From: Macrostomum hystrix
Taxonomy: Eukaryota > Animalia > Platyhelminthes
Length of the DNA: 64,000 nt
Assembly (NCBI GenBank): GCA_950097015.1
Contig: CATNEN010000007.1
Location: forward strand, 3,410,001 to 3,474,000
Direction: 5' to 3'
Each line of letters begins with the position of its first letter. The first letter of the stretch is position 1. A program made the translations under genes and the position numbers. The notes beneath the pieces are model-generated. The model saw only the letters and a program-made list of their open reading frames with translations. It made no database searches and was not told the origin of the DNA. Shown here piece by piece: positions 1-64,000 of this stretch.

Positions 1-87
1 CTCTAGAAAACAATGTCCAGGTCTATATAAAGCCAGATAATTTTTATCTGGGTGTCCCAAAACAAAATGCCCCTACGCTCGACTCAC

Positions 88-273
88 CAGCAACGGGTCG
101 CCTCCATTGTTTTCTTGGCTAGCCAAGAAGAATATAATGTCTCCTAGCAGGTTGGTAAGAAATTTTCTATCGTTAGGTGCCATGCCGAAGCGTTCCAGCT
201 TGCGCACTAGCAGGTTCAGATAGCGGGCCGAGTCGGTGGCGAAGTCCAAGTCGCGAACCTCCTGAGGCGAGAC
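88..273 (-). CDS. ITPR: Inositol 1,4,5-trisphosphate receptor, coding exon 3 (gene continues beyond the left edge)
   Basis: My translation: VSPQEVRDLDFATDSARYLNLLVRKLERFGMAPNDRKFLTNLLGDIIFFLASQENNGGDPLL, matching IP3R 'VSPAEVRDLDFANDA...LLEDLVYF'. CAG acceptor at 276-274, GTGAGT donor at 87-82, 186 nt, phase 0/0. Missed by the ORF track. Confidence 0.93.
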
Positions 274-310
274 CTGGCGGCGTAAAGGCGATATAGAATG
301 TTTATCCTAT

Positions 311-1081
311 GGATATTGGAATCTTAGGGATTTTGGAATCTTAGGGATATTGGAATCTTAAGGATATTGGAATCTTAAGGATATTGGAATCTTAGGGATA
401 TTGGAATCTTAAGGATATTGGAATCTTAAGGATATTGGAATCTTAGGGATTTTGGAATCTTAGGGATATTGGAATCTTAGGGATATTGGAATCTTAGGGA
501 TATTGGAATCTTAGGGATATTGGAATCTTAGGGATATTGGAATCTTAGGGATATTGGAATCTTAAGGATATTGGAATCTTAGGGATTTTGGAATCTTAGG
601 GATATTGGAATCTTAAGGATATTGGAATCTTAGGGATATTGGAATCTTAAGGATATTGGAATCTTAGGGATTTTGGAATCTTAGGGATGTTGGAATCTTA
701 TGGATATTGGAATCTTAGGGATTTTGGAATCTTAGGGATATTGGAATCTTAAGGATATTGGAATCTTAGGGATATTAGAATCTTAAGGATATTGGAATCT
801 TAAGGATATTGGAATCTTAGGGATTTTGGAATCTTAGGGATATTGGAATCTTAGGGATATTGGAATCTTAGGGATTTTGGAATCTTAGGGATATTGGAAT
901 CTTAGGGATATTGGAATCTTAAGGATATTGGAATCTTAGGGATATTGGAATCTTAAGGATATTGGAATCTTAGGGATTTTGGAATCTTAGGGATATTGGA
1001 ATCTTAGGGATATTGGAATCTTAAGGATATTGGAATCTTAAGGATATTGGAATCTTAGGGATTTTGGAATCTTAGGGATAT
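311..1081. repeat. 17-bp minisatellite (GGAATCTTAGGGATATT)n in ITPR intron 2
   Basis: Directly visible tandem array with ttaagg/ttaggg and gatatt/gatttt variants. Confidence 0.95.
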
Positions 1082-1559
1082 TAAAATCCTGGAAATATTG
1101 AACTCTTGGGATATTTGAATACTCAAATTAAAGTATTTTCTATAATAATTTTGTTATTATCTAGTGATCAAGATACTCTTGAAGGTTAGAACACAAAAGC
1201 AAAACCTGCTATAATATAACTAAACAATAAATTTAACGAGGATACTAAATGAGATTTTTGGAGAAAAAACACATGCGCCATTGTGTAGGAAAATGAAAAC
1301 CTATAAGGCCAACCGCTAAAAAATACTAACGAGACAAAGTGGCATTATGAATTGAACATATTTTCAAGATATTTTCTACACCAAAAAACTATTATTATCA
1401 AGCGCAAAAATGCAAATCTAATAAAATGAAATGAAGAAAAAGAAAAACAAATGTTTTCGAGGAAATCAAATAAATAAAATTTAATTAGGGTTCACACCTT
1501 ACCACAATCTCGATTCCTTAGGTGACTGGCTGAAAACATTTGTACAATAACATTTTTAC

Positions 1560-1724
1560 CATGAAAATATGACCTGAGTTCAGCTTGAAGCAGTCCTAGA
1601 GGAACTTGCCTGAGCATGAAAATATGACCTGAGTTCAGCTTGAAGCAGTCCTAGAGGAACTTGCCTGAACATGAAAATATGACCTGATTTCAGCTTGAAG
1701 CAGTCCTAGAGGAACTTGCCTGAA
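1560..1724. repeat. 55-bp unit x3 spanning the ITPR exon-2 donor site
   Basis: catgaaaatatgacctga(g/t)ttcagcttgaagcagtcctagaggaacttgcctga starts at 1560, 1615 and 1670. Confidence 0.95.
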
Positions 1725-2439
1725 CAATGGCGAACGCTTCGTTATCCTCGCGCAGACTGGCGCAGCCAACTTTATTCATAACAGGCAAATCTTCGGCCTT
1801 ATCAATCGGTATACCGGTGGCGTGCACCCAGGTACCGGTGCACAGGTGTTTCAATCGGACGAAGCTAGACCTGGGCACCAGATTATCAGGCCTAGTAACT
1901 GAGGTTGGATCCAGCTCAAAGATGGAGCCGATATCGTGACCGTGAGGCACAAAGACCAGCTGGCACACGCCGCGGCTGGGGTCGCCTCTGAGTTTATTGC
2001 GCATGGGATCCGGAGTGTCGTCTTCGTCTAGTTCGGCGGCCAGATAATTACCGGTTGCCAGGTGTTTAAATCTAAATAGGCTCTTCCAGAGACCAGGACC
2101 GCCGCGGCAGGCGTCGTTTTGAATGACTTCAACCTCCCAGAGCGCCTTGGAGCTGGTGGCGGCAGTGGCGCTAGTGCGCAGTGTCTTCCGCAGGAACACA
2201 AACGACTGCTTCTGATAATCGTCGCCGGTGAGAAATTTCTCCTGCTCGGCGTGGAACAGGCGAACAACGTCGCCACTTTTTAGAATCTCCGGCAGATTCT
2301 CGCGATACTCCATGAATAGCACCATCTTCCAGCAGGTGCTGCAATTGACAGCGTTCACCTCCTTGCAGCCGGGATTGTCTACGAGATCGTAAGTGCTGGC
2401 GTGCAACGGCTGACCGGCGTTTACCGGGCACAGGGTTAC
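1720..2439 (-). CDS. ITPR: Inositol 1,4,5-trisphosphate receptor, coding exon 2 (MIR / IP3-binding core)
   Basis: [33 protein letters not shown]...[15 protein letters not shown]...[10 protein letters not shown] are IP3R MIR-domain motifs. CAG acceptor at 2442-2440. The exon ends CAG|GCAAGT (GC donor) exactly where homology requires AFAIVQ|VSPQEVRD. 720 nt, phase 0/0. Confidence 0.93.
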
Positions 2440-2739
2440 CTGGCAACAGGTGGCCGAGGTGGGTAGGCAGGGAGCTGGTTTTACAGGTTGCTGATATATA
2501 TAGGCTTCATTAGAGATTTACGCGCGTACTTGTTATGTTCTAATGTAATTTAGAGAATTTCCTTTATAATTATAATTAGAGCTTAAATGGAGTAAATAAA
2601 TCCTTGGATTGATTACAGGATAAATAATAAGATCAATCATGGGAATGCTAAGAGGAAAATTTAGATGACAACCTAGGAATGTTAAGACGATAAATTTGAG
2701 GATCAATCATGGCATCCATTAGAGGATTAATTGACCCAC

Positions 2740-3288
2740 CTTATCGCCAACGATAACATTGTCGCCAGCGGATCTGAGTTTATAATGCGGTTGGATATAG
2801 AACCACGAGCCCTCATTGCCGTTGGCGTCAAGCGTGACCCGCATGGCGTTCTTCTCCACCAGAGCCGGCAGTCGCTTATTAACAGTGAGGAATTTGTTAC
2901 TCTTCAAGTGAAGCAGCTGGACAACGTTGCCGTACTGGACAACATTGCCCAGGGCGCTGCCGCTCTCCTTCTCATTCTGCTGCTTCTCCATCACGGCCGC
3001 CTGGCGCAGCTTCTCCAACAAGACAGCGTCGGGCGCCGAGCTGACGGGATTTCTGGCCGCCTTCCAGAACTGCTTCTGGGCGGAGTAACGAAACGATGGA
3101 CAGATCTGGAATAGGCAGTCGCGGAATTTCTTTGGCGGATTGTACAGGTCGCCCTCCAGCGGCTGGACAACGCAACGATCGTCAACTAGGCCCAGAGTGC
3201 TGATGAAACCGGTGGCGCCGCCGCCGCCCTCCGCGTACAGCGAGATGATGTCGCCAATGTGCAGGAAGCCCCTGGCCTCCGACATCAT
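2740..3288 (-). CDS. ITPR: Inositol 1,4,5-trisphosphate receptor, coding exon 1 (suppressor domain)
   Basis: [21 protein letters not shown]...[26 protein letters not shown]...[31 protein letters not shown] is the unmistakable IP3R N-terminus. First ATG at 3288 (the ORF-track start at 3294 is TTG). Donor AAG|GTGGGT at 2740/2739. Confidence 0.95.
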
Positions 3289-4702
3289 TTCCAATCAGCG
3301 GCAGGTGTCACGTGACTTCGATTGGAGAGGTTTGAATGTTTAAAGGCTGGAATTCAAAACATAAGTTTATTTTTCAAATTCGCGCGAAAACTCGTTTTCT
3401 TAAACAATTTGATTTACTAGTTCTTTTTCTCGAAAATTTTAACATTCAAAACATGAATTTTAAAAACAAACTAAACAAAAGTTAAATTCGACAAAAATCA
3501 ATAAACACCAATTTTGAGTATTTTATTTACCAATCAACTGTAAACAAAACATTTGCACACTGATAAAAACAGTAAAAAAATTAAATTATAAGCTTTATTT
3601 AAATAGTCCCCATGTTTTAATTAGCTGGCTAAGGCAATAATATGCACTGCATATTAAGCAAAGAATTAAAAGGACAATGTTTTCTCATTTGTACATTGTA
3701 CATTGTACTGATTTTATATAGTGAAAATGAAAACCAACATGAAAATTTTCTAGAGAAATTATCCAGTTAAACAAGAACACAAAAATAGTTTAGATATTAC
3801 GGTATTTTCTTAGGGAATTTATCATCAGAAATTTTATACTCGCACAATAAGCTGCCTGGCATGCAGTAAATAAAAACACAAAACCATTTAGAGAACAATT
3901 CAAGTATGGATTGTAAGTGGCTAGGCTTTTGCGAGATTTGCCATAATCAGCTAAGATTTCTCGGCCACTATGTCAACATGGAGTCACGTGACGCTTTATA
4001 TTAACGATAATCAATCTAAATATTGACGCTAATCAATAAAGCTAATTAACTCGGAGATAAAAACGGCAGAGAATAAGCGACGCCATGAAGAAAAATTACT
4101 TATGTCACACAAAAGACAAACAAATAAAAAAGCTGAAAAGCAATGTGAAAGTGACTAGAACGTTTGAGCATTGAAAAAGCATGCTCAAAATAAATTTAAA
4201 CCGCTTTACTAGAAAAATAACACAGTGGCGAGTCTAATGGAATGCATGCTAGAAGGAAGGGGTGTGAAAAATTGAAACGAAAACTTTGTTCCAGACTGTA
4301 CGCGATCCCTGGATAAATTGTCAAGCAATGATAAAATGGGTGACTATGATATTAAACGAATATAACAAAAATATCAGCATTTTGTCATGAAATCTGGCAC
4401 ATCTATATAGTTCAATCTGCCACCTCGCTAGAAAAAAATTCGAAATCAATAAGTGAGTCTATAACCTAGTTAAATTGAGTTAAAGTGAGTACGATAACAA
4501 ATTTATCAGAAAAACTGTTTCGAAAATCAGCGGCCCGGTAAACTACAGTTAGTAACAAAATAGTATTTAGCACAACTAATCACAGTATTCGATAGAGCGG
4601 ATCCTTATTTTACCAGAAGCCAATATGAAACTAAAAAAACAACAGCCTTTTATACTACTTCTCCTGTTGACAATCAGTAGTGAATGCCGAGCACAAATAG
4701 GC

Positions 4703-4885
4703 CTATATAGGCGGCGGCCGCAGTTCAGCCACGGTGAGCTGCATCACTGGCCTGGAGCTGCGAAACGCTTCAGCGATAGCCCTGGCCGCCTGCTTGTGCT
4801 CCAGGCCCTTCATTGGCAGGCCGTCGACTGCGAGGATCACTTGGCCAACTCGAAGCTCGGCGCAATCGTAGGCGCTGCCGCCGGG
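4703..4885 (-). CDS. WHRN: Whirlin-like PDZ scaffold, last exon (C-terminal half of PDZ3)
   Basis: My translation: PGGSAYDCAELRVGQVILAVDGLPMKGLEHKQAARAIAEAFRSSRPVMQLTVAELRPPPI*, matching whirlin PDZ3 'GGSAHNCGQLKVGHVILEVNG...EHREAARIIAEAFKT'. Acceptor tttttccgcag, 183 nt. Not in the ORF track. Confidence 0.9.
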   Translation of the reverse strand, partial: PGGSAYDCAELRVGQVILAVDGLPMKGLEHKQAARAIAEAFRSSRPVMQLTVAELRPPPI

Positions 4886-5099
4886 CTGCGGAAAAAATGC
4901 AGTTATATGCTTACTACTTACTACTTACATCAATAGTAATTCCGGATAATTCGCCTCATTTTATACACCAAATTCTGCATTTTCCTGTGCAAAAATATGC
5001 AAAGTGCGTTTTCCGAAACTCCTATCCCACCCCGTATCAGCTGTAGAAGCTGATCTTTCATTTGGTAAACCGCTAATCCTTTCAGTCCATTTGGTTATT

Positions 5100-6535
5100 A
5101 GTACAGTGCAGTGCATCCGCTGTTAAACCCCAATCCTAGAGTGCATCCGCTGTTAAACCCCAATCCTACAGTGGATCCGCTGTTAAATCCCAATCCTACA
5201 GTGCATCCGCTGTTAAACCCCAATCCTACAGTGCATCCGCTGTTAAACCCCAATCCTACAGTGCATCCGCTGTTAAATCCCAATCCTACAGTGCATCCGC
5301 TGTTAAACCCCAAATCCTACAGTGCATCCGCTGTTAAACCCCAATCCTACAGTGCATCCGCTGTTAAACCCCAATCCTACAGTGCATCCGCTGTTAAACC
5401 CCAATCCTACAGTGCATCCGCTGTTAAACCCCAATCCTACAGTGCATCCGCTGTTAAACCCCAATCCTACAGTGCATCCGCTGTTAAATCCCAATCCTAC
5501 AGTGCATCCGCTGTTAAACCCCAATCCTACAGTGCATCCGCTGTTAAACCCCAATCCTACAGTGCATCCGCTGTTAAATCCCAATCCTACAGTGCATCCG
5601 CTGTTAAACCCCAATCCTACAGTGCATCCGCTGTTAAACCCCAATCCTACAGTGCATCCGCTGTTAAATCCCAATCCTACAGTGCATCCGCTGTTAAACC
5701 CCAAATCCTACAGTGCATCCGCTGTTAAACCCCAATCCTACAGTGGATCCACTGTTAAACCCCAAATCCTACAGTGCATCCACTGTTAAACCCCAAATCC
5801 TACAGTGCATCCGCTGTTAAACCCCAAATCCTACAGTGCATCCACTGTTAAACACCCAATCCAACAGTGCATCCGCTGTTAAACCCCAAATCCTACAGTG
5901 CATCCACTGTTAAACCCCAAATCCTACAGTGCATCCGCTGTTAAACCCCAAATCCTACAGTGCATCCGCTGTTAAACCCCAAATCCTACAGTGCATCCAC
6001 TGTTAAACCCCAAATCCTACAGTGCATCCGCTGTTAAACCCCAAATCCTACAGTGCATCCGCTGTTAAATCCCAATCCTACAGTGCATCCGCTGTTAAAC
6101 CCCAAATCCTACAGTGCATCCGCTGTTAAACCCCAAATCCTACAGTGTATCCACTGTTAAACCCCAAATCCTACAGTGCATCCACTGTTAAACCCCAAAT
6201 CCTACAGTGCATCCGCTGTTAAACCCCAAATCCTACAGTGCATCCACTGTTAAACCCCAAATCCTACAGTGCATCCACTGTTAAACCCTAATCCTACAGT
6301 GCATCCACTGTTAAACCCCAAATCCTACAGTGCATCTACTGTTAAACCCCAAATCCTACAGTGCATCCACTGTTAAACCCCAAATCCTACAGTGCATCCA
6401 CTGTTAAACCCTAATCCTACAGTGCATCCACTGTTAAACCCCAAATCCTACAGTGCATCTACTGTTAAACCCCAAATCCTACAGTGCATCCTCTGTTAAA
6501 CCCCAAATCCTACAGTGCATCCACTGTTAAACCCT
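5100..6535. repeat. 30/31-bp minisatellite (CTACAGTGCATCCGCTGTTAAACCCCAA(A)TC)n in whirlin intron 5
   Basis: Tandem array with mostly 30-bp units on the left and 31-bp units on the right. It explains ORFs 5098-5789. Confidence 0.95.
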
Positions 6536-7084
6536 GAATTCATCGTTTCTGCTGTTATATACCTAAAATCATTTATTGCATCGAGAGGAAACCTGAAGCC
6601 TACTAAAACTATAATGTAAGAATAAATTAAGTAAAGACAAACACCAAAAAAGTACATCGAGCACAGTCTTCCACCACCAGCTCAACCGGCTAGACCCGAT
6701 GACGAGAAAGCGTGCTAAAAAACAATAACTGAGAGCATTGACCGGACCTCGATCGCTGCTAGTCTAGGAAAATAACAGCTGGGTGTGTCGGCGCCGCCCT
6801 GGATAGACATGCCTAGCCTAGCTGGCTGTGTCTTTACAACAGGAATCACTTTTGTGACCGGAGCCGATATGACAGCCGTGCGAGCGTCGTGCGGCCCCTG
6901 AACTATTAGGGAGCCCGCCTCTGGCAGCTGCGGCGAGTCGGTTCATTTATTGAAGATGGCTAAAATTTTAACTAGCAATCCATTGTGTACTAAACACAAC
7001 ATGCCGACTTAAAGGCCAGCTTAAAGGCTTCATTTAATCATTTACAATATGATCATTTAGTCACATCCTTGGTGGAATGTTACT

Positions 7085-7420
7085 AAGGAACAAGCTGGTG
7101 GGACAAGGACCAGACAGGTAGATGGAATAAGGATCAAGTTAGTGTGAGAAAGACCAGACTAGTGGATGAAAGGGACCTAGCTATTATGATAAAGACCAGA
7201 CTGGCGGATGATATGGAAGAAGGACTAAGTTGGTGGGACAAAGACCAGACTGGCGGATGATATGGAAAAAGGACTAAGTTGGTGGGACAAAGACCAGACT
7301 GGTGGATGATAAGGAAGAAGGACTAAGTTGGTGGGACAAAGACCAGACTGGCGGATGGAAGAAGGAACAAGCTGGTCGGACAAAGACCAGACTGGCAGAT
7401 GATCTGGAAGAAGGACCAAT
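7085..7420. repeat. Degenerate ~49-bp tandem repeat (GGACTAAGTTGGTGGGACAAAGACCAGACTGGCGGATGA...)
   Basis: Units start near 7222, 7271 and 7320, with more degenerate copies on both sides. Confidence 0.8.
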
Positions 7421-7606
7421 CTGACGGGGACAAATACCATCAAAGACGAGTCAAACAAATACCATCAGAGAATGAGAAGTATTTGAGTCAACGGAGAATA
7501 ATTTGAGTCGTTGAAGTATCCGTCTGCTCATAAAAAAACATTATCCTTCATTCTCAACTGTGCAATCCACGAACTATTCCGGAACTATTTAGACCGCAAA
7601 TCTTAC

Positions 7607-7826
7607 CTGTACATTAATTATCCTAGGCAGAGTCTGTCTGGTATTGGCGCCGCCCTCTATGGCCAAGCCCAGCGTCGGCTGAGTCTTCCTAACGCCGGCG
7701 TTCACCGGCTCCGTGATAGTCGACGCGTCAACGCCGAAATGTCTACCCGCACTGGCGCCGGTGTCCGTAGCCGAGTCGCGCTGCTGCTGCTGCTGCTGCT
7801 GAAATGCAGTCGCAGTAATTAGTAGC
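7607..7826 (-). CDS. WHRN: Whirlin-like, exon 5 (N-terminal half of PDZ3); 5' boundary uncertain
   Basis: RKTQPTLGLAIEGGANTRQTLPRIINVQ matches whirlin 'KKSAATLGIAIEGGANTRQPLPRIVTIQ'. Donor CAG|GTAAGA at 7607/7606. The acceptor could be at 7826 or 7943 (phase 2) or 7798 (phase 0). Confidence 0.8.
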
Positions 7827-8169
7827 CTACGTCGAGCCATTAAAGCGGCGATGAGAACTGCTGACAAAATCCAAAATCCGAAAAAATCCAAGATGCAAAG
7901 ATAGCCACGCCCATGCCTAATCTGTGCCGCCCCAACCCGGCATCTATAAAAGAAGTTCATACTCCTCTGCCCGCAGTACAGAACAGGGGAAAGGAGTAGG
8001 GAAGAGACGAAAAAGCACACGTGAGAAGAAGAGAGATACGGAAGAGAGGTGTAGACATATTGGAGAGCGCGTTACTGGTCGGTTGAATCTAAAATCGTTT
8101 GCCATCGATGATAGTAATATAAAGCTGCATAAAGCCTATTATTCATTATGTAAATACTATTTCAATCCT

Positions 8170-8397
8170 AGAAAATCCTGAATCAAATCCTAAATCCTGA
8201 AGTCCAATCCTAAATCCTGAAGTCCAATTCTAAATCATAAAGTCAAATTCTAAATCCTGAAGTCAAATTCTAAGTCGTGAAGTCCTATCCTAAATCCTGA
8301 AGTCCAATCCTAAATCCTGAAGTCCAATCCTAAATCCTGAGTTCAAATTCTAAATCCTAAAGTCAAAGTCTAAATCCTAAAGTCAACTTCTAAGTCC
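8170..8397. repeat. 20-bp minisatellite (AATCCTAAATCCTGAAGTCC)n, left part (interrupted by Helitron-like element)
   Basis: The same unit resumes at 11917-12290. Confidence 0.9.
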
Positions 8398-9039
8398 TCC
8401 ACTATACTAAAAATGAAATGGTTGCTTGGTTGGTTGCTTGCTTGCTTGCTTGTAATTGATTTTCTCCCGAACGGCTCAACCAATTTTCACCATTTCTTCA
8501 CCAAAAGATGCCAAATATGGGCACAATTATACACGTATTTTTATTAAGCTTAACTTTATTGCTAAGGGGATTAAATATTCGAAAATCATGTTTTTTGACC
8601 ATTTCAAAGGTCAAACTATCTTGGCCTATTGAGAATTTCATTCACTGACTGCCACTGAATTAGAATTGCATCGTCAAATTGCGCAACAACCCCTAGCTGA
8701 TTGAATTTGAAGCCTGCACTCTGGAGACAAATTGGAAATAAATGTACACAACCAACCGCGAGACTGAGTGTACTCTATTTTCTCACTTCATTGTACAAAG
8801 CCAGAACTTTGAGAATTCATTTTATAAGGCTGATTTTTGCAACCACTAACCAACAGTCGGAATAGCCGATGTGTAGGCACTAGGAATAGGTTATAGGCTA
8901 GGCTAGGGTTCGATTCTGCACTGCGTCAAATCATTTTAGACTAATTTTCAGCCAGTAGTGATTGAAGACTATTTTAATTTATTTTTTTCATTTCGTAAAT
9001 AAAATATCATAAATCATAGCACACCTGAGTTTGAATCAT

Positions 9040-10680
9040 TGCAAAAATAGAGTTTGAATCATGGCTAAACCAGAGTCTGAATCATGGCTAAACCAGAGTC
9101 TGAATCATGGCTAAACTAGAGTCTGAATCATGGCTAAACCAGAGTCTGAATCATGGCTACACCAGAGTTTCGATCATGGCTAAACCAGAGTCTGAATCAT
9201 GGCTACACCAGAGTTTGAATCATGGCTAAACCGGAGTCTGAATCATGGCTACACCAGAGTTTGAATCATGGCTAAACCAGAGTCTGAATCATGGCTAAAC
9301 CAGAGTCTGAATCATGGCTAAACCAGAGTCTGAATCATGGCTAAACTAGAGTCTGAATCATGGCTAAACCAGAGTCTGAATCATGGCTACACCAGAGTTT
9401 CGATCATGGCTAAACCAGAGTCTGAATCATGGCTACACCAGAGTTTGAATCATGGCTAAACCAGAGTCTGAATCATGGCTACACCAGAGTTTGAATCATG
9501 GCTAAACCAGAGTCTGAATCATGGCTAAACCAGAGTTTGAATCATGGCTAAACCAGAGTTTGAATCATGGCTAAACCAGAGTCTGAATCATGGCTAAACC
9601 AGAGCCTGAATCATGGCTAAACTAGAGTCTGAATCATGGCTAAACCAGAGTCTGAATCATGGCTACACCAGAGTTTGAATCATGGCTAAACCAGAGTCTG
9701 AATCATGGCTAAACTAGAGTCTGAATCATGGCTAAACCAGAGTCTGAATCATGGCTACACCAGAGTTTCGATCATGGCTAAACCAGAGTCTGAATCATGG
9801 CTACACCAGAGTTTGAATCATGGCTAAACCAGAGTCTGAATCATGGCTACACCAGAGTCTGAATCATGGCTAAACCAGAGTTTGAATCATGGCTAAACCA
9901 GAGTTTGAATCATGGCTAAACCAGAGTCTGAATCATGGCTAAACCAGAGTCTGAATCATGGCTAAACTAGAGTCTGAATCATGGCTAAACCAGAGTCTGA
10001 ATCATGGCTACACCAGAGTTTCAATCATGGCTAAACCAGAGTCTGAATCATGGCTACACCAGAGTTTCAATCATGGCTAAACCAGAGTCTGAATCATGGC
10101 TAAAACCAGCGTTTGAATCATGGCTACACCAGAGTTTGAATCATGGCTAAACCAGAGTCTGAATCATGGCTACACCAGAGTTTGAATCATGGCTAAACCA
10201 GAGTCTGAATCATGGCTACACCAGAGTTTGAATCATGGCTAAACCAGAGTCTGAATCATGGCTAAACCAGAGTTTGAATCATGGCTAAACCAGAGTTTGA
10301 ATCATGGCTAAACCAGAGTTTGAATCATGGCTAAACCAGAGTTTGAATCATGGCTAAACCAGAGTTTGAATCATGGCTAAACCAGAGTCTGAATCATGGC
10401 TACACCAGAGTTTGAATCATGGCTAAACCAGAGTCTGAATCATGGCTAAACCAGAGTTTGAATCATGGCTAAACCAGAGTTTGAATCATGGCTAAACCAG
10501 AGTTTGAATCATGGCTAAACCAGAGTTTGAATCATAGCTGAACCAGAGTTTGAATCATGGCTAAACCAGAGTTTGAATCATGGCTGAACCAAAGTCTGAA
10601 TCATGGCTAAACCAGAGTTTGAATCATGGCTAAACCAGAGTTTGAATCATGGTAAAACGAGAGTTTGAATCATAGCCCAC
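9040..10680. repeat. 23-bp array (TGAATCATGGCTAAACCAGAGT(C/T))n inside Helitron-like copy 1
   Basis: Directly visible; the reverse complement is at 22850-23840. Confidence 0.95.
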
Positions 10681-10719
10681 CAGGGTTTAAAACATGGCGA
10701 AACCTGAGTTTGAATCTTC

Positions 10720-11820
10720 ATTGTCAACTGGGGGATCATTGTCAACTGGGGGATCATTGTCAACTGGGGGATCATCATCAACTGGGGGATCATTGTCAAC
10801 TGGGGGTTCATTGTCAACCGGCGGGATCATTGTCAACTGGGGGATCATTGTCAACTGGGGGAACATTGTCAACTGGAGGAACATTTTTAACTGGGGATCA
10901 TCATCAATAGGGAGACTTCATCAACTGGGGGATCATTGTGAACTGGGGGATCTTTGTTAACTGGGGGCTCATTGTCAACTGGGGGATCATTCTCAACTGG
11001 GGGATCATTGTCAACTGGGTGATCATTCTCAACTGGAGGATCATTGTCAACTGGGGGATCATTCTCAACTGGGGGGAATTGTGTTCAACTGGGGGATCAT
11101 TGTCAACTGGGGGATCATCATCAACTGGGGGATTATTGTCAACTGGGGGATCATTGTCAACTGGGGGATCATTGTCAACTGGGGGATCATTCTCAACTGG
11201 GGGATCATTGTCAACTGGGGGATCATTTTCAACTGGGGGATCATCATCAACTGGGGGATCATCATCAACCGGCGGGATCATCGTCAACAAGGGGATCATT
11301 GTCCACTGGGGAATGATTGTCAACTGGGTAATCATGTCAACTGGGGGATCATTATCAACTGGGGGATCATTGTCAACTGGGGGATCATTGTCAACTGGGG
11401 GATCATTGTCAACTGGGTGATCATTGTCAACTGGGGGATCATTGTCAACTGGGGGATCATTGTAAACTGGGGGATCATTGTCAACTGTGAGATCATTGTC
11501 AACTGGGGGATCATTGTCAACTGGGGGATCATTGTCAACTGGGGGATCATTGTCAACGGGCGGGATCATTGTCAACTGGGGGATCATTGTAAACTGGGGG
11601 ATCATTGTCAACTGGGGGATCATTGTCAACTGGGGGATCATTGTGAACTGGGGGATCATTGTCAACTGGGGATCATTGTCAACTGGGGGAACATTGTCAA
11701 CTGGGGGATCATTGTCAACTGGGGGTTCATTGTCAACTGGGGGATCATTGTCAACTGGGGGATCATCATCAACTGGGGGATCATCATCAACTGGGGGATC
11801 ATTGTCAACTGGGGGTTCAT
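10720..11820. repeat. 18-bp array (TCAACTGGGGGATCATTG)n inside Helitron-like copy 1
   Basis: Directly visible; it produces the QLGDHC/NWGIIV/PQLTMI pseudo-ORFs. Confidence 0.95.
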
Positions 11821-11916
11821 TTTAGCTTTAAAAAGCTGTAAATTCAGCTGCTAAAAAGTAAATACAAGACGAATTAAAAATATTTCTGCTCCCCGAAGGG
11901 GGGCAAAACATGCTAG

Positions 11917-12290
11917 TCAACTTCTAAATCCTGAAGTCCAATCCTAAATCCTGAAGTCCAATCCTAAATCATAAAGTCGAATTCTAAATCCTGAAGTCCA
12001 ATCCTAAATCCTGAAGTCAAATCCTAAATCCTAAAGTCCAATCCTAAATCCTGAAGTCAAATCCTAAATCCTGAAGTCCAATCCTAAATCCTGAAGTCAA
12101 ATTCTAAATCCTGAAGTCCAATCCTTAATCCTGAAGTCCAATCCTAAATCCTGAAGTCCAATCCTAAATCATAAAGTCGAATTCTAAATCCTGAAGTCCA
12201 ATCCTAAATCCTGAAGTCAAATCCTAAATCCTAAAGTCCAATCCTAAATCCTGAAGTCTAATCATAAATATTGAAGTCAAATTCTAAATT
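11917..12290. repeat. 20-bp minisatellite (AATCCTAAATCCTGAAGTCC)n, right part
   Basis: Continuation of the array at 8170-8397. Confidence 0.9.
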
Positions 12291-12696
12291 TAAATCTAAA
12301 TGTTAGAAATTCCATGCTTGATCTCGAAGCCAACTCACTGTGCCACGCGATGGTGTCCTAGCCTGCTGCTTGACTGGCGTCAAATCTGTGTCGTCATAGC
12401 GACGCCCGCCAGCTGACAGAGCGGAACCGCTGCGCGACGCCAGATTAGAACGACTGTTTTATGGAAGGGTAGTTTGAGTCCATAGAAAAGCGTTCGGGTC
12501 GAAAGGAAATTGTTTGAGTCGTTAGAGAATTGCTTGACTCTTTGGATAAGTGTTTGAGTCATTGGATAAGTGTTTGAGTCGTCGGATAAGCATTTGAGTC
12601 GTTGAAGAATAGCTTGAGTATTTGGAGAAGTATTTGAGTCAACGGAGAATAATTTGAGTCGTTGGAGAAGCATTTCAACTCGCATTTATCCCGCAC

Positions 12697-13631
12697 CTTC
12701 TACGGCCAAGGCCGCCGCCAACTTCGTCATCCTCCTCTGAAGCCACTAGTTGAACGCCGTCGGCACCGCCAGAGTCGAACAGAGCGTCCTCTTCTGGCTC
12801 AACTGGAATATTGTTAATCAACAGTTCCACTCCGCTGTCATCGCTACCTGGCTGGGGCAGAGGCTGACCGGCCGAGTCCTTACCGTTATTAGTCATGACC
12901 AGGCTCTCATTCAGCTGTCGGATTGCATCTTCGATGCCGGCCGGGCCATCCCTGTGCTGGTGCCCGTTGGACCCGTAGACTGCTCGGCGCTTCTTAGCAA
13001 ACCGGCCGCCCCTGCCGCCGCCTCCGCCCCGGCCCCCGCCGCCGCCTCCGTTGTCCGTGTCGGAGGAATCAGCCGGCGGAAAATAAGTTAAATATTGATT
13101 ATCAGTATCGGCGTCAGCTTCGTAGGTTTGAAACAGACGATCGTAGGTTGGCCTATCAGCCGGCCTTAGCAATGGTCTCAGGTGAGAATGAGCCCTGGGC
13201 GGATCTAGCAGCAGGTGACGCAGGGCCAACACAAGGCCGCGCACATCGATTTCGCCCCTACGATATTCCTCTAGATAGTAGATGAGACTGTTGGCCTGCT
13301 CAGGTGACACAATTTCATCCGTGAGCTCAGACACCAGGCCGGCAATGTGCTGCTGCTGATCCATCATGCTAGTGACGCTCTTGTCTTGCAGTAGGAGGCT
13401 GGGCTCCGAGCGCCATCGGCCAGCCAGTGAGCTGGAGGCAGTAGTGGCCGCCTGCGAGAATAGCGAATTGGCGAATGTACTCTTGGCGTAGGGCAGTTTG
13501 CCAACACGCCGAATTGTTAATAGTAGGCGAGGCGGCGAGGATTTCAGACGGGCGACAGCTTCGGAGTGGCTTTTGTCGAGCATAGATTCGCCGTTCACTG
13601 ATAGGATCTCGTCGCCAATGCGAAGGCCGCC
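12697..13631 (-). CDS. WHRN: Whirlin-like, exon 4 (end of PDZ2, second harmonin-homology domain, low-complexity linker)
   Basis: GGLRIGDEILSVNGESMLDKSHSEAVARLKSSPPRLLLTIRRVGKLP (PDZ2) and EQANSLIYYLEEYRRGEIDVRGLVLALRHLL (whirlin HHD2 'MAYYLDEYRGGSVSVEALVMAL'). CAG acceptor at 13634-13632; best donor AG|GTGCGG at 12697/12696. Confidence 0.88.
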
Positions 13632-13754
13632 CTGGTTGTTTTTTTACCGCGATATGTTATTAGTGCATCCATGAACAGGTGTTGACATGTCTGGGGTTTC
13701 TGATATTTCCACAGTAACGAAATGAAAAAATATTATTCTTGATATAGATATTCT

Positions 13755-14240
13755 CCCAAATACAGTTATTATCCCAAATACAGGTATTATCCCAAATACA
13801 GGTATTATCCAAAATACAGGTATTATGCCAAAACAGGTATTATCCCAAATACAGGTATTATGCCAAAACAGGTATTATCCCCAAATACATGTATTATCCG
13901 AAATACAGGTAGAGCCGAAATACAGGTATTATCCCAAATACAGGTATTATCCCAAATACAGTTATTATCCCAAATACAGGTATTATCCCAAATACAGGTA
14001 TTATCCAAAATACAGGTATTATGCCAAAACAGGTATTATCCAAAATACAGGTATTATGCCAAAACAGGTATTATCCCAAATACATGTATTATCCTAAATA
14101 CAGGTAGAGCCGAAATACAGGTATTATCCCAAATACAGGTATTATCCCAAATACAGGTATTATCCCAAATACAGGTATTATCCCAAATACAGGTATTATC
14201 CCAAATACTGACATTATCCCAAATATAGGTATTACCCAAA
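13755..14240. repeat. 18-bp minisatellite (CAAATACAGGTATTATCC)n in whirlin intron 3
   Basis: Directly visible tandem array. Confidence 0.93.
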
Positions 14241-14302
14241 TACTTTCTTAAATACGCATAAATCCAAATACACATAGTGAAACATCCCCAAAAAATACTC
14301 AC

Positions 14303-14620
14303 CTGTTCAGCTGCCGAAAATGGATCCACGGCGCTAACAAAGATACCCAGACCGTAGTCGGCGCCGCCGCGAATAGAGACGCCCAGCGGCTGACCCTGCA
14401 CCAGAAGCTGCCTGACTGGCCCGCCCTCCGTGGCCTCCATCGCAGCCAGCGGGGCCGGCTCTGGTGGACTAACCGGCCTGCCCTGGGCGTCGACCCAAGA
14501 GAACTGGCGCAGCGCGGCCGGATCGCCTGGCAGGTAGGGCCGGCCGCCATTGCGCAGCGAAGCCGGCGAACGAAGCGCCAGACGAAGCGGCCGGCGCGAC
14601 TTTTGAGCCAATTTGATCAG
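14303..14620 (-). CDS. WHRN: Whirlin-like, exon 3 (end of PDZ1, start of PDZ2)
   Basis: LIKLAQKSRRPLRLALRS...FSWVDAQGRPVSPP (whirlin 'YTWVDPQGRSISPP')...PLGVSIRGGADYGLGIFVSAVDPFSAAEQ. CAG acceptor at 14623-14621, GTGAGT donor, phase 0/0. Confidence 0.92.
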
Positions 14621-14789
14621 CTGATCGGCAAGTAGAGGAGAAAGATTTGGTGTGGGCTTAATATTATCATTTATATTTATATTCGCAAGGCGGGAGTAGG
14701 CACGTAATTTTGGCGACAATTCACTCGACCCATTCAGTCCATCCGACCGCATTTAAAAGACACATATGATCGAATGATCCTACTGAGAA

Positions 14790-15510
14790 GTGCTTGAGTC
14801 GTTGGAGAAGGGTTTGAGTCGTTGGAGAAGGGTTTGAGTCATTGGAGAAGGGTTTGAGTCATTGGAGAAGGGTTTGAGTCATTGGAAAAGGGTTTGAGTC
14901 ATTGGAGAATGGTTTGGGTGGTTGGAGAAGCGTTTGGGTCGTTGAAGACGGGTTTGAGTCGTTAGAGAATGGTTTGGGTGGTTGGAGAACGGTTTGAGTC
15001 GTTGGAGAAGCGTTTGAGTCATTGGAGAATGGTTTGGGTCATTGGAGAAGGGTTTGAGTCATTGGAGAATGGTTAGGGTGGTTGGAGAAGCGTTTGGGTC
15101 GTTGAAGAAGGGTTTGGGTGGTTGGAGAAGGGTTTGAGTCGTTGGAGAAGCGTTTGAGTCATTGGAGAATGGTTTGAGTCGTTAGAGAAGGGTTTGAGTC
15201 GTTGGAGAAGCGTTTGAGTCGTTGGAAAAGGGTTTGAGTCATTGGAGAAGGTTTGAGTCATTGGAGAATGGTTTGGGTCGTTGGAGAAGGGTTTGAGTCG
15301 TTGGAGAAGGGTTTGAGTCATTGGAGAATGGTTTGGGTCGTTGGAGAAGGGTTTGAGTCGTTAGAGAAGGGTTTGAATCGTTGGAGAAGGGTTTGAGTCG
15401 TTGGAGAAGGGTTTGAGTCGATAGAAAAGTGTTTTAGTTGACAAAAAACTGTAAGAGAAGCGTTTGAGTAGATATAAAAGTGTTTGAGTCGTTGGAGAAG
15501 TGTTTGAGTC
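14790..15510. repeat. 20-bp minisatellite (GGGTTTGAGTCGTTGGAGAA)n in whirlin intron 2
   Basis: Directly visible; degenerate relatives at ~12520-12670 and ~7475-7515. Confidence 0.92.
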
Positions 15511-16074
15511 GAAAGATAAGTTCAGTCCGTTCCACTGCATTGAAAAGACACTTGATTTCATGATCCTACTGACAAGTAGGCAGCTAAGAGTTTAGATTCA
15601 AATTTTAGTGTAGCTTGTACTCGGCAATTTCACACAGGAGTGTGTATGCAATGGCGCATGCTTTTTATTATGGATCAATTATTGTTTCTACAAAACAAAT
15701 TCATATGCAAATTTAAACGAAACAAACATTTTATTAATCGGATTGCGCAAATGATAATAAGGAAATAATTGTAGCCGGCAAAACAGCCTATATAGGGACT
15801 GTCCTTTAATTAATTCAGTTAATTAATGATTCATTAGGCCTAGTTAGACCAGTGCCTTGAGGCATAAGCCACGGCAGCAGTTTTTTTTATCGACCGGCCT
15901 TGCCTATAGTTCTGGACCGGGACCAGCAAAGCATCAAACTTGCACAATAGAACGCAAACTTAGACAATGCAGATGAGAGACTTAGAACTCAAAACAATAA
16001 CACTTGCTATGCAGTAGTATTCTACCATCATATGCATAAAAGTTTATCTATAATAACTTTATTGTTGAAAGAAT

Positions 16075-16295
16075 ATTTGGGGTTAGCAGTCCTTATCAAC
16101 CTGAAAGGTCGGGGGTTCGATTCTTGAATCAACTGGAACAATTTGTGTCCTTTAGTAAGACACATAACTCTGCATTGCTTCAGTTCACCCAGCTGTTAAA
16201 TGGGTACCAGCATCAGCTGGGGTAATTGATGGTGGGTGTGGCGTCCCCCCAGTCCATGGACTGAACAGCTGTACGCAGCCTTCAGATGCGCCCCT
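16075..16295 (+). mobile_element. tRNA-derived SINE with CORE-like central domain
   Basis: B-box GGTTCGATTC followed by tgtgtcctttagtaagacacataactctgcattgcttcagttcacccagctgttaaatgggtacc, which resembles the CORE-SINE domain. A closely similar copy lies at 40127-40315 (-) and a head-containing copy at 41774-41894 (-). Confidence 0.7.
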
Positions 16296-16496
16296 CAAGA
16301 GCTGCGGGCTGTGCTGTCGGCTGGTAAAAAATCTCGATCTCGATCAGGTAAAAAAATTATTCTGATAAGGATAATAGTACAGGCCTTTACTGAAATAACA
16401 GTATTACTGACAACCTATATTTAATTAGTTTTCAAGATGCTAATCTGTCCAATAGATTCCAAGAAGCCAATAACTCAGCCATTGACAAGAACTCAC

Positions 16497-16768
16497 TGCC
16501 ACAGCATCTCCGTGAGTCAGGCCCGAGGCCGAAGCGTCATCGACTCCGACCAGTTCGTCGCCGACTCGCAATCCGCGCCTGTCAGCCTCGGAGTCTTCAA
16601 CTACGGCGGACACGTAGAGGCCAACGCCGTGCTCTGCGCCGCCGCGCAATGAGAAACCGAAGCCGCTGCGCTCGTTGGGCATTAGCTCCGTGCTGCGGAC
16701 TGGGCGGGACTTGCCACCGCCGCCGCCAACGCTGCTGGCACCGCCACCATTGCTGACAGCGCGAGGCC
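16497..16768 (-). CDS. WHRN: Whirlin-like, exon 2 (PDZ1)
   Basis: SGFGFSLRGGAEHGVGLYVSAVVEDSEADRRGLRVGDELVGVDDASASGLTHGDAVA is a PDZ1 signature. TAG acceptor at 16771-16769 (phase 1), GTGAGT donor at 16496 (phase 0). Confidence 0.92.
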
Positions 16769-16834
16769 CTATGAGAACCGATCATGTGTTAGCAAAATTT
16801 AGGCCTTCGAATACTCTCACTTTAATTTAAATAG

Positions 16835-17345
16835 ACACTCCAGATTCTGATAATTTCACTCCCGATTCCAATAATGTCACACCCGATTCCAATAACTTCA
16901 CACCCGATTCCAATAACTTCACACCCGATTCCAATAATGTCACACCCGATCCCAATAATGTCACACCCGATTCCAATAATGTCACACCCGATTCCAATAA
17001 TGTCACACCCGATCCCAATAATGTCACACCCGATTCCAATAATGTTACTCCCAATAATGTCACACCCGATTCCAATAACTTCACACCCGATTCCAATAAT
17101 GTCACACCCGATTCCAATAATGACACACCCGATTCCAAAAATGTCACACCCGATTCCAATAATGTCACACCCGATTCCAATAACTTCACACCCGATTCCA
17201 ATAATGTCACTCCCGATTCCAATAACTTCACACCCGATTCCAATAACTTCACACCCGATTCCAATAATGTCACTCCCGATTCCAATAATTTTTATGGAAC
17301 TTTCACTACTATTCGAATATAAATTTCACTCTGGATCCCAATAAT
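16835..17345. repeat. 21-bp minisatellite (TCACACCCGATTCCAATAATG)n in whirlin intron 1
   Basis: Directly visible; degenerate copies continue to ~17460. Confidence 0.93.
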
Positions 17346-17532
17346 GTAACACCCGTTTATAATAAATGTCACTGTCGATTTGAAAAAGGCCATTATAGAT
17401 TCTAACTAATATCACTTCCGATTCTGTGAATTTTCACTCCCGATTCTAATAATGTCACTCGCAATATCTAGGTTATTCCTGATTATGACTGATTTCGCAA
17501 ATTCAATTTCAAACAGAATTTCATTGACTTAC

Positions 17533-18004
17533 CACGTCCGCCAAGACTACTCCCGCCGCTGCTAAGACGATTTCTGCGCTTCGGCTGCTGCTGCTGCTGC
17601 TGCTGAGATGCCGGTCGCATTAATGGCAAAAAGTCCTGATTTTCGCACAGGTGGCGAAAGCGTTTCTGATCGCCGCGCGGCAGAGCCGTAGCCAGCAGCG
17701 GCACAAGCTCCGGCCGATCGCTAATGTACGGTCCCAACCTGTGGACGAGAGTTGTCACGTCGCGATCTCGCTGGTAGTGGCTCAGGATGCTAGTGATGAG
17801 GATGCGATCGCCCTGACCAAAGGCGCTCTCCAAATAAGTCTGGATCTCCTGAACCAGTGGATTGCCAGACGCAGCCGATGCCGCGCTTGTCTGGCTTTGA
17901 ATGGCGCCATTGGCCCCGCTGGCGCTTCGCAATTCGATAGTTGCTGACGATGAGGAAGCCAGTGCTGACTTACGCCGGGCTGCAGAAATCATGGCGAGTG
18001 GCAT
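17533..18004 (-). CDS. WHRN: Whirlin-like, exon 1 (N-terminal harmonin-homology domain)
   Basis: ILSHYQRDRDVTTLVHRLGPYISDRPELVPLLATALPRGDQKRF resembles whirlin HHD1 'LNAYHARRNVFDLVRTL...LLPMLRLVIPRSDQLLF'. Donor G|GTAAGT at 17533/17532 is phase 1 and matches exon 2. Confidence 0.85.
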
Positions 18005-19120
18005 CTGGTGAACCCACCCTGAAGGCTGACTGAACGCTCAATGACCAATCTGGGGTACTAACGAAGCTTGAGTCTTTGAGCTGTGCTCACTGTCTCTCTC
18101 TCTCTCTTTTACTTAAAACCACTAGAAGTAAAATAGAAGCCTAGCATTCTATGATGGCCGACACGAATTATTGATGCATTTCTAGTGAGCAGTGATCACG
18201 TGATTTTTGCAGGGGAACAGAGAGAGGGGAAATCTGAATCAGGACTTGGATTAGTGGATTTCAAGTAAACTAGAGTGAAGCTGCTGGGCTAGCTAACTAT
18301 ATACATAATTAAGTGGCCTACGCCTCTGCGCTCAGTTCCTATTGGTTCAAACAATTTCACCGATTTTAAGAGCTAAAAGTGACACTACAATCTAATGTAA
18401 TCGTGTGCTGTTAATTAATGATGATAGCTACTACTGATAGTAATATATTAGACATTTTTGTGCAAACTAAGCTAATATATACTTTGTATTTATGTTAAGT
18501 CATGCTCCATTGTTTCACATTGCATTCACATAAAGAATAGACAAAGGGAAAGAAATTACCCAATAAAAAAACTATTAAAATTAAAGTTATAATACTTAAA
18601 AACTGATGTTCTTAGAGTTTGTAATAAATGGTCAATGATACTTCAGGTTTATAGGATATAGAAATAAGTAAATATTTGCTTGGTATTTCTTTCTTTCAAA
18701 ATGTTCAAATAAATTGCCATAGGCTACAAACCTTGGTTAATTTGAAACCTAAGCCCCTGCCTAGGTATTGTGGAAAATTTGACACAATATAAAACAGGAC
18801 TAAGTTACTAAGTGTCTAGAATTCTTTTAATTAGTAACTTTGCTAGGTCAAAAGATTTATTTTCAATACCAAAACTAGCCATATACAATTACAAAGGTCT
18901 ACTTATCTCACCTCTTGAAAATTAAAAAAATATTACATAATAAGTAAACAAGAAAATTAATTACACCTGACTGTCCTGCTTTGATTAGACGACAATGCTA
19001 CAACTGCCTTTAATTACCTACTATTGATGTTGGAAAAAGTCTTTCAAATATTTTTAATTACAAACAAAGCAGAGCAATATAAATAGTCAAAAAAAATATT
19101 TCAAATACATGCCCCTAAAG

Positions 19121-19647
19121 CAGAGGTCGGCAAACTTATTAGCTAGTGAGCCAAAAAGAGAACCTAAAAGACGATAGCTGGCCAAATTGACTGTAGAAAT
19201 ATGAGAAAAGGGAGAGAAGACTCAGGAGAGATGAGACAGCGGAGAGATGGCACACAGGAGAGATGAGACTGAGGAGAGATGAGATATGGGAGGGATAAGA
19301 CACAGAAGAGATGAGAAATGGGAGAGATGAGACAACGGAGAGATGAGACAACGGAGAAATGAGACGCGGGAGAGATGAGACACTGGAGAGATTAGAAGGC
19401 AGAGAGATGAGATGGTGGAGAGATAAGATAGCGGAGAGATGAGACGCGGGAGAGATTAGATAGCGGAGACATGAGACAGTAGAGAGATAAGACATGGGAG
19501 GGATAAGACATAGAAAATATGAGACACGAGAGACAAGACAGGGTAAAGATGAAACAGGATACTGTAAGTGTTGGAAGGGGCAACGGGCTGGATTTGAGAG
19601 CTTCGAGGGCCGCATCTGGCCTACCGGCCAGAGTTTGCCAACCCCTG
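19121..19647. mobile_element. hAT (Charlie-like) non-autonomous element/MITE with an internal degenerate tandem array
   Basis: TIRs CAGAGGTCGGCAAACT ... AGTTTGCCAACCCCTG (14/16). 8-bp flanks ccctaaag / cattaaag (6/8, decayed TSD). Subterminal gggccgcatctggcc motif. Internal (GGAGAGATGAGAC..)n at ~19205-19550. Confidence 0.75.
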
Positions 19648-20701
19648 CATTAAAGTGTAATGCAACAAATATTTCTTCATCATGACAGCCAAATAATGTG
19701 CAACTAGCAAGCACCAGTACAGCCATGGTTACAACCCCTCTGCCTCTATCTAGTTTAAGTGGGGTGGGTATACTTAGCCAGCCAACTTTATAAGCTAGTG
19801 AGTTTGCAAAAGTTCTTATACCACTTTCTCATACATTTACCTAGGCCCCACTATTATTCTATATGTACAACACCTTTGCTACCACTACAACTCTTAAACA
19901 GAAAGGCCTTCCACCTTATTATGCTTAATAGATTTCCTTGGGTGCATATTTTACATATCTTGATTCAATAAAATAGGTAAATATCGATGCATACAATATA
20001 TAACAATACAAATAAGCCCTGGGCCACCATATATAGCTATTTTAATTATAAATACACTATTATAATTCAAGTTGAATAGTTTTATAGCTACAAAGCTTAG
20101 TAAATTATAGGCCAATTTTATTTTTTTCATTTTTATTGGTCAATTTGGTTCAGTTTGTAAGGTGAAGGTTCAAAAGAAGCATTTAGCTTTGTGAATTAGC
20201 AACATAACTATATATTTTTAAGCTTTGAGATATAATATGTTATCTTCCCGATACTATAGTAGTGTAGTAGTGAATCAAATCCTAAATATTCAATACTGGT
20301 CCATAAACTTGTATTTCATGATTTCATAAATCATGATCAAGACTGCAAATTAGAAAGCTATAACCACACTTGGCAGGCCCAGAAAATTAACATTTGTTGA
20401 TGCTGGATACAAAATAGTCTTGTCTATAGAATAGAAAACAAATAAAAATGATAAGACTATCATATATAATTTCTAAGTTATAGACATAAGAAAATATATT
20501 TGCTGCAGTAAAATATGTAAAAACGACTAGGCCTACTAATTACAATGACAAACTTATTCAATTAATTACGATACAACCCATTGCAATATTTCAAGGGTTA
20601 CAATTATGGTAGAGAATATTTTATCAATAAGTATTAAAACTATGTTTGCATTATCTATTCAACGCTGCAATTCCTACAGATTCATAACTTTAAGATAACT
20701 A

Positions 20702-23700
20702 CTAGCAAGTTTTGCCCCCCTTCGGGGAGCAGAAATACTTTTAATTCGTCTAGTATATACTTTTTAGCAGCTGAATTTACAGCTTTTTAAAGCTACAATG
20801 AACCCCCAGTTGACAATGATCCCCCAGTTGACAATGAACCCCCAGTTGACAATGAACCCCCAGTTCACAACGATCCCCCAGTTGACAATGGTCCCCCAGT
20901 TGACAATGATCACACAGTTGACAATGATCCCCCAGTTGACAAAGATCCCCCAGTTCACAATGATCCCCCAGTTGATGATGATCCCCCAGTTGATGATGAT
21001 CCCCCAGTTGAAAATGATCCCCCAGTTGACAATGATCCCCCAGTTGAGAATGATCCCCCAGTTGACAATGATCCCCCAGTTCACAATGATCCCCCAGTTG
21101 ATGATGATCCCCCAGTTGATGATGATCCCCCAGTTGAAAATGATCCCCCAGTTGACAATGATCCCCCAGTTGAGAATGATCCCCCAGTTGACAATGATCC
21201 CCCAGTTGACAAAGATCCCCCAGTTCACAATGATCCCCCAGTTGATGAAGTCTCCCCATTGATGATGATCCCCAGTTAACAATGTTCCTCCAGTTGACAA
21301 TGTTCCCCCATTGATGATGATCCCCAGTTGATGATGATCACCCAGTTGACAATGTTTCCCCAGTTGACAATGATCCCCCAGTTGATGATGATCACCCAGT
21401 TGACAATGATCCCCCAGTTGACAATGAACCCCCAGTTGACAACGATCCCCCAGTTGACAATGATCCCCCAGTTGACAATGATCCCCCAGTTGACAATGAT
21501 CCCCCAGTTAACAAAGATCCCCCAGTTCACAATGATCCCCCAGTTGATGAAGTCTCCCCATTGATGATGATCCCCAGTTAACAATGTTCCTCCAGTTGAC
21601 AATTTTTCCCCAGTTGACAATGATCCCCCAGTTGATGATGATCACCCAGTTGACAATGATCCCCCAGTTGACAATGAACCCCCAGTTGACAACGATCCCC
21701 CAGTTGACAATGATACCCCAGTTGACAATGATCCCCCAGTTGACAATGATCCCACAGTTGACAATGATCCCCCAGTTGACAAAGATCCCCCAGTTCACAA
21801 TGATCCCACAGTTGACAAAGATCCCCCAGTTCACAATGATCCCCCAGTTGATGAAGATCCCCCAGTTGATGATAATCCCAAGTTGATGATGATTCCCCAG
21901 TTGACAATTATCCCCCAGTTGACCATTACCCCCAGTTGACAATGATCCCTTAGTTCACAATGATCCCCCACTTGACAATGATCCCCCAGTTCACAATGAT
22001 CCCCCAGTTGATGAAGTCTCCCCATTGATGATGATCCCCAGTTAACAATGTTCCTCCAGTTGACAATGTTTCCCCAGTTGACAATGATCCCCCAGTTGAT
22101 GATGATCACCCAGTTGACAATGATCCCCCAGTTGACAATGAACCCCCAGTTGACAACGATCCCCCAGTTGACAATGATACCCCAGTTGACAATGATCCCC
22201 CAGTTGACAATGATCCCACAGTTGACAATGATCCCCCAGTTGACAAAGATCCCCCAGTTCACAATGATCCCACAGTTGACAAAGATCCCCCAGTTCACAA
22301 TGATCCCCCAGTTGATGAAGATCCCCCAGTTGATGATAATCCCAAGTTGATGATGATTCCCCAGTTGACAATTGTCCCCCAGTTGACCATTACCCCCAGT
22401 TGACAATGATCCCTTAGTTCACAATGATCCCCCACTTGACAATGATCCCCCAGTTGACAATGATCCCACAGTTGACAATGATCCCCCAGTTGACAAAGAT
22501 CCCCCAGTTCACAATGATCCCCCAGTTGATGATTATCCCCCAGTTGATGATGATCCCCAGTTGATGATGATCACCCAGTTGACAATGATCCCCAAGTTGA
22601 CCATTACCCCCTAGTTGACAATGATCCCCCAGTTCACAACGATCCCCCAGTTGACAATGATCCCCCAGTTGACAATTATCCTCCAGTTTACCAAGATCCT
22701 CCAGTTGACGATTATCCCCCAGTTTACCTTGATCCCCATTTTGATGATGACTCCCCAGTTGACGTTGATTTTTCAAACGCTGGGTTAGCCAAGATTCAAA
22801 CTCAGGTTTCGCCATGTTTTAAACCCTGGTGGGCTATGATTCAAACTCTCGTTTTACCATGATTCAAACTCTAATTTAGCTATGATTCAAACTCTGGTTT
22901 AGCCATGATTCAAACTCTGGTTTAGCCATGATTCAAACTCTGGTTTAGCCATGATTCAAACTCTGGTTTAGCCATGATTCAAACTCTGGTTTAGCCATGA
23001 TTCAAACTCTGGTTTAGCCATGATTCAAACTCTGGTTTAGCCATGATTCAAACTCTGGTTAAGCCATGATTCAGACTCTGGTTTAGCCATGATTTAAACT
23101 CTGGTTTAGCCATGATTCAAACTCTGGTTTTGCCATGATTCAAACTCTGCTTTTGCCATGATTCAAGCTCTGGTTTAGCCATGATTCAGACTCTGGTTTA
23201 GCCATGATTTAAACTCTGGTTTAGCCATGATTCAAACTCTGGTTTAGCCATGATTCAAACTCTGCTTTAGCCATGATTCAGACGCTGGTTTAGCCATGAT
23301 TCAGACGCTGGTTTTGCCATGATTCAAGCTCTGGTTTAGCCATGATTCAGACTCTGGTTTAGCCATGATTCAAACTCTGGTTTAGCCATGATTCAGACTC
23401 TGGTTTAGCCATGATTCAAACTCTGGTTTAGCAATGATTCAGACGCTGGTTTAGCCATGATTCAGACGGTGGTTTTGCCATGATTCAAGCTCTGGTTTAG
23501 CCATGATTCAGACTCTGGTTTTGCCATGATTCAAACTCTGGTTTAGCCATGATTCAGACTCTGGTTTAGCCATGATTCAAACTCTGGTTTAGCCATGATT
23601 CGGACTCTGGTTTAGCCATGATTCAAACTCTGGTTTAGCAATGATTCAGACTCTGGTTTTGCCATGATTGAAGCTCTGGTTTAGCCATGATTCAGACTCT

Positions 23701-24440
23701 GGTTTAGCCATGATTCAGACTCCAGTTTAGCCATGATTCAGACTCTGGTTTAGCCATGATTCAAGCTCTGGTTTAGCCATGATTCAGACGCTGGTTTAGC
23801 CATGATTCAAGCTCTATTTTTGCCATGATTCAAACTCAGGTTTGCTATGATTTATGATATTTTATTTACGAAATGAAAAAAAAAATCAAAATAATCTTCA
23901 ATCACTACTGGCTGAAAATTAGTCTAAATGATTTGACGCAGTGCAGAATCGAACCCTAGCCTAGCCTATAACCTATTCCTAGTGCCTACACATCGGCTAT
24001 TCCGACTGTTGGTTGGTGGGTGCAAAAATCAGCCTTATAAAATGAATTCTCAAAGTTCTGGCTTTGTACAATGAAGTGAGAAAATAGAGTACACTCAGTC
24101 TCGCGGTTGGTTGTGTACATTGATTTCAAATTTGTCTCCAGAGTGCAGGCTTCTAACTCAGTCAGCGAGGGGGTGTTGCGCAATTTGACGATGCAATTCC
24201 AATTCAGCGGCAGTGAGTAAAATTCTCAATAGGCCAAGATGGTTTGACCTTTGAAAAATCATGTTTTTCGAATATTTAATCCCTTTAGCAATAAAGTTAG
24301 GCTTAATAAAAATACGTGTAAAATTGTCCCCATATTTGGCATCTTTTGGTGAAGAAATGGTGAAAATCGGTTGAGCCGTTCGGAAGAAAATCAATTACAA
24401 CCAACCAACCAACCAACCATTTCATTTTTAGTATAGTGGA
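20702..24440 (-). mobile_element. Non-autonomous Helitron-like element, copy 2 (3.7 kb), inverted relative to copy 1
   Basis: On the minus strand: A|TCCACTATACTAAAAATGAA ... hairpin gctccccgaaggggggc ... CTAG|T, a canonical A/T insertion without TSD. Unique segments align with copy 1. 18-bp array at ~20795-22770 and 23-bp array at ~22850-23840. Confidence 0.87.
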
Positions 24441-26767
24441 TATATCGCATTTATACCAGTGTAATTCGTTCACTTGAAATTAGAATTATTAAAACCTTGT
24501 TCCTGCTGTCACCATTTTAATACTACTAAGTTAGGCTGTCTATATATTCGCACGATTATTATATACTTTTGTTAGCAATAAATATGCATGTTGTGGTAGT
24601 GAGTCTCAAGGTGCAGCTGTATGTATAACGCCCATGTTTTTTTCTAATTTTAAATATTATCGAAGCAGTTCCAAAATTTAAATACTGTTTTAAATTTTAA
24701 CTAAAATATATTTCATTAACTAAAAAATATATAACTCAGTTTGTAATCAAAAGCCTTTTTATTTCTTTGGTAGTATATAAAATGTAGGCCCCTATAATAA
24801 ATTGCCGAAAAAGCTGAAACTAAAAAACTAAGTTTTCGTGGATCGTTTATAGCGTCAGAAAATGTATTATTGCAGGTAATGACAGAATATATGTCAGTGT
24901 GCATTCTAGTATAAAATTTCTTCAATCTGCGAGCATCTAAACAAGTGCCAAAATTTCATCAGGACCATGGACGTACGAGAAAGTGCGTTTCTTAGATAGT
25001 TTTGAAGGCCGGTTTTCGCTAGAAATAAACTTAACGGAAAAGAAGTTTTCACTTTTTCACACAAAAACTCACACAAAGCCCTTTTTATTATTTTTACAGG
25101 TTTTTACAGAGCTTATTTGACTACAAAAGTTGTTCAACTTACTATTTTCTTTACTCTGCCTCTGTTAATAACATTAACAGGAGGGCCAAAGCATACTGTT
25201 GCAAAATTTGTAAGGCTATAGACACTGAGAGAAGTTAGTAATACAGTAATAAATTAACTTGATTACTGATTTGAGAATGGTGAAAACAAAAAGCTAGTTT
25301 CCGCGTGGTTTGCAGTTTCAGGAGTTAATGCATTTTTTCCCCTGAAAAGAAAAAATACTGCATTATCGATTTTTTAAAACTTGATAGCTATAAATAAGGA
25401 AGCTAACATCAAAAGATGAGTCTTTGAACCGCCTCCAATCAAACAGTCTTATAGTCACTAAACTTTGTGCAGGAAAGTGAAAATTTCCTTAATTTATGTG
25501 TAGTGCAATGTGCTGCTACACAAAACCTGCCTCTTAAAACTTTTTTCTATCAATAAGCTTTCTACTTCTAGGATTCATACATTCACATACATAATACATA
25601 CTTGAAAATTTATTCAAGGTAACAAAAAAAGCGTTCCAGCAATAGTTTGGATGTTTTGAATATGATTTTGAAAGTAACTACTTCTAGTATAAAGTATGTT
25701 GTTAATTAGCTTGTAATAAGTTTAATTTATCAACTGTGCAATTTAAAGAACTGTTTTATCGCGAATTTTTTCACCTTAATTTGCTGCATTACAAATTCTC
25801 CATATAATTATAAGTACGTATACGAGGTGCAGGTGTAGTTCGTTTTTTATATATCACTTTACAATGGTCTAGCATTAAATTTTCTGTAGCTAATAAAATA
25901 ATTGGACCATTTTACATTTTCCTTTTGGCGGGACACATTAAAAGAAAAATAGTTGATTATCGTGAGATCCCAGACCATATTATTACTACAAATTTGAAAC
26001 TTGCGTGTCAAACCAGTCTCGGAAAACAATCCTGTACTTTTGCCCCCGGAATTGTAGCTTTTGTTCCACAAGAGTTAGACAAAAGAACTTTGTAGTTCTC
26101 GCATTCTCATTTTGTTTGACTTTGAAATCAAACGTTCTGAAGCGTTTTAACCCCAATTTTCAGTTTGTTTACCCTATCTATCACTAAGGCTGATATGCTG
26201 CATTTGCGAATGTTCTAAGCGAAGGATATGTGACATTAGGGACATAATTGCTACACGAAATATTTAAGAAAACACGCCCTTAACTTCTTAAGCTAATATC
26301 ATTCCCATGCTATAGCTTCACTTGTTGCCAGGCAGTTTACTCCTCCCGTTTGTTGGCTGTCCGTCAAAAAGATTTCGCCCGCCAAGAATAGACACGCCTC
26401 TCCGATGTGCTCGAAATTGACCGGAACGTCCAAGCAGAGGGGGGGAGAAAGTTGGCGGCACCAGGAAGATTGGTTTCAAGCCGAAATTGCCTGGCTTTGC
26501 TCCTCAATTTTCTCGTCCAGACCCGAAAGAAATCGACAGTCGCTAAGAAGATTCTATCGGTGAATCAGCTGCCGCGCGCGGGTGCAAGCGGTCGAGTTTG
26601 CCATCGCCTGTCTCCCCTGATTTGGATCTCTATGATGTCTGGCAAATACTACGGCACATTCCCTCACCGTTCTCCAACAAGGAACCATGCTCTCAGATTG
26701 GAGGCTACAGATTAGTTAGCCCTGAGAGCATGGTGAACTCTAAGATTTTCTGAGTTCTCAAACTAGT

Positions 26768-26943
26768 TGTAAGGTGTGCGGTGATTCATTCTCGCATCGC
26801 GTCGTAAGTTGGCTTCGTAAATTGTGCAATGCGATGTACATTCTCTGGTGTACATAGCCAAATATAAAGTCGCTCACTTGAGGCTTTAGTCACCTCGTGT
26901 TTCTCGGTTCTCGCGCAAGTCTCGCCTTCTGACCTAGTTTACA
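26768..26943 (+). repeat. 5' LTR (176 bp)
   Basis: tgtaaggtgtgcgg...gacctagtttaca; contains TATAAA. Confidence 0.96.
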
Positions 26944-26944
26944 T

Positions 26945-26956
26945 TGGTGGCAGCGG
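26945..26956 (+). promoter_or_regulatory. Primer-binding site complementary to the 3' end of tRNA-Leu (TGGTGGCAGCGG)
   Basis: Starts 1 nt after the 5' LTR. It is the reverse complement of ...CCGCTGCCA-CCA, the 3' end of metazoan tRNA-Leu(AAG/TAG) as I recall it. Confidence 0.8.
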
Positions 26957-26984
26957 TCTCTATCTCAAGTCGGCCCACTCACTC

Positions 26985-27821
26985 ATGGCGCACGCCAATG
27001 CACTTTTGCCACCCAAGTTTTCCGGCTCAGACGATGCCGACATCAACATGTGGCTGCAAATGTTTGAGGACTTCGCCACGGATTCCGAGTGGGACGACAA
27101 AAAGATGGCATCGAAAATCCGGCTGCTCTTATCTGGCGAGGCGCTCGTCTTCGTGTGGGACCTGCCGGAGGAGAAGAAGAAGAGCTTCGCGACCATCAAG
27201 GACGAGCTGGTCAAGTTCTACCGTGGCAAGGAGAACTCGTTCTGCGCCATGTCGGAGTTCGAGAGCCGGAAGCGACGCCAAGGAGAGTCGCTGAGGGAGC
27301 TGTGCCACGCTCTCAAGCTCCTGTACCGGAAGGCACGCCCTGACCACGATCAGACGGTGAGAGACTGCGAAGTGCGACACCGACTGCTGGCTCTGCTGTC
27401 GAAGGAGATTCGCGAAGCGTTGCTGAAAGACGCTGACTGCAGCAGCAGCAGCCCGGAGCAGCTGGCGGACCGCGCCACGGCTCTTGAGAGCATCGGCGGC
27501 AGAGGCGCCTCTGCAAGCATCGCGGTAACATCGGTGAGCAGCCAAGTGGTGGACCGGCTGGAGCAGATGCAGGAGCAGCTGGCGGACCTGGCTGCGACAG
27601 TCGCCACCATCAGCAGCCGTGGACAGCGCGGTGCGCGAGGAAGAGGAGCTCGGGGGAGAGGCAGCGGTCGCGGGAAATGCTTCAACTGCGCTCAGCCCGG
27701 CCATTTCGCGGCCCAGTGCCCCAGGCAGGCCGCGCCAGCCGTGCCGCCCGTGTGCAGCCGCTGCTCAGGCAAAGGGCACCGGGCCGAGGTCTGCCCGACC
27801 CCGGCCTCGGGAAACTTCTGA
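26985..27821 (+). CDS. gag: Retrotransposon Gag with two CCHC zinc knuckles
   Basis: PPKFSGSDDADINMWLQMFE capsid-like start; CFNCAQPGHFAAQC and CSRCSGKGHRAEVC (CX2CX4HX4C). Confidence 0.93.
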   Translation: MAHANALLPPKFSGSDDADINMWLQMFEDFATDSEWDDKKMASKIRLLLSGEALVFVWDLPEEKKKSFATIKDELVKFYRGKENSFCAMSEFESRKRRQGESLRELCHALKLLYRKARPDHDQTVRDCEVRHRLLALLSKEIREALLKDADCSSSSPEQLADRATALESIGGRGASASIAVTSVSSQVVDRLEQMQEQLADLAATVATISSRGQRGARGRGARGRGSGRGKCFNCAQPGHFAAQCPRQAAPAVPPVCSRCSGKGHRAEVCPTPASGNF

Positions 27822-27867
27822 GGACTGGTGACCGTGGGCCATCACCAGCCCTGCCTAGCAAGGCCCA
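27809..27867 (+). promoter_or_regulatory. -1 ribosomal frameshift signal: G_GGA_AAC heptamer plus H-type pseudoknot
   Basis: Heptamer at 27809-27815 in the gag frame; pol is in the -1 frame. Stem1 CTGGTGA(27825-31)/TCACCAG(27842-48); stem2 TGGGCC(27835-40)/GGCCCA(27862-67). Confidence 0.8.
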
Positions 27868-30034
27868 AACCGCTTCGCTCTTCCTGCCCGGCAGCATCGC
27901 AGGCCGGCCCTGCAGGTGGCTGTTCGACACGGGCGCGCAGGTGACGCTCGTATCAGCTGCCCAGTTTCGAGCTCTGGGAGTCGCAGCTCAGCTTCATCCG
28001 CCTCTCAGCACTCCGGTCGGGATCGATGGTCGACGCTTGGAGTCTCCGGCATGCGCAACGCTGGCCATTCAGCTGGGCGGACTGCCGCCCATGGAGCACC
28101 CGGTGACGGTGGTCGCCGACATTCAGCCGGAATGCGTGCTCGGCATGGACGCCATCAGCAAGATGTGCTCAACCTTCAGCGTGGATCTCATGTCGTCTTC
28201 TGTCCTGCTGGGGTCAACCAGGATCCCAGTCCTGCCAGACAGGAACTCCATGCCGGCCTGCCGGGTGGTGCCCACCGCCGTGGTCGCCAGAGTCGCCAGC
28301 ACCGTGTCCATCCCAGCCCGCAGCCGCGTCATCATCCCGGTCAAGGTGGCATCGTACGTTGAGCAGGGTCTGTTCGAGCCCAGCTCTGACTTCGTCGACA
28401 AGACCGGCCTGCTGCCGAACCGGGCTCTGGTGGTCTCCAGCGCGGACGGCAACCTGCCGGTGGGAGTCTGCAACCTGAGCGCCGACCCGGTGGTGCTCTA
28501 CCAGAATCAGGCCATCGGCAACTTCGACGCTGCCGAGCCTCACGGGCCCGACGGTGAAGCTGCGGAGGAGGCCGGCTTCAACATCAACCCGGAGCTGAGC
28601 CGGTCGCAGCGCGAGGTCATCGAAGCCCTGCTGAACCAGCATGAGCTGGCATTCGCCAGTCACGAGTTCGACCTGGGGACCACGCACCTACTGCAGCACG
28701 AGATCAACCTGGAACCCGGCAGCCGCCCCATCAAGCACAGGCAGCGGACAGTGCCACTGAACTTCAGACAGCAGGTGGACGACAAGATCAGCGAGATGCT
28801 GCGTCACGGGATCATCGAACCGTCATGCAGTCCGTGGGCGAGCAATCTGCTGGTGGTGCGCAAGAAAAACAACGAAATCCGCATCTGCACCGACTGGAGG
28901 GCCCTCAACTCGTGCACCGTGAAGGACGCCTACCCGCTGCCGCCGCTGTCTGTCGCTCTGGACGCGCTCACTGGCAGCAGCTGGTTCAGCACGCTCGATC
29001 TCCGCCAAGGGTTCCTGCAGGTCGAGCTGCGCGAGCAGGACCGGGAGAAGACCGCCTTCTACACCACGCAAGGCCTGATGCAGTACAGGAAGCTCGGCTT
29101 CGGCCTCTGCAACGCCCCGGCGACCTTCCAGCGCCTGATGGACTTGACGATGGCGGGCCTGAACTGGACGGAGGTGCTCACCTACATGGACGACCTGATC
29201 CTGTTCAGCACGACGTTCGAGCAGCACGCGCAGACGCTGAAGGAAGTCCTGGGAAGGCTGCAGTCGGCGGGCCTCAAGCTGAACAAGCGCAAGAGCTGCT
29301 TCTGCTTCCAGGAGGTCGAGTACCTGGGGCACAAGATTTCGGCCGATGGGATCCAGCCAACCCAGGACAAGGTCAGCGCCATCCAGTCCATCCCGACGCC
29401 CGAGTGCGCTGAGGACGTTCGCCGGCTCGTCGGCATGCTGGGCTTCTACCGGCGGTTCGTGCCGCACTTCGCCAGCATTGCGAATCCGCTGCACCAGGCG
29501 ACTCAGAAAAGTCGGCAGTTTCGGTGGACGGCAGAGTGCGAGGCAGCCCTGCGCGAGCTGAAGTCGGCGCTGTCGGCACCCCCAGTGCTGAAGCTGCCGG
29601 ATTTCTCCAAGGGATTCCGGCTGTGCTGCGACAGCAGCGGCGTGGCCATCGCAGGAGTCCTCAGCCAGCTCCACGAAGGCGTCGAATGCCCGGTCGCCTA
29701 CGCGTCGAGAGTCCTGAATAAGGCAGAGCGCAATTACTCGACCACCCACAGAGAGCTTCTGGCGGTCGTGTGGGCCATGAAGCACTTCCGGAACTACTTG
29801 GCGTCCGCCGGCGAAATTCTCGTCTTCTCCGACCACAAGCCGCTGCAAGGGCTGCTGAACACCAAGGAACCCGAAAACGCCGACCCACCCGCTGCAGAGA
29901 GCGACCGGCCGCCCAGTCCGGCTGCCGACCCGCGTGAGACCTGGCAGGAGCTGCTGGACGAACCGGCGCCTGCTGGGCCCAGACGCTCGAATCGGACTCG
30001 GAGGCAGCCAGATTTTTTTGTCGCGCAATTTTGA
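27815..30034 (+). CDS. pol: Retrotransposon Pol (aspartic protease, reverse transcriptase, RNase H; no integrase)
   Basis: LFDTGAQV protease; PSCSPWASNLLVVRKK, ICTDWRALN, LDLRQGFLQ and YMDD RT motifs; CDSS, ERNYSTTHRELLAVV and DHKPL RNase H motifs. The ORF then jumps directly to an RRSNRTRRQP tail. Confidence 0.93.
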   Translation, partial: LLRTGDRGPSPALPSKAQTASLFLPGSIAGRPCRWLFDTGAQVTLVSAAQFRALGVAAQLHPPLSTPVGIDGRRLESPACATLAIQLGGLPPMEHPVTVVADIQPECVLGMDAISKMCSTFSVDLMSSSVLLGSTRIPVLPDRNSMPACRVVPTAVVARVASTVSIPARSRVIIPVKVASYVEQGLFEPSSDFVDKTGLLPNRALVVSSADGNLPVGVCNLSADPVVLYQNQAIGNFDAAEPHGPDGEAAEEAGFNINPELSRSQREVIEALLNQHELAFASHEFDLGTTHLLQHEINLEPGSRPIKHRQRTVPLNFRQQVDDKISEMLRHGIIEPSCSPWASNLLVVRKKNNEIRICTDWRALNSCTVKDAYPLPPLSVALDALTGSSWFSTLDLRQGFLQVELREQDREKTAFYTTQGLMQYRKLGFGLCNAPATFQRLMDLTMAGLNWTEVLTYMDDLILFSTTFEQHAQTLKEVLGRLQSAGLKLNKRKSCFCFQEVEYLGHKISADGIQPTQDKVSAIQSIPTPECAEDVRRLVGMLGFYRRFVPHFASIANPLHQATQKSRQFRWTAECEAALRELKSALSAPPVLKLPDFSKGFRLCCDSSGVAIAGVLSQLHEGVECPVAYASRVLNKAERNYSTTHRELLAVVWAMKHFRNYLASAGEILVFSDHKPLQGLLNTKEPENADPPAAESDRPPSPAADPRETWQELLDEPAPAGPRRSNRTRRQPDFFVAQF

Positions 30035-30148
30035 GCTGCTAACTATTTGTTTGTTCTTATAAAGCTTGTAGTGCATCATTTTAAGCTGCCTAAAATATTT
30101 GTTTATTTTTTTTCTGTTTTTAATGTCCTCAATTTAGGGATGGAGTGA

Positions 30149-30324
30149 TGTAAGGTGTGCGGTGATTCATTCTCGCATCGCGTCGTAAGTTGGCTTCGTA
30201 AATTGTGCAATGCGATGTACATTCTCTGGTGTACATAGCCAAATATAAAGTCGCTCACTTGAGGCTTTAGTCACCTCGTGTTTCTCGGTTCTCGCGCAAG
30301 TCTCGCCTTCTGACCTAGTTTACA
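30149..30324 (+). repeat. 3' LTR (176 bp)
   Basis: Same sequence as the 5' LTR, followed by the TAGT TSD. Confidence 0.96.
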
Positions 30325-31452
30325 TAGTCATTTTATTCGAATATCAATGTACACGTGTCTCTGTTGATATCTGTTTCACCTGTTGCTACTGCTTATTCCT
30401 CTTCTCAGCAAACAGACTGCAATCTGGCAGGGAGATACTTATAAATTAGTTTGCTAAATTGATTTTTACACGAAGGAATGTTGGATGACTAGCTGAAGAC
30501 TTCCATTCTTATAATTGTCTTAGGCAAATATTGGCAAACACTCCTGGCGCGTCATATTGTACACCCCTAACATCTGACCCAACTTGGTTAGACATCATTG
30601 ATTTCTATCTATGCTCCATTAACCAATTATTAAACCAAACTCCACTAAAAATTCCTTTTAGTCGTTTCATAACAGACCCAACTCCGACACAACCAACGCC
30701 AACCCTGCAGCAAAGCAAAGATGAGAACAGAAAGCAGAGCTCTGTCGAGTATTCAGCGAATTGTAATTAAGAGTTTGGGATGCGGATCCTCACGGTTGGC
30801 CCGGCTTCATCATATTTCCCAGCGTCTAGCTCCCCCCGGCGCCTTTCTCACTCCACTTCCCCTGTCTCTTGAGCACACAAATTCGTATTCTTTGAGTCAA
30901 ACTTCAGTTCCTCAGTGCCGCATCTTGTAGGGCCTCCTCCTGAACGCGACGAGGATAATAAGACGGAGGAGAGCCCGAAGATGAGAGGGAAGATGACAGA
31001 TATTGTGAGGAGATTGGGGATAGGTAATTTCAATTACGCAGAGTCGCTTTTCCTACCTTTATATATTTTTTGGAATTATGCCCAGCATAATATATTAATA
31101 TGAGACTGCCACTACTGGATCTTGCAGTCCGTTTCCTATTTGATTGAAAGAATAAGTTTTTAACTTCGAGCAAAAGCCGGTAGAGCGGACAGGAGCAGTT
31201 CAGAAAGATGGAAAGAGAAGTTGGTTAAGGGTTTGCACCGGGCCAATCTTTCTATACAAATTGAGTGCCTACTGGGTCTCATTTTCTCCCTAGTGCTATT
31301 TTTAGCTGGGTCAGAAAAAAAGCATGGAAATTAAATTGCACTTTAAATACAGGTAGCGGGACCAGGGCAGCTCTAAAGATGCCTATATGTGAAAGCCAAT
31401 TACCTTTTAATTCACTCATTGGGTCGCTTAGAGACGCTTAAAGAAGAAAGCA

Positions 31453-32967
31453 CTTACTGAATCACACTGCACACTCACTGAATCACACTGCACACTCACT
31501 GAATCACACTGCACACTCACTGAATCACACTGCACACTTACTCAGCCACACTGCACACTCACTGAATCACACTGCACACTCACTCAGCCACACTGCACAC
31601 TCACTGAATCACACTGCACACTCACTGAAACACACTGCGCACTCACTGAATCACACTGCACACTCACTCAGCCACACTGCACACTCACTGAATCACATTG
31701 CACACTTACTGAATCACACTACACACTCGCTGAATCACACTGCACACTCACTGAATCACACTGCACACTCACTGAATCACACTGCACGCTCACTGAAACA
31801 CATTGCACACTCACTGAAACACACTGCACACTCACTGAAACACACTGCACACTTACTGAATCACACTACACACTCACTGAATCACACTGCACACTCACTG
31901 AAATACACTGCACACTCACTGAATCACACTGCACACTCACTGAATCACACTGCACATTCACACAGCCACACTGCACACTCACTGAATCACACTGCACACT
32001 TACTGAATCACACTGCACACTCACTGAAACACACTGCACACTCACTGAATCACACTGCACACTTACTGAATCACACTACACACTCACTGAAACACATTGC
32101 ACACTCACTGAAACACACTGCACACTCACTGAAACACACTGCACACTTACTGAATCACACTACACACTCACTGAATCACACTGCACACTCACTGAAATAC
32201 ACTGCACACTCACTGAATCACACTGCACACTTACTGAATCACACTACACACTCACTGAAACACACTGCACACTCACTGAATCACACTGCACACTCACTGA
32301 AACACACTGCACACTTACTGAATCACACTACACACTCACTGAATCACACTGCACACTCACTGAAATACACTGCACACTCACTGAATCACACTGCACATTC
32401 ACACAGCCACACTGCACACTCACTGAATCACACTGCACACTTACTGAATCACACTGCACACTCACTGAAACACACTGCACACTCACTGAATCACACTGCA
32501 CACTTACTGAATCACACTGCACACTCACTGAATCACACTGCACACTCACTGAAACACATTGCACACTCACTGAAACACACTGCACACTCACTGAATCACA
32601 CTGCACACTCACTCAGCCACACTACACACTCACTGAATCACACTGCACACTCACTGAATCACACTACACACTCACTGAATCACACTACACACTCACTGAA
32701 TCACACTGCACACTCACTGAATCACACTGCACACTCACTGAATCACACTACACACTCACTGAATCACACTGCACACTCACTGAATCACACTGCACACTCA
32801 CTGAAACACACTGCACACTCACTGAATCACACTACACACTCACTGAATCACACTGCACACTCACTGAATCACACTACACACTCACTGAATCACACTACAC
32901 ACTCACTGAATCACACTGCACACTCACTGAATCACACTACACACTCACTGAATCACACTGCACACTC
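31453..32967. repeat. 21-bp minisatellite (ACTGAATCACACTGCACACTC)n
   Basis: Directly visible tandem array. Confidence 0.95.
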
Positions 32968-34274
32968 TGCAGTTTCCATTATCAAAAGTTCAAGCCCACA
33001 GTCCTGAAACTGCAGAGCAGCCTTGAGTCTGACTCAGGTAGAGAAAGTGAAGAGAGCTCAGGGCGAGAAAAAGTAAAAAAGGGTGCCACGCGCGACATGA
33101 CGGACAGACATGGAGACGCCAGCGGGTGAGCAGTGGTTCTAAAAGTTTGCAGAAAAATATTTGTTTAAAAAAAGTTAGAAGGAATAGAGAAGTGAGAGAT
33201 GGAGCAGTGTTTGTGTATACAGGCTGCAATCCCTACCCACAACTGCCAGTGCACTGAGCAGTCCCGAAAGTTGAGTATATGAAAAAGTGGGAAAGAAAAA
33301 AACCTTACTCCAACGATAAATTTGATTGCGACACTAAAGCAGCGGCTCGCCTACCCACATTCGTTCGCTCACTCAAACCGCTAATTGCTAAACATTTTCT
33401 TATTTAAGCATTAGGCCAATGGTCAAGACAATTTAGAGTCCAATGCATTATTCATTTATCATAGAGCGACTATTCTTGCACCCCAATCTCAATATTCACT
33501 CCTTATAATTCCACTGGATTGTAACTCTATGCATTTTTCTTTACTAAGATCTCTCTAGTCCGTTCTCTCGCTTCATTAGCGCTTACAAAATACACAGCTT
33601 TAGTCCCACACACACTAGCCATACGCACTAGAATACCTATTCTATACGCATTCCTTTGTCCTGATCCCTGCTCAAAGCCTTGTCTCCACCCACTGCTAAC
33701 CCTCGGCTCCATCACCAACAGCTTCCCTGTAAATTTCTCTCCCCATGCATCGTCCGACTAAAGAATTTGCTAGCCAAGATTTCTCATCTCACAGTTTGAG
33801 ATTGCTCACCGGACTCAAGAAACGGATAGAAAGTATAGGCATTCCGACCTCCTAGTACTCTGGGATAAGCGCAGAATTAGGTGAGAATTAATCTCAAGCA
33901 CGCTGAACAGAAAAGTGCTGATCTTTGCTCTCCCGCCTAAATCCTTGCCACTCAGGTAAAATTTAGGATTAGACTTGCGTAGAGGGGATGCGGGATGGCG
34001 GTTCAGTAGCTAAGCCTCACGGGATAAAAGGGCCAGGTAAGCAAAGAGGCAAGGGCCATCATCGCCTATGCATCGATATTAGAACCTGTGATTCTTTGTG
34101 TCTTATTAGAGTTGAGACTGCACTTCCGCCCACCTGCCACCTGCTTCACCTGGCCCTGTCCAACTCTAAGGTGTGCAAGCACAAGATGATGAACCCTGTC
34201 CTTAACATTTGACTGGTGGCATAGTAAAATTATTGCACATCCCGGCCCGGATAACTCTGACACTTTCCAGAGAT

Positions 34275-34630
34275 ACATCTCTCCCCTGTCTCATCTCTCC
34301 CCTGTCTCATCTCTCCCCTGTCTCATCTCTCCCCTGTCTCATCTCTCCCCTGTCTCATCTCTCCCCTGTCTCATCTCTCCCCTGTCTCATCTCTCCCCTG
34401 TCTCATCTCTCCCCTGTCTCATCTCTCCCCTGTCTCATCTCTCCCCTGTCTCATCTCTCCCCTGTCTTATCTCTCCCCTGTCTCATCTCTCCCCTGTCTC
34501 ATCTCTCCCCTGTCTCATCTCTCCCCTGTCTCATCTCTCCCCTGTCTCATCTCTCCCCTGTCTCATCTCTCCCCTGTCTCATCTCTCCCCTGTCTCATCT
34601 CTCCCCTGTCTCATCTCTCCCCTGTCTCAT
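34275..34630. repeat. 16-bp minisatellite (TCTCATCTCTCCCCTG)n
   Basis: Nearly homogeneous array; related in reverse complement to the array inside the hAT element. Confidence 0.95.
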
Positions 34631-35324
34631 CTCGTCATGTCGCCTCTTGTTGGACCGCAAAGCAGTTGTCGTACCCCCAAACCCTACCATTTCCTAGAAA
34701 AAGCTTCCCCAGATCATTGATTTCATATCAAGCCGATCCACCAATGATTCGCTTATAACCCCGATTTCTGATTTGATTTCTGATACTGATTTCTGGCGCA
34801 AATCAAATCGTTAAACTCCCACCCATTAAAGCATAAAGTCCATAATTTGGTTTCTATAACTATAAAAAGAAACAGCGATTTTTTTAACAGGGTAAGAATT
34901 TTGCTTGGTTAAATCTTACACGCCAAGTTTTAAACCGCAGCTGCCGCGCATCGTGTGTGTGTGTGCCTAAAACAGCTTTTTATCCCTCAGAATTTTCTCT
35001 CCCTTCGTCTTCATCGTCATCCTCGCCATTTTCACACACAACTTGTCAAAGCTGTTTCCTGGATCTGCTTCCTAATCACACACGGCCTCGCTAAAACGGA
35101 GGGCGCTGAAAAGCAAACGTATAGGGATTTTTTTCTTAGAAAAAACTTCGTCCAATAAGTTGAAGTCCAAATTGTCGGTGCATTAATTTTCGGCGCTTTT
35201 CAGCAACGGGAATGTCTAATTGAACTTATTGAACCGGACCTAGATCAGCTGATATAAATAGTTTTTTTTGGCCTAAATGTAGATGTACTTTGTAAAATGT
35301 AACAAATGTAAAACAACAAATGTA

Positions 35325-35825
35325 AAATCGAAGCAGGAATCGAAGCAGGAATAGAAGCAGGAATCGAAGCAGGAATCGAAGCAGGAATCAAAGCAGGAAT
35401 CGAAGCAGGAATCGCACCAAAAATCGACACTGGAACGAAAATGCTAGAACGGAATTAGTTACCGAGGCGAGTATCGACGAAGGAATCGTAGCAAGAATCG
35501 AAGCAGGAACCAATTCTAGAATCGAACTGGTAACCGGAGCTAGTATCGAAGCAGGATTTGTAGCTAGAATCGTAGCAAGAATCGAAGCAAGAACCAATTC
35601 TAGAATCGAACTGGTAACCGGAGCTAGTATCAAATCAGCATTTGTAGCTAGAATCGTAGCAAGAATCGAAGCAAGAATCGAAGCAAGAACCAATTTTAGA
35701 AACGAATTGGGAACCGGAGCTAGTATCGAAGCAGGATTTGTAGCTAGAATCGTAGCAAGAATCGAAGCAAGAACCAATTCAAGAATCGAACTTGTAACCG
35801 GAGCTAGTATCGAAGCAGGTATCGT
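35325..35825. repeat. 12-bp (AATCGAAGCAGG)n array grading into a composite higher-order repeat
   Basis: aatcgaagcagg/aatcgtagcaag units with recurring gaactggtaaccggagctagtatc blocks. Confidence 0.8.
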
Positions 35826-37304
35826 AGCTGAAGTTGCAATCCTGTTCCTTATCGAGGAATGAAAGCGGGACCTTGATTTGCTGACCAAACAAAATTGAAC
35901 GGACCAACAAGTTTACTAAACTGAAGCTCAAAGCCGCTAAAAAGTTCAAACGAAAGTTTCCACCGTCAAATGTACTTAGGTGCGGTGTTAAAAATTCACG
36001 TCAGCAACAGTAAATTGACTTTGCCAGAGAAACAGTTTTAGAAAAAGCTGAATAGTTTCTTGGCAAAGGCGGTGCAGCAAGCATGGACCCTGCAAGACCA
36101 GCAGGGATTCTCCGCCATCAAGGGAGGATGGAAATGGGGGTTTCATGTCCAAAGCATTCCCTCTCCATCCATTCTGCTTCAAGCGTCATTTTGATCGATT
36201 AAGTTGCCTTCTTCCAATGATTTGAACGCCGCCTGGGGGTCCGGAGGATCAGTTCCTGACAGCTGACACTTCCCAATGTCCCAGCCATGCCAATAGCCGA
36301 CAACCAGACCTAAAGAAAAAAGCTCCGAGATATAAAAGTTTTTCCGAGTGGAATCGGATTCGCTATAAATAGAATGCGCCTCTTAAGAAACAATCGAAGA
36401 TGTTTCTGGGCTGCGTCTGAGCTGGTTTTGGGGTTTTTCCAAGCGGAGAACCGCAGAGAAAAAATCAAGGCAAAAAGCAGTGCTAAGATTGCGCAAAAAA
36501 TCCAACAGTTGAACAGCAGCCTCTCCTCCTGTCCTGTCTTTTCTCTCGGTCCTCTATCCCCACAATCTAAGGAGCCGGCGACAACGTCCCTTGGTGTCTT
36601 CATTCGCGTTCCAACCCAATAGATCTCCGCGCGCCACCCCACAACCAAATTTGAAAGCGACCTCTCAGCCATTGGCTCCCACGCCTGCAGGTCCTGTCTG
36701 ATGCGCGGTTAGGAAGAGACCTCACAGGGCGGGGGTTGGGAGGCTGCGCTGCTTGAAGGAGAAGGCAAAAATGCTGCTGTTTTGTTGCCACCTGCCTCAC
36801 AGCCGATTGAAGTCTCCCATTGAGCTGAGACAGTCACAAGTTTTGCGGCCTCCGTGCGACTCTCCCATTTCCCCTTCAAGCCGGCGCTCCCAACCTTCCA
36901 AGCGCTCCTAAAAGCTGCTCCTGAATCGGTTGCTGCAGCCTCCTCCTCCGCGGGCGCCAGAGCTCCGATCCGCGCGGAGGAAGCGTCAACAGTGACGAGA
37001 CGTGAGAGGCCGCGCTAGGAAAAAACAGCAGCAGAAAGTTCTCCCCAGACTCAGCTCGCAGCTCTGCTTCGCCAAACCCAGCTTCTGGAAAACAAAGGAC
37101 TTTATTTAGACCTTTGAATTCGCTATTGTGAGGTTGGGCTGTGCGGAGCAGCTGGATTAAAGACAGGCGGAAGGTAGTGGAGCTGACAAGAGCCCTGGGC
37201 GTTTGCCAGCATACAACAGGCGAGATCGAAGCCAGTCGCTGCTCTGATCGATAGAGTGACTGACATTTTGCGGTGCCTGTAGCTCATCTGCCGGTACCGT
37301 TACC

Positions 37305-38248
37305 ATGCAGTCGCTGTGCCTAGCAACCCTGACTATGGCGATGGTTTTTCTGATGCTCGGTGCGGCGCAGTCGATGGCAGCAACGCGAAATTATACGAAC
37401 ATTGTGGACCGCATCGTGGGTCACATTTTCACCAACTACAACAAGCACCAGAGACCTGTGCCAGCCAGCAAGCAGAACAAGGACGGCACGCTGGAGGAGG
37501 ACCCGACCCTGGTGCTCGTGAACATGAAAATCCTCAGCATCAACAAGGTCGACGTCATCAACATGGAGTTCACTCTAGACATGTACCTGAGGCAGTTCTG
37601 GCGCGACAGACGCCTCAGCTGGGAGAACATTCCGCAGTTCAAATTCTACAACGACTCCATCGCCATCCCGGCCAAGAAGGAGCACCTGTGGCTGCCGGAT
37701 CTGTTCTTTCGCAATGGCAAGCAGGGCTACCTGCACGAGATGACGCAGCCAAACTACCTGATACGCGTGGAGCCAAACGGGCAAATCCTGTACTCACAGA
37801 AGGTCACAATGAGGTACGCCTGCCAGATGCAGCTGCAGACGTTCCCTATGGACACACAGACCTGCACTGTGAACATCGGCAGCTACGGCTACACCACCCG
37901 CAACCTGCTGTTCCGATGGAAGCGCGACGAGGACAAGGACGCCGTGGAGCTGGACACCATGCAGATCTCCGAGTTCAACACGCCGAGCAAAGCTGAGATC
38001 ATCGACTGCACCAGCGGCAGCGCCACCAGCACCGGCAGCTACGCCTGCCTGAAGGTCGTCTTCAAACTGGAGCGACAACTAGGTAGCTACCTGTCCAGCA
38101 CCTACATTCCAGCCATCCTCATCGTGACGGTCAGCTGGCTGAACTTCTGGATCAGCGTGGAGGCCATACCAGCCCGGGTGTCCTTGGGTGTGCTCACACT
38201 GCTCGGTATCCTCACTCAGGGCATGTCAGTCATCAACAACTTGCCCAG
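37305..38248 (+). CDS. Anion-selective Cys-loop receptor (GluCl/GlyR-like), first exon A: signal peptide, ligand-binding domain, M1, M2
   Basis: Hydrophobic leader; WLPDLFFRN loop A; Cys-loop CQMQLQTFPMDTQTC; loop B SYGYT; second Cys pair CTSGSATSTGSYAC; M1 YIPAILIVTVSWLNFWI; PAR anion filter (AIPARVSLG). Ends CCC AG|GTGAGT (phase 2). Confidence 0.93.
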
Positions 38249-38992
38249 GTGAGTGCACGCACGAATTTGGGTGTGCTTTTGTTTTCCGGCCAACACAGGT
38301 AGGCCACGCAGAGGCGGCGTGCAATCCGATCGCAATTAGCGAAAGCCTTCTTGACCCGGCATGCCGGCCCAGTGTCTAACCCGAGTCTTCATTACCTCTT
38401 CTTCTCATGCCTCACTCTCGACTCGCGGCCACCCAAACTCTCTTAGCCTGCCTGGGGACGGAGAGAAGCGGAGACAGGGAGGAAATCTTCGGTCCGAGTC
38501 TCCTTTTTGCTTATCCCTGTGTCTCACGCCTCTAGCCGGGTAATTGTGTTGGTGTGTCAAAATTTGCCCAGCGCTCGCCCTCTATCTATCTGCATGGGCG
38601 TGCCTCTGAGCAGAGCTCACACAGACTCACAAGAAGTAGCCCCCCTCCTCCAGACTCAGCGGCCACGACTAAAGCCACTAATTGCGGATTCGGGCCTGCT
38701 CTGTGAGCTGTTTCTTACGTCCGTATGTTCGAGGCCCGCGCCTTCTACACTTCCTCGTAGCCTCTTGACTCTCTTAGGCTACTAAATTTTGCTTCAAGTA
38801 GCAGGTGCCGAGCCAGCTTCCCCCCTTCGGCCGTGTCGTCATGCTTGGCGCAGAGCGTTGAGTGGACCGAAAATTTTATTCGAATGAACTTTCCTTGCCA
38901 AGCGCCAAGCGCTTCTACTTCCATAAAGTCTCAATTAGGTGCACTGGAGCATGTGACGCTGTACAGTATATAATCTACCTGACTTGTCTGAG

Positions 38993-39781
38993 TTATACAC
39001 CATCCTGAGCTATACCATCCTGAGCTATACCATCCTGAGCTATACCATCCTGAGCTATACCATCCTGAGCTACACCATCCTGAGCTATACCATCCTGAGC
39101 TATACCATCCTGAGCTACACCATCCTGAGCTATACCATCCTGAGCTATACCATCCTGAGCTATACCATCCTGAGCTATACCATCCTGAGCTACACCATCC
39201 TGAGCTATACCATCCTGAGCTATACCATCCTGAGCTATACCATCCTGAGCTATACCATCCTGAGCTATACCATCCTGAGCTATACCATCCTGAGCTATAC
39301 CATCCTGAGCTATACCATCCTGAGCTATACCATCCTGAGCTATACCATCCTGAGCTATACCATCCTGAGCTATACCATCCTGAGCTATACCATCCTGAGC
39401 TATACCATCCTGAGCTATACCATCCTGAGCTATACCATCCTGAGCTATACCATCCTGAGCTATACCATCCTGAGCTATACCATCCTGAGCTATACCATCC
39501 TGAGCTATACCATCCTGAGCTATACCATCCTGAGCTATACCATCCTGAGCTATACCATCCTGAGCTATACCATCCTGAGCTATACCATCCTGAGCTATAC
39601 CATCCTGAGCTATACCATCCTGAGCTATACCATCCTGAGCTATACCATCCTGAGCTATACCATCCTGAGCTATACCATCCTGAGCTATACCATCCTGAGC
39701 TATACCATCCTGAGCTATACCATCCTGAGCTATACCATCCTGAGCTATACCATCCTGAGCTATACCATCCTGAGCTATACC
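38993..39781. repeat. Highly homogeneous 15-bp minisatellite (CTATACCATCCTGAG)n
   Basis: About 50 near-identical units; explains the three 260-300 aa pseudo-ORFs. Confidence 0.97.
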
Positions 39782-40126
39782 TAACATCGCTCCAGTCTTC
39801 CGTCAGATAAGAAGTAGAGCGTTGTACTATTTGCACTCGCCGACCTCGCTGGGCTGATAAGTCAACATGGCGACTCTAAATTCGTACCATTTTTCCGCTA
39901 GAAAGTTTTCTCTAGGCCAATGGAATAGAGTGTAATTGGTTCTCGCATTTTCATGCAAGCCTCAGTATTAGCCTGCACTCTTTCCAAGTATTAAGTTCGA
40001 ACCGATCGGCGATTCCAGCATAGAGTCTATTGCTCATGGGGCATGTTTCGACTTCATTCTGAGTAATACTCGTAATACTTGTTATACCGAGCAATAAAAA
40101 TAGTAGCACAGCCGGAGCCATTGCGC

Positions 40127-40315
40127 GGCGCAACTGAAGGCTGCGTAAGGCTGTTCAGTCCATGGACTGGGGGGGACGCCACACCCACCCTCAATTACCC
40201 CAGCTAATGCTGGTACCCATTTAACATCTGGGTGAACTGAAGCAATGCAGAGTTAAGTGTTCTTAAAAATTGTTCCAGTAGAGTCGGGAATCGAACCCCC
40301 GACCTCAAGTAATGA
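40127..40315 (-). mobile_element. SINE copy (B-box, CORE-like domain and tail; A-box end missing)
   Basis: Reverse complement aligns with 16100-16292 (ggttcgattccc...cagttcacccag...aaatgggtaccagc...cagtccatggactgaacag...cagccttcag). Confidence 0.72.
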
Positions 40316-40329
40316 ATATGGATTTTTTA

Positions 40330-41760
40330 GATCGGGATAGCAATAGACACATCCAAGGGGATAAGATTGGGATAACAATAGACACATCCAAGGGGATAAG
40401 ATTGGGATAACAATAGACACATCCAAAGGGATAAGATTAACAATAGACACATCCAAGGGGATGATATTGGGATAACAATAGACACATCCAAAGGGATAAG
40501 ATTGGGACAGCAATAGACACATCCAAAGGGATAAGATTGGGATAACAATACACATCCAAGGGGATAAGATTGGGATAACAATAGACACATCCAAGGGCAT
40601 AAGATTGGGATAACAATTGACACATCCAAAGGGATAAGATCGGGATAGCAATAGACACATCCAAAGGGATAAGATTGGGATAACAATAGACACATCCAAG
40701 GGCATAAGATTGGGATAACAATACACATCCAAGGGGATAAGATTGGGATAACAATAGACACATCCAAGGGGATAATATTGGGATAACAATAGACACATCC
40801 AAGGGCATAAGATTGGGATAACAATAGACACATCCAAGGGGATAAGATTGGGATAACAATACACATCCAAGGGCATAAGATTGGGATAACAATAGACACA
40901 TCCAAGGGGATAATATTGGGATAACAATAGACACATCCAAGGGGATAAGATTGGGATAACAATAGACACATCCAAGGGGATAAGATTGGGATAACAATAG
41001 ACACATCCAAGGGGATAAGATCGGGATAGCAATAGACACATCCAAAGGGATAAGATTGGAATAACAATAGACACATCCAAGGGGATAAGATTGGGATAAC
41101 AATAGACACATCCAAGGGCATAAGATTGGGATAACAATACACATCCAAGGGGATAAGATTGGGATAACAATAGACACATCCAAGGGGATAAGATTGGGAT
41201 AACAATAGACACATCCAAGGGGATAAGATTGGGATAACAATAGACACATCCAAGGGCATAAGATTAGGATAACAATTGACACTTCCAAAGGGATAAGATC
41301 GGGATAGCAATAGACACATCCAAAGGGATAAGATTGGGATAGCAATAGACACATCCAAAGGGATAAGATTGGGATAGCAATACACATCCAAGGGGATAAG
41401 ATTGGGATAACAATAGACACATCCAAGGGGATAAGATTAGGATAACAATTGACACTTCCAAAGGGATAAGATCGGGATAGCAATTGACACTTCCAAAGGG
41501 ATAAGATCGGGATAGCAATAGACACATCCAAAGGGATAAGATTGGGATAGCAATACACATCCAAGGGGATAAGATTGGGATAACAATAGACACATCCAAG
41601 GGCATAAGATCGGGATAGCAATAGACACATCCAAAGGGATAAGATTGGGATAACAATACACATCCAAGGGGATAAGATTGGGATAACAATAGACACATCC
41701 AAGGGGATAAGATTGGGATAACAATAGACACATCCAAGGGGATAAGATTGGGATAACAAT
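40330..41760. repeat. 35/33-bp minisatellite (GGGATAAGATTGGGATAACAATAGACACATCCAAG)n
   Basis: Directly visible; flanked on both sides by SINE segments. Confidence 0.95.
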
Positions 41761-41773
41761 ATACTGGATCTGG

Positions 41774-41894
41774 CTGGGTGAACTGAAGCAATGCAAGGTT
41801 AAGTGTCCTTACACATTGTTCCAGAGGAGTCGGGAATCGAACCCCCGACCTTCAAGTAATGAGTCCGACGCACCAACAACTAGGCTACGACCCC
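41774..41894 (-). mobile_element. SINE 5' half (tRNA-like head with A and B boxes, partial CORE-like domain)
   Basis: Reverse complement: ggggtcgTAGCCTAGTTGttggtgcgtcggactcattacttgaaggtcgggGGTTCGATTCccgactcc...tgcattgcttcagttcacccag. Confidence 0.7.
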
Positions 41895-42084
41895 CGTCTA
41901 CCACCCTCTCTTCACCTACACCAACCAATATTAATAGTACTAAAATGGTATTAATATAGTGCATGGGCTCTCAATATAGAATCGAGTAATAGGCGCCCGC
42001 CCTCGCTCTTAGCTCTTAGCGCTCTTAGCGAACGTCTTGTCCCTGAATGAGGCAAGGCTGAGTAGATCAAAGGCGACACTGAGG

Positions 42085-42995
42085 ATATAATGAACATTGT
42101 CTTGACGTTCTGGGGACAGTTAATGTACTCGTACATAGTCTTGACTTTGTGGGGTCAGTTCATGTACATAGTCTTGACTTTGTGGGGTCAGTTCATGTAC
42201 ATAGTCCTGACGTTCTGGGGTCAGTTAATGTACATTGTCTTGACGTTCTGGGGTCAGTTAGTGTACATTGTCTTGACGTTCTGGAGTCAGTTAGTGTACA
42301 AAGTCTTGACGTTCTGGGGTCAGTTAGTGTACATTTTCTTGACGTTCTGGAGTCAGTTAGTGTACAAAGTCTTGACGTTCTGGGGTTGGTTAATGTACAA
42401 AGTCTTGACTTTGTGGGGTCAGTTAATGTACATAGTCTTGACTTTGTGGGGTCAGTTAATGTACAAAGTCTTGACGTTCTGGGGTTGGTTAATGTACATT
42501 GTCTTGACGTTCTGGGGTCAGTTAGTGTACATTGTCTTGACGTTCTGGAGTCAGTTAGTGTACAAAGTCTTGACGTTCTGGGGTTGGTTAATGTACAAAG
42601 TCTTGACTTTGTGGGGTCAGTTAATGTACATAGTCTTGACTTTGTGGGGTCAGTTAATGTACAAAGTCTTGACGTTCTGGGGTTGGTTAATGTACAAAGT
42701 CTTGACTTTGTGGGGTCAGTTAATGTACATAGTCTTGACTTTGTGGGGTCAGTTAATGTACAAAGTCTTGACGTTCTGGGGTTGGTTAATGTACAAAGTC
42801 TTGACGTTCTGGGGTTGGTTAATGTACAAAGTCTTGACTTTGTGGGGTCAGTTAATGTACATCGTCTTGACTTTGTGGGGTCAGTTAATGTACATTGTCT
42901 TGACGTTCTGGGGTCAGTTAATGTACATAGTCTTGATGTTCTGGGGTCATTTAATGTACATAGTCCTGACGTTCTGGGGTCAGTTAATGTACATA
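42085..42995. repeat. 33-bp minisatellite (TGTACATAGTCTTGACTTTGTGGGGTCAGTTAA)n
   Basis: Directly visible tandem array. Confidence 0.95.
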
Positions 42996-43599
42996 GTTTA
43001 GAGTTGACTTGACTGCGTTCCGACGGGGAGTTCAAGCAGTAATTTAACTAATCAAATGCGATATAACTGTCGGCCTCACTCTAACTGGATTGTCCCATTG
43101 GTGGTTTCAGAGTCCATACTCGTAGCAGACTTCTTCGACAGGTTTATTCAGTGGAGTTATGTTTCTATGCTCACATCAGGCTCACTGCACAGAGCTGTTG
43201 AATCTGGCTTAGATTCCAACTGCTCAATGCATTATGCTGAAGCGAATTAGTGTCAGGTTACCAGCGCTGTGGTTCATGAAGTCCCGATGCCAGCTGTCGC
43301 ACGGCATGAGACTCAAGCTAACAATGAGACCAAATATTGGCAGATTCTGAGTTTGGAGGCTCCGTCCAATTTGAAAAGTGACACAGCGCCTTCATTAGTT
43401 TTGCTTCTCTGCTGAACTTCTTGGTGGATTTTCGGCAATCAGTGATCGAGCAGGACCTTCGAATTCTGGTGCAAGGAAGGAGACTTTCAGTAACCTAGTT
43501 TGCCTGCTATAAATTTAGCTAAGAGAATGGCATGACAAGCAGCCGTGCAGCTTTTAGCGTGTAGAGTAGAGTTGAGCTTTACCACAGGGCACACTTTGA

Positions 43600-44650
43600 G
43601 TCGGGACGCTGAACTGTCGCACTTTCAAGGCCGCCTGGCGGAGAGGGTCGCTGGATAAGCCAGCGCTCGACCTCAGCTGTGACGTCAGCACGCTTCGGGA
43701 CGTGTCTATCTGAACCGAGCCTGCACTTCATTGTGAGGACCTAGGCACTTTGGTTAACCTCAGCGGATCAACGGGGCCATGGAGGAGTCGCAGTGCGGAT
43801 TGGCCCGAGACTGCAGCAGAGCTTTCGCTGCTTTTCCTTATCCCCCGGATGGCTCTGGTAGACGTTCTGCATTTACGCGCCAACTGCAACCCGCCCATGG
43901 AGGCTCAGGAGCTCTTCGAGCTGCTCTCTGCGTGCGTGTAGGAGACACAGTGGTCGTCCTCGGAGACCTAAATGCAGTTCCGCGTAGGTCCGAGTGGTCG
44001 CTGTGACACCCCACGAAAACGGCAGCACTAAAGTGCTGGAGGACTTCCTGGAGTGGCCGGCGCCGGTGCCGGGCAGGTGCCGGTGGTCTGGTAACTGATG
44101 TCCGTGAAGATCTGGTGCATCGCAGCGGGCTCGCCTGTCTGCATTTCGTTCTATGGGGGCATTCTTGCAGTCCGAGAGACCCTACCGTGATTGCCAGAGG
44201 GAGCTGCGCTGTTCCAGGCGGTGTGGTTGAAACCGGCAGAGACCTGGACGCTGACGGACTCGCTCGAACAGTAAGTAAACGCGGTGCACGCCGGCCTGCT
44301 GCGCGCCGCCTTGAAGATCATCGACGAGCGAGTCACTGACGCGTCGATCTATCGCCGCGCCGGCCCTGGCCCGCCTAAGTGAATTGCTGCATCGTCAACG
44401 ACTCCAGCTGGCAGGTCACATCATCCGCGCCGAGTCCTACATCCTGAAGTCGGTGCATGAGGTGCTGCTGGTCACGCTGCAGGCACCCTACTGGCGCGGC
44501 CAGGCCCAAACTTGGCGCGCTTCAACGACTGCCTGCTGGCTGACGCTGGCGCCCCGGACTCTGCCAGGGGTGCGGCTAAACTGCGCTCTGAAACCCTGGG
44601 TTTTGACCTTGATAGCGCGCATTGTTGCTGATGCTGCTGAAATGGACATC
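43600..44650 (+). mobile_element. Decayed, internally deleted non-LTR retrotransposon (LINE) fragment
   Basis: Frameshifted AP-endonuclease motifs IYAPTAT (~43870) and TVVVLGDLNA (~43950). These are followed closely by post-RT motifs TWTLTDSLEQ..HAGLLRAAL and RQRLQLAGHIIRAES, with no RT core between. Confidence 0.65.
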
Positions 44651-46249
44651 CGAAAAGAATTAAATTAAGGAAAATCCGTAGAAGAAGGACTTGGAAGCCT
44701 AAGAAACAGAAGAATATTTCGTTTTGAAAAACTACATGAGCAGTTAACAAGAATCCGCAACGATTTGAAGACCACTAAGGAAAATGCCTAGTTTGCAACT
44801 GCAAGTTGCTGAGACAAAAATAGAAGGCATTAGGAGTTCTTAAATGATAAATAGCCACTTTGTATGGCTCCAACTCGATCAGGGCGATTTTCTCGTCCAA
44901 TTCACACACAAACATGTAGCAATATTCCGTAGCACACACACGCTTCTGAGACTAATTTTAGGAAATGAATTGACCCACATCGCTTTCTCTTTTAGCTAGC
45001 CAGGTTAAAAAAAATTCTAACAAAAATGGGATGATAAGCGAGGCTAGTGTAGCACTTCGATTGTAGCGAAGGGTCCGTTGGCAATCAGTTGGGATCTCTA
45101 AACAGATAGCCGAAGATAGGCAAATTGAGCTCGAAAACAGTTGAGTAGATTTAAGCTAAAGCGAGGGACAATTTTAAGGTGCGAGTAGCTTACTAAGTAG
45201 GGTGTGCGGCGAATCGCGAAATCCCTTGCAATTACATAATTTGGAGAACCTCAGAACAAGTCCAAGAATATTCTCAAACATAAGGAATATCGTATAATAT
45301 TTCCTTGGATAAACTATAAACAGCACACTTTCCACGAATCCAATAATTTTAAGAAAGACTATATATTCTTAGAAATTCCTTTTTAAGTGGCTTAACAATT
45401 CCTGGAAAAATTTTGTTTCCCAAAACTATTTTCCACGATTTTTCAACTCTGAACGTTCAATTAGGATTTTAGAAGTTATTCCCAATAAACAAATAACTTC
45501 CGAAACGCAGATTTTATCAAAAAATTCTCATTGACAATTTTACTTTTCTGTTTCTGCCGCTGACTTTCAATTTCCGGAGTTTTCTCCTTTTAATTCGAAT
45601 TTCTCATTTCCTGAAATTTTAGGTTTTTTCAAATTTTAATTGATAAAATTCTTGTCAAATTGTAGGGACTTTATATTTGATTTCCAAATTTTTGCGGTGC
45701 ACAACATATTTCTTCGATTCCAGAGCATTTAAGAGGATTTTTGACTAGACGTGGATTGCAATATTTTTCTCTCTAAGAAAGTAATCTCACCTGCGTGTTT
45801 TTTAACTTCCCGCCTTTCTAGGAAACTGTAAGCGTTTCAACACTAAATTTATTTTTTTCCCAACTGCTGGCATGACACCTCACCATTTTAGACGCAGATT
45901 AATTGTCTGTGAGCAGGCTGTGGTTTGTATTGATACAAAAATGACTGAACGAAAACTGCCGACGGAAATGACCACATTTCATATTGGTATCAAAAAATTT
46001 AATATAAAGGTGACGCACTGCTTGCTGTCAGCCAAATTCATCAGCAAAATAAACTACTTCATTTTAAATAAAATTAAAGAAAGTGAAAAAATCAATCAAC
46101 GATAAGTTGGTCGTTAGATAAAGTGTGTGGATTAGAAACGCAAAATAACACGTCCAAAACATCGCCTGATGCCATCCGCCAGCCTTGATGAGACACTCGG
46201 AGACATTATCTGGATGTGCTCTGCCCGCTATACGATCTCGGACCCCAGC

Positions 46250-48135
46250 TCCCGAGTCGATACTGATTACCAGCCCCCAGCCCTGCAATCGAAAATGATT
46301 CCAGCCCCAATCCCCACTCGATTCTGATTACCAGCCCCGAGCCCCCCAGTCGATAATAATTACCAGCCCCGAGCCCCCCAGTCGATAATAATTACCAGCC
46401 CCGAGCCCCCCAGTCGATAATAATTACCAGCCCCTAGCCCCCCAGTCGATAATAATTACCAGCCCCAATCCCCAGTCGATAATGATTCCAGCCCCAATCC
46501 CCCAGTCGATAATGATTCCAGCCACGAGCCCCCCAGTCGAAAATAATTACCAGCCCCTAGCTCCCCAGTCGAAAATAATTACCAGCCACGAGCCCCCCAG
46601 TCGAAAATAATTACCAGCCCCTAGCCCCCAGTCGATAATAATTACCAGCCACGAGCCCCCCAGTCGAAAATAATTACCAGCCCCTAGCTCCCCAGTCGAA
46701 AATAATTACCAGCCACGAGCCCCCCAGTCGAAAATAATTACCAGCCCCTAGCCCCCCAGTCGAAAATAATTACCAGCCACGAGCCCCCCAGTCGAAAATA
46801 ATTACCAGCCCCTAGCTCCCCAGTCGAAAATAATTACCAGCCACGAGCCCCCCAGTCGAAAATAATTACCAGCCCCTAGCCCCCCAGTCGAAAATAATTA
46901 CCAGCCACGAGCCCCCCAGTCGAAAATAATTACCAGCCACGAGCCCCCCAGTCGAAAATAATTACCAGCCACGAGCCCCCCAGTCGAAAATAATTACCAG
47001 CCACGAGCCCCCCAGTCGAAAATAATTACCAGCCCCTAGCTCCCCAGTCGAAAATAATTACCAGCCACGAGCCCCCCAGTCGAAAATAATTACCAGCCAC
47101 GAGCCCCCCAGTCGAAAATAATTACCAGCCCCTAGCCCCCCAGTCGAAAATAATTACCAGCCCCTAGCCCCCCAGTCGAAAATAATTACCAGCCACGAGC
47201 CCCCCAGTCGAAAATAATTACCAGCCCCTAGCCCCCCAGTCGAAAATAATTACCAGCCACGAGCCCCCCAGTCGAAAATAATTACCAGCCACGAGCCCCC
47301 CAGTCGAAAATAATTACCAGCCCCTAGCCCCCCAGTCGAAAATAATTACCAGCCACGAGCCCCCCAGTCGAAAATAATTACCAGCCACGAGCCCCCCAGT
47401 CGAAAATAATTACCAGCCCCTAGCTCCCCAGTCGAAAATAATTACCAGCCACGAGCCCCCCAGTCGAAAATAATTACCAGCCCCTAGCTCCCCAGTCGAA
47501 AATAATTACCAGCCACGAGCCCCCCAGTCGAAAATAATTACCAGCCCCTAGCCCCCCAGTCGAAAATAATTACCAGCCACGAGCTCCCCAGTCGAAAATA
47601 ATTACCAGCCACGAGCCCCCCAGTCGAAAATAATTACCAGCCCCTAGCCCCCCAGTCGAAAATAATTACCAGCCCCTAGCCCCCCAGTCGAAAATAATTA
47701 CCAGCCACGAGCCCCCCAGTCGAAAATAATTACCAGCCCCTAGCTCCCCAGTCGAAAATAATTACCAGCCCCTAGCCCCCCAGTCGAAAATAATTACCAG
47801 CCCCTAGCCCCCCAGTCGAAAATAATTACCAGCCCCTAGCCCCCCAGTCGAAAATAATTACCAGCCCCTAGCCCCCCAGTCGATACTGAATACCAGCCTC
47901 CAGCCCTGCAATCGATAATGATTCCCGCCCCAATCCCCAGTCGATACTGATTCTAGCCTCAGTCCCGCAGTCGATACTGATTCTAGCCTCAGTCCCGCAG
48001 TCGATACTGATTCTAGCCTCAGTCCCGCAGTCGATACTGATTCTAGCCTCAGTCCCGCAGTCGATACTGATTCTAGCCTCAGTCCCGCAGTCGATACTGA
48101 TTCTAGCCTCAGTCCCGCAGTCGATACTGATTCTA
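46250..48135. repeat. 32-bp minisatellite (CCAGCC(ACG/CCT)AGCCCCCCAGTCGAAAATAATTA)n ending in ~7 exact 30-bp units (TCGATACTGATTCTAGCCTCAGTCCCGCAG)
   Basis: Directly visible; two related unit types. Confidence 0.93.
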
Positions 48136-49560
48136 GCCTCAGTCCCGCAGTCGATACTAATATTGAATTAGAATTTGCCACAAATTTTTCTAATGCTTAT
48201 TACTACAAGTAGCGAGTTTGCACTTCGGTCTTTAAAATGAAATGAAATTCTTGTTTTTTGTTTAAGAAGCAGAACCGGAGTTTGGCCTAGCGCGTGTCTA
48301 TCTGCAGCCATCAAAAGCTGTCCCTCAAACTCACACTCGATCCTCAGCCCCTGAATATTAGCGAGCCCACAATGCGCCCAGCCCATCGCAGCCTCCGCTA
48401 GAGGCAATTTCTGATGAAAATCGATGAAAATCAATACCCCGTACCGGAGCACTCTGTATAAAATAAATGCATACACTATGATGTGTAGCTGCTGCGCGGC
48501 AGTAGATCGGCAGTCTGTTGGATCAGTTTACGTAGACTAAAAGACTTGCATCGCTGCCTACAACCCGTGCGGAATGCTAGTACAATTCTTAAATTTAGAA
48601 AGTTCTTTTGCGTGGCACACCCGATAGCAGCTGCATCGACTCATCCGGAATCCTGGCCTCATCATCCCCTGCCGTTCTGCCCCACTCTCTGTCCCTCTCA
48701 GTCTCTAGCTACTGCTTTCACCTTCATTCACAACAAACCGGAAAGGTGATTTAGAGCGTGAGTGGCTTGACTACTCGCCTTCACGCCTAGTGTGACTGAC
48801 AGCAGCAGCTGCTGCATTGACCAGACCCAGTGTCAGGTCCAGACTCCAGTGTTAGTTGGCCTCACACTTTTACTTGTCCTTCACAAAGCAGTATTCCTAC
48901 CAATACCGTCACCCATTCCGCACTACACGTAAAACTACAGCGCAGAATTGATAATTAAATTCTCGTAGATTTCTCTGTGCTTTTAGGAGAAATAAACATT
49001 GACTCTGAACAGATGTACCACATCCATTTATCTCTACTTCAAGTCTGAGAAGTAGGGAATTATACAGAAAAAAAGAAAACATCTGGGTATTTGAAATAGC
49101 CCAGTGGTCTTCTGATTCTTCATCGATGGAAATGCCCGCATATTTTGTGGATTTGAAGCGCCACACAGTGTTAGTAGACTTTCAAAGCAGAGTTGACGGC
49201 ATTCCGTATGACAACTCGGTGACGAGGCCAGCGAGATAGAGAAAGGCACATAGTGCTTAGTTCCTACCCGTGTCAAGGTTGCTGAGCACTGATTGGTCGA
49301 GAGTTTACTGGGGCGGAGCACAGCACACATCGGGGCTGCCAATTGGACTATTTGGGCAAAGGCGCCTCCCAATGCGACAAGAGCTACTTCAGAAGCTCTG
49401 AGGCTGCACTCGAAGAACCAGAATCCTGAACCATAAGCCGCCAGCAGCACTGCTCACCAGCATGGTCTCAAGGCTGTCCGGCTGAGAATAGGGAGCCAGA
49501 CAGCTTGTCAACGGCAGGAGAGGTCGCGGAAGTGGACAGCCGAGAGCGCCGAGTGACGGC

Positions 49561-50570
49561 ATGGAGGCGGCGACGGCGGCCCGTCTTGCTGCTCGAAGCC
49601 GTCTGGCACTGTTGCTGCCGCTGCTGCTGCTGCTGCTTCCGCTGCAGCTGTCTCTGTGTGATATGACTGCCACGGCTGCAAACTACACAAACATAGTAGA
49701 CCGCATCGTGGAGACCATCTTCACCAACTACAACAAGCACCAGAGGCCGGTTGAGTTGGTCGATCCGACTGGCCAGCAGCCGCCGCCGCCGCAGGTCGAA
49801 GGCGGCAAGCCATTCGAGCCGCCAACCAAAGTGGACGTGAACATGAAAATCCTCAGCATCAACAAGGTCGACGTCATCAACATGGAATTCAGCTTGGACA
49901 TGTACCTGAGGCAGTTCTGGCGCGACAGACGCCTCAGCTGGGAGAACATTCCGCAGTTCAAATTCTACAACGACTCCATCGCCATCCCGGCCAAGAAGGA
50001 GCATCTGTGGCTGCCGGATCTGTTCTTTCGCAATGGCAAGGAGGGCTACCTGCACAAGATGACGCAGCCAAACTACCTGATACGCGTGGGACCCAACGGA
50101 GACATCCTGTACTCACAGAAGATCACCATGAAGTTCTCCTGCCAGATGCAGCTGCAGACGTTCCCGATGGACTTGCAAACCTGTTTTGTGAACATCGGCA
50201 GCTACGGCTACACCACCCGCAACCTGCTGTTCAAGTGGAAGCAGGACAAGGACAAACAGCCGGTGGAGCTGGACACCAGCATGCAGATCGCCGAGTTCAA
50301 CACGCCGAGCAAAGCTGAGACCATCGACTGCACCCAGGGCAGCGCCACCAGCACCGGCAGCTACGCCTGCCTGAAGGTCGTCTTTAAACTCGAGCGGCAG
50401 CTCAGCAGCTACCTGGCCGGGACCTACATCCCCTCCATCCTCATCGTGACGGTCAGCTGGCTGAACTTCTGGGTCAATATCGAAGCCGTGCCAGCCCGGG
50501 TGACCTTGGGGCTGCTCACCCTGCTGGGCATCCTCACCCAAGCCTCCACAGTGATGGGAAATTTGCCCAG
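49561..50570 (+). CDS. Anion-selective Cys-loop receptor (GluCl/GlyR-like), first exon B: signal peptide, ligand-binding domain, M1, M2
   Basis: Leu-rich signal peptide; WLPDLFFRN; Cys-loop CQMQLQTFPMDLQTC; AVPARVTLG; paralog of exon A. Ends CCC AG|GTGAGA (phase 2). Confidence 0.94.
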
Positions 50571-52214
50571 GTGAGACAACGGCCCGCCTAGCCGGGAAAA
50601 TGATCCTCAACAGCCGTGTGGGGATTTTGGGATTTGAGATACGGCCGGCAGCTCATTTCCATATTCCCTAGCAGATCCCATCAAGCAGCTCTGCATCCCC
50701 CGGGGGGGGGAGCTAAGCTTTTATAAATCCTTCTATTTTTTGAAGGCAGTTTTCGGTCTCGAGAATGCAGAGAGAGTCAGACAGAAACTACACGCGTATT
50801 TGAGTTGAGAATGCCTGATGCAGGTGGGCCGCACTCAGCTCAACTCCATCTTGCTTCGCCTGTCAAATAGTCCCGACTTTCCCGGAATGCAACGCGCTCG
50901 TGGCCGACGAGTAAAGTTTAAAGGAGGAAGGCCGAGTAGACTCCGAAGTTAATGCTCTCGGCAAGTTGGCAAACACTGCTGTTGCCAGGCAGGCTGCGCA
51001 GAGCGAAGCACTTTGGGGAGTGATTTGTCGATTCTCTCGAAATCGGCATCTCAATCTCTCAGACTGATTGCGCGAACCGGGAAAATGCGAATTGAGTTCT
51101 CCTGCTCTGAGTCCAACTGCTGCTCAGGCACAGTTGCTCATGGACTCACCGCAATGCTCGCCTCAAGTGATTTTGAGTTGCCCAGTCCTCACTGCTGAAA
51201 GGTGTGAAAGCAAGTGTTCGCTCAAGTGAATTAAATTGAGAATTTTTCTGTTGGAAATCGCCATTTTTTGTCAAAATGAAACTTTTCTTTCATTTTTCTA
51301 AAGTCTTGAGTCGGACTCTTAAGCCAACTCCGCCTTACAACGGCACCCATGGGGCAATCAGACGGTAACAGCTGTTGTGGCTTATAATTGCCTTAGAATA
51401 CTCGAGTGTATATTTTCCTTTGTGTTAGCCTTGCACGCCTCGCCCCCGCATTTGTGGCACTCGCTTCGGGTTTTGAAAGGCCGGGTTCCAGTTTAGCGGC
51501 TTGATTATCTGTTTACACAGACCACCAGCGCCATCGGCTTACAGGTCCGCGCTTTTGCTTTCTTCAGCAAAATGTTTTGCTTCTCTACCAGCCCTGATTC
51601 CCAAAGCTGATTTCGACGCTTTCCCCGGTAAATCTTTGACGCCCTGCTGTTGTCAAGCGGATGTGACAAGCGAACTGTCCGTTGGCGCAGCTGGAAATCA
51701 GCTTTCAGAATAAGCTAAGCTGCCAGAATAAGGAACAACTAAGGCGAACTTTAGGGCGTGTTTCTAACTCCAATTTAAAAAAATCTTTTGACACAATGCA
51801 TCCACAGCTTGGATGATGGGAGTTGGGAATTCTCTACGAGAGAAGGCCAACCATTATAGTCAGGCTTTTGTTGCTACCCAGCAGTGTATAACATTCCCTT
51901 TGGTGCCCAAATTAGTAGGCTGTCTCTTCTGCTACTGCATCACAAACCGATCGATAGCCCTGAATGCATGGCAGCATATTGCTTGCTTCTCTCCCAGACT
52001 CCGTGTTTCCTCCACAAGCAAAGCGCACGAAAATTCCCTTCATGATTCTATGCCTGCTTGTCTCAGCAGTCCTGGGGGGTTGGCGAGCCGTGTTTAACTT
52101 TTGCCAGCAACAGAGAGAAAACTGCCAAAACAGCTTCCTGAACACAGCTAAACAGCCCTGTGCCCTGCCAGCTGAAAGCTTTATGCTGGACCTAGAAACT
52201 TTGTCCTACGTTCC

Positions 52215-52950
52215 AATCCCCTCCGATCCCTATCTCCCCTACGATCCCTATCTCCCCTCCGATCCCTATCTCCCCTCCGATCCCTATCTCCCCTCCGATC
52301 CCCATCTCCCCTCCGATCCCTATCTCCCCTCCGATCCCTATCTCCCCTCCGATCCCTATCTCCCCTACGATCCCTATCTCCCCTCCGATCCCTATCTCCC
52401 CTCTGATCCCTATCTCCACTCCGATCCCTATCTCCCCTCCGATCCCTATCTCCACTCCGATCCCTATCTCCCCTCCGATCCTAATCTCCCCTCCGATCCC
52501 TATCTCCACTCTGATCCCTATCTCCCATCAGATCCCTATCTCCCATCAGATTCCTATCTCCCCCTCCGATCTTTATCTCCCCTCCGATCCCTATCTCCCA
52601 TCCGATCCATTTCTCCCCTCCGATCTCTGTCTCCCCTCCGATCCCTATCTCCCATCCGATCCTAATCTCCCCTCCGATCCCTATCTCCCCTCTGATCCCT
52701 ATCTCCCATCAGATCCCTATCTCCCATCAGATTCCTATCTCCCCCTCCGATCTCTATCTCCCCTCCGATCCCTATCTCCCCTCCGATCCCTATCTCCCCT
52801 CCGATCCCTATCTGCCATCCGATCCCTATCTCCACTCCGATCCCTATCTCCACTCCGATCCCTATCTCCACTCCGATCCCTATCTCCCCTCCGATCCCTA
52901 TCTCCCCTCCGATCCCTATCTCCCCTCCGATCCCTATCTCCCATCAGATC
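52215..52950. repeat. 18-bp minisatellite (TCCGATCCCTATCTCCCC)n
   Basis: Directly visible, inside the Cys-loop receptor intron. Confidence 0.93.
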
Positions 52951-54396
52951 AAATTCGTTTTGAGGACAGCAGAACGTGACAGGACGCGACACGTGCTTCT
53001 AGAAACATCCCGCTCCAATTTTCTTCCCACTTTTCTTGGTCACTTGATCGCGCGAATTCCCAGGCCAGTGTTGTCAGTCTAATCTCTCTCTCTCCCTGCC
53101 TCATCATAAACTGCACGGCCACGTGACCTCAGGTGTGTTAAAGAGAGCTCGGGAGAGACGTGGCACCCGCAGCAGAAAGGCGGGCGACTAGCGGAAAAAA
53201 GGACAGAAAATTATGGAGCCGGGTTTCTTTTTCTGTCGCCGACATATTCTGTCCACGCCTTCTCGGCTACCATCACACCGCTGCCGCGAGTCACAAAAAT
53301 GTGTGTGAGTGAGTGCTCCGTCTGTCAGCTAAGATTCTGGCGAGAAGCTGAAGGAAGCGAGAGACGCAGAAAGAGGCCAGATGAGTGGCAAGTATGTTCT
53401 GGGAACTTCTAGGCAGAGGGGAAGAGGGACAGAGAGGGCAGGGTATAGAGTGCGCGCTTTCTCGAATACTTGATAGGAATTCCGCATGAGAGCCCTTGGC
53501 GTCACAGGACAGCGGGCGCTGCTTCGGCTAGTTCGGCCAAACGCGGGGCCTGGAGCTCGCCGGGACTCGGCTGATGGAGTTGGTCTGGAGTTTTTTTAGC
53601 TCAAGGGCAGAAATTTGAGTTGTCAGCTCGCGGTGAATAGGTCAACGAGGTTTACGTTGGGTCAGGCCCAGCATGTGAAATGATTTCTTTTTCTAATAAA
53701 CGACTATCGATCGCGTGTTGAAGACACAAGTCCTCGTGGTGTGCCGACCTTATAGCCGCCCCGACGGTTTTCTACAGCAATGCACTACTCAAACATCGCC
53801 CCGTTGAACTAGTCAACAGTAGAAAGACAACTGGGAATGTCAATTAGTCATTTTTCCGCTCATAAAATTTCTTCATGCAACCATGTCGGCTCCGCAGACT
53901 GTGTCAATTAGTCGCAGGGAACATTGTTCTTAGCATCCCAGTCACCACGATCCCCTTCATCACCGTCTAGAGCGTCGGCGGCGACTGTCGGGACCTTCAA
54001 CAAAAGCACCCGATCAGCATCTCAAAGACGGCTGCTTTTCCAAAGACGGTTGAAATTGAAAACTCCTCTTCAGCATGCAGTCTTCAGTCAGGAGACAAAA
54101 TCAGTGAATGAAAATGAACGATGGCGACTTTCTAGGTTGATTTGTGCACACACAGGCAACATTTTTGTGTATTTAATACTCTGGAATGCTTAGTGACTGA
54201 GAACAAGGGTCCCAACGACAGTTAGACTCAGAATATTGAACCGTATAGTTTTATAAAGAGGGAAAATTTTGGTGGACTTTCATGAAAATCGGTCATTCGG
54301 TTTGGAAGCTGTCGTGAAGTAGGCAGTGGGTATTTGAAACACCACCGTGCTCTTTCTGCTGCTAAATAATTTCGCATCGTCCGAAACCTCCCGCAG

Positions 54397-54706
54397 AGTG
54401 GCCTACATCAAGGCCATAGACATCTGGATCATCGCCAGCATCATGTTCGTCATCGGAGCCCTGATCGAATTCGCCGTGGCTTCATTCCGCGCCCGCCGCA
54501 CGAAGATGGAGAACTGGCAGCAGGAGATTCGCAGCGTTGTCCGCTCCGAGCTCCAGCGACTGGCCGTCATCCGCGGACCGCCTCCGGGCATGCCGACGCC
54601 AGGAGCTGCCGCGGTAGCCGCGGCCGGCAACGCACACGGCTATCCGGGCTTTCCAGAGGAGCTGGAGGACCTGCTGGTTGTCAGCGTTGAGGAAGGCGGC
54701 AAAGGA

Positions 54707-54748
<42 letters not shown>

Positions 54749-54904
54749 GGAGCTGTGGCCCCGATTCCATCGCCAGACTCCGACATCGACGCTTACAGCC
54801 GGTTCCTGTTCCCCGCCTGCTTCCTGCTCTACAACTGCTTCTATTGGCTGTATTATCTGGTGCTGGTGGTCAAGATTGACCCCGGCCAGGGCGACCGTGC
54901 GTGA
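54397..54904 (+). CDS. Cys-loop receptor terminal exon: M2-M3 linker, M3, short intracellular loop with poly-Gly, M4
   Basis: Acceptor cctcccgcag|A completes the phase-2 Arg codon, giving LPR-VAYIKAIDIWIIASIMFVIGALIEFAVASF (M3) and DIDAYSRFLFPACFLLYNCFYWLYYL (M4). Stop TGA at 54902-54904. Confidence 0.92.
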
Positions 54905-55844
54905 GCCGTCCCCGACAAACTTTCCCTCAGAGAAGCACCAATGCGGTGTCACTTGGCAACGCGGTTTCAAGGACTACCTTTTTAAGCAACCAACTCTGCT
55001 TGAGAATTTCCTGTTGTCCTAATTAATTTCTCACATAGACTGTTATATTTTCACAAAAGTTTCGTTTCATTATGTGCTATGATTCTAAGGTTGCCGATCT
55101 GAAAACGAATAGTACGGCTGCTCCTTCTCTCCTCCAATACTCCTTCGTCCCATTTTTATAATCCTAGAAAAATTTTAGGTTTGTTAAAATTATTTGTTAG
55201 CGTTTCTTATGAGCAAATTCATTTCTGGGTTTAAACTTGCATCCCCAAATTTGATTGGCCAAGAATGGTTTCGTAGTTTCTATTTTTAGACGAGCACGTG
55301 ACACGCCTCAGCCAATAAAATTTCGATGCTTATTATAGCGACTTAAGCTGGCACCGAAATCCACAGATTCATGTGCACGAATCTAATAAATTTAGCTTAG
55401 TTTTCAGACAGAAAAAACTAAACTCAGTGCAGTTTTCTGTTTGAAAATATACCCCTAGATTTAGTCGTCCGTTTAGTTTTCGGTCATGTTTTGTTGACAA
55501 CGGATAACCCCTTGACTGGTTGGTGAAAAAGTTACTGTATCATTATTTAAAAGAGCTAATAGCTCCTAAAAATGCCATTTTTATAAATAACAATGACTTG
55601 AGTTGTAAATTTCTAAGAAAATGCTAACATATTACTTGACCATTCGTGAGGTTGCTCATTATTCAGTAAGTCATTCAATAAATATTTTTAATTTTTTACG
55701 ATGAGTGACATTAAGCTAAATGCGTTCAACATCATCATTTTTATGTACTTTTATTCTCGCAAAAATTAAATGCTTTTTTTGTTTCTTTTGAATAGCAAAT
55801 TTTAATTTGGTTCTTTCACCGCGTCTGCGAATCGCTTTCTTTTT

Positions 55845-56110
55845 AATCCCCCTCCCTTCATCTCCCTCCCTTCTTCTCACTCCTTTCATCTCCCTCTTTT
55901 TATTTCCCTCCCTTCATCTCCCTCCTTTCATCTACCTCTGTTCATCTCCTTCCCTTCATCTCCCTCCTTCATCTCCGTCCCTTCATATCCCTCCTTTCAT
56001 CTCCCTCCCTTCATCTCCCTCCCTTCATCTCCCTCCCTTCATCTCCCTCCTTTTATCTCCCTCCCTTCATCTGCCTCCCTTCATCTCCCTCCCGTCATCT
56101 CTCTTACTTC
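55845..56110. repeat. Degenerate pyrimidine-rich repeat (CCTTCATCTCCCTC)n
   Basis: Directly visible. Confidence 0.8.
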
Positions 56111-57079
56111 ATTTCGTACTTTAATTTCTATCTCTTCATCTGCCGCCCTTCATTTTTAATACATTATCGTCTAGCGTGAAAATATTTTCAACCAAAACAG
56201 GCAGACAAATATTATATAAGATGTTATCCACCACTTATAATTTATTGTAAGGTCCACAGCTGTCACAAATATTTTAATCCAGTCGCGAAGAAAATGTCTG
56301 TTTGGTAGGCGTTGTATTTTTCAATGTGTTTATATATTATTAATTTATATTTGCGCCTAATTTGAGACATTGTGCGCAACATGCATCCAACAGTTTTTTG
56401 TACACTAACTTTTTAAATTGTCCATTTCTATAAGAAGCACTTCTATAATTGTTATACTCGTAAATTATTAATTTTTTGTAAAAAAATGGTGTCACAAATC
56501 ACGTGTCTATTATGAAATATAGCTCGAGCATAGCTTACTTGTACTACCGAGCTGTTTCGCCTAATGCGATCTACTTCGTATAATCCCACAATTCTGTGCA
56601 GACAGGAAATTTATAAAAAGCGGAGCTTCATCTTTGTTTTCTGCTTCTCTTCTTTTCCCCCATGGGAGGGGCAAATTCCTGAACCAATTCCCAACCCTGC
56701 GGCGAGCAGACAGGTCGGAGGAAATTTTGCTAATTGTTTGCTACTGCCGAGGAATGAGGAAATCTAGAATGTTTATCTACTGGAGATTATTTTAGTAATG
56801 CACGGACCAGACTGGGCCTCTGCGACACAACTGTCGGACTACTGCAGCAGTGCTTGAAATATTGAAGTTTCTGCCTCCCACCACTCCACTTTCTAACACT
56901 GCCCGATGTCTTTTATCGATCAGATCGATAATTTAGTCTGGCTTGAAATTTTAAGGGGCTCAGCCCCCCAAACTTTACTTTCTGACACCTCCAGTTGGTC
57001 TTAATCGATTGGACTAATACATTTGGGCTTGGATTTTTCGGTAATTAGCTCTAACACCCATTTCCTGAAGCCTCCTGCT

Positions 57080-57650
57080 GCTTTTAATCGATCGGAATGT
57101 TACAATAGGGGCTTTTATCGATCGGAATGTTGCAATAGGGGCTTTTATCGATCGGAATGTTGCAATATGGGCTTTTATCGATCGGAGTGTTCAATAGGGG
57201 CTTTTATCGATCGAAATGTTACAATAGGGGCTTTTATCGATCGGACTGTTGCAACAGGGGCTTTTATCGATCGGACTGTTACAATAGGGGCTTTTATCGA
57301 TCGGTTTGTTACTCAAGAGGCTTTTATCGATCGGACTGTTACTCAAGAGGCTTTTATCGATCGGACTGTTACTCAAGAGGCTTTTATCGATCGGACTGTT
57401 ACTCAAGAGGCTTTTATCGATCGGACTGTTGCTATGGGGCTTTTATCGATCGGAATGTTGCTATGGGGGGCTTTTATCGATCGGACTGTTGCTATGGGGG
57501 CTTTTATCGATCGGACTGTTACAATAGGGGCTTTTATCGATCGAACTGTTACAATTGGGGCTTTTTATCGATCGGACTGTTTCAATAGGTGCTTTTATTG
57601 ATCGGACTGTTGCTATGGGGGTTTTTATCGATCGGACTGTTGCCATAGGG
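57080..57650. repeat. 30-bp minisatellite (GGGCTTTTATCGATCGGACTGTTACAATAG)n
   Basis: Directly visible; invariant core TTTTATCGATCG. Confidence 0.92.
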
Positions 57651-58224
57651 GTAGGGGCCGCCATATTACTTTTGAGACCTTCAGCTGCAGTTAAAAAAAG
57701 TATTCTGTTGTTCACACACAATCTTGCATTTTAAGCCACCGAAATCAAGAAGTTTAGCGCAGTAATAAAAATCCGCTGTAAATATCAGTTACAAATCAAT
57801 CTCAGGTGGAATCATATTCCAATGGTCCACACCAATCGGTCCGCCAGATTTGATACTAAATTGGAAACTGGAAGATTGGAAATCTGATTCCATATTGAAC
57901 CTGATTGATTTTTTGCCTGTTATTGCTAATGAGGTAACTCAAACAGCAGAGATTAGAGCACTCTTCATGAGTCATCCGTGTAGGCAAAGGTACACTTAGT
58001 ACAGTTAATTGGATTTGCACTCTTGCTTTTCAATCATCGGTTTTGTGGCACACGTAGACTATTAAATTGCTGACGCCATCATGCTAATGTAAGTTTAAAC
58101 TGACAGACACCCGGGACAGAAGTGTCATGCCGTAGTACGTATTACAAGAAGTATTGGCACAGGACGGGCATTTGCGTACCTGACACCTGATCAGACAGCC
58201 CTGCCAGTGTACAGATGTCCAGAC

Positions 58225-58830
58225 AAGACAGATGTCTAGAACAGACAGATAGATAGACAGAACAGACAGATAGATAGCTAGAACAGACAGATATATAGCT
58301 AGAACAGACAGATAGATAGCTAGAACAGACAGATAGATAGCCAGAACAGACAGATAGATAGCCAGAACAGACAGATAGATAGCCAGAACAGACAGATAGA
58401 TAGCCAGAACAGACAGATAGATAGCCAGAACAGACAGATAGATAGCTAGAACAGACAGATATATAGCTAGAACAGACAGATAGATAGCTAGAACAGACAG
58501 ATAGATAGCCAGAACAGACAGATAGATAGCTAGAACAGACAGATAGATAGCCAGAACAGACAGATAGATAGCTAGAACAGACAGATAGATAGCCAGAACA
58601 GACAGATAGATAGCTAGAACAGACAGATAGATAGAAAAGACAGACGGATAGCTAGAACAGACACACGGATAGGTAGAACAGACACACGGATAGCTAGAAC
58701 AGACACACGGATAGGTAGAACAGACACACGGATAGGTAGAACAGACACACGGATAGGTAGAACAGACACACGGATAGCTAGAACAGACACACGGATAGCT
58801 AGAACAGACACACGGATAGCTAGAACAGAC
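58225..58830. repeat. 21-bp minisatellite (AGATAGATAGCTAGAACAGAC)n shifting to an ACACGGATAG variant
   Basis: Directly visible, with a polar change in unit sequence. Confidence 0.92.
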
Positions 58831-59859
58831 AGATAACCTCTGAGATAGGAGATAGAAGCAGGGAGAAAACAAATTCGATAAGCCCAGAAGGAGCGACACT
58901 TTGCGTGATTGGTAAATCCCGGAGTCGCAGTAATTAAAAGGCGCGAATGTCCCACCTATCGCTCCCGAACGCAATCAATGTTGCTACATGTCTGGAATCG
59001 CACATCAAAGGCCAGCTATAGGGGTGGAGTTTTAGCCATTAAATCTTAATTTAGAATCTAAATTGGCAAGAGATTGAAGACTGCGAGAAGAAACACAAAC
59101 AGGAAATCGTCAGGGAGAAAGCAGGAAATAAATCCGAGCTCCAGTTTGAGCACTGCTCAAGGCCTCAGTGGGGGGAGCTTATTATCCCGTCACGGTCTCC
59201 CCCACTTCCCCTGTCCTTTTCCCTTCTCCCCGCTGGTTTTCAGGAGAACTCTCCCAGTTTATCGCCTCGGGCGGCCCGCCAGGCCTGATGGGATTCCCTC
59301 TCTGTGGGGATATTTTTTGTTGTTGGCAAGAACAGCCTCAGACTGCATATCAGACGTGCTCTCCGCCTGCTTTCGGCCTTCAAAAAGAGACTTCTGCTTG
59401 AGAATGAGAACCCTAACACAGGAGTTGCCAGTGGGGAGATGGGACTGAGGCTGCGCCGGTAGGGGGATCAAGGAATATGAATATGAGGGCATTTGGGAGA
59501 GAGGTTGTAGGGGATAAATTTAGGCTCCGACCCTCCCCCTACACCTCAGGCAGTCTGATCCCAAGATCCCAATATCGGCGGTCTTGTATAAGGAAAGAAA
59601 TCCCATGTTCCTGGCGGTACCGGGCTGGCATCCTCAACTTCTTTGTGCCGCCGCAGCGCCTCCCCTTTCCCCCTTACCAAATCCCCGGCGCGCGAGAGTT
59701 CGCGTTTTGGCCCTAATTTTCCTTCTACTTCATTCTCCCAACTAACTAACCCCTCTAAAACTCAATCACCATCCTCATCTCATCATTTGCCCAACCCTGA
59801 TTGCCACAGTGTTAGCTCTGCGTGTCCTACTCTAATCAGCTCTATCTCATTCCTTCTGA

Positions 59860-61640
59860 CTCTCTCACACATCCAATCTCATCCTAACTCACCGTCTCTC
59901 CCATCCAATCTCATCTTATCTCACTCTCTCACCCATTCTATCTCATCTCCCACTCTCACACATTCACTCCCACCCAATCTCATCCTAACTCATCCTAACT
60001 CACCGTCTCTCCCATCCAATCTCATCTTATCTCACTCTCTCACCATTCTATCTCATCTCCCACTCTCACGCATTCACTCTCACTCACACATTCACTCTCA
60101 CTCACACATTCACTCTCATTCACACATTCACTCTCACTCACACATTCACTCTCACTCAAACATTCACTCTCACTCACACATTCACTCTCATTCACACATT
60201 CACTCTCATTCACACATTCACTCTCATTCACACATTCACTCTCACTCACACATTCACTCTCACTCACACATTCACTCTCACTCACACATTCACTCTCATT
60301 CACACATTCACTCTCATTCACACATTCACTCTCATTCACACATTCACTCGCATCCAATCTCATCCCAACTCACCTCTCTCCCATCCAATCTCATCCTAAC
60401 TCATCCTAACTCACCGTCTCTCCCATCCAATCTCATCCTAACTCATCCTAACTCACCGTCTCTCCCATCCAATCTCATCTTATCTCCCTCTCTCACCATT
60501 CTATCTCATCTCCCACTCTCACACATTCACTCTCACTCACACATTCACTCTCATTCACACATTCACTCTCACTCACACATTCACTCTCACTCACACATTC
60601 ACTCTCATTCACACATTCACTCTCACTCACACATTCACTCTCACTCACACATTCACTCTCATTCACACATTCACTCTCATTCACACATTCACTCTCATTC
60701 ACACATTCACTCTCACTCACACATTCACTCTCACTCACACATTCACTCTCACTCACACATTCACTCTCATTCACACATTCACTCTCATTCACACATTCAC
60801 TCTCATTCACACATTCACTCTCATTCACACATTCACTCTCACTCACACATTCACTCTCACTCACACATTCACTCTCATTCACACATTCACTCTCATTCAC
60901 ACATTCACTCTCATTCACGCATTCACTCTCACTCACACATTCACTCTCATTCACACATTCACTCGCATCCAATCTCATCCCAACTCACCTCTCTCCCATC
61001 CAATCTCATCCTAACTCATCCTAACTCACCGTCTCTCCTATCCAATCTCATCCTAACTCATCCTAACTCACCGTCTCTCCCATCCAATCTCATCCTAACT
61101 CATCCTAACTCACCGTCTCTCCCATCCAATCTCATCCTAACTCATCCTAACTCACCGTCTCTCCCATCCAATCTCATCTTATCTCACTCTCTCACCCATT
61201 CTATCTCATCTCCCACTCTCACACATTCACTCCCACCCAATCTCATCCTAACTCATCCTAACTCACCGTCTCTCCCATCCAATCTCATCCTAACTCATCC
61301 TAACTCACCGTCTCTCCCATCCAATCTCATCCTAACTCATCCTAACTCACCGTCTCTCCCATCCAATCTCATCCTAACTCATCCTAACTCACCATCTCTC
61401 CCACCCAATCTCATCCTAACTCATCCTAACTCACCGTCTCTCCCACCCAATCTCATCCTAACTCATCCTAACTCACCGTCTCTCCCATCCAATCTCATCC
61501 TAACTCATCCTAACTCACCGTCTCTCCCATCCAATCTCATCTGATCTCACTCTCTCACCCATTCTATCTCATCTCCCACTCTCACACATTCACTCGCATC
61601 CAATCTCATCCCAACTCATCCAATCTCACCCTCTCTCCCA
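59860..61640. repeat. Composite satellite: 18-bp (CACATTCACTCTCA(C/T)TCA)n blocks alternating with 42-bp (CTCATCCTAACTCACCGTCTCTCCCATCCAATCTCATCCTAA) blocks
   Basis: Directly visible; accounts for the 633-aa His/Ser pseudo-ORF. Confidence 0.9.
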
Positions 61641-61909
61641 TCCATTCTCATCCAATCTGTTCCAATCTTCAGTTCAAGATGCATTCCGGACGCGCTGGAT
61701 TCAAAGAAAAAATTAACCTTTCTTTTTTCGATTTTCGGACAAGTCATAAATTTCGATGCAACCGACTGTAGCCCAGATTAATGAGGGGATCGAAACCCTC
61801 TCGCTGGCAATAATTGCCCCTGCAAGATTCTCAACCAGGATTTCCCTCTCGGTCAGATTCCATTTCCCTTATGCATGCTTGAGAAAAAATCCTAATCAAC
61901 TGGCCAACA

Positions 61910-62160
61910 ATCTCCGATTCTACCCCTGTCTCTCCGATTCTACCCCTGTCTCTCCGATTCTACCCCTGTCTCTCCGATTCTACCCCTGTCTCTCCGATTC
62001 CACCCCTGTCTCTCCGATTCTACCCCTGTCTCTCCGATTCTACCCCTGTCTCTCCGATTCTACCCCTGTCTCTCCGATTCTACCCCTGTCTCTCCGATTC
62101 TACCCCTGTCTCTCCGATTCTACCCCTGTCTCTCCGATTCTTCCCCTGTCTCCCCGATTT
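61910..62160. repeat. 20-bp minisatellite (TCTCCGATTCTACCCCTGTC)n
   Basis: Directly visible. Confidence 0.93.
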
Positions 62161-62199
62161 CATTCCCTCTCGCTAAGATTATGTCCCTCATACACAGAT

Positions 62200-64000
62200 T
62201 CTATTCTTTTTCACTCAGATTCTATTCCTTCTCGGTCACATTCTATTCCCTCTCGGTCAGATTCTATTCCCTCTCGCTCAGATTCTATTCCTTCTCGCTC
62301 AGATTCTATTCCTTCTCGGTCAGATTCTATTCCCTCTCGGTCAGATTCTATTCCCTCTCGCTCAGATTATATTCCTTCTCGCTCAGATTCTATTCCTTCT
62401 CGGTCAGATTCTATTCCCTCTCGTCAGGTTCTATTCCTTCTCGGTCAGATTCTATTCCCTCTCGCTCAGATTATATTCCTTCTCGCTCAGATTCTATTCC
62501 TTCTCGCTCAGATTCTATTCCTTCTCGGTCAGATTCTATTCCCTCTCGTCAGGTTCTATTCCTTCTCGGTCAGATTCTATTCCCTCTCGCTCAGATTATA
62601 TTCCTTCTCGCTCAGATTCTATTCTTTCTCGCTCAGATTCTATTCCTTCTCGGTCAGATTCTATTCCCTCTCGTCAGGTTCTATTCCTTCTCGGTCAGAT
62701 TCTATTCCCTCTCGCTCAGATTATATTCCTTCTCGCTCAGATTCTATTCCTTCTCGCTTAGATTCTATTCCTTCTCGGTCAGATTCTATTCCCTCTCGTC
62801 AGGTTCTATTCCTTCTCGGTCAGATTCTATTCCCTCTCGCTCAGATTATATTCCCTCTCGGTCAGATTATATTCCCTCTCGCTCAGATTCTATTCCCTCT
62901 CGCTCAGATTCTATTCCTTCTCGCTCAGATTCTATTCCTTCTCGCTCAGATTCTATTCCTTCTCGGTCAGATTCTATTCCCTCTCGTCAGGTTCTATTCC
63001 TTCTCGGTCAGATTCTATTCCCTCTCGCTCAGATTATATTCCCTCTCGGTCAGATTCTATTCCCTCTCGGTCAGATTCTATTCCCTCTCGCTCAGATTCT
63101 ATTCCTTCTCGCTCAGATTCTATTCCCTCTCGTTCAGATTCTATTCCTTCTCGGTCAGATTCTATTCCCTCTCGGTCAGATTCTATTCCTTCTCGGTCAG
63201 ATTCTATTCCCTCTCGCTCAGATTATATTCCTTCTCGCTCAGATTCTATTCCTTCTCGCTCAGATTCTATTCCTTCTCGGTCAGATTCTATTCCCTCTCG
63301 TCAGGTTCTATTCCTTCTCGGTCAGATTCTATTCCCTCTCGCTCAGATTATATTCCTTCTCGCTCAGATTCTATTCCTTCTCGCTCAGATTCTATTCCTT
63401 CTCGGTCAGATTCTATTCCCTCTCGTCAGGTTCTATTCCTTCTCGGTCAGATTCTATTCCCTCTCGCTCAGATTATATTCCCTCTCGGTCAGATTCTATT
63501 CCCTCTCGCTCAGATTCTATTCCCTCTCGCTCAGATTCTATTCCTTCTCGCTCAGATTCTATTCCTTCTCGGTCAGATTCTATTCCCTCTCGGTCAGATT
63601 CTATTCCCTCTCGCTCAGATTCTATTCCTTCTCGGTCAGATTCTATTCCCTCTCGTCAGGTTCTATTCCTTCTCGGTCAGATTCTATTCCCTCTCGTTCA
63701 GATTCTATTCCCTCTCGGTCAGATTCTATTCCTTCTCGCTCAGATTCTATTCCTTCTCGGTCAGATTCTATTCCCTCTCGGTCAGATTCTATTCCCTCTC
63801 GCTCAGATTATATTCCTTCTCGCTCAGATTCTATTCCTTCTCGGTCAGATTCTATTCCCTCTCGTCAGGTTCTATTCCTTCTCGGTCAGATTCTATTCCC
63901 TCTCGCTCAGATTATATTCCTTCTCGCTCAGATTCTATTCCTTCTCGCTCAGATTCTATTCCTTCTCGGTCAGATTCTATTCCCTCTCGTCAGGTTCTAT
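62200..64000. repeat. 21-bp satellite (AGATTCTATTCC(C/T)TCTCG(G/C)TC)n with 125-bp higher-order period; runs off the window
   Basis: A 20-bp variant unit (tcgtcaggtt) recurs at 62421, 62546, 62671 and 62796. Confidence 0.93.

Follow-up and report, generated by a model that had tools for sequence, protein, structure and literature searches.

Cys-loop receptor subunits are normally encoded by separate genes. Variable first exons joined to a constant part are found in the clustered protocadherins and in UGT1A, where there are dozens of variable exons, each with a proven promoter. In the GABA-A receptor, alternative first exons have reportedly been described in one paper, and no direct precedent was found in the literature for alternative first exons sharing an M3-M4 exon in Cys-loop receptors. 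Two further systems are relevant here. At the unc-49 GABA-receptor locus of Caenorhabditis elegans, the known exception to separate subunit genes, a shared N-terminal extracellular part is combined with alternative 3' blocks, which contain parts of the binding site and all transmembrane segments (Bamber et al. 1999, summarised in PMC6920096). In the insect genes Gr28b and Gr39a, several long alternative N-terminal exons, which originated by tandem duplication, are spliced to shared C-terminal exons (PMC3011837).

The DNA analysed here (the window, a stretch of 64 kb from Macrostomum hystrix) contains a Cys-loop locus that is best read, with a probability of about 0.8, as one complex gene for two subunits, in which two paralogous first exons in tandem (A and B) are each joined to a shared last exon, C (Table 1). 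The open reading frames of A (314 codons plus 2 nt) and B (336 codons plus 2 nt) are intact, each encodes its own ATG and a hydrophobic leader, and both are recognised by the Pfam profile Neur_chan_LBD (E 4.5e-46 and 3.7e-43, respectively). Exon C comprises 1 nt, 168 codons and a stop, and is read from 54398. Its acceptor (CCCGCAG/A) faces two phase-2 donors that have CCCAG/GTGAG in common, and the codon split at the A/C and B/C joins would encode Arg, as in full-length relatives (...LPRVSYIK...). The Neur_chan_memb profile is divided in the same way: positions 1-49 lie in both A and B and positions 52-119 in C, so that the pieces abut in the profile, and by likeness to full-length relatives M1 and M2 are assigned to A and B, and M3 and M4 to C. 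In a tblastn search of the 64 kb with A, B and C (E<=10), a single copy of C and no further Cys-loop piece were found. This upholds the claim of an earlier note on this DNA that a lone M3-M4 exon lies downstream, with none between 38249 and 49560; the open reading frames, donors and Pfam matches likewise agree with its description of two intact paralogous exons that run from leader to M2 and have an identical phase-2 end, and the product lengths it gave, 483 aa (A-C) and 505 aa (B-C), were obtained again on recomputation. Almost half of the A-B interval (5,042 of 11,312 nt, 45%) consists of satellite arrays, and no significant Pfam domain was detected in the open reading frames of at least 99 aa from this interval (eight) or from the B-C intron (two).

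Table 1. Features of the locus, in window coordinates; a slash marks the exon border.
Feature	Position	Strand	Remarks
5' untranslated part of exon A (minimum extent)	37062-37304	+	RNA contigs colinear into coding part, 0 differences
Variable exon A: start codon, leader, ligand-binding domain, M1, M2	37305-38248	+	Donor CCCAG/GTGAGT, phase 2; open reading frame, Pfam, RNA contigs
Intron removed in A-C mRNA, 16,148 nt	38249-54396	+	Holds exon B and four satellite arrays
Satellite arrays in A-B interval	38999-39781; 40329-41761; 42088-42997; 46243-48158		
Variable exon B: start codon, leader, ligand-binding domain with Pro-rich insert, M1, M2	49561-50570	+	Donor CCCAG/GTGAGA, phase 2; open reading frame, Pfam
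Putative B-C intron, 3,826 nt	50571-54396	+	18-nt satellite at 52217-52950
Single constant exon C: M2-M3 loop end, M3, intracellular loop with poly-Gly run, M4, stop	54397-54904	+	

From their sequence, the products are predicted to be anion-selective Cys-loop subunits of the Schistosoma-like flatworm glutamate-gated chloride channel (GluCl) type. GluCls are anthelmintic targets, and Macrostomum has been put forward as a free-living model of the parasitic flatworms. The residues that define the Cys-loop of A (C173 and C187, with 13 residues between them), the loop C pair (C235 and C248) and the Pro-Ala-Arg motif before M2 (P289-A290-R291) are invariant across the alignment. All protein matches with more than about 45% identity to A come from flatworms or unnamed contigs, and include SmGluCl-2 isoform 2; A is 53% identical to SmGluCl-2. 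A, B, both exons of the related species Macrostomum lignano, SmGluCl-2 and other flatworm relatives all have the Loop A arginine (FFRNGK; R136 of A). This arginine coordinates the glutamate carboxyl and defines glutamate recognition in the S-like GluCl clade (PMC4338433).

Contigs of four sequencing runs, whose coverage pattern indicates an RNA origin, were mapped to the region of exon A, the runs that contain junctions (X3 and X4) belonging to one study. Exon A is spliced to exon C across the 16.1-kb intron, skipping B. The exon A contig of X4 leaves the genomic sequence at 38248 with a 240-nt tail, the 30 letters shown being the start of C, and that of X3 leaves it at the same position with a 22-nt tail identical to the first 22 letters of C; both tails match the window at 54397 only. 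The earlier suggestion that the distant exon A is joined to the single M3-M4 exon is thus confirmed in two runs. At the other end, contigs of X2 and X3 start at 37062 and 37078, respectively, and no contig of the four runs reaches further upstream than 37062; the 243-nt untranslated part contains no ATG. A candidate acceptor that had been pointed out near 37282 is not used, as the contigs are colinear from 37062 through the ATG, and this colinear 5' end favours an alternative first exon over an internal cassette in the case of A. In all four runs, contig depth is zero over 38268-38990 (about 0.7 kb of the intron) and over 1.2 kb upstream of A, and the contigs of each run add up to about 48 Mb, as expected of a transcriptome. 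Protein searches returned only three distant matches to exon C, none of them from Macrostomum, and, for exon A, genome-predicted models but no full-length Macrostomum transcript product.

Exon B is transcribed in the same runs as A: letters specific to B, starting at 49686 and 50477, form contig tails in X2-X4 that match those positions only, and the B-derived contigs are confined to exon sequence. The contig break points in X3, together with the anatomy of the locus, suggest that B is joined to C as well. In this run, an A contig and a B-derived contig have the same length, 150 nt. Each begins with the first type-specific 31-mer that follows the shared tract 38113-38150 and extends 22 nt beyond its donor. 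Since A and B have only the last 8 nt in common at their 3' ends, both contigs would end at the last type-specific 31-mer if both exons were joined to C.

The orthologous locus of M. lignano, taken from an assembly independent of that of M. hystrix, contains one exon of each type, A, B and C, in the same order and with the same donors and phase (NIVC01001215.1). No second C exon was found at this locus; a weak M4-like tblastn match downstream of its C exon (L001:25773-25883, E 0.012) was taken as chance, the one frame translated, which may not be that of the match, having a stop at either end and lacking a clear M4 motif. Between the two species dN/dS is 0.17 for A, 0.20 for B and 0.16 for C (dS 0.67-0.97, the highest value being that of B), which points to similar purifying selection on the three exons. 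Outside these exons, tblastx of the M. lignano flanks against the window gave noise only, and no conserved non-coding element (promoter or splice selector) was found between the window and the M. lignano locus, A, B and C alone being conserved. Public gene models for A-type exons of M. lignano lose homology exactly at the donor, being either truncated (P0019) or read through the donor into the intron (P0001, P0002), and the model of a second A-type exon in this species likewise stops at the donor.

The two parts of the variable exons appear to have had different histories. The regions from before M1 to M2 cluster by type, A versus B (support 100/99), whereas the core of the binding domain clusters by species (support 96/100). 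As judged from these trees, the A/B duplication is older than the split between M. hystrix and M. lignano, and gene conversion keeps the binding-domain cores of A and B almost identical within each species. The differences retained in both species lie in M1/M2 and in a Pro-rich insert, found only in B, in the N-terminal loop, so that the different binding pockets proposed in the earlier note were an overstatement. We know of no report that stretches of the variable exons of Gr28b or Gr39a are kept alike by gene conversion.

Other explanations of the locus differ in how A and B are brought into an mRNA and in whether both are used. An unlikely one treats A and B as internal or trans-spliced cassettes that exclude each other, served by one upstream promoter or exon or, in the case of B, by a spliced leader added near 49517. 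Macrostomum does use spliced-leader trans-splicing, and an AG is present at 49516-49517, 43 nt before the ATG of B, the use of which in an A-B-C form would preserve the reading frame; however, the contigs of A run on for 243 nt upstream of its ATG without any foreign 5' tail, A and B each have a start codon and leader peptide of their own, and the upstream sequence shows no conservation with that of M. lignano. It is very improbable that C is used by A only and that B is a transcribed but non-productive partial duplicate, or uses an unseen 3' exon. The junction from B to C does rest on inference, but B adjoins C, has kept its open reading frame, the donor and phase of A and the conserved pore residues of its type, is expressed, and has evolved with a dN/dS of 0.20 over a dS of 0.97 from its M. 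lignano orthologue; additionally, the lengths of the X3 contigs fit a B-C junction, and there is no other M3-M4 exon at the locus of either species.

Two artefacts have also to be considered. That the assembly has collapsed or dropped another M3-M4 exon behind A, with A and B being ordinary separate tandem genes, is a highly improbable reading, even though the satellites that fill 45% of the A-B interval are prone to collapse and tandem paralogues occur as complete single-exon genes in another flatworm sample (L003). Against it stand the same single-C layout in an independent assembly of a different species, the letter-for-letter identity between the shown part of the A transcript tail and the one C exon, and the M. 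lignano A-type gene models, in which homology runs out exactly at the donor. Shared layout and equal selection on A, B and C make both a dead duplicate and an assembly loss unlikely, and with the RNA contigs added these two readings were rejected. Finally, the joined A-C sequence might be a processed retrocopy seen in DNA rather than RNA, the library type of X2-X4 not being on record. The likelihood of this is negligible: DNA libraries would be expected to cover the flanks and intron of A, where no contig was found in the four runs, the size of the contig sets is that of a transcriptome, and the B-derived contigs, too, consist of exon sequence only.

In the preferred reading, that of one gene with two alternative first exons, each first exon would have its own promoter and the choice between them would be made at the start of transcription. 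Transcripts that start at the A promoter would lack exon B, since B would not serve as an internal exon; the protocadherin, UGT1A and Gr28b loci behave in this way. The A-C and B-C products would be almost alike in their ligand site and identical in M3, loop and M4. Differences would lie in residues of the pore lining and M1 (2', 15'-17' and 19', numbered by alignment of M2 to GlyR alpha-2) and in the loop after the N-terminal helix. In GlyR, GABA-A receptors and RDL, such M2 positions affect conductance, gating and sensitivity to blockers and modulators. A more speculative extension, which we consider possible but rather doubtful, is that this design is family-wide among the S-like GluCls of Macrostomum, as suggested because the second M. 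lignano A-type exon model also stops at the donor. Promoter choice might then yield cell-specific pore variants, while conversion would prevent the ligand-binding cores from diverging, and all variants might be anchored and trafficked in the cell through their common M3-loop-M4 module; the locus would represent a domain swap that arose naturally at the M2-M3 loop and has been maintained since before the species split (dS about 0.7-1.0).

The retention of the locus in evolution suggests that a module of ligand-binding domain, M1 and M2 can work with a common M3-loop-M4 when the cut is placed in the M2-M3 coupling loop, which would make it a natural counterpart of the chimeras used in gating studies. 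The A/B pair also offers a clean case in which gene conversion and selection act on different parts, leaving the binding site alike and the pore different. On the practical side, these exons are incorrectly represented in the public gene models of M. lignano.

By sequence, the products are related to SmGluCl-2 and SmGluCl-3 of Schistosoma mansoni (PMC3757052, PMC4338433), which belong to the same clade and share the PAR anion motif, the two Cys-loops and the Loop A arginine, and from which the Macrostomum locus differs in its M2-M3 loop intron and shared 3' exon. From the perspective of gene design, Gr28b and Gr39a are similar in that each alternative exon encodes most of a ligand-gated channel subunit and is spliced to a shared C-terminal part, although they belong to an unrelated 7-TM family and have four to five variable exons and three shared ones. 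In the protocadherins and UGT1A, too, a constant exon is combined with variable first exons that carry a start codon and a signal peptide of their own, but the variable exons number dozens instead of two, and the promoters are proven there and only inferred here. At unc-49, one Cys-loop locus also gives rise to several subunits from a shared block and alternative blocks that include pore-forming helices; there the choice falls on 3' exons, whereas here the 5' blocks alternate, the 3' M3-M4 exon is shared and the choice is most likely made at the start of transcription. The layout of the Macrostomum locus is the reverse of that of unc-49.

In the Cys-loop chloride channel locus, two paralogous first exons (A and B) are followed by a single M3-M4 exon (C), and sequencing runs place the end of A directly against the start of C. 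Runs holding exon A comprised four from one 2020 study (~48 Mb of contigs each, with 29-62% of the sampled words) and one filed under another organism label. The contigs of X1-X4, runs found by this search, were mapped on window positions 35830-38990, where they are confined to 37062-38248, mostly with zero differences; the 1.2 kb before them and the 0.7 kb of intron are free of contigs. Coverage limited in this way is the pattern expected of RNA. One X4 contig extends 240 nt past 38248 (30 letters shown) and one X3 contig extends 22 nt, both tails being foreign to the mapped stretch, and their sole match in the window, with 30 letters compared for X4, is 54397, the first base of C. A is thus spliced to C over 16,148 nt with B skipped, which bears out one of the two junctions that the earlier note had singled out for checking. 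The 5' UTR of A is colinear over 243 nt and contains no ATG in that length; the candidate acceptor proposed near 37282 falls away, as contigs pass through it unbroken.

Exon B is expressed in the same samples as A, since some contigs that touch tracts identical in A and B run on into letters whose only matches are in exon B (49686 and 50477). Identity at the 3' ends of A and B is limited to the last 8 bases, and in a 31-mer graph where both exons share these bases and are joined to C, type-specific contigs end 22 bases past the donor. The X3 contig of exon A comprises 38121-38248 plus 22 bases, and the B-derived contig of the same run, likewise 150 bases long, starts at the corresponding point with respect to the shared tract 38113-38150; it would therefore end 22 bases past the B donor. 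Length and start thus fit a B-to-C junction in X3.

Features of the Macrostomum hystrix window and of related loci
Feature	Sequence	Position	Strand	Description
205-aa ORF	window	5111-5728	+	Pfam 'Decapeptide repeat region' above cut-off; weak PMG match
Ty3/gypsy-like LTR retrotransposon gag-pol	window	26985-30034	+	two long ORFs that overlap each other; exon A lies ~7 kb downstream
Exon A	window	37305-38248	+	stop-free translation of 314 codons + 2 bases, ends ...NNLP + AG
Exon B	window	49561-50570	+	336 codons + 2 bases, layout like A, ends ...GNLP + AG
Exon C	window	54397-54904	+	preceded by CCCGCAG; frame from 54398: VAYIKAIDIW..., M3, loop, M4, stop
Five satellite arrays	window	38999-39781, 40329-41761, 42088-42997, 46243-48158, 52217-52950		units of 15, 35, 33, 32 and 18 nt; 27-60 copies each
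633-aa ORF	window	59643-61544	+	five 'bacterial transferase hexapeptide' repeat stretches, Pfam E 1.2e-30
M. lignano A-type exon	L001	10001-10944		donor CCCAG/GTAGG
M. lignano B-type exon	L001	22006-23000		donor CCCAG/GTAGG
M. lignano C exon	L001	24824-25298		single copy; acceptor CACAG/G
BOX15_Mlig026840g2 (P0001)	L001	10001-16514		reads through donor, unrelated exons added
BOX15_Mlig000841g6 (P0019)	L001	22006-22804		ends inside B-type exon
Tandem paralogues	L003	585-1979 and 4538-6100		2.5 kb between them

By translation, the product of A comprises a hydrophobic leader, a Cys-loop ligand-binding domain, M1 and M2. GTGAG lies directly 3' of both A and B, and the codon split by either donor and the C acceptor encodes Arg, as in full-length relatives (...LPRVSYIK...). 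Pfam assigns Neur_chan_LBD and positions 1-49 of Neur_chan_memb to A and B, and positions 52-119 of the latter to C, so the pieces abut. A tblastn search of the whole window with A, B and C (E<=10) gave one copy of C and no further Cys-loop fragment besides the three. These results uphold the earlier description of A and B as intact through M2 and ending in LP-AG before GT, of a single M3-M4 exon and of an A-B interval free of a second VAYIKAIDIW-type exon. The loop between M3 and M4 contains a poly-Gly run, encoded by (GGC)n at 54707-54750; the M. lignano C exon is shorter by 10 codons and diverges there. The closest proteins are those of M. lignano (83% identity), followed by SmGluCl-2-type subunits of flatworm glutamate-gated chloride channels. 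Both A and B have the PAR anion motif, both Cys pairs and the Loop A arginine (FFRNGK), the residue that binds the glutamate carboxyl in the Schistosoma-like clade (PMC4338433).

The layout recurs in M. lignano (contig NIVC01001215.1, fetched as stretches L001 and L002), where the related-species comparison suggested earlier finds an A-type exon, a B-type exon and one C, with no second C exon in 32.8 kb (E<=10). When the two loci were compared by blastn, conservation was confined to A, B and C, and neither a hidden exon nor a conserved non-coding block was found. Among the public M. lignano gene models, P0001 and P0002 extend beyond the donor into intron sequence and P0019 is cut short, so annotation pipelines too found no M3-M4 near these exons; BOX15_Mlig026840g2 and BOX15_Mlig000841g6, from both of which the M3-M4 exon is missing, look mis-annotated. 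In L003, a Logan contig (SRR24765318) from another flatworm-like sample, two complete intronless tandem paralogues share the GluCl clade of A and B and have their own M3-M4 each, which may represent the ancestral arrangement.

Satellite DNA makes up 45% of the A-B interval, and satellite arrays occupy much of both introns; blastn between the loci found none conserved with M. lignano. Pfam gave no significant domain for the larger ORFs of either the A-B interval or the B-C intron. Elsewhere in the window, the gag-pol ORFs encode a zinc knuckle, aspartyl protease, reverse transcriptase and RNase H, and the hexapeptide-repeat ORF is unusual for an animal window as a long single ORF.

Exon A is as constrained as B and C, with Nei-Gojobori dN/dS values between the two species of 0.17 (A), 0.20 (B) and 0.16 (C) at a dS of ~0.7-1.0. 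In sliding comparisons, A and B of the same species share 83-100% DNA identity in the binding-domain core (alignment codons ~101-250), and orthologues only 69-89%; in the N-terminal loop and M2, orthologues are more similar than A and B. The tree of the core clusters the two M. lignano exons (support 96/100) and that of the pre-M1-to-M2 region the two A-type exons (100/99). This grouping by species in one region and by type in the other indicates a duplication older than the species split, and trees and mosaic identity together point to gene conversion that homogenises the ligand-binding core while type-specific residues are kept. Of 11 substitutions fixed by type in both species, nine fall in pre-M1, M1 and M2. 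Numbered by alignment with GlyR alpha-2, A-type and B-type differ in M2 at 2' (S and T), 15'-17' (GMS and AST) and 19' (I and M); a Pro-rich insert after HQRPV in B is absent from A.

Separate promoters for the two first exons are the most likely arrangement. Transcripts starting at A would include B and then skip it, B not being recognised as an internal exon, and those starting at B would be spliced directly to C. A composite product is conceivable from the frame, as a hypothetical splice from the A donor to the AG at 49516-49517 leaves it open for 14 codons (49518-49560) into the B ATG, and use of this AG after the phase-2 donor of A would yield an in-frame A-B-C product; the contigs of X1-X4 show no such junction at the A donor.

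The variable/constant design is classically represented by protocadherins and UGT1A. For Cys-loop receptors, literature searches on alternative first exons returned no direct precedent for the A/B/C design. From one locus, unc-49 yields three subunits, with the front shared and the back varied (PMC6920096); in the Macrostomum locus the fronts A and B vary and the back C would be shared. Long alternative N-terminal exons with common C-terminal exons are present in Gr39a and Gr28b, which belong to an unrelated channel family (PMC3011837).
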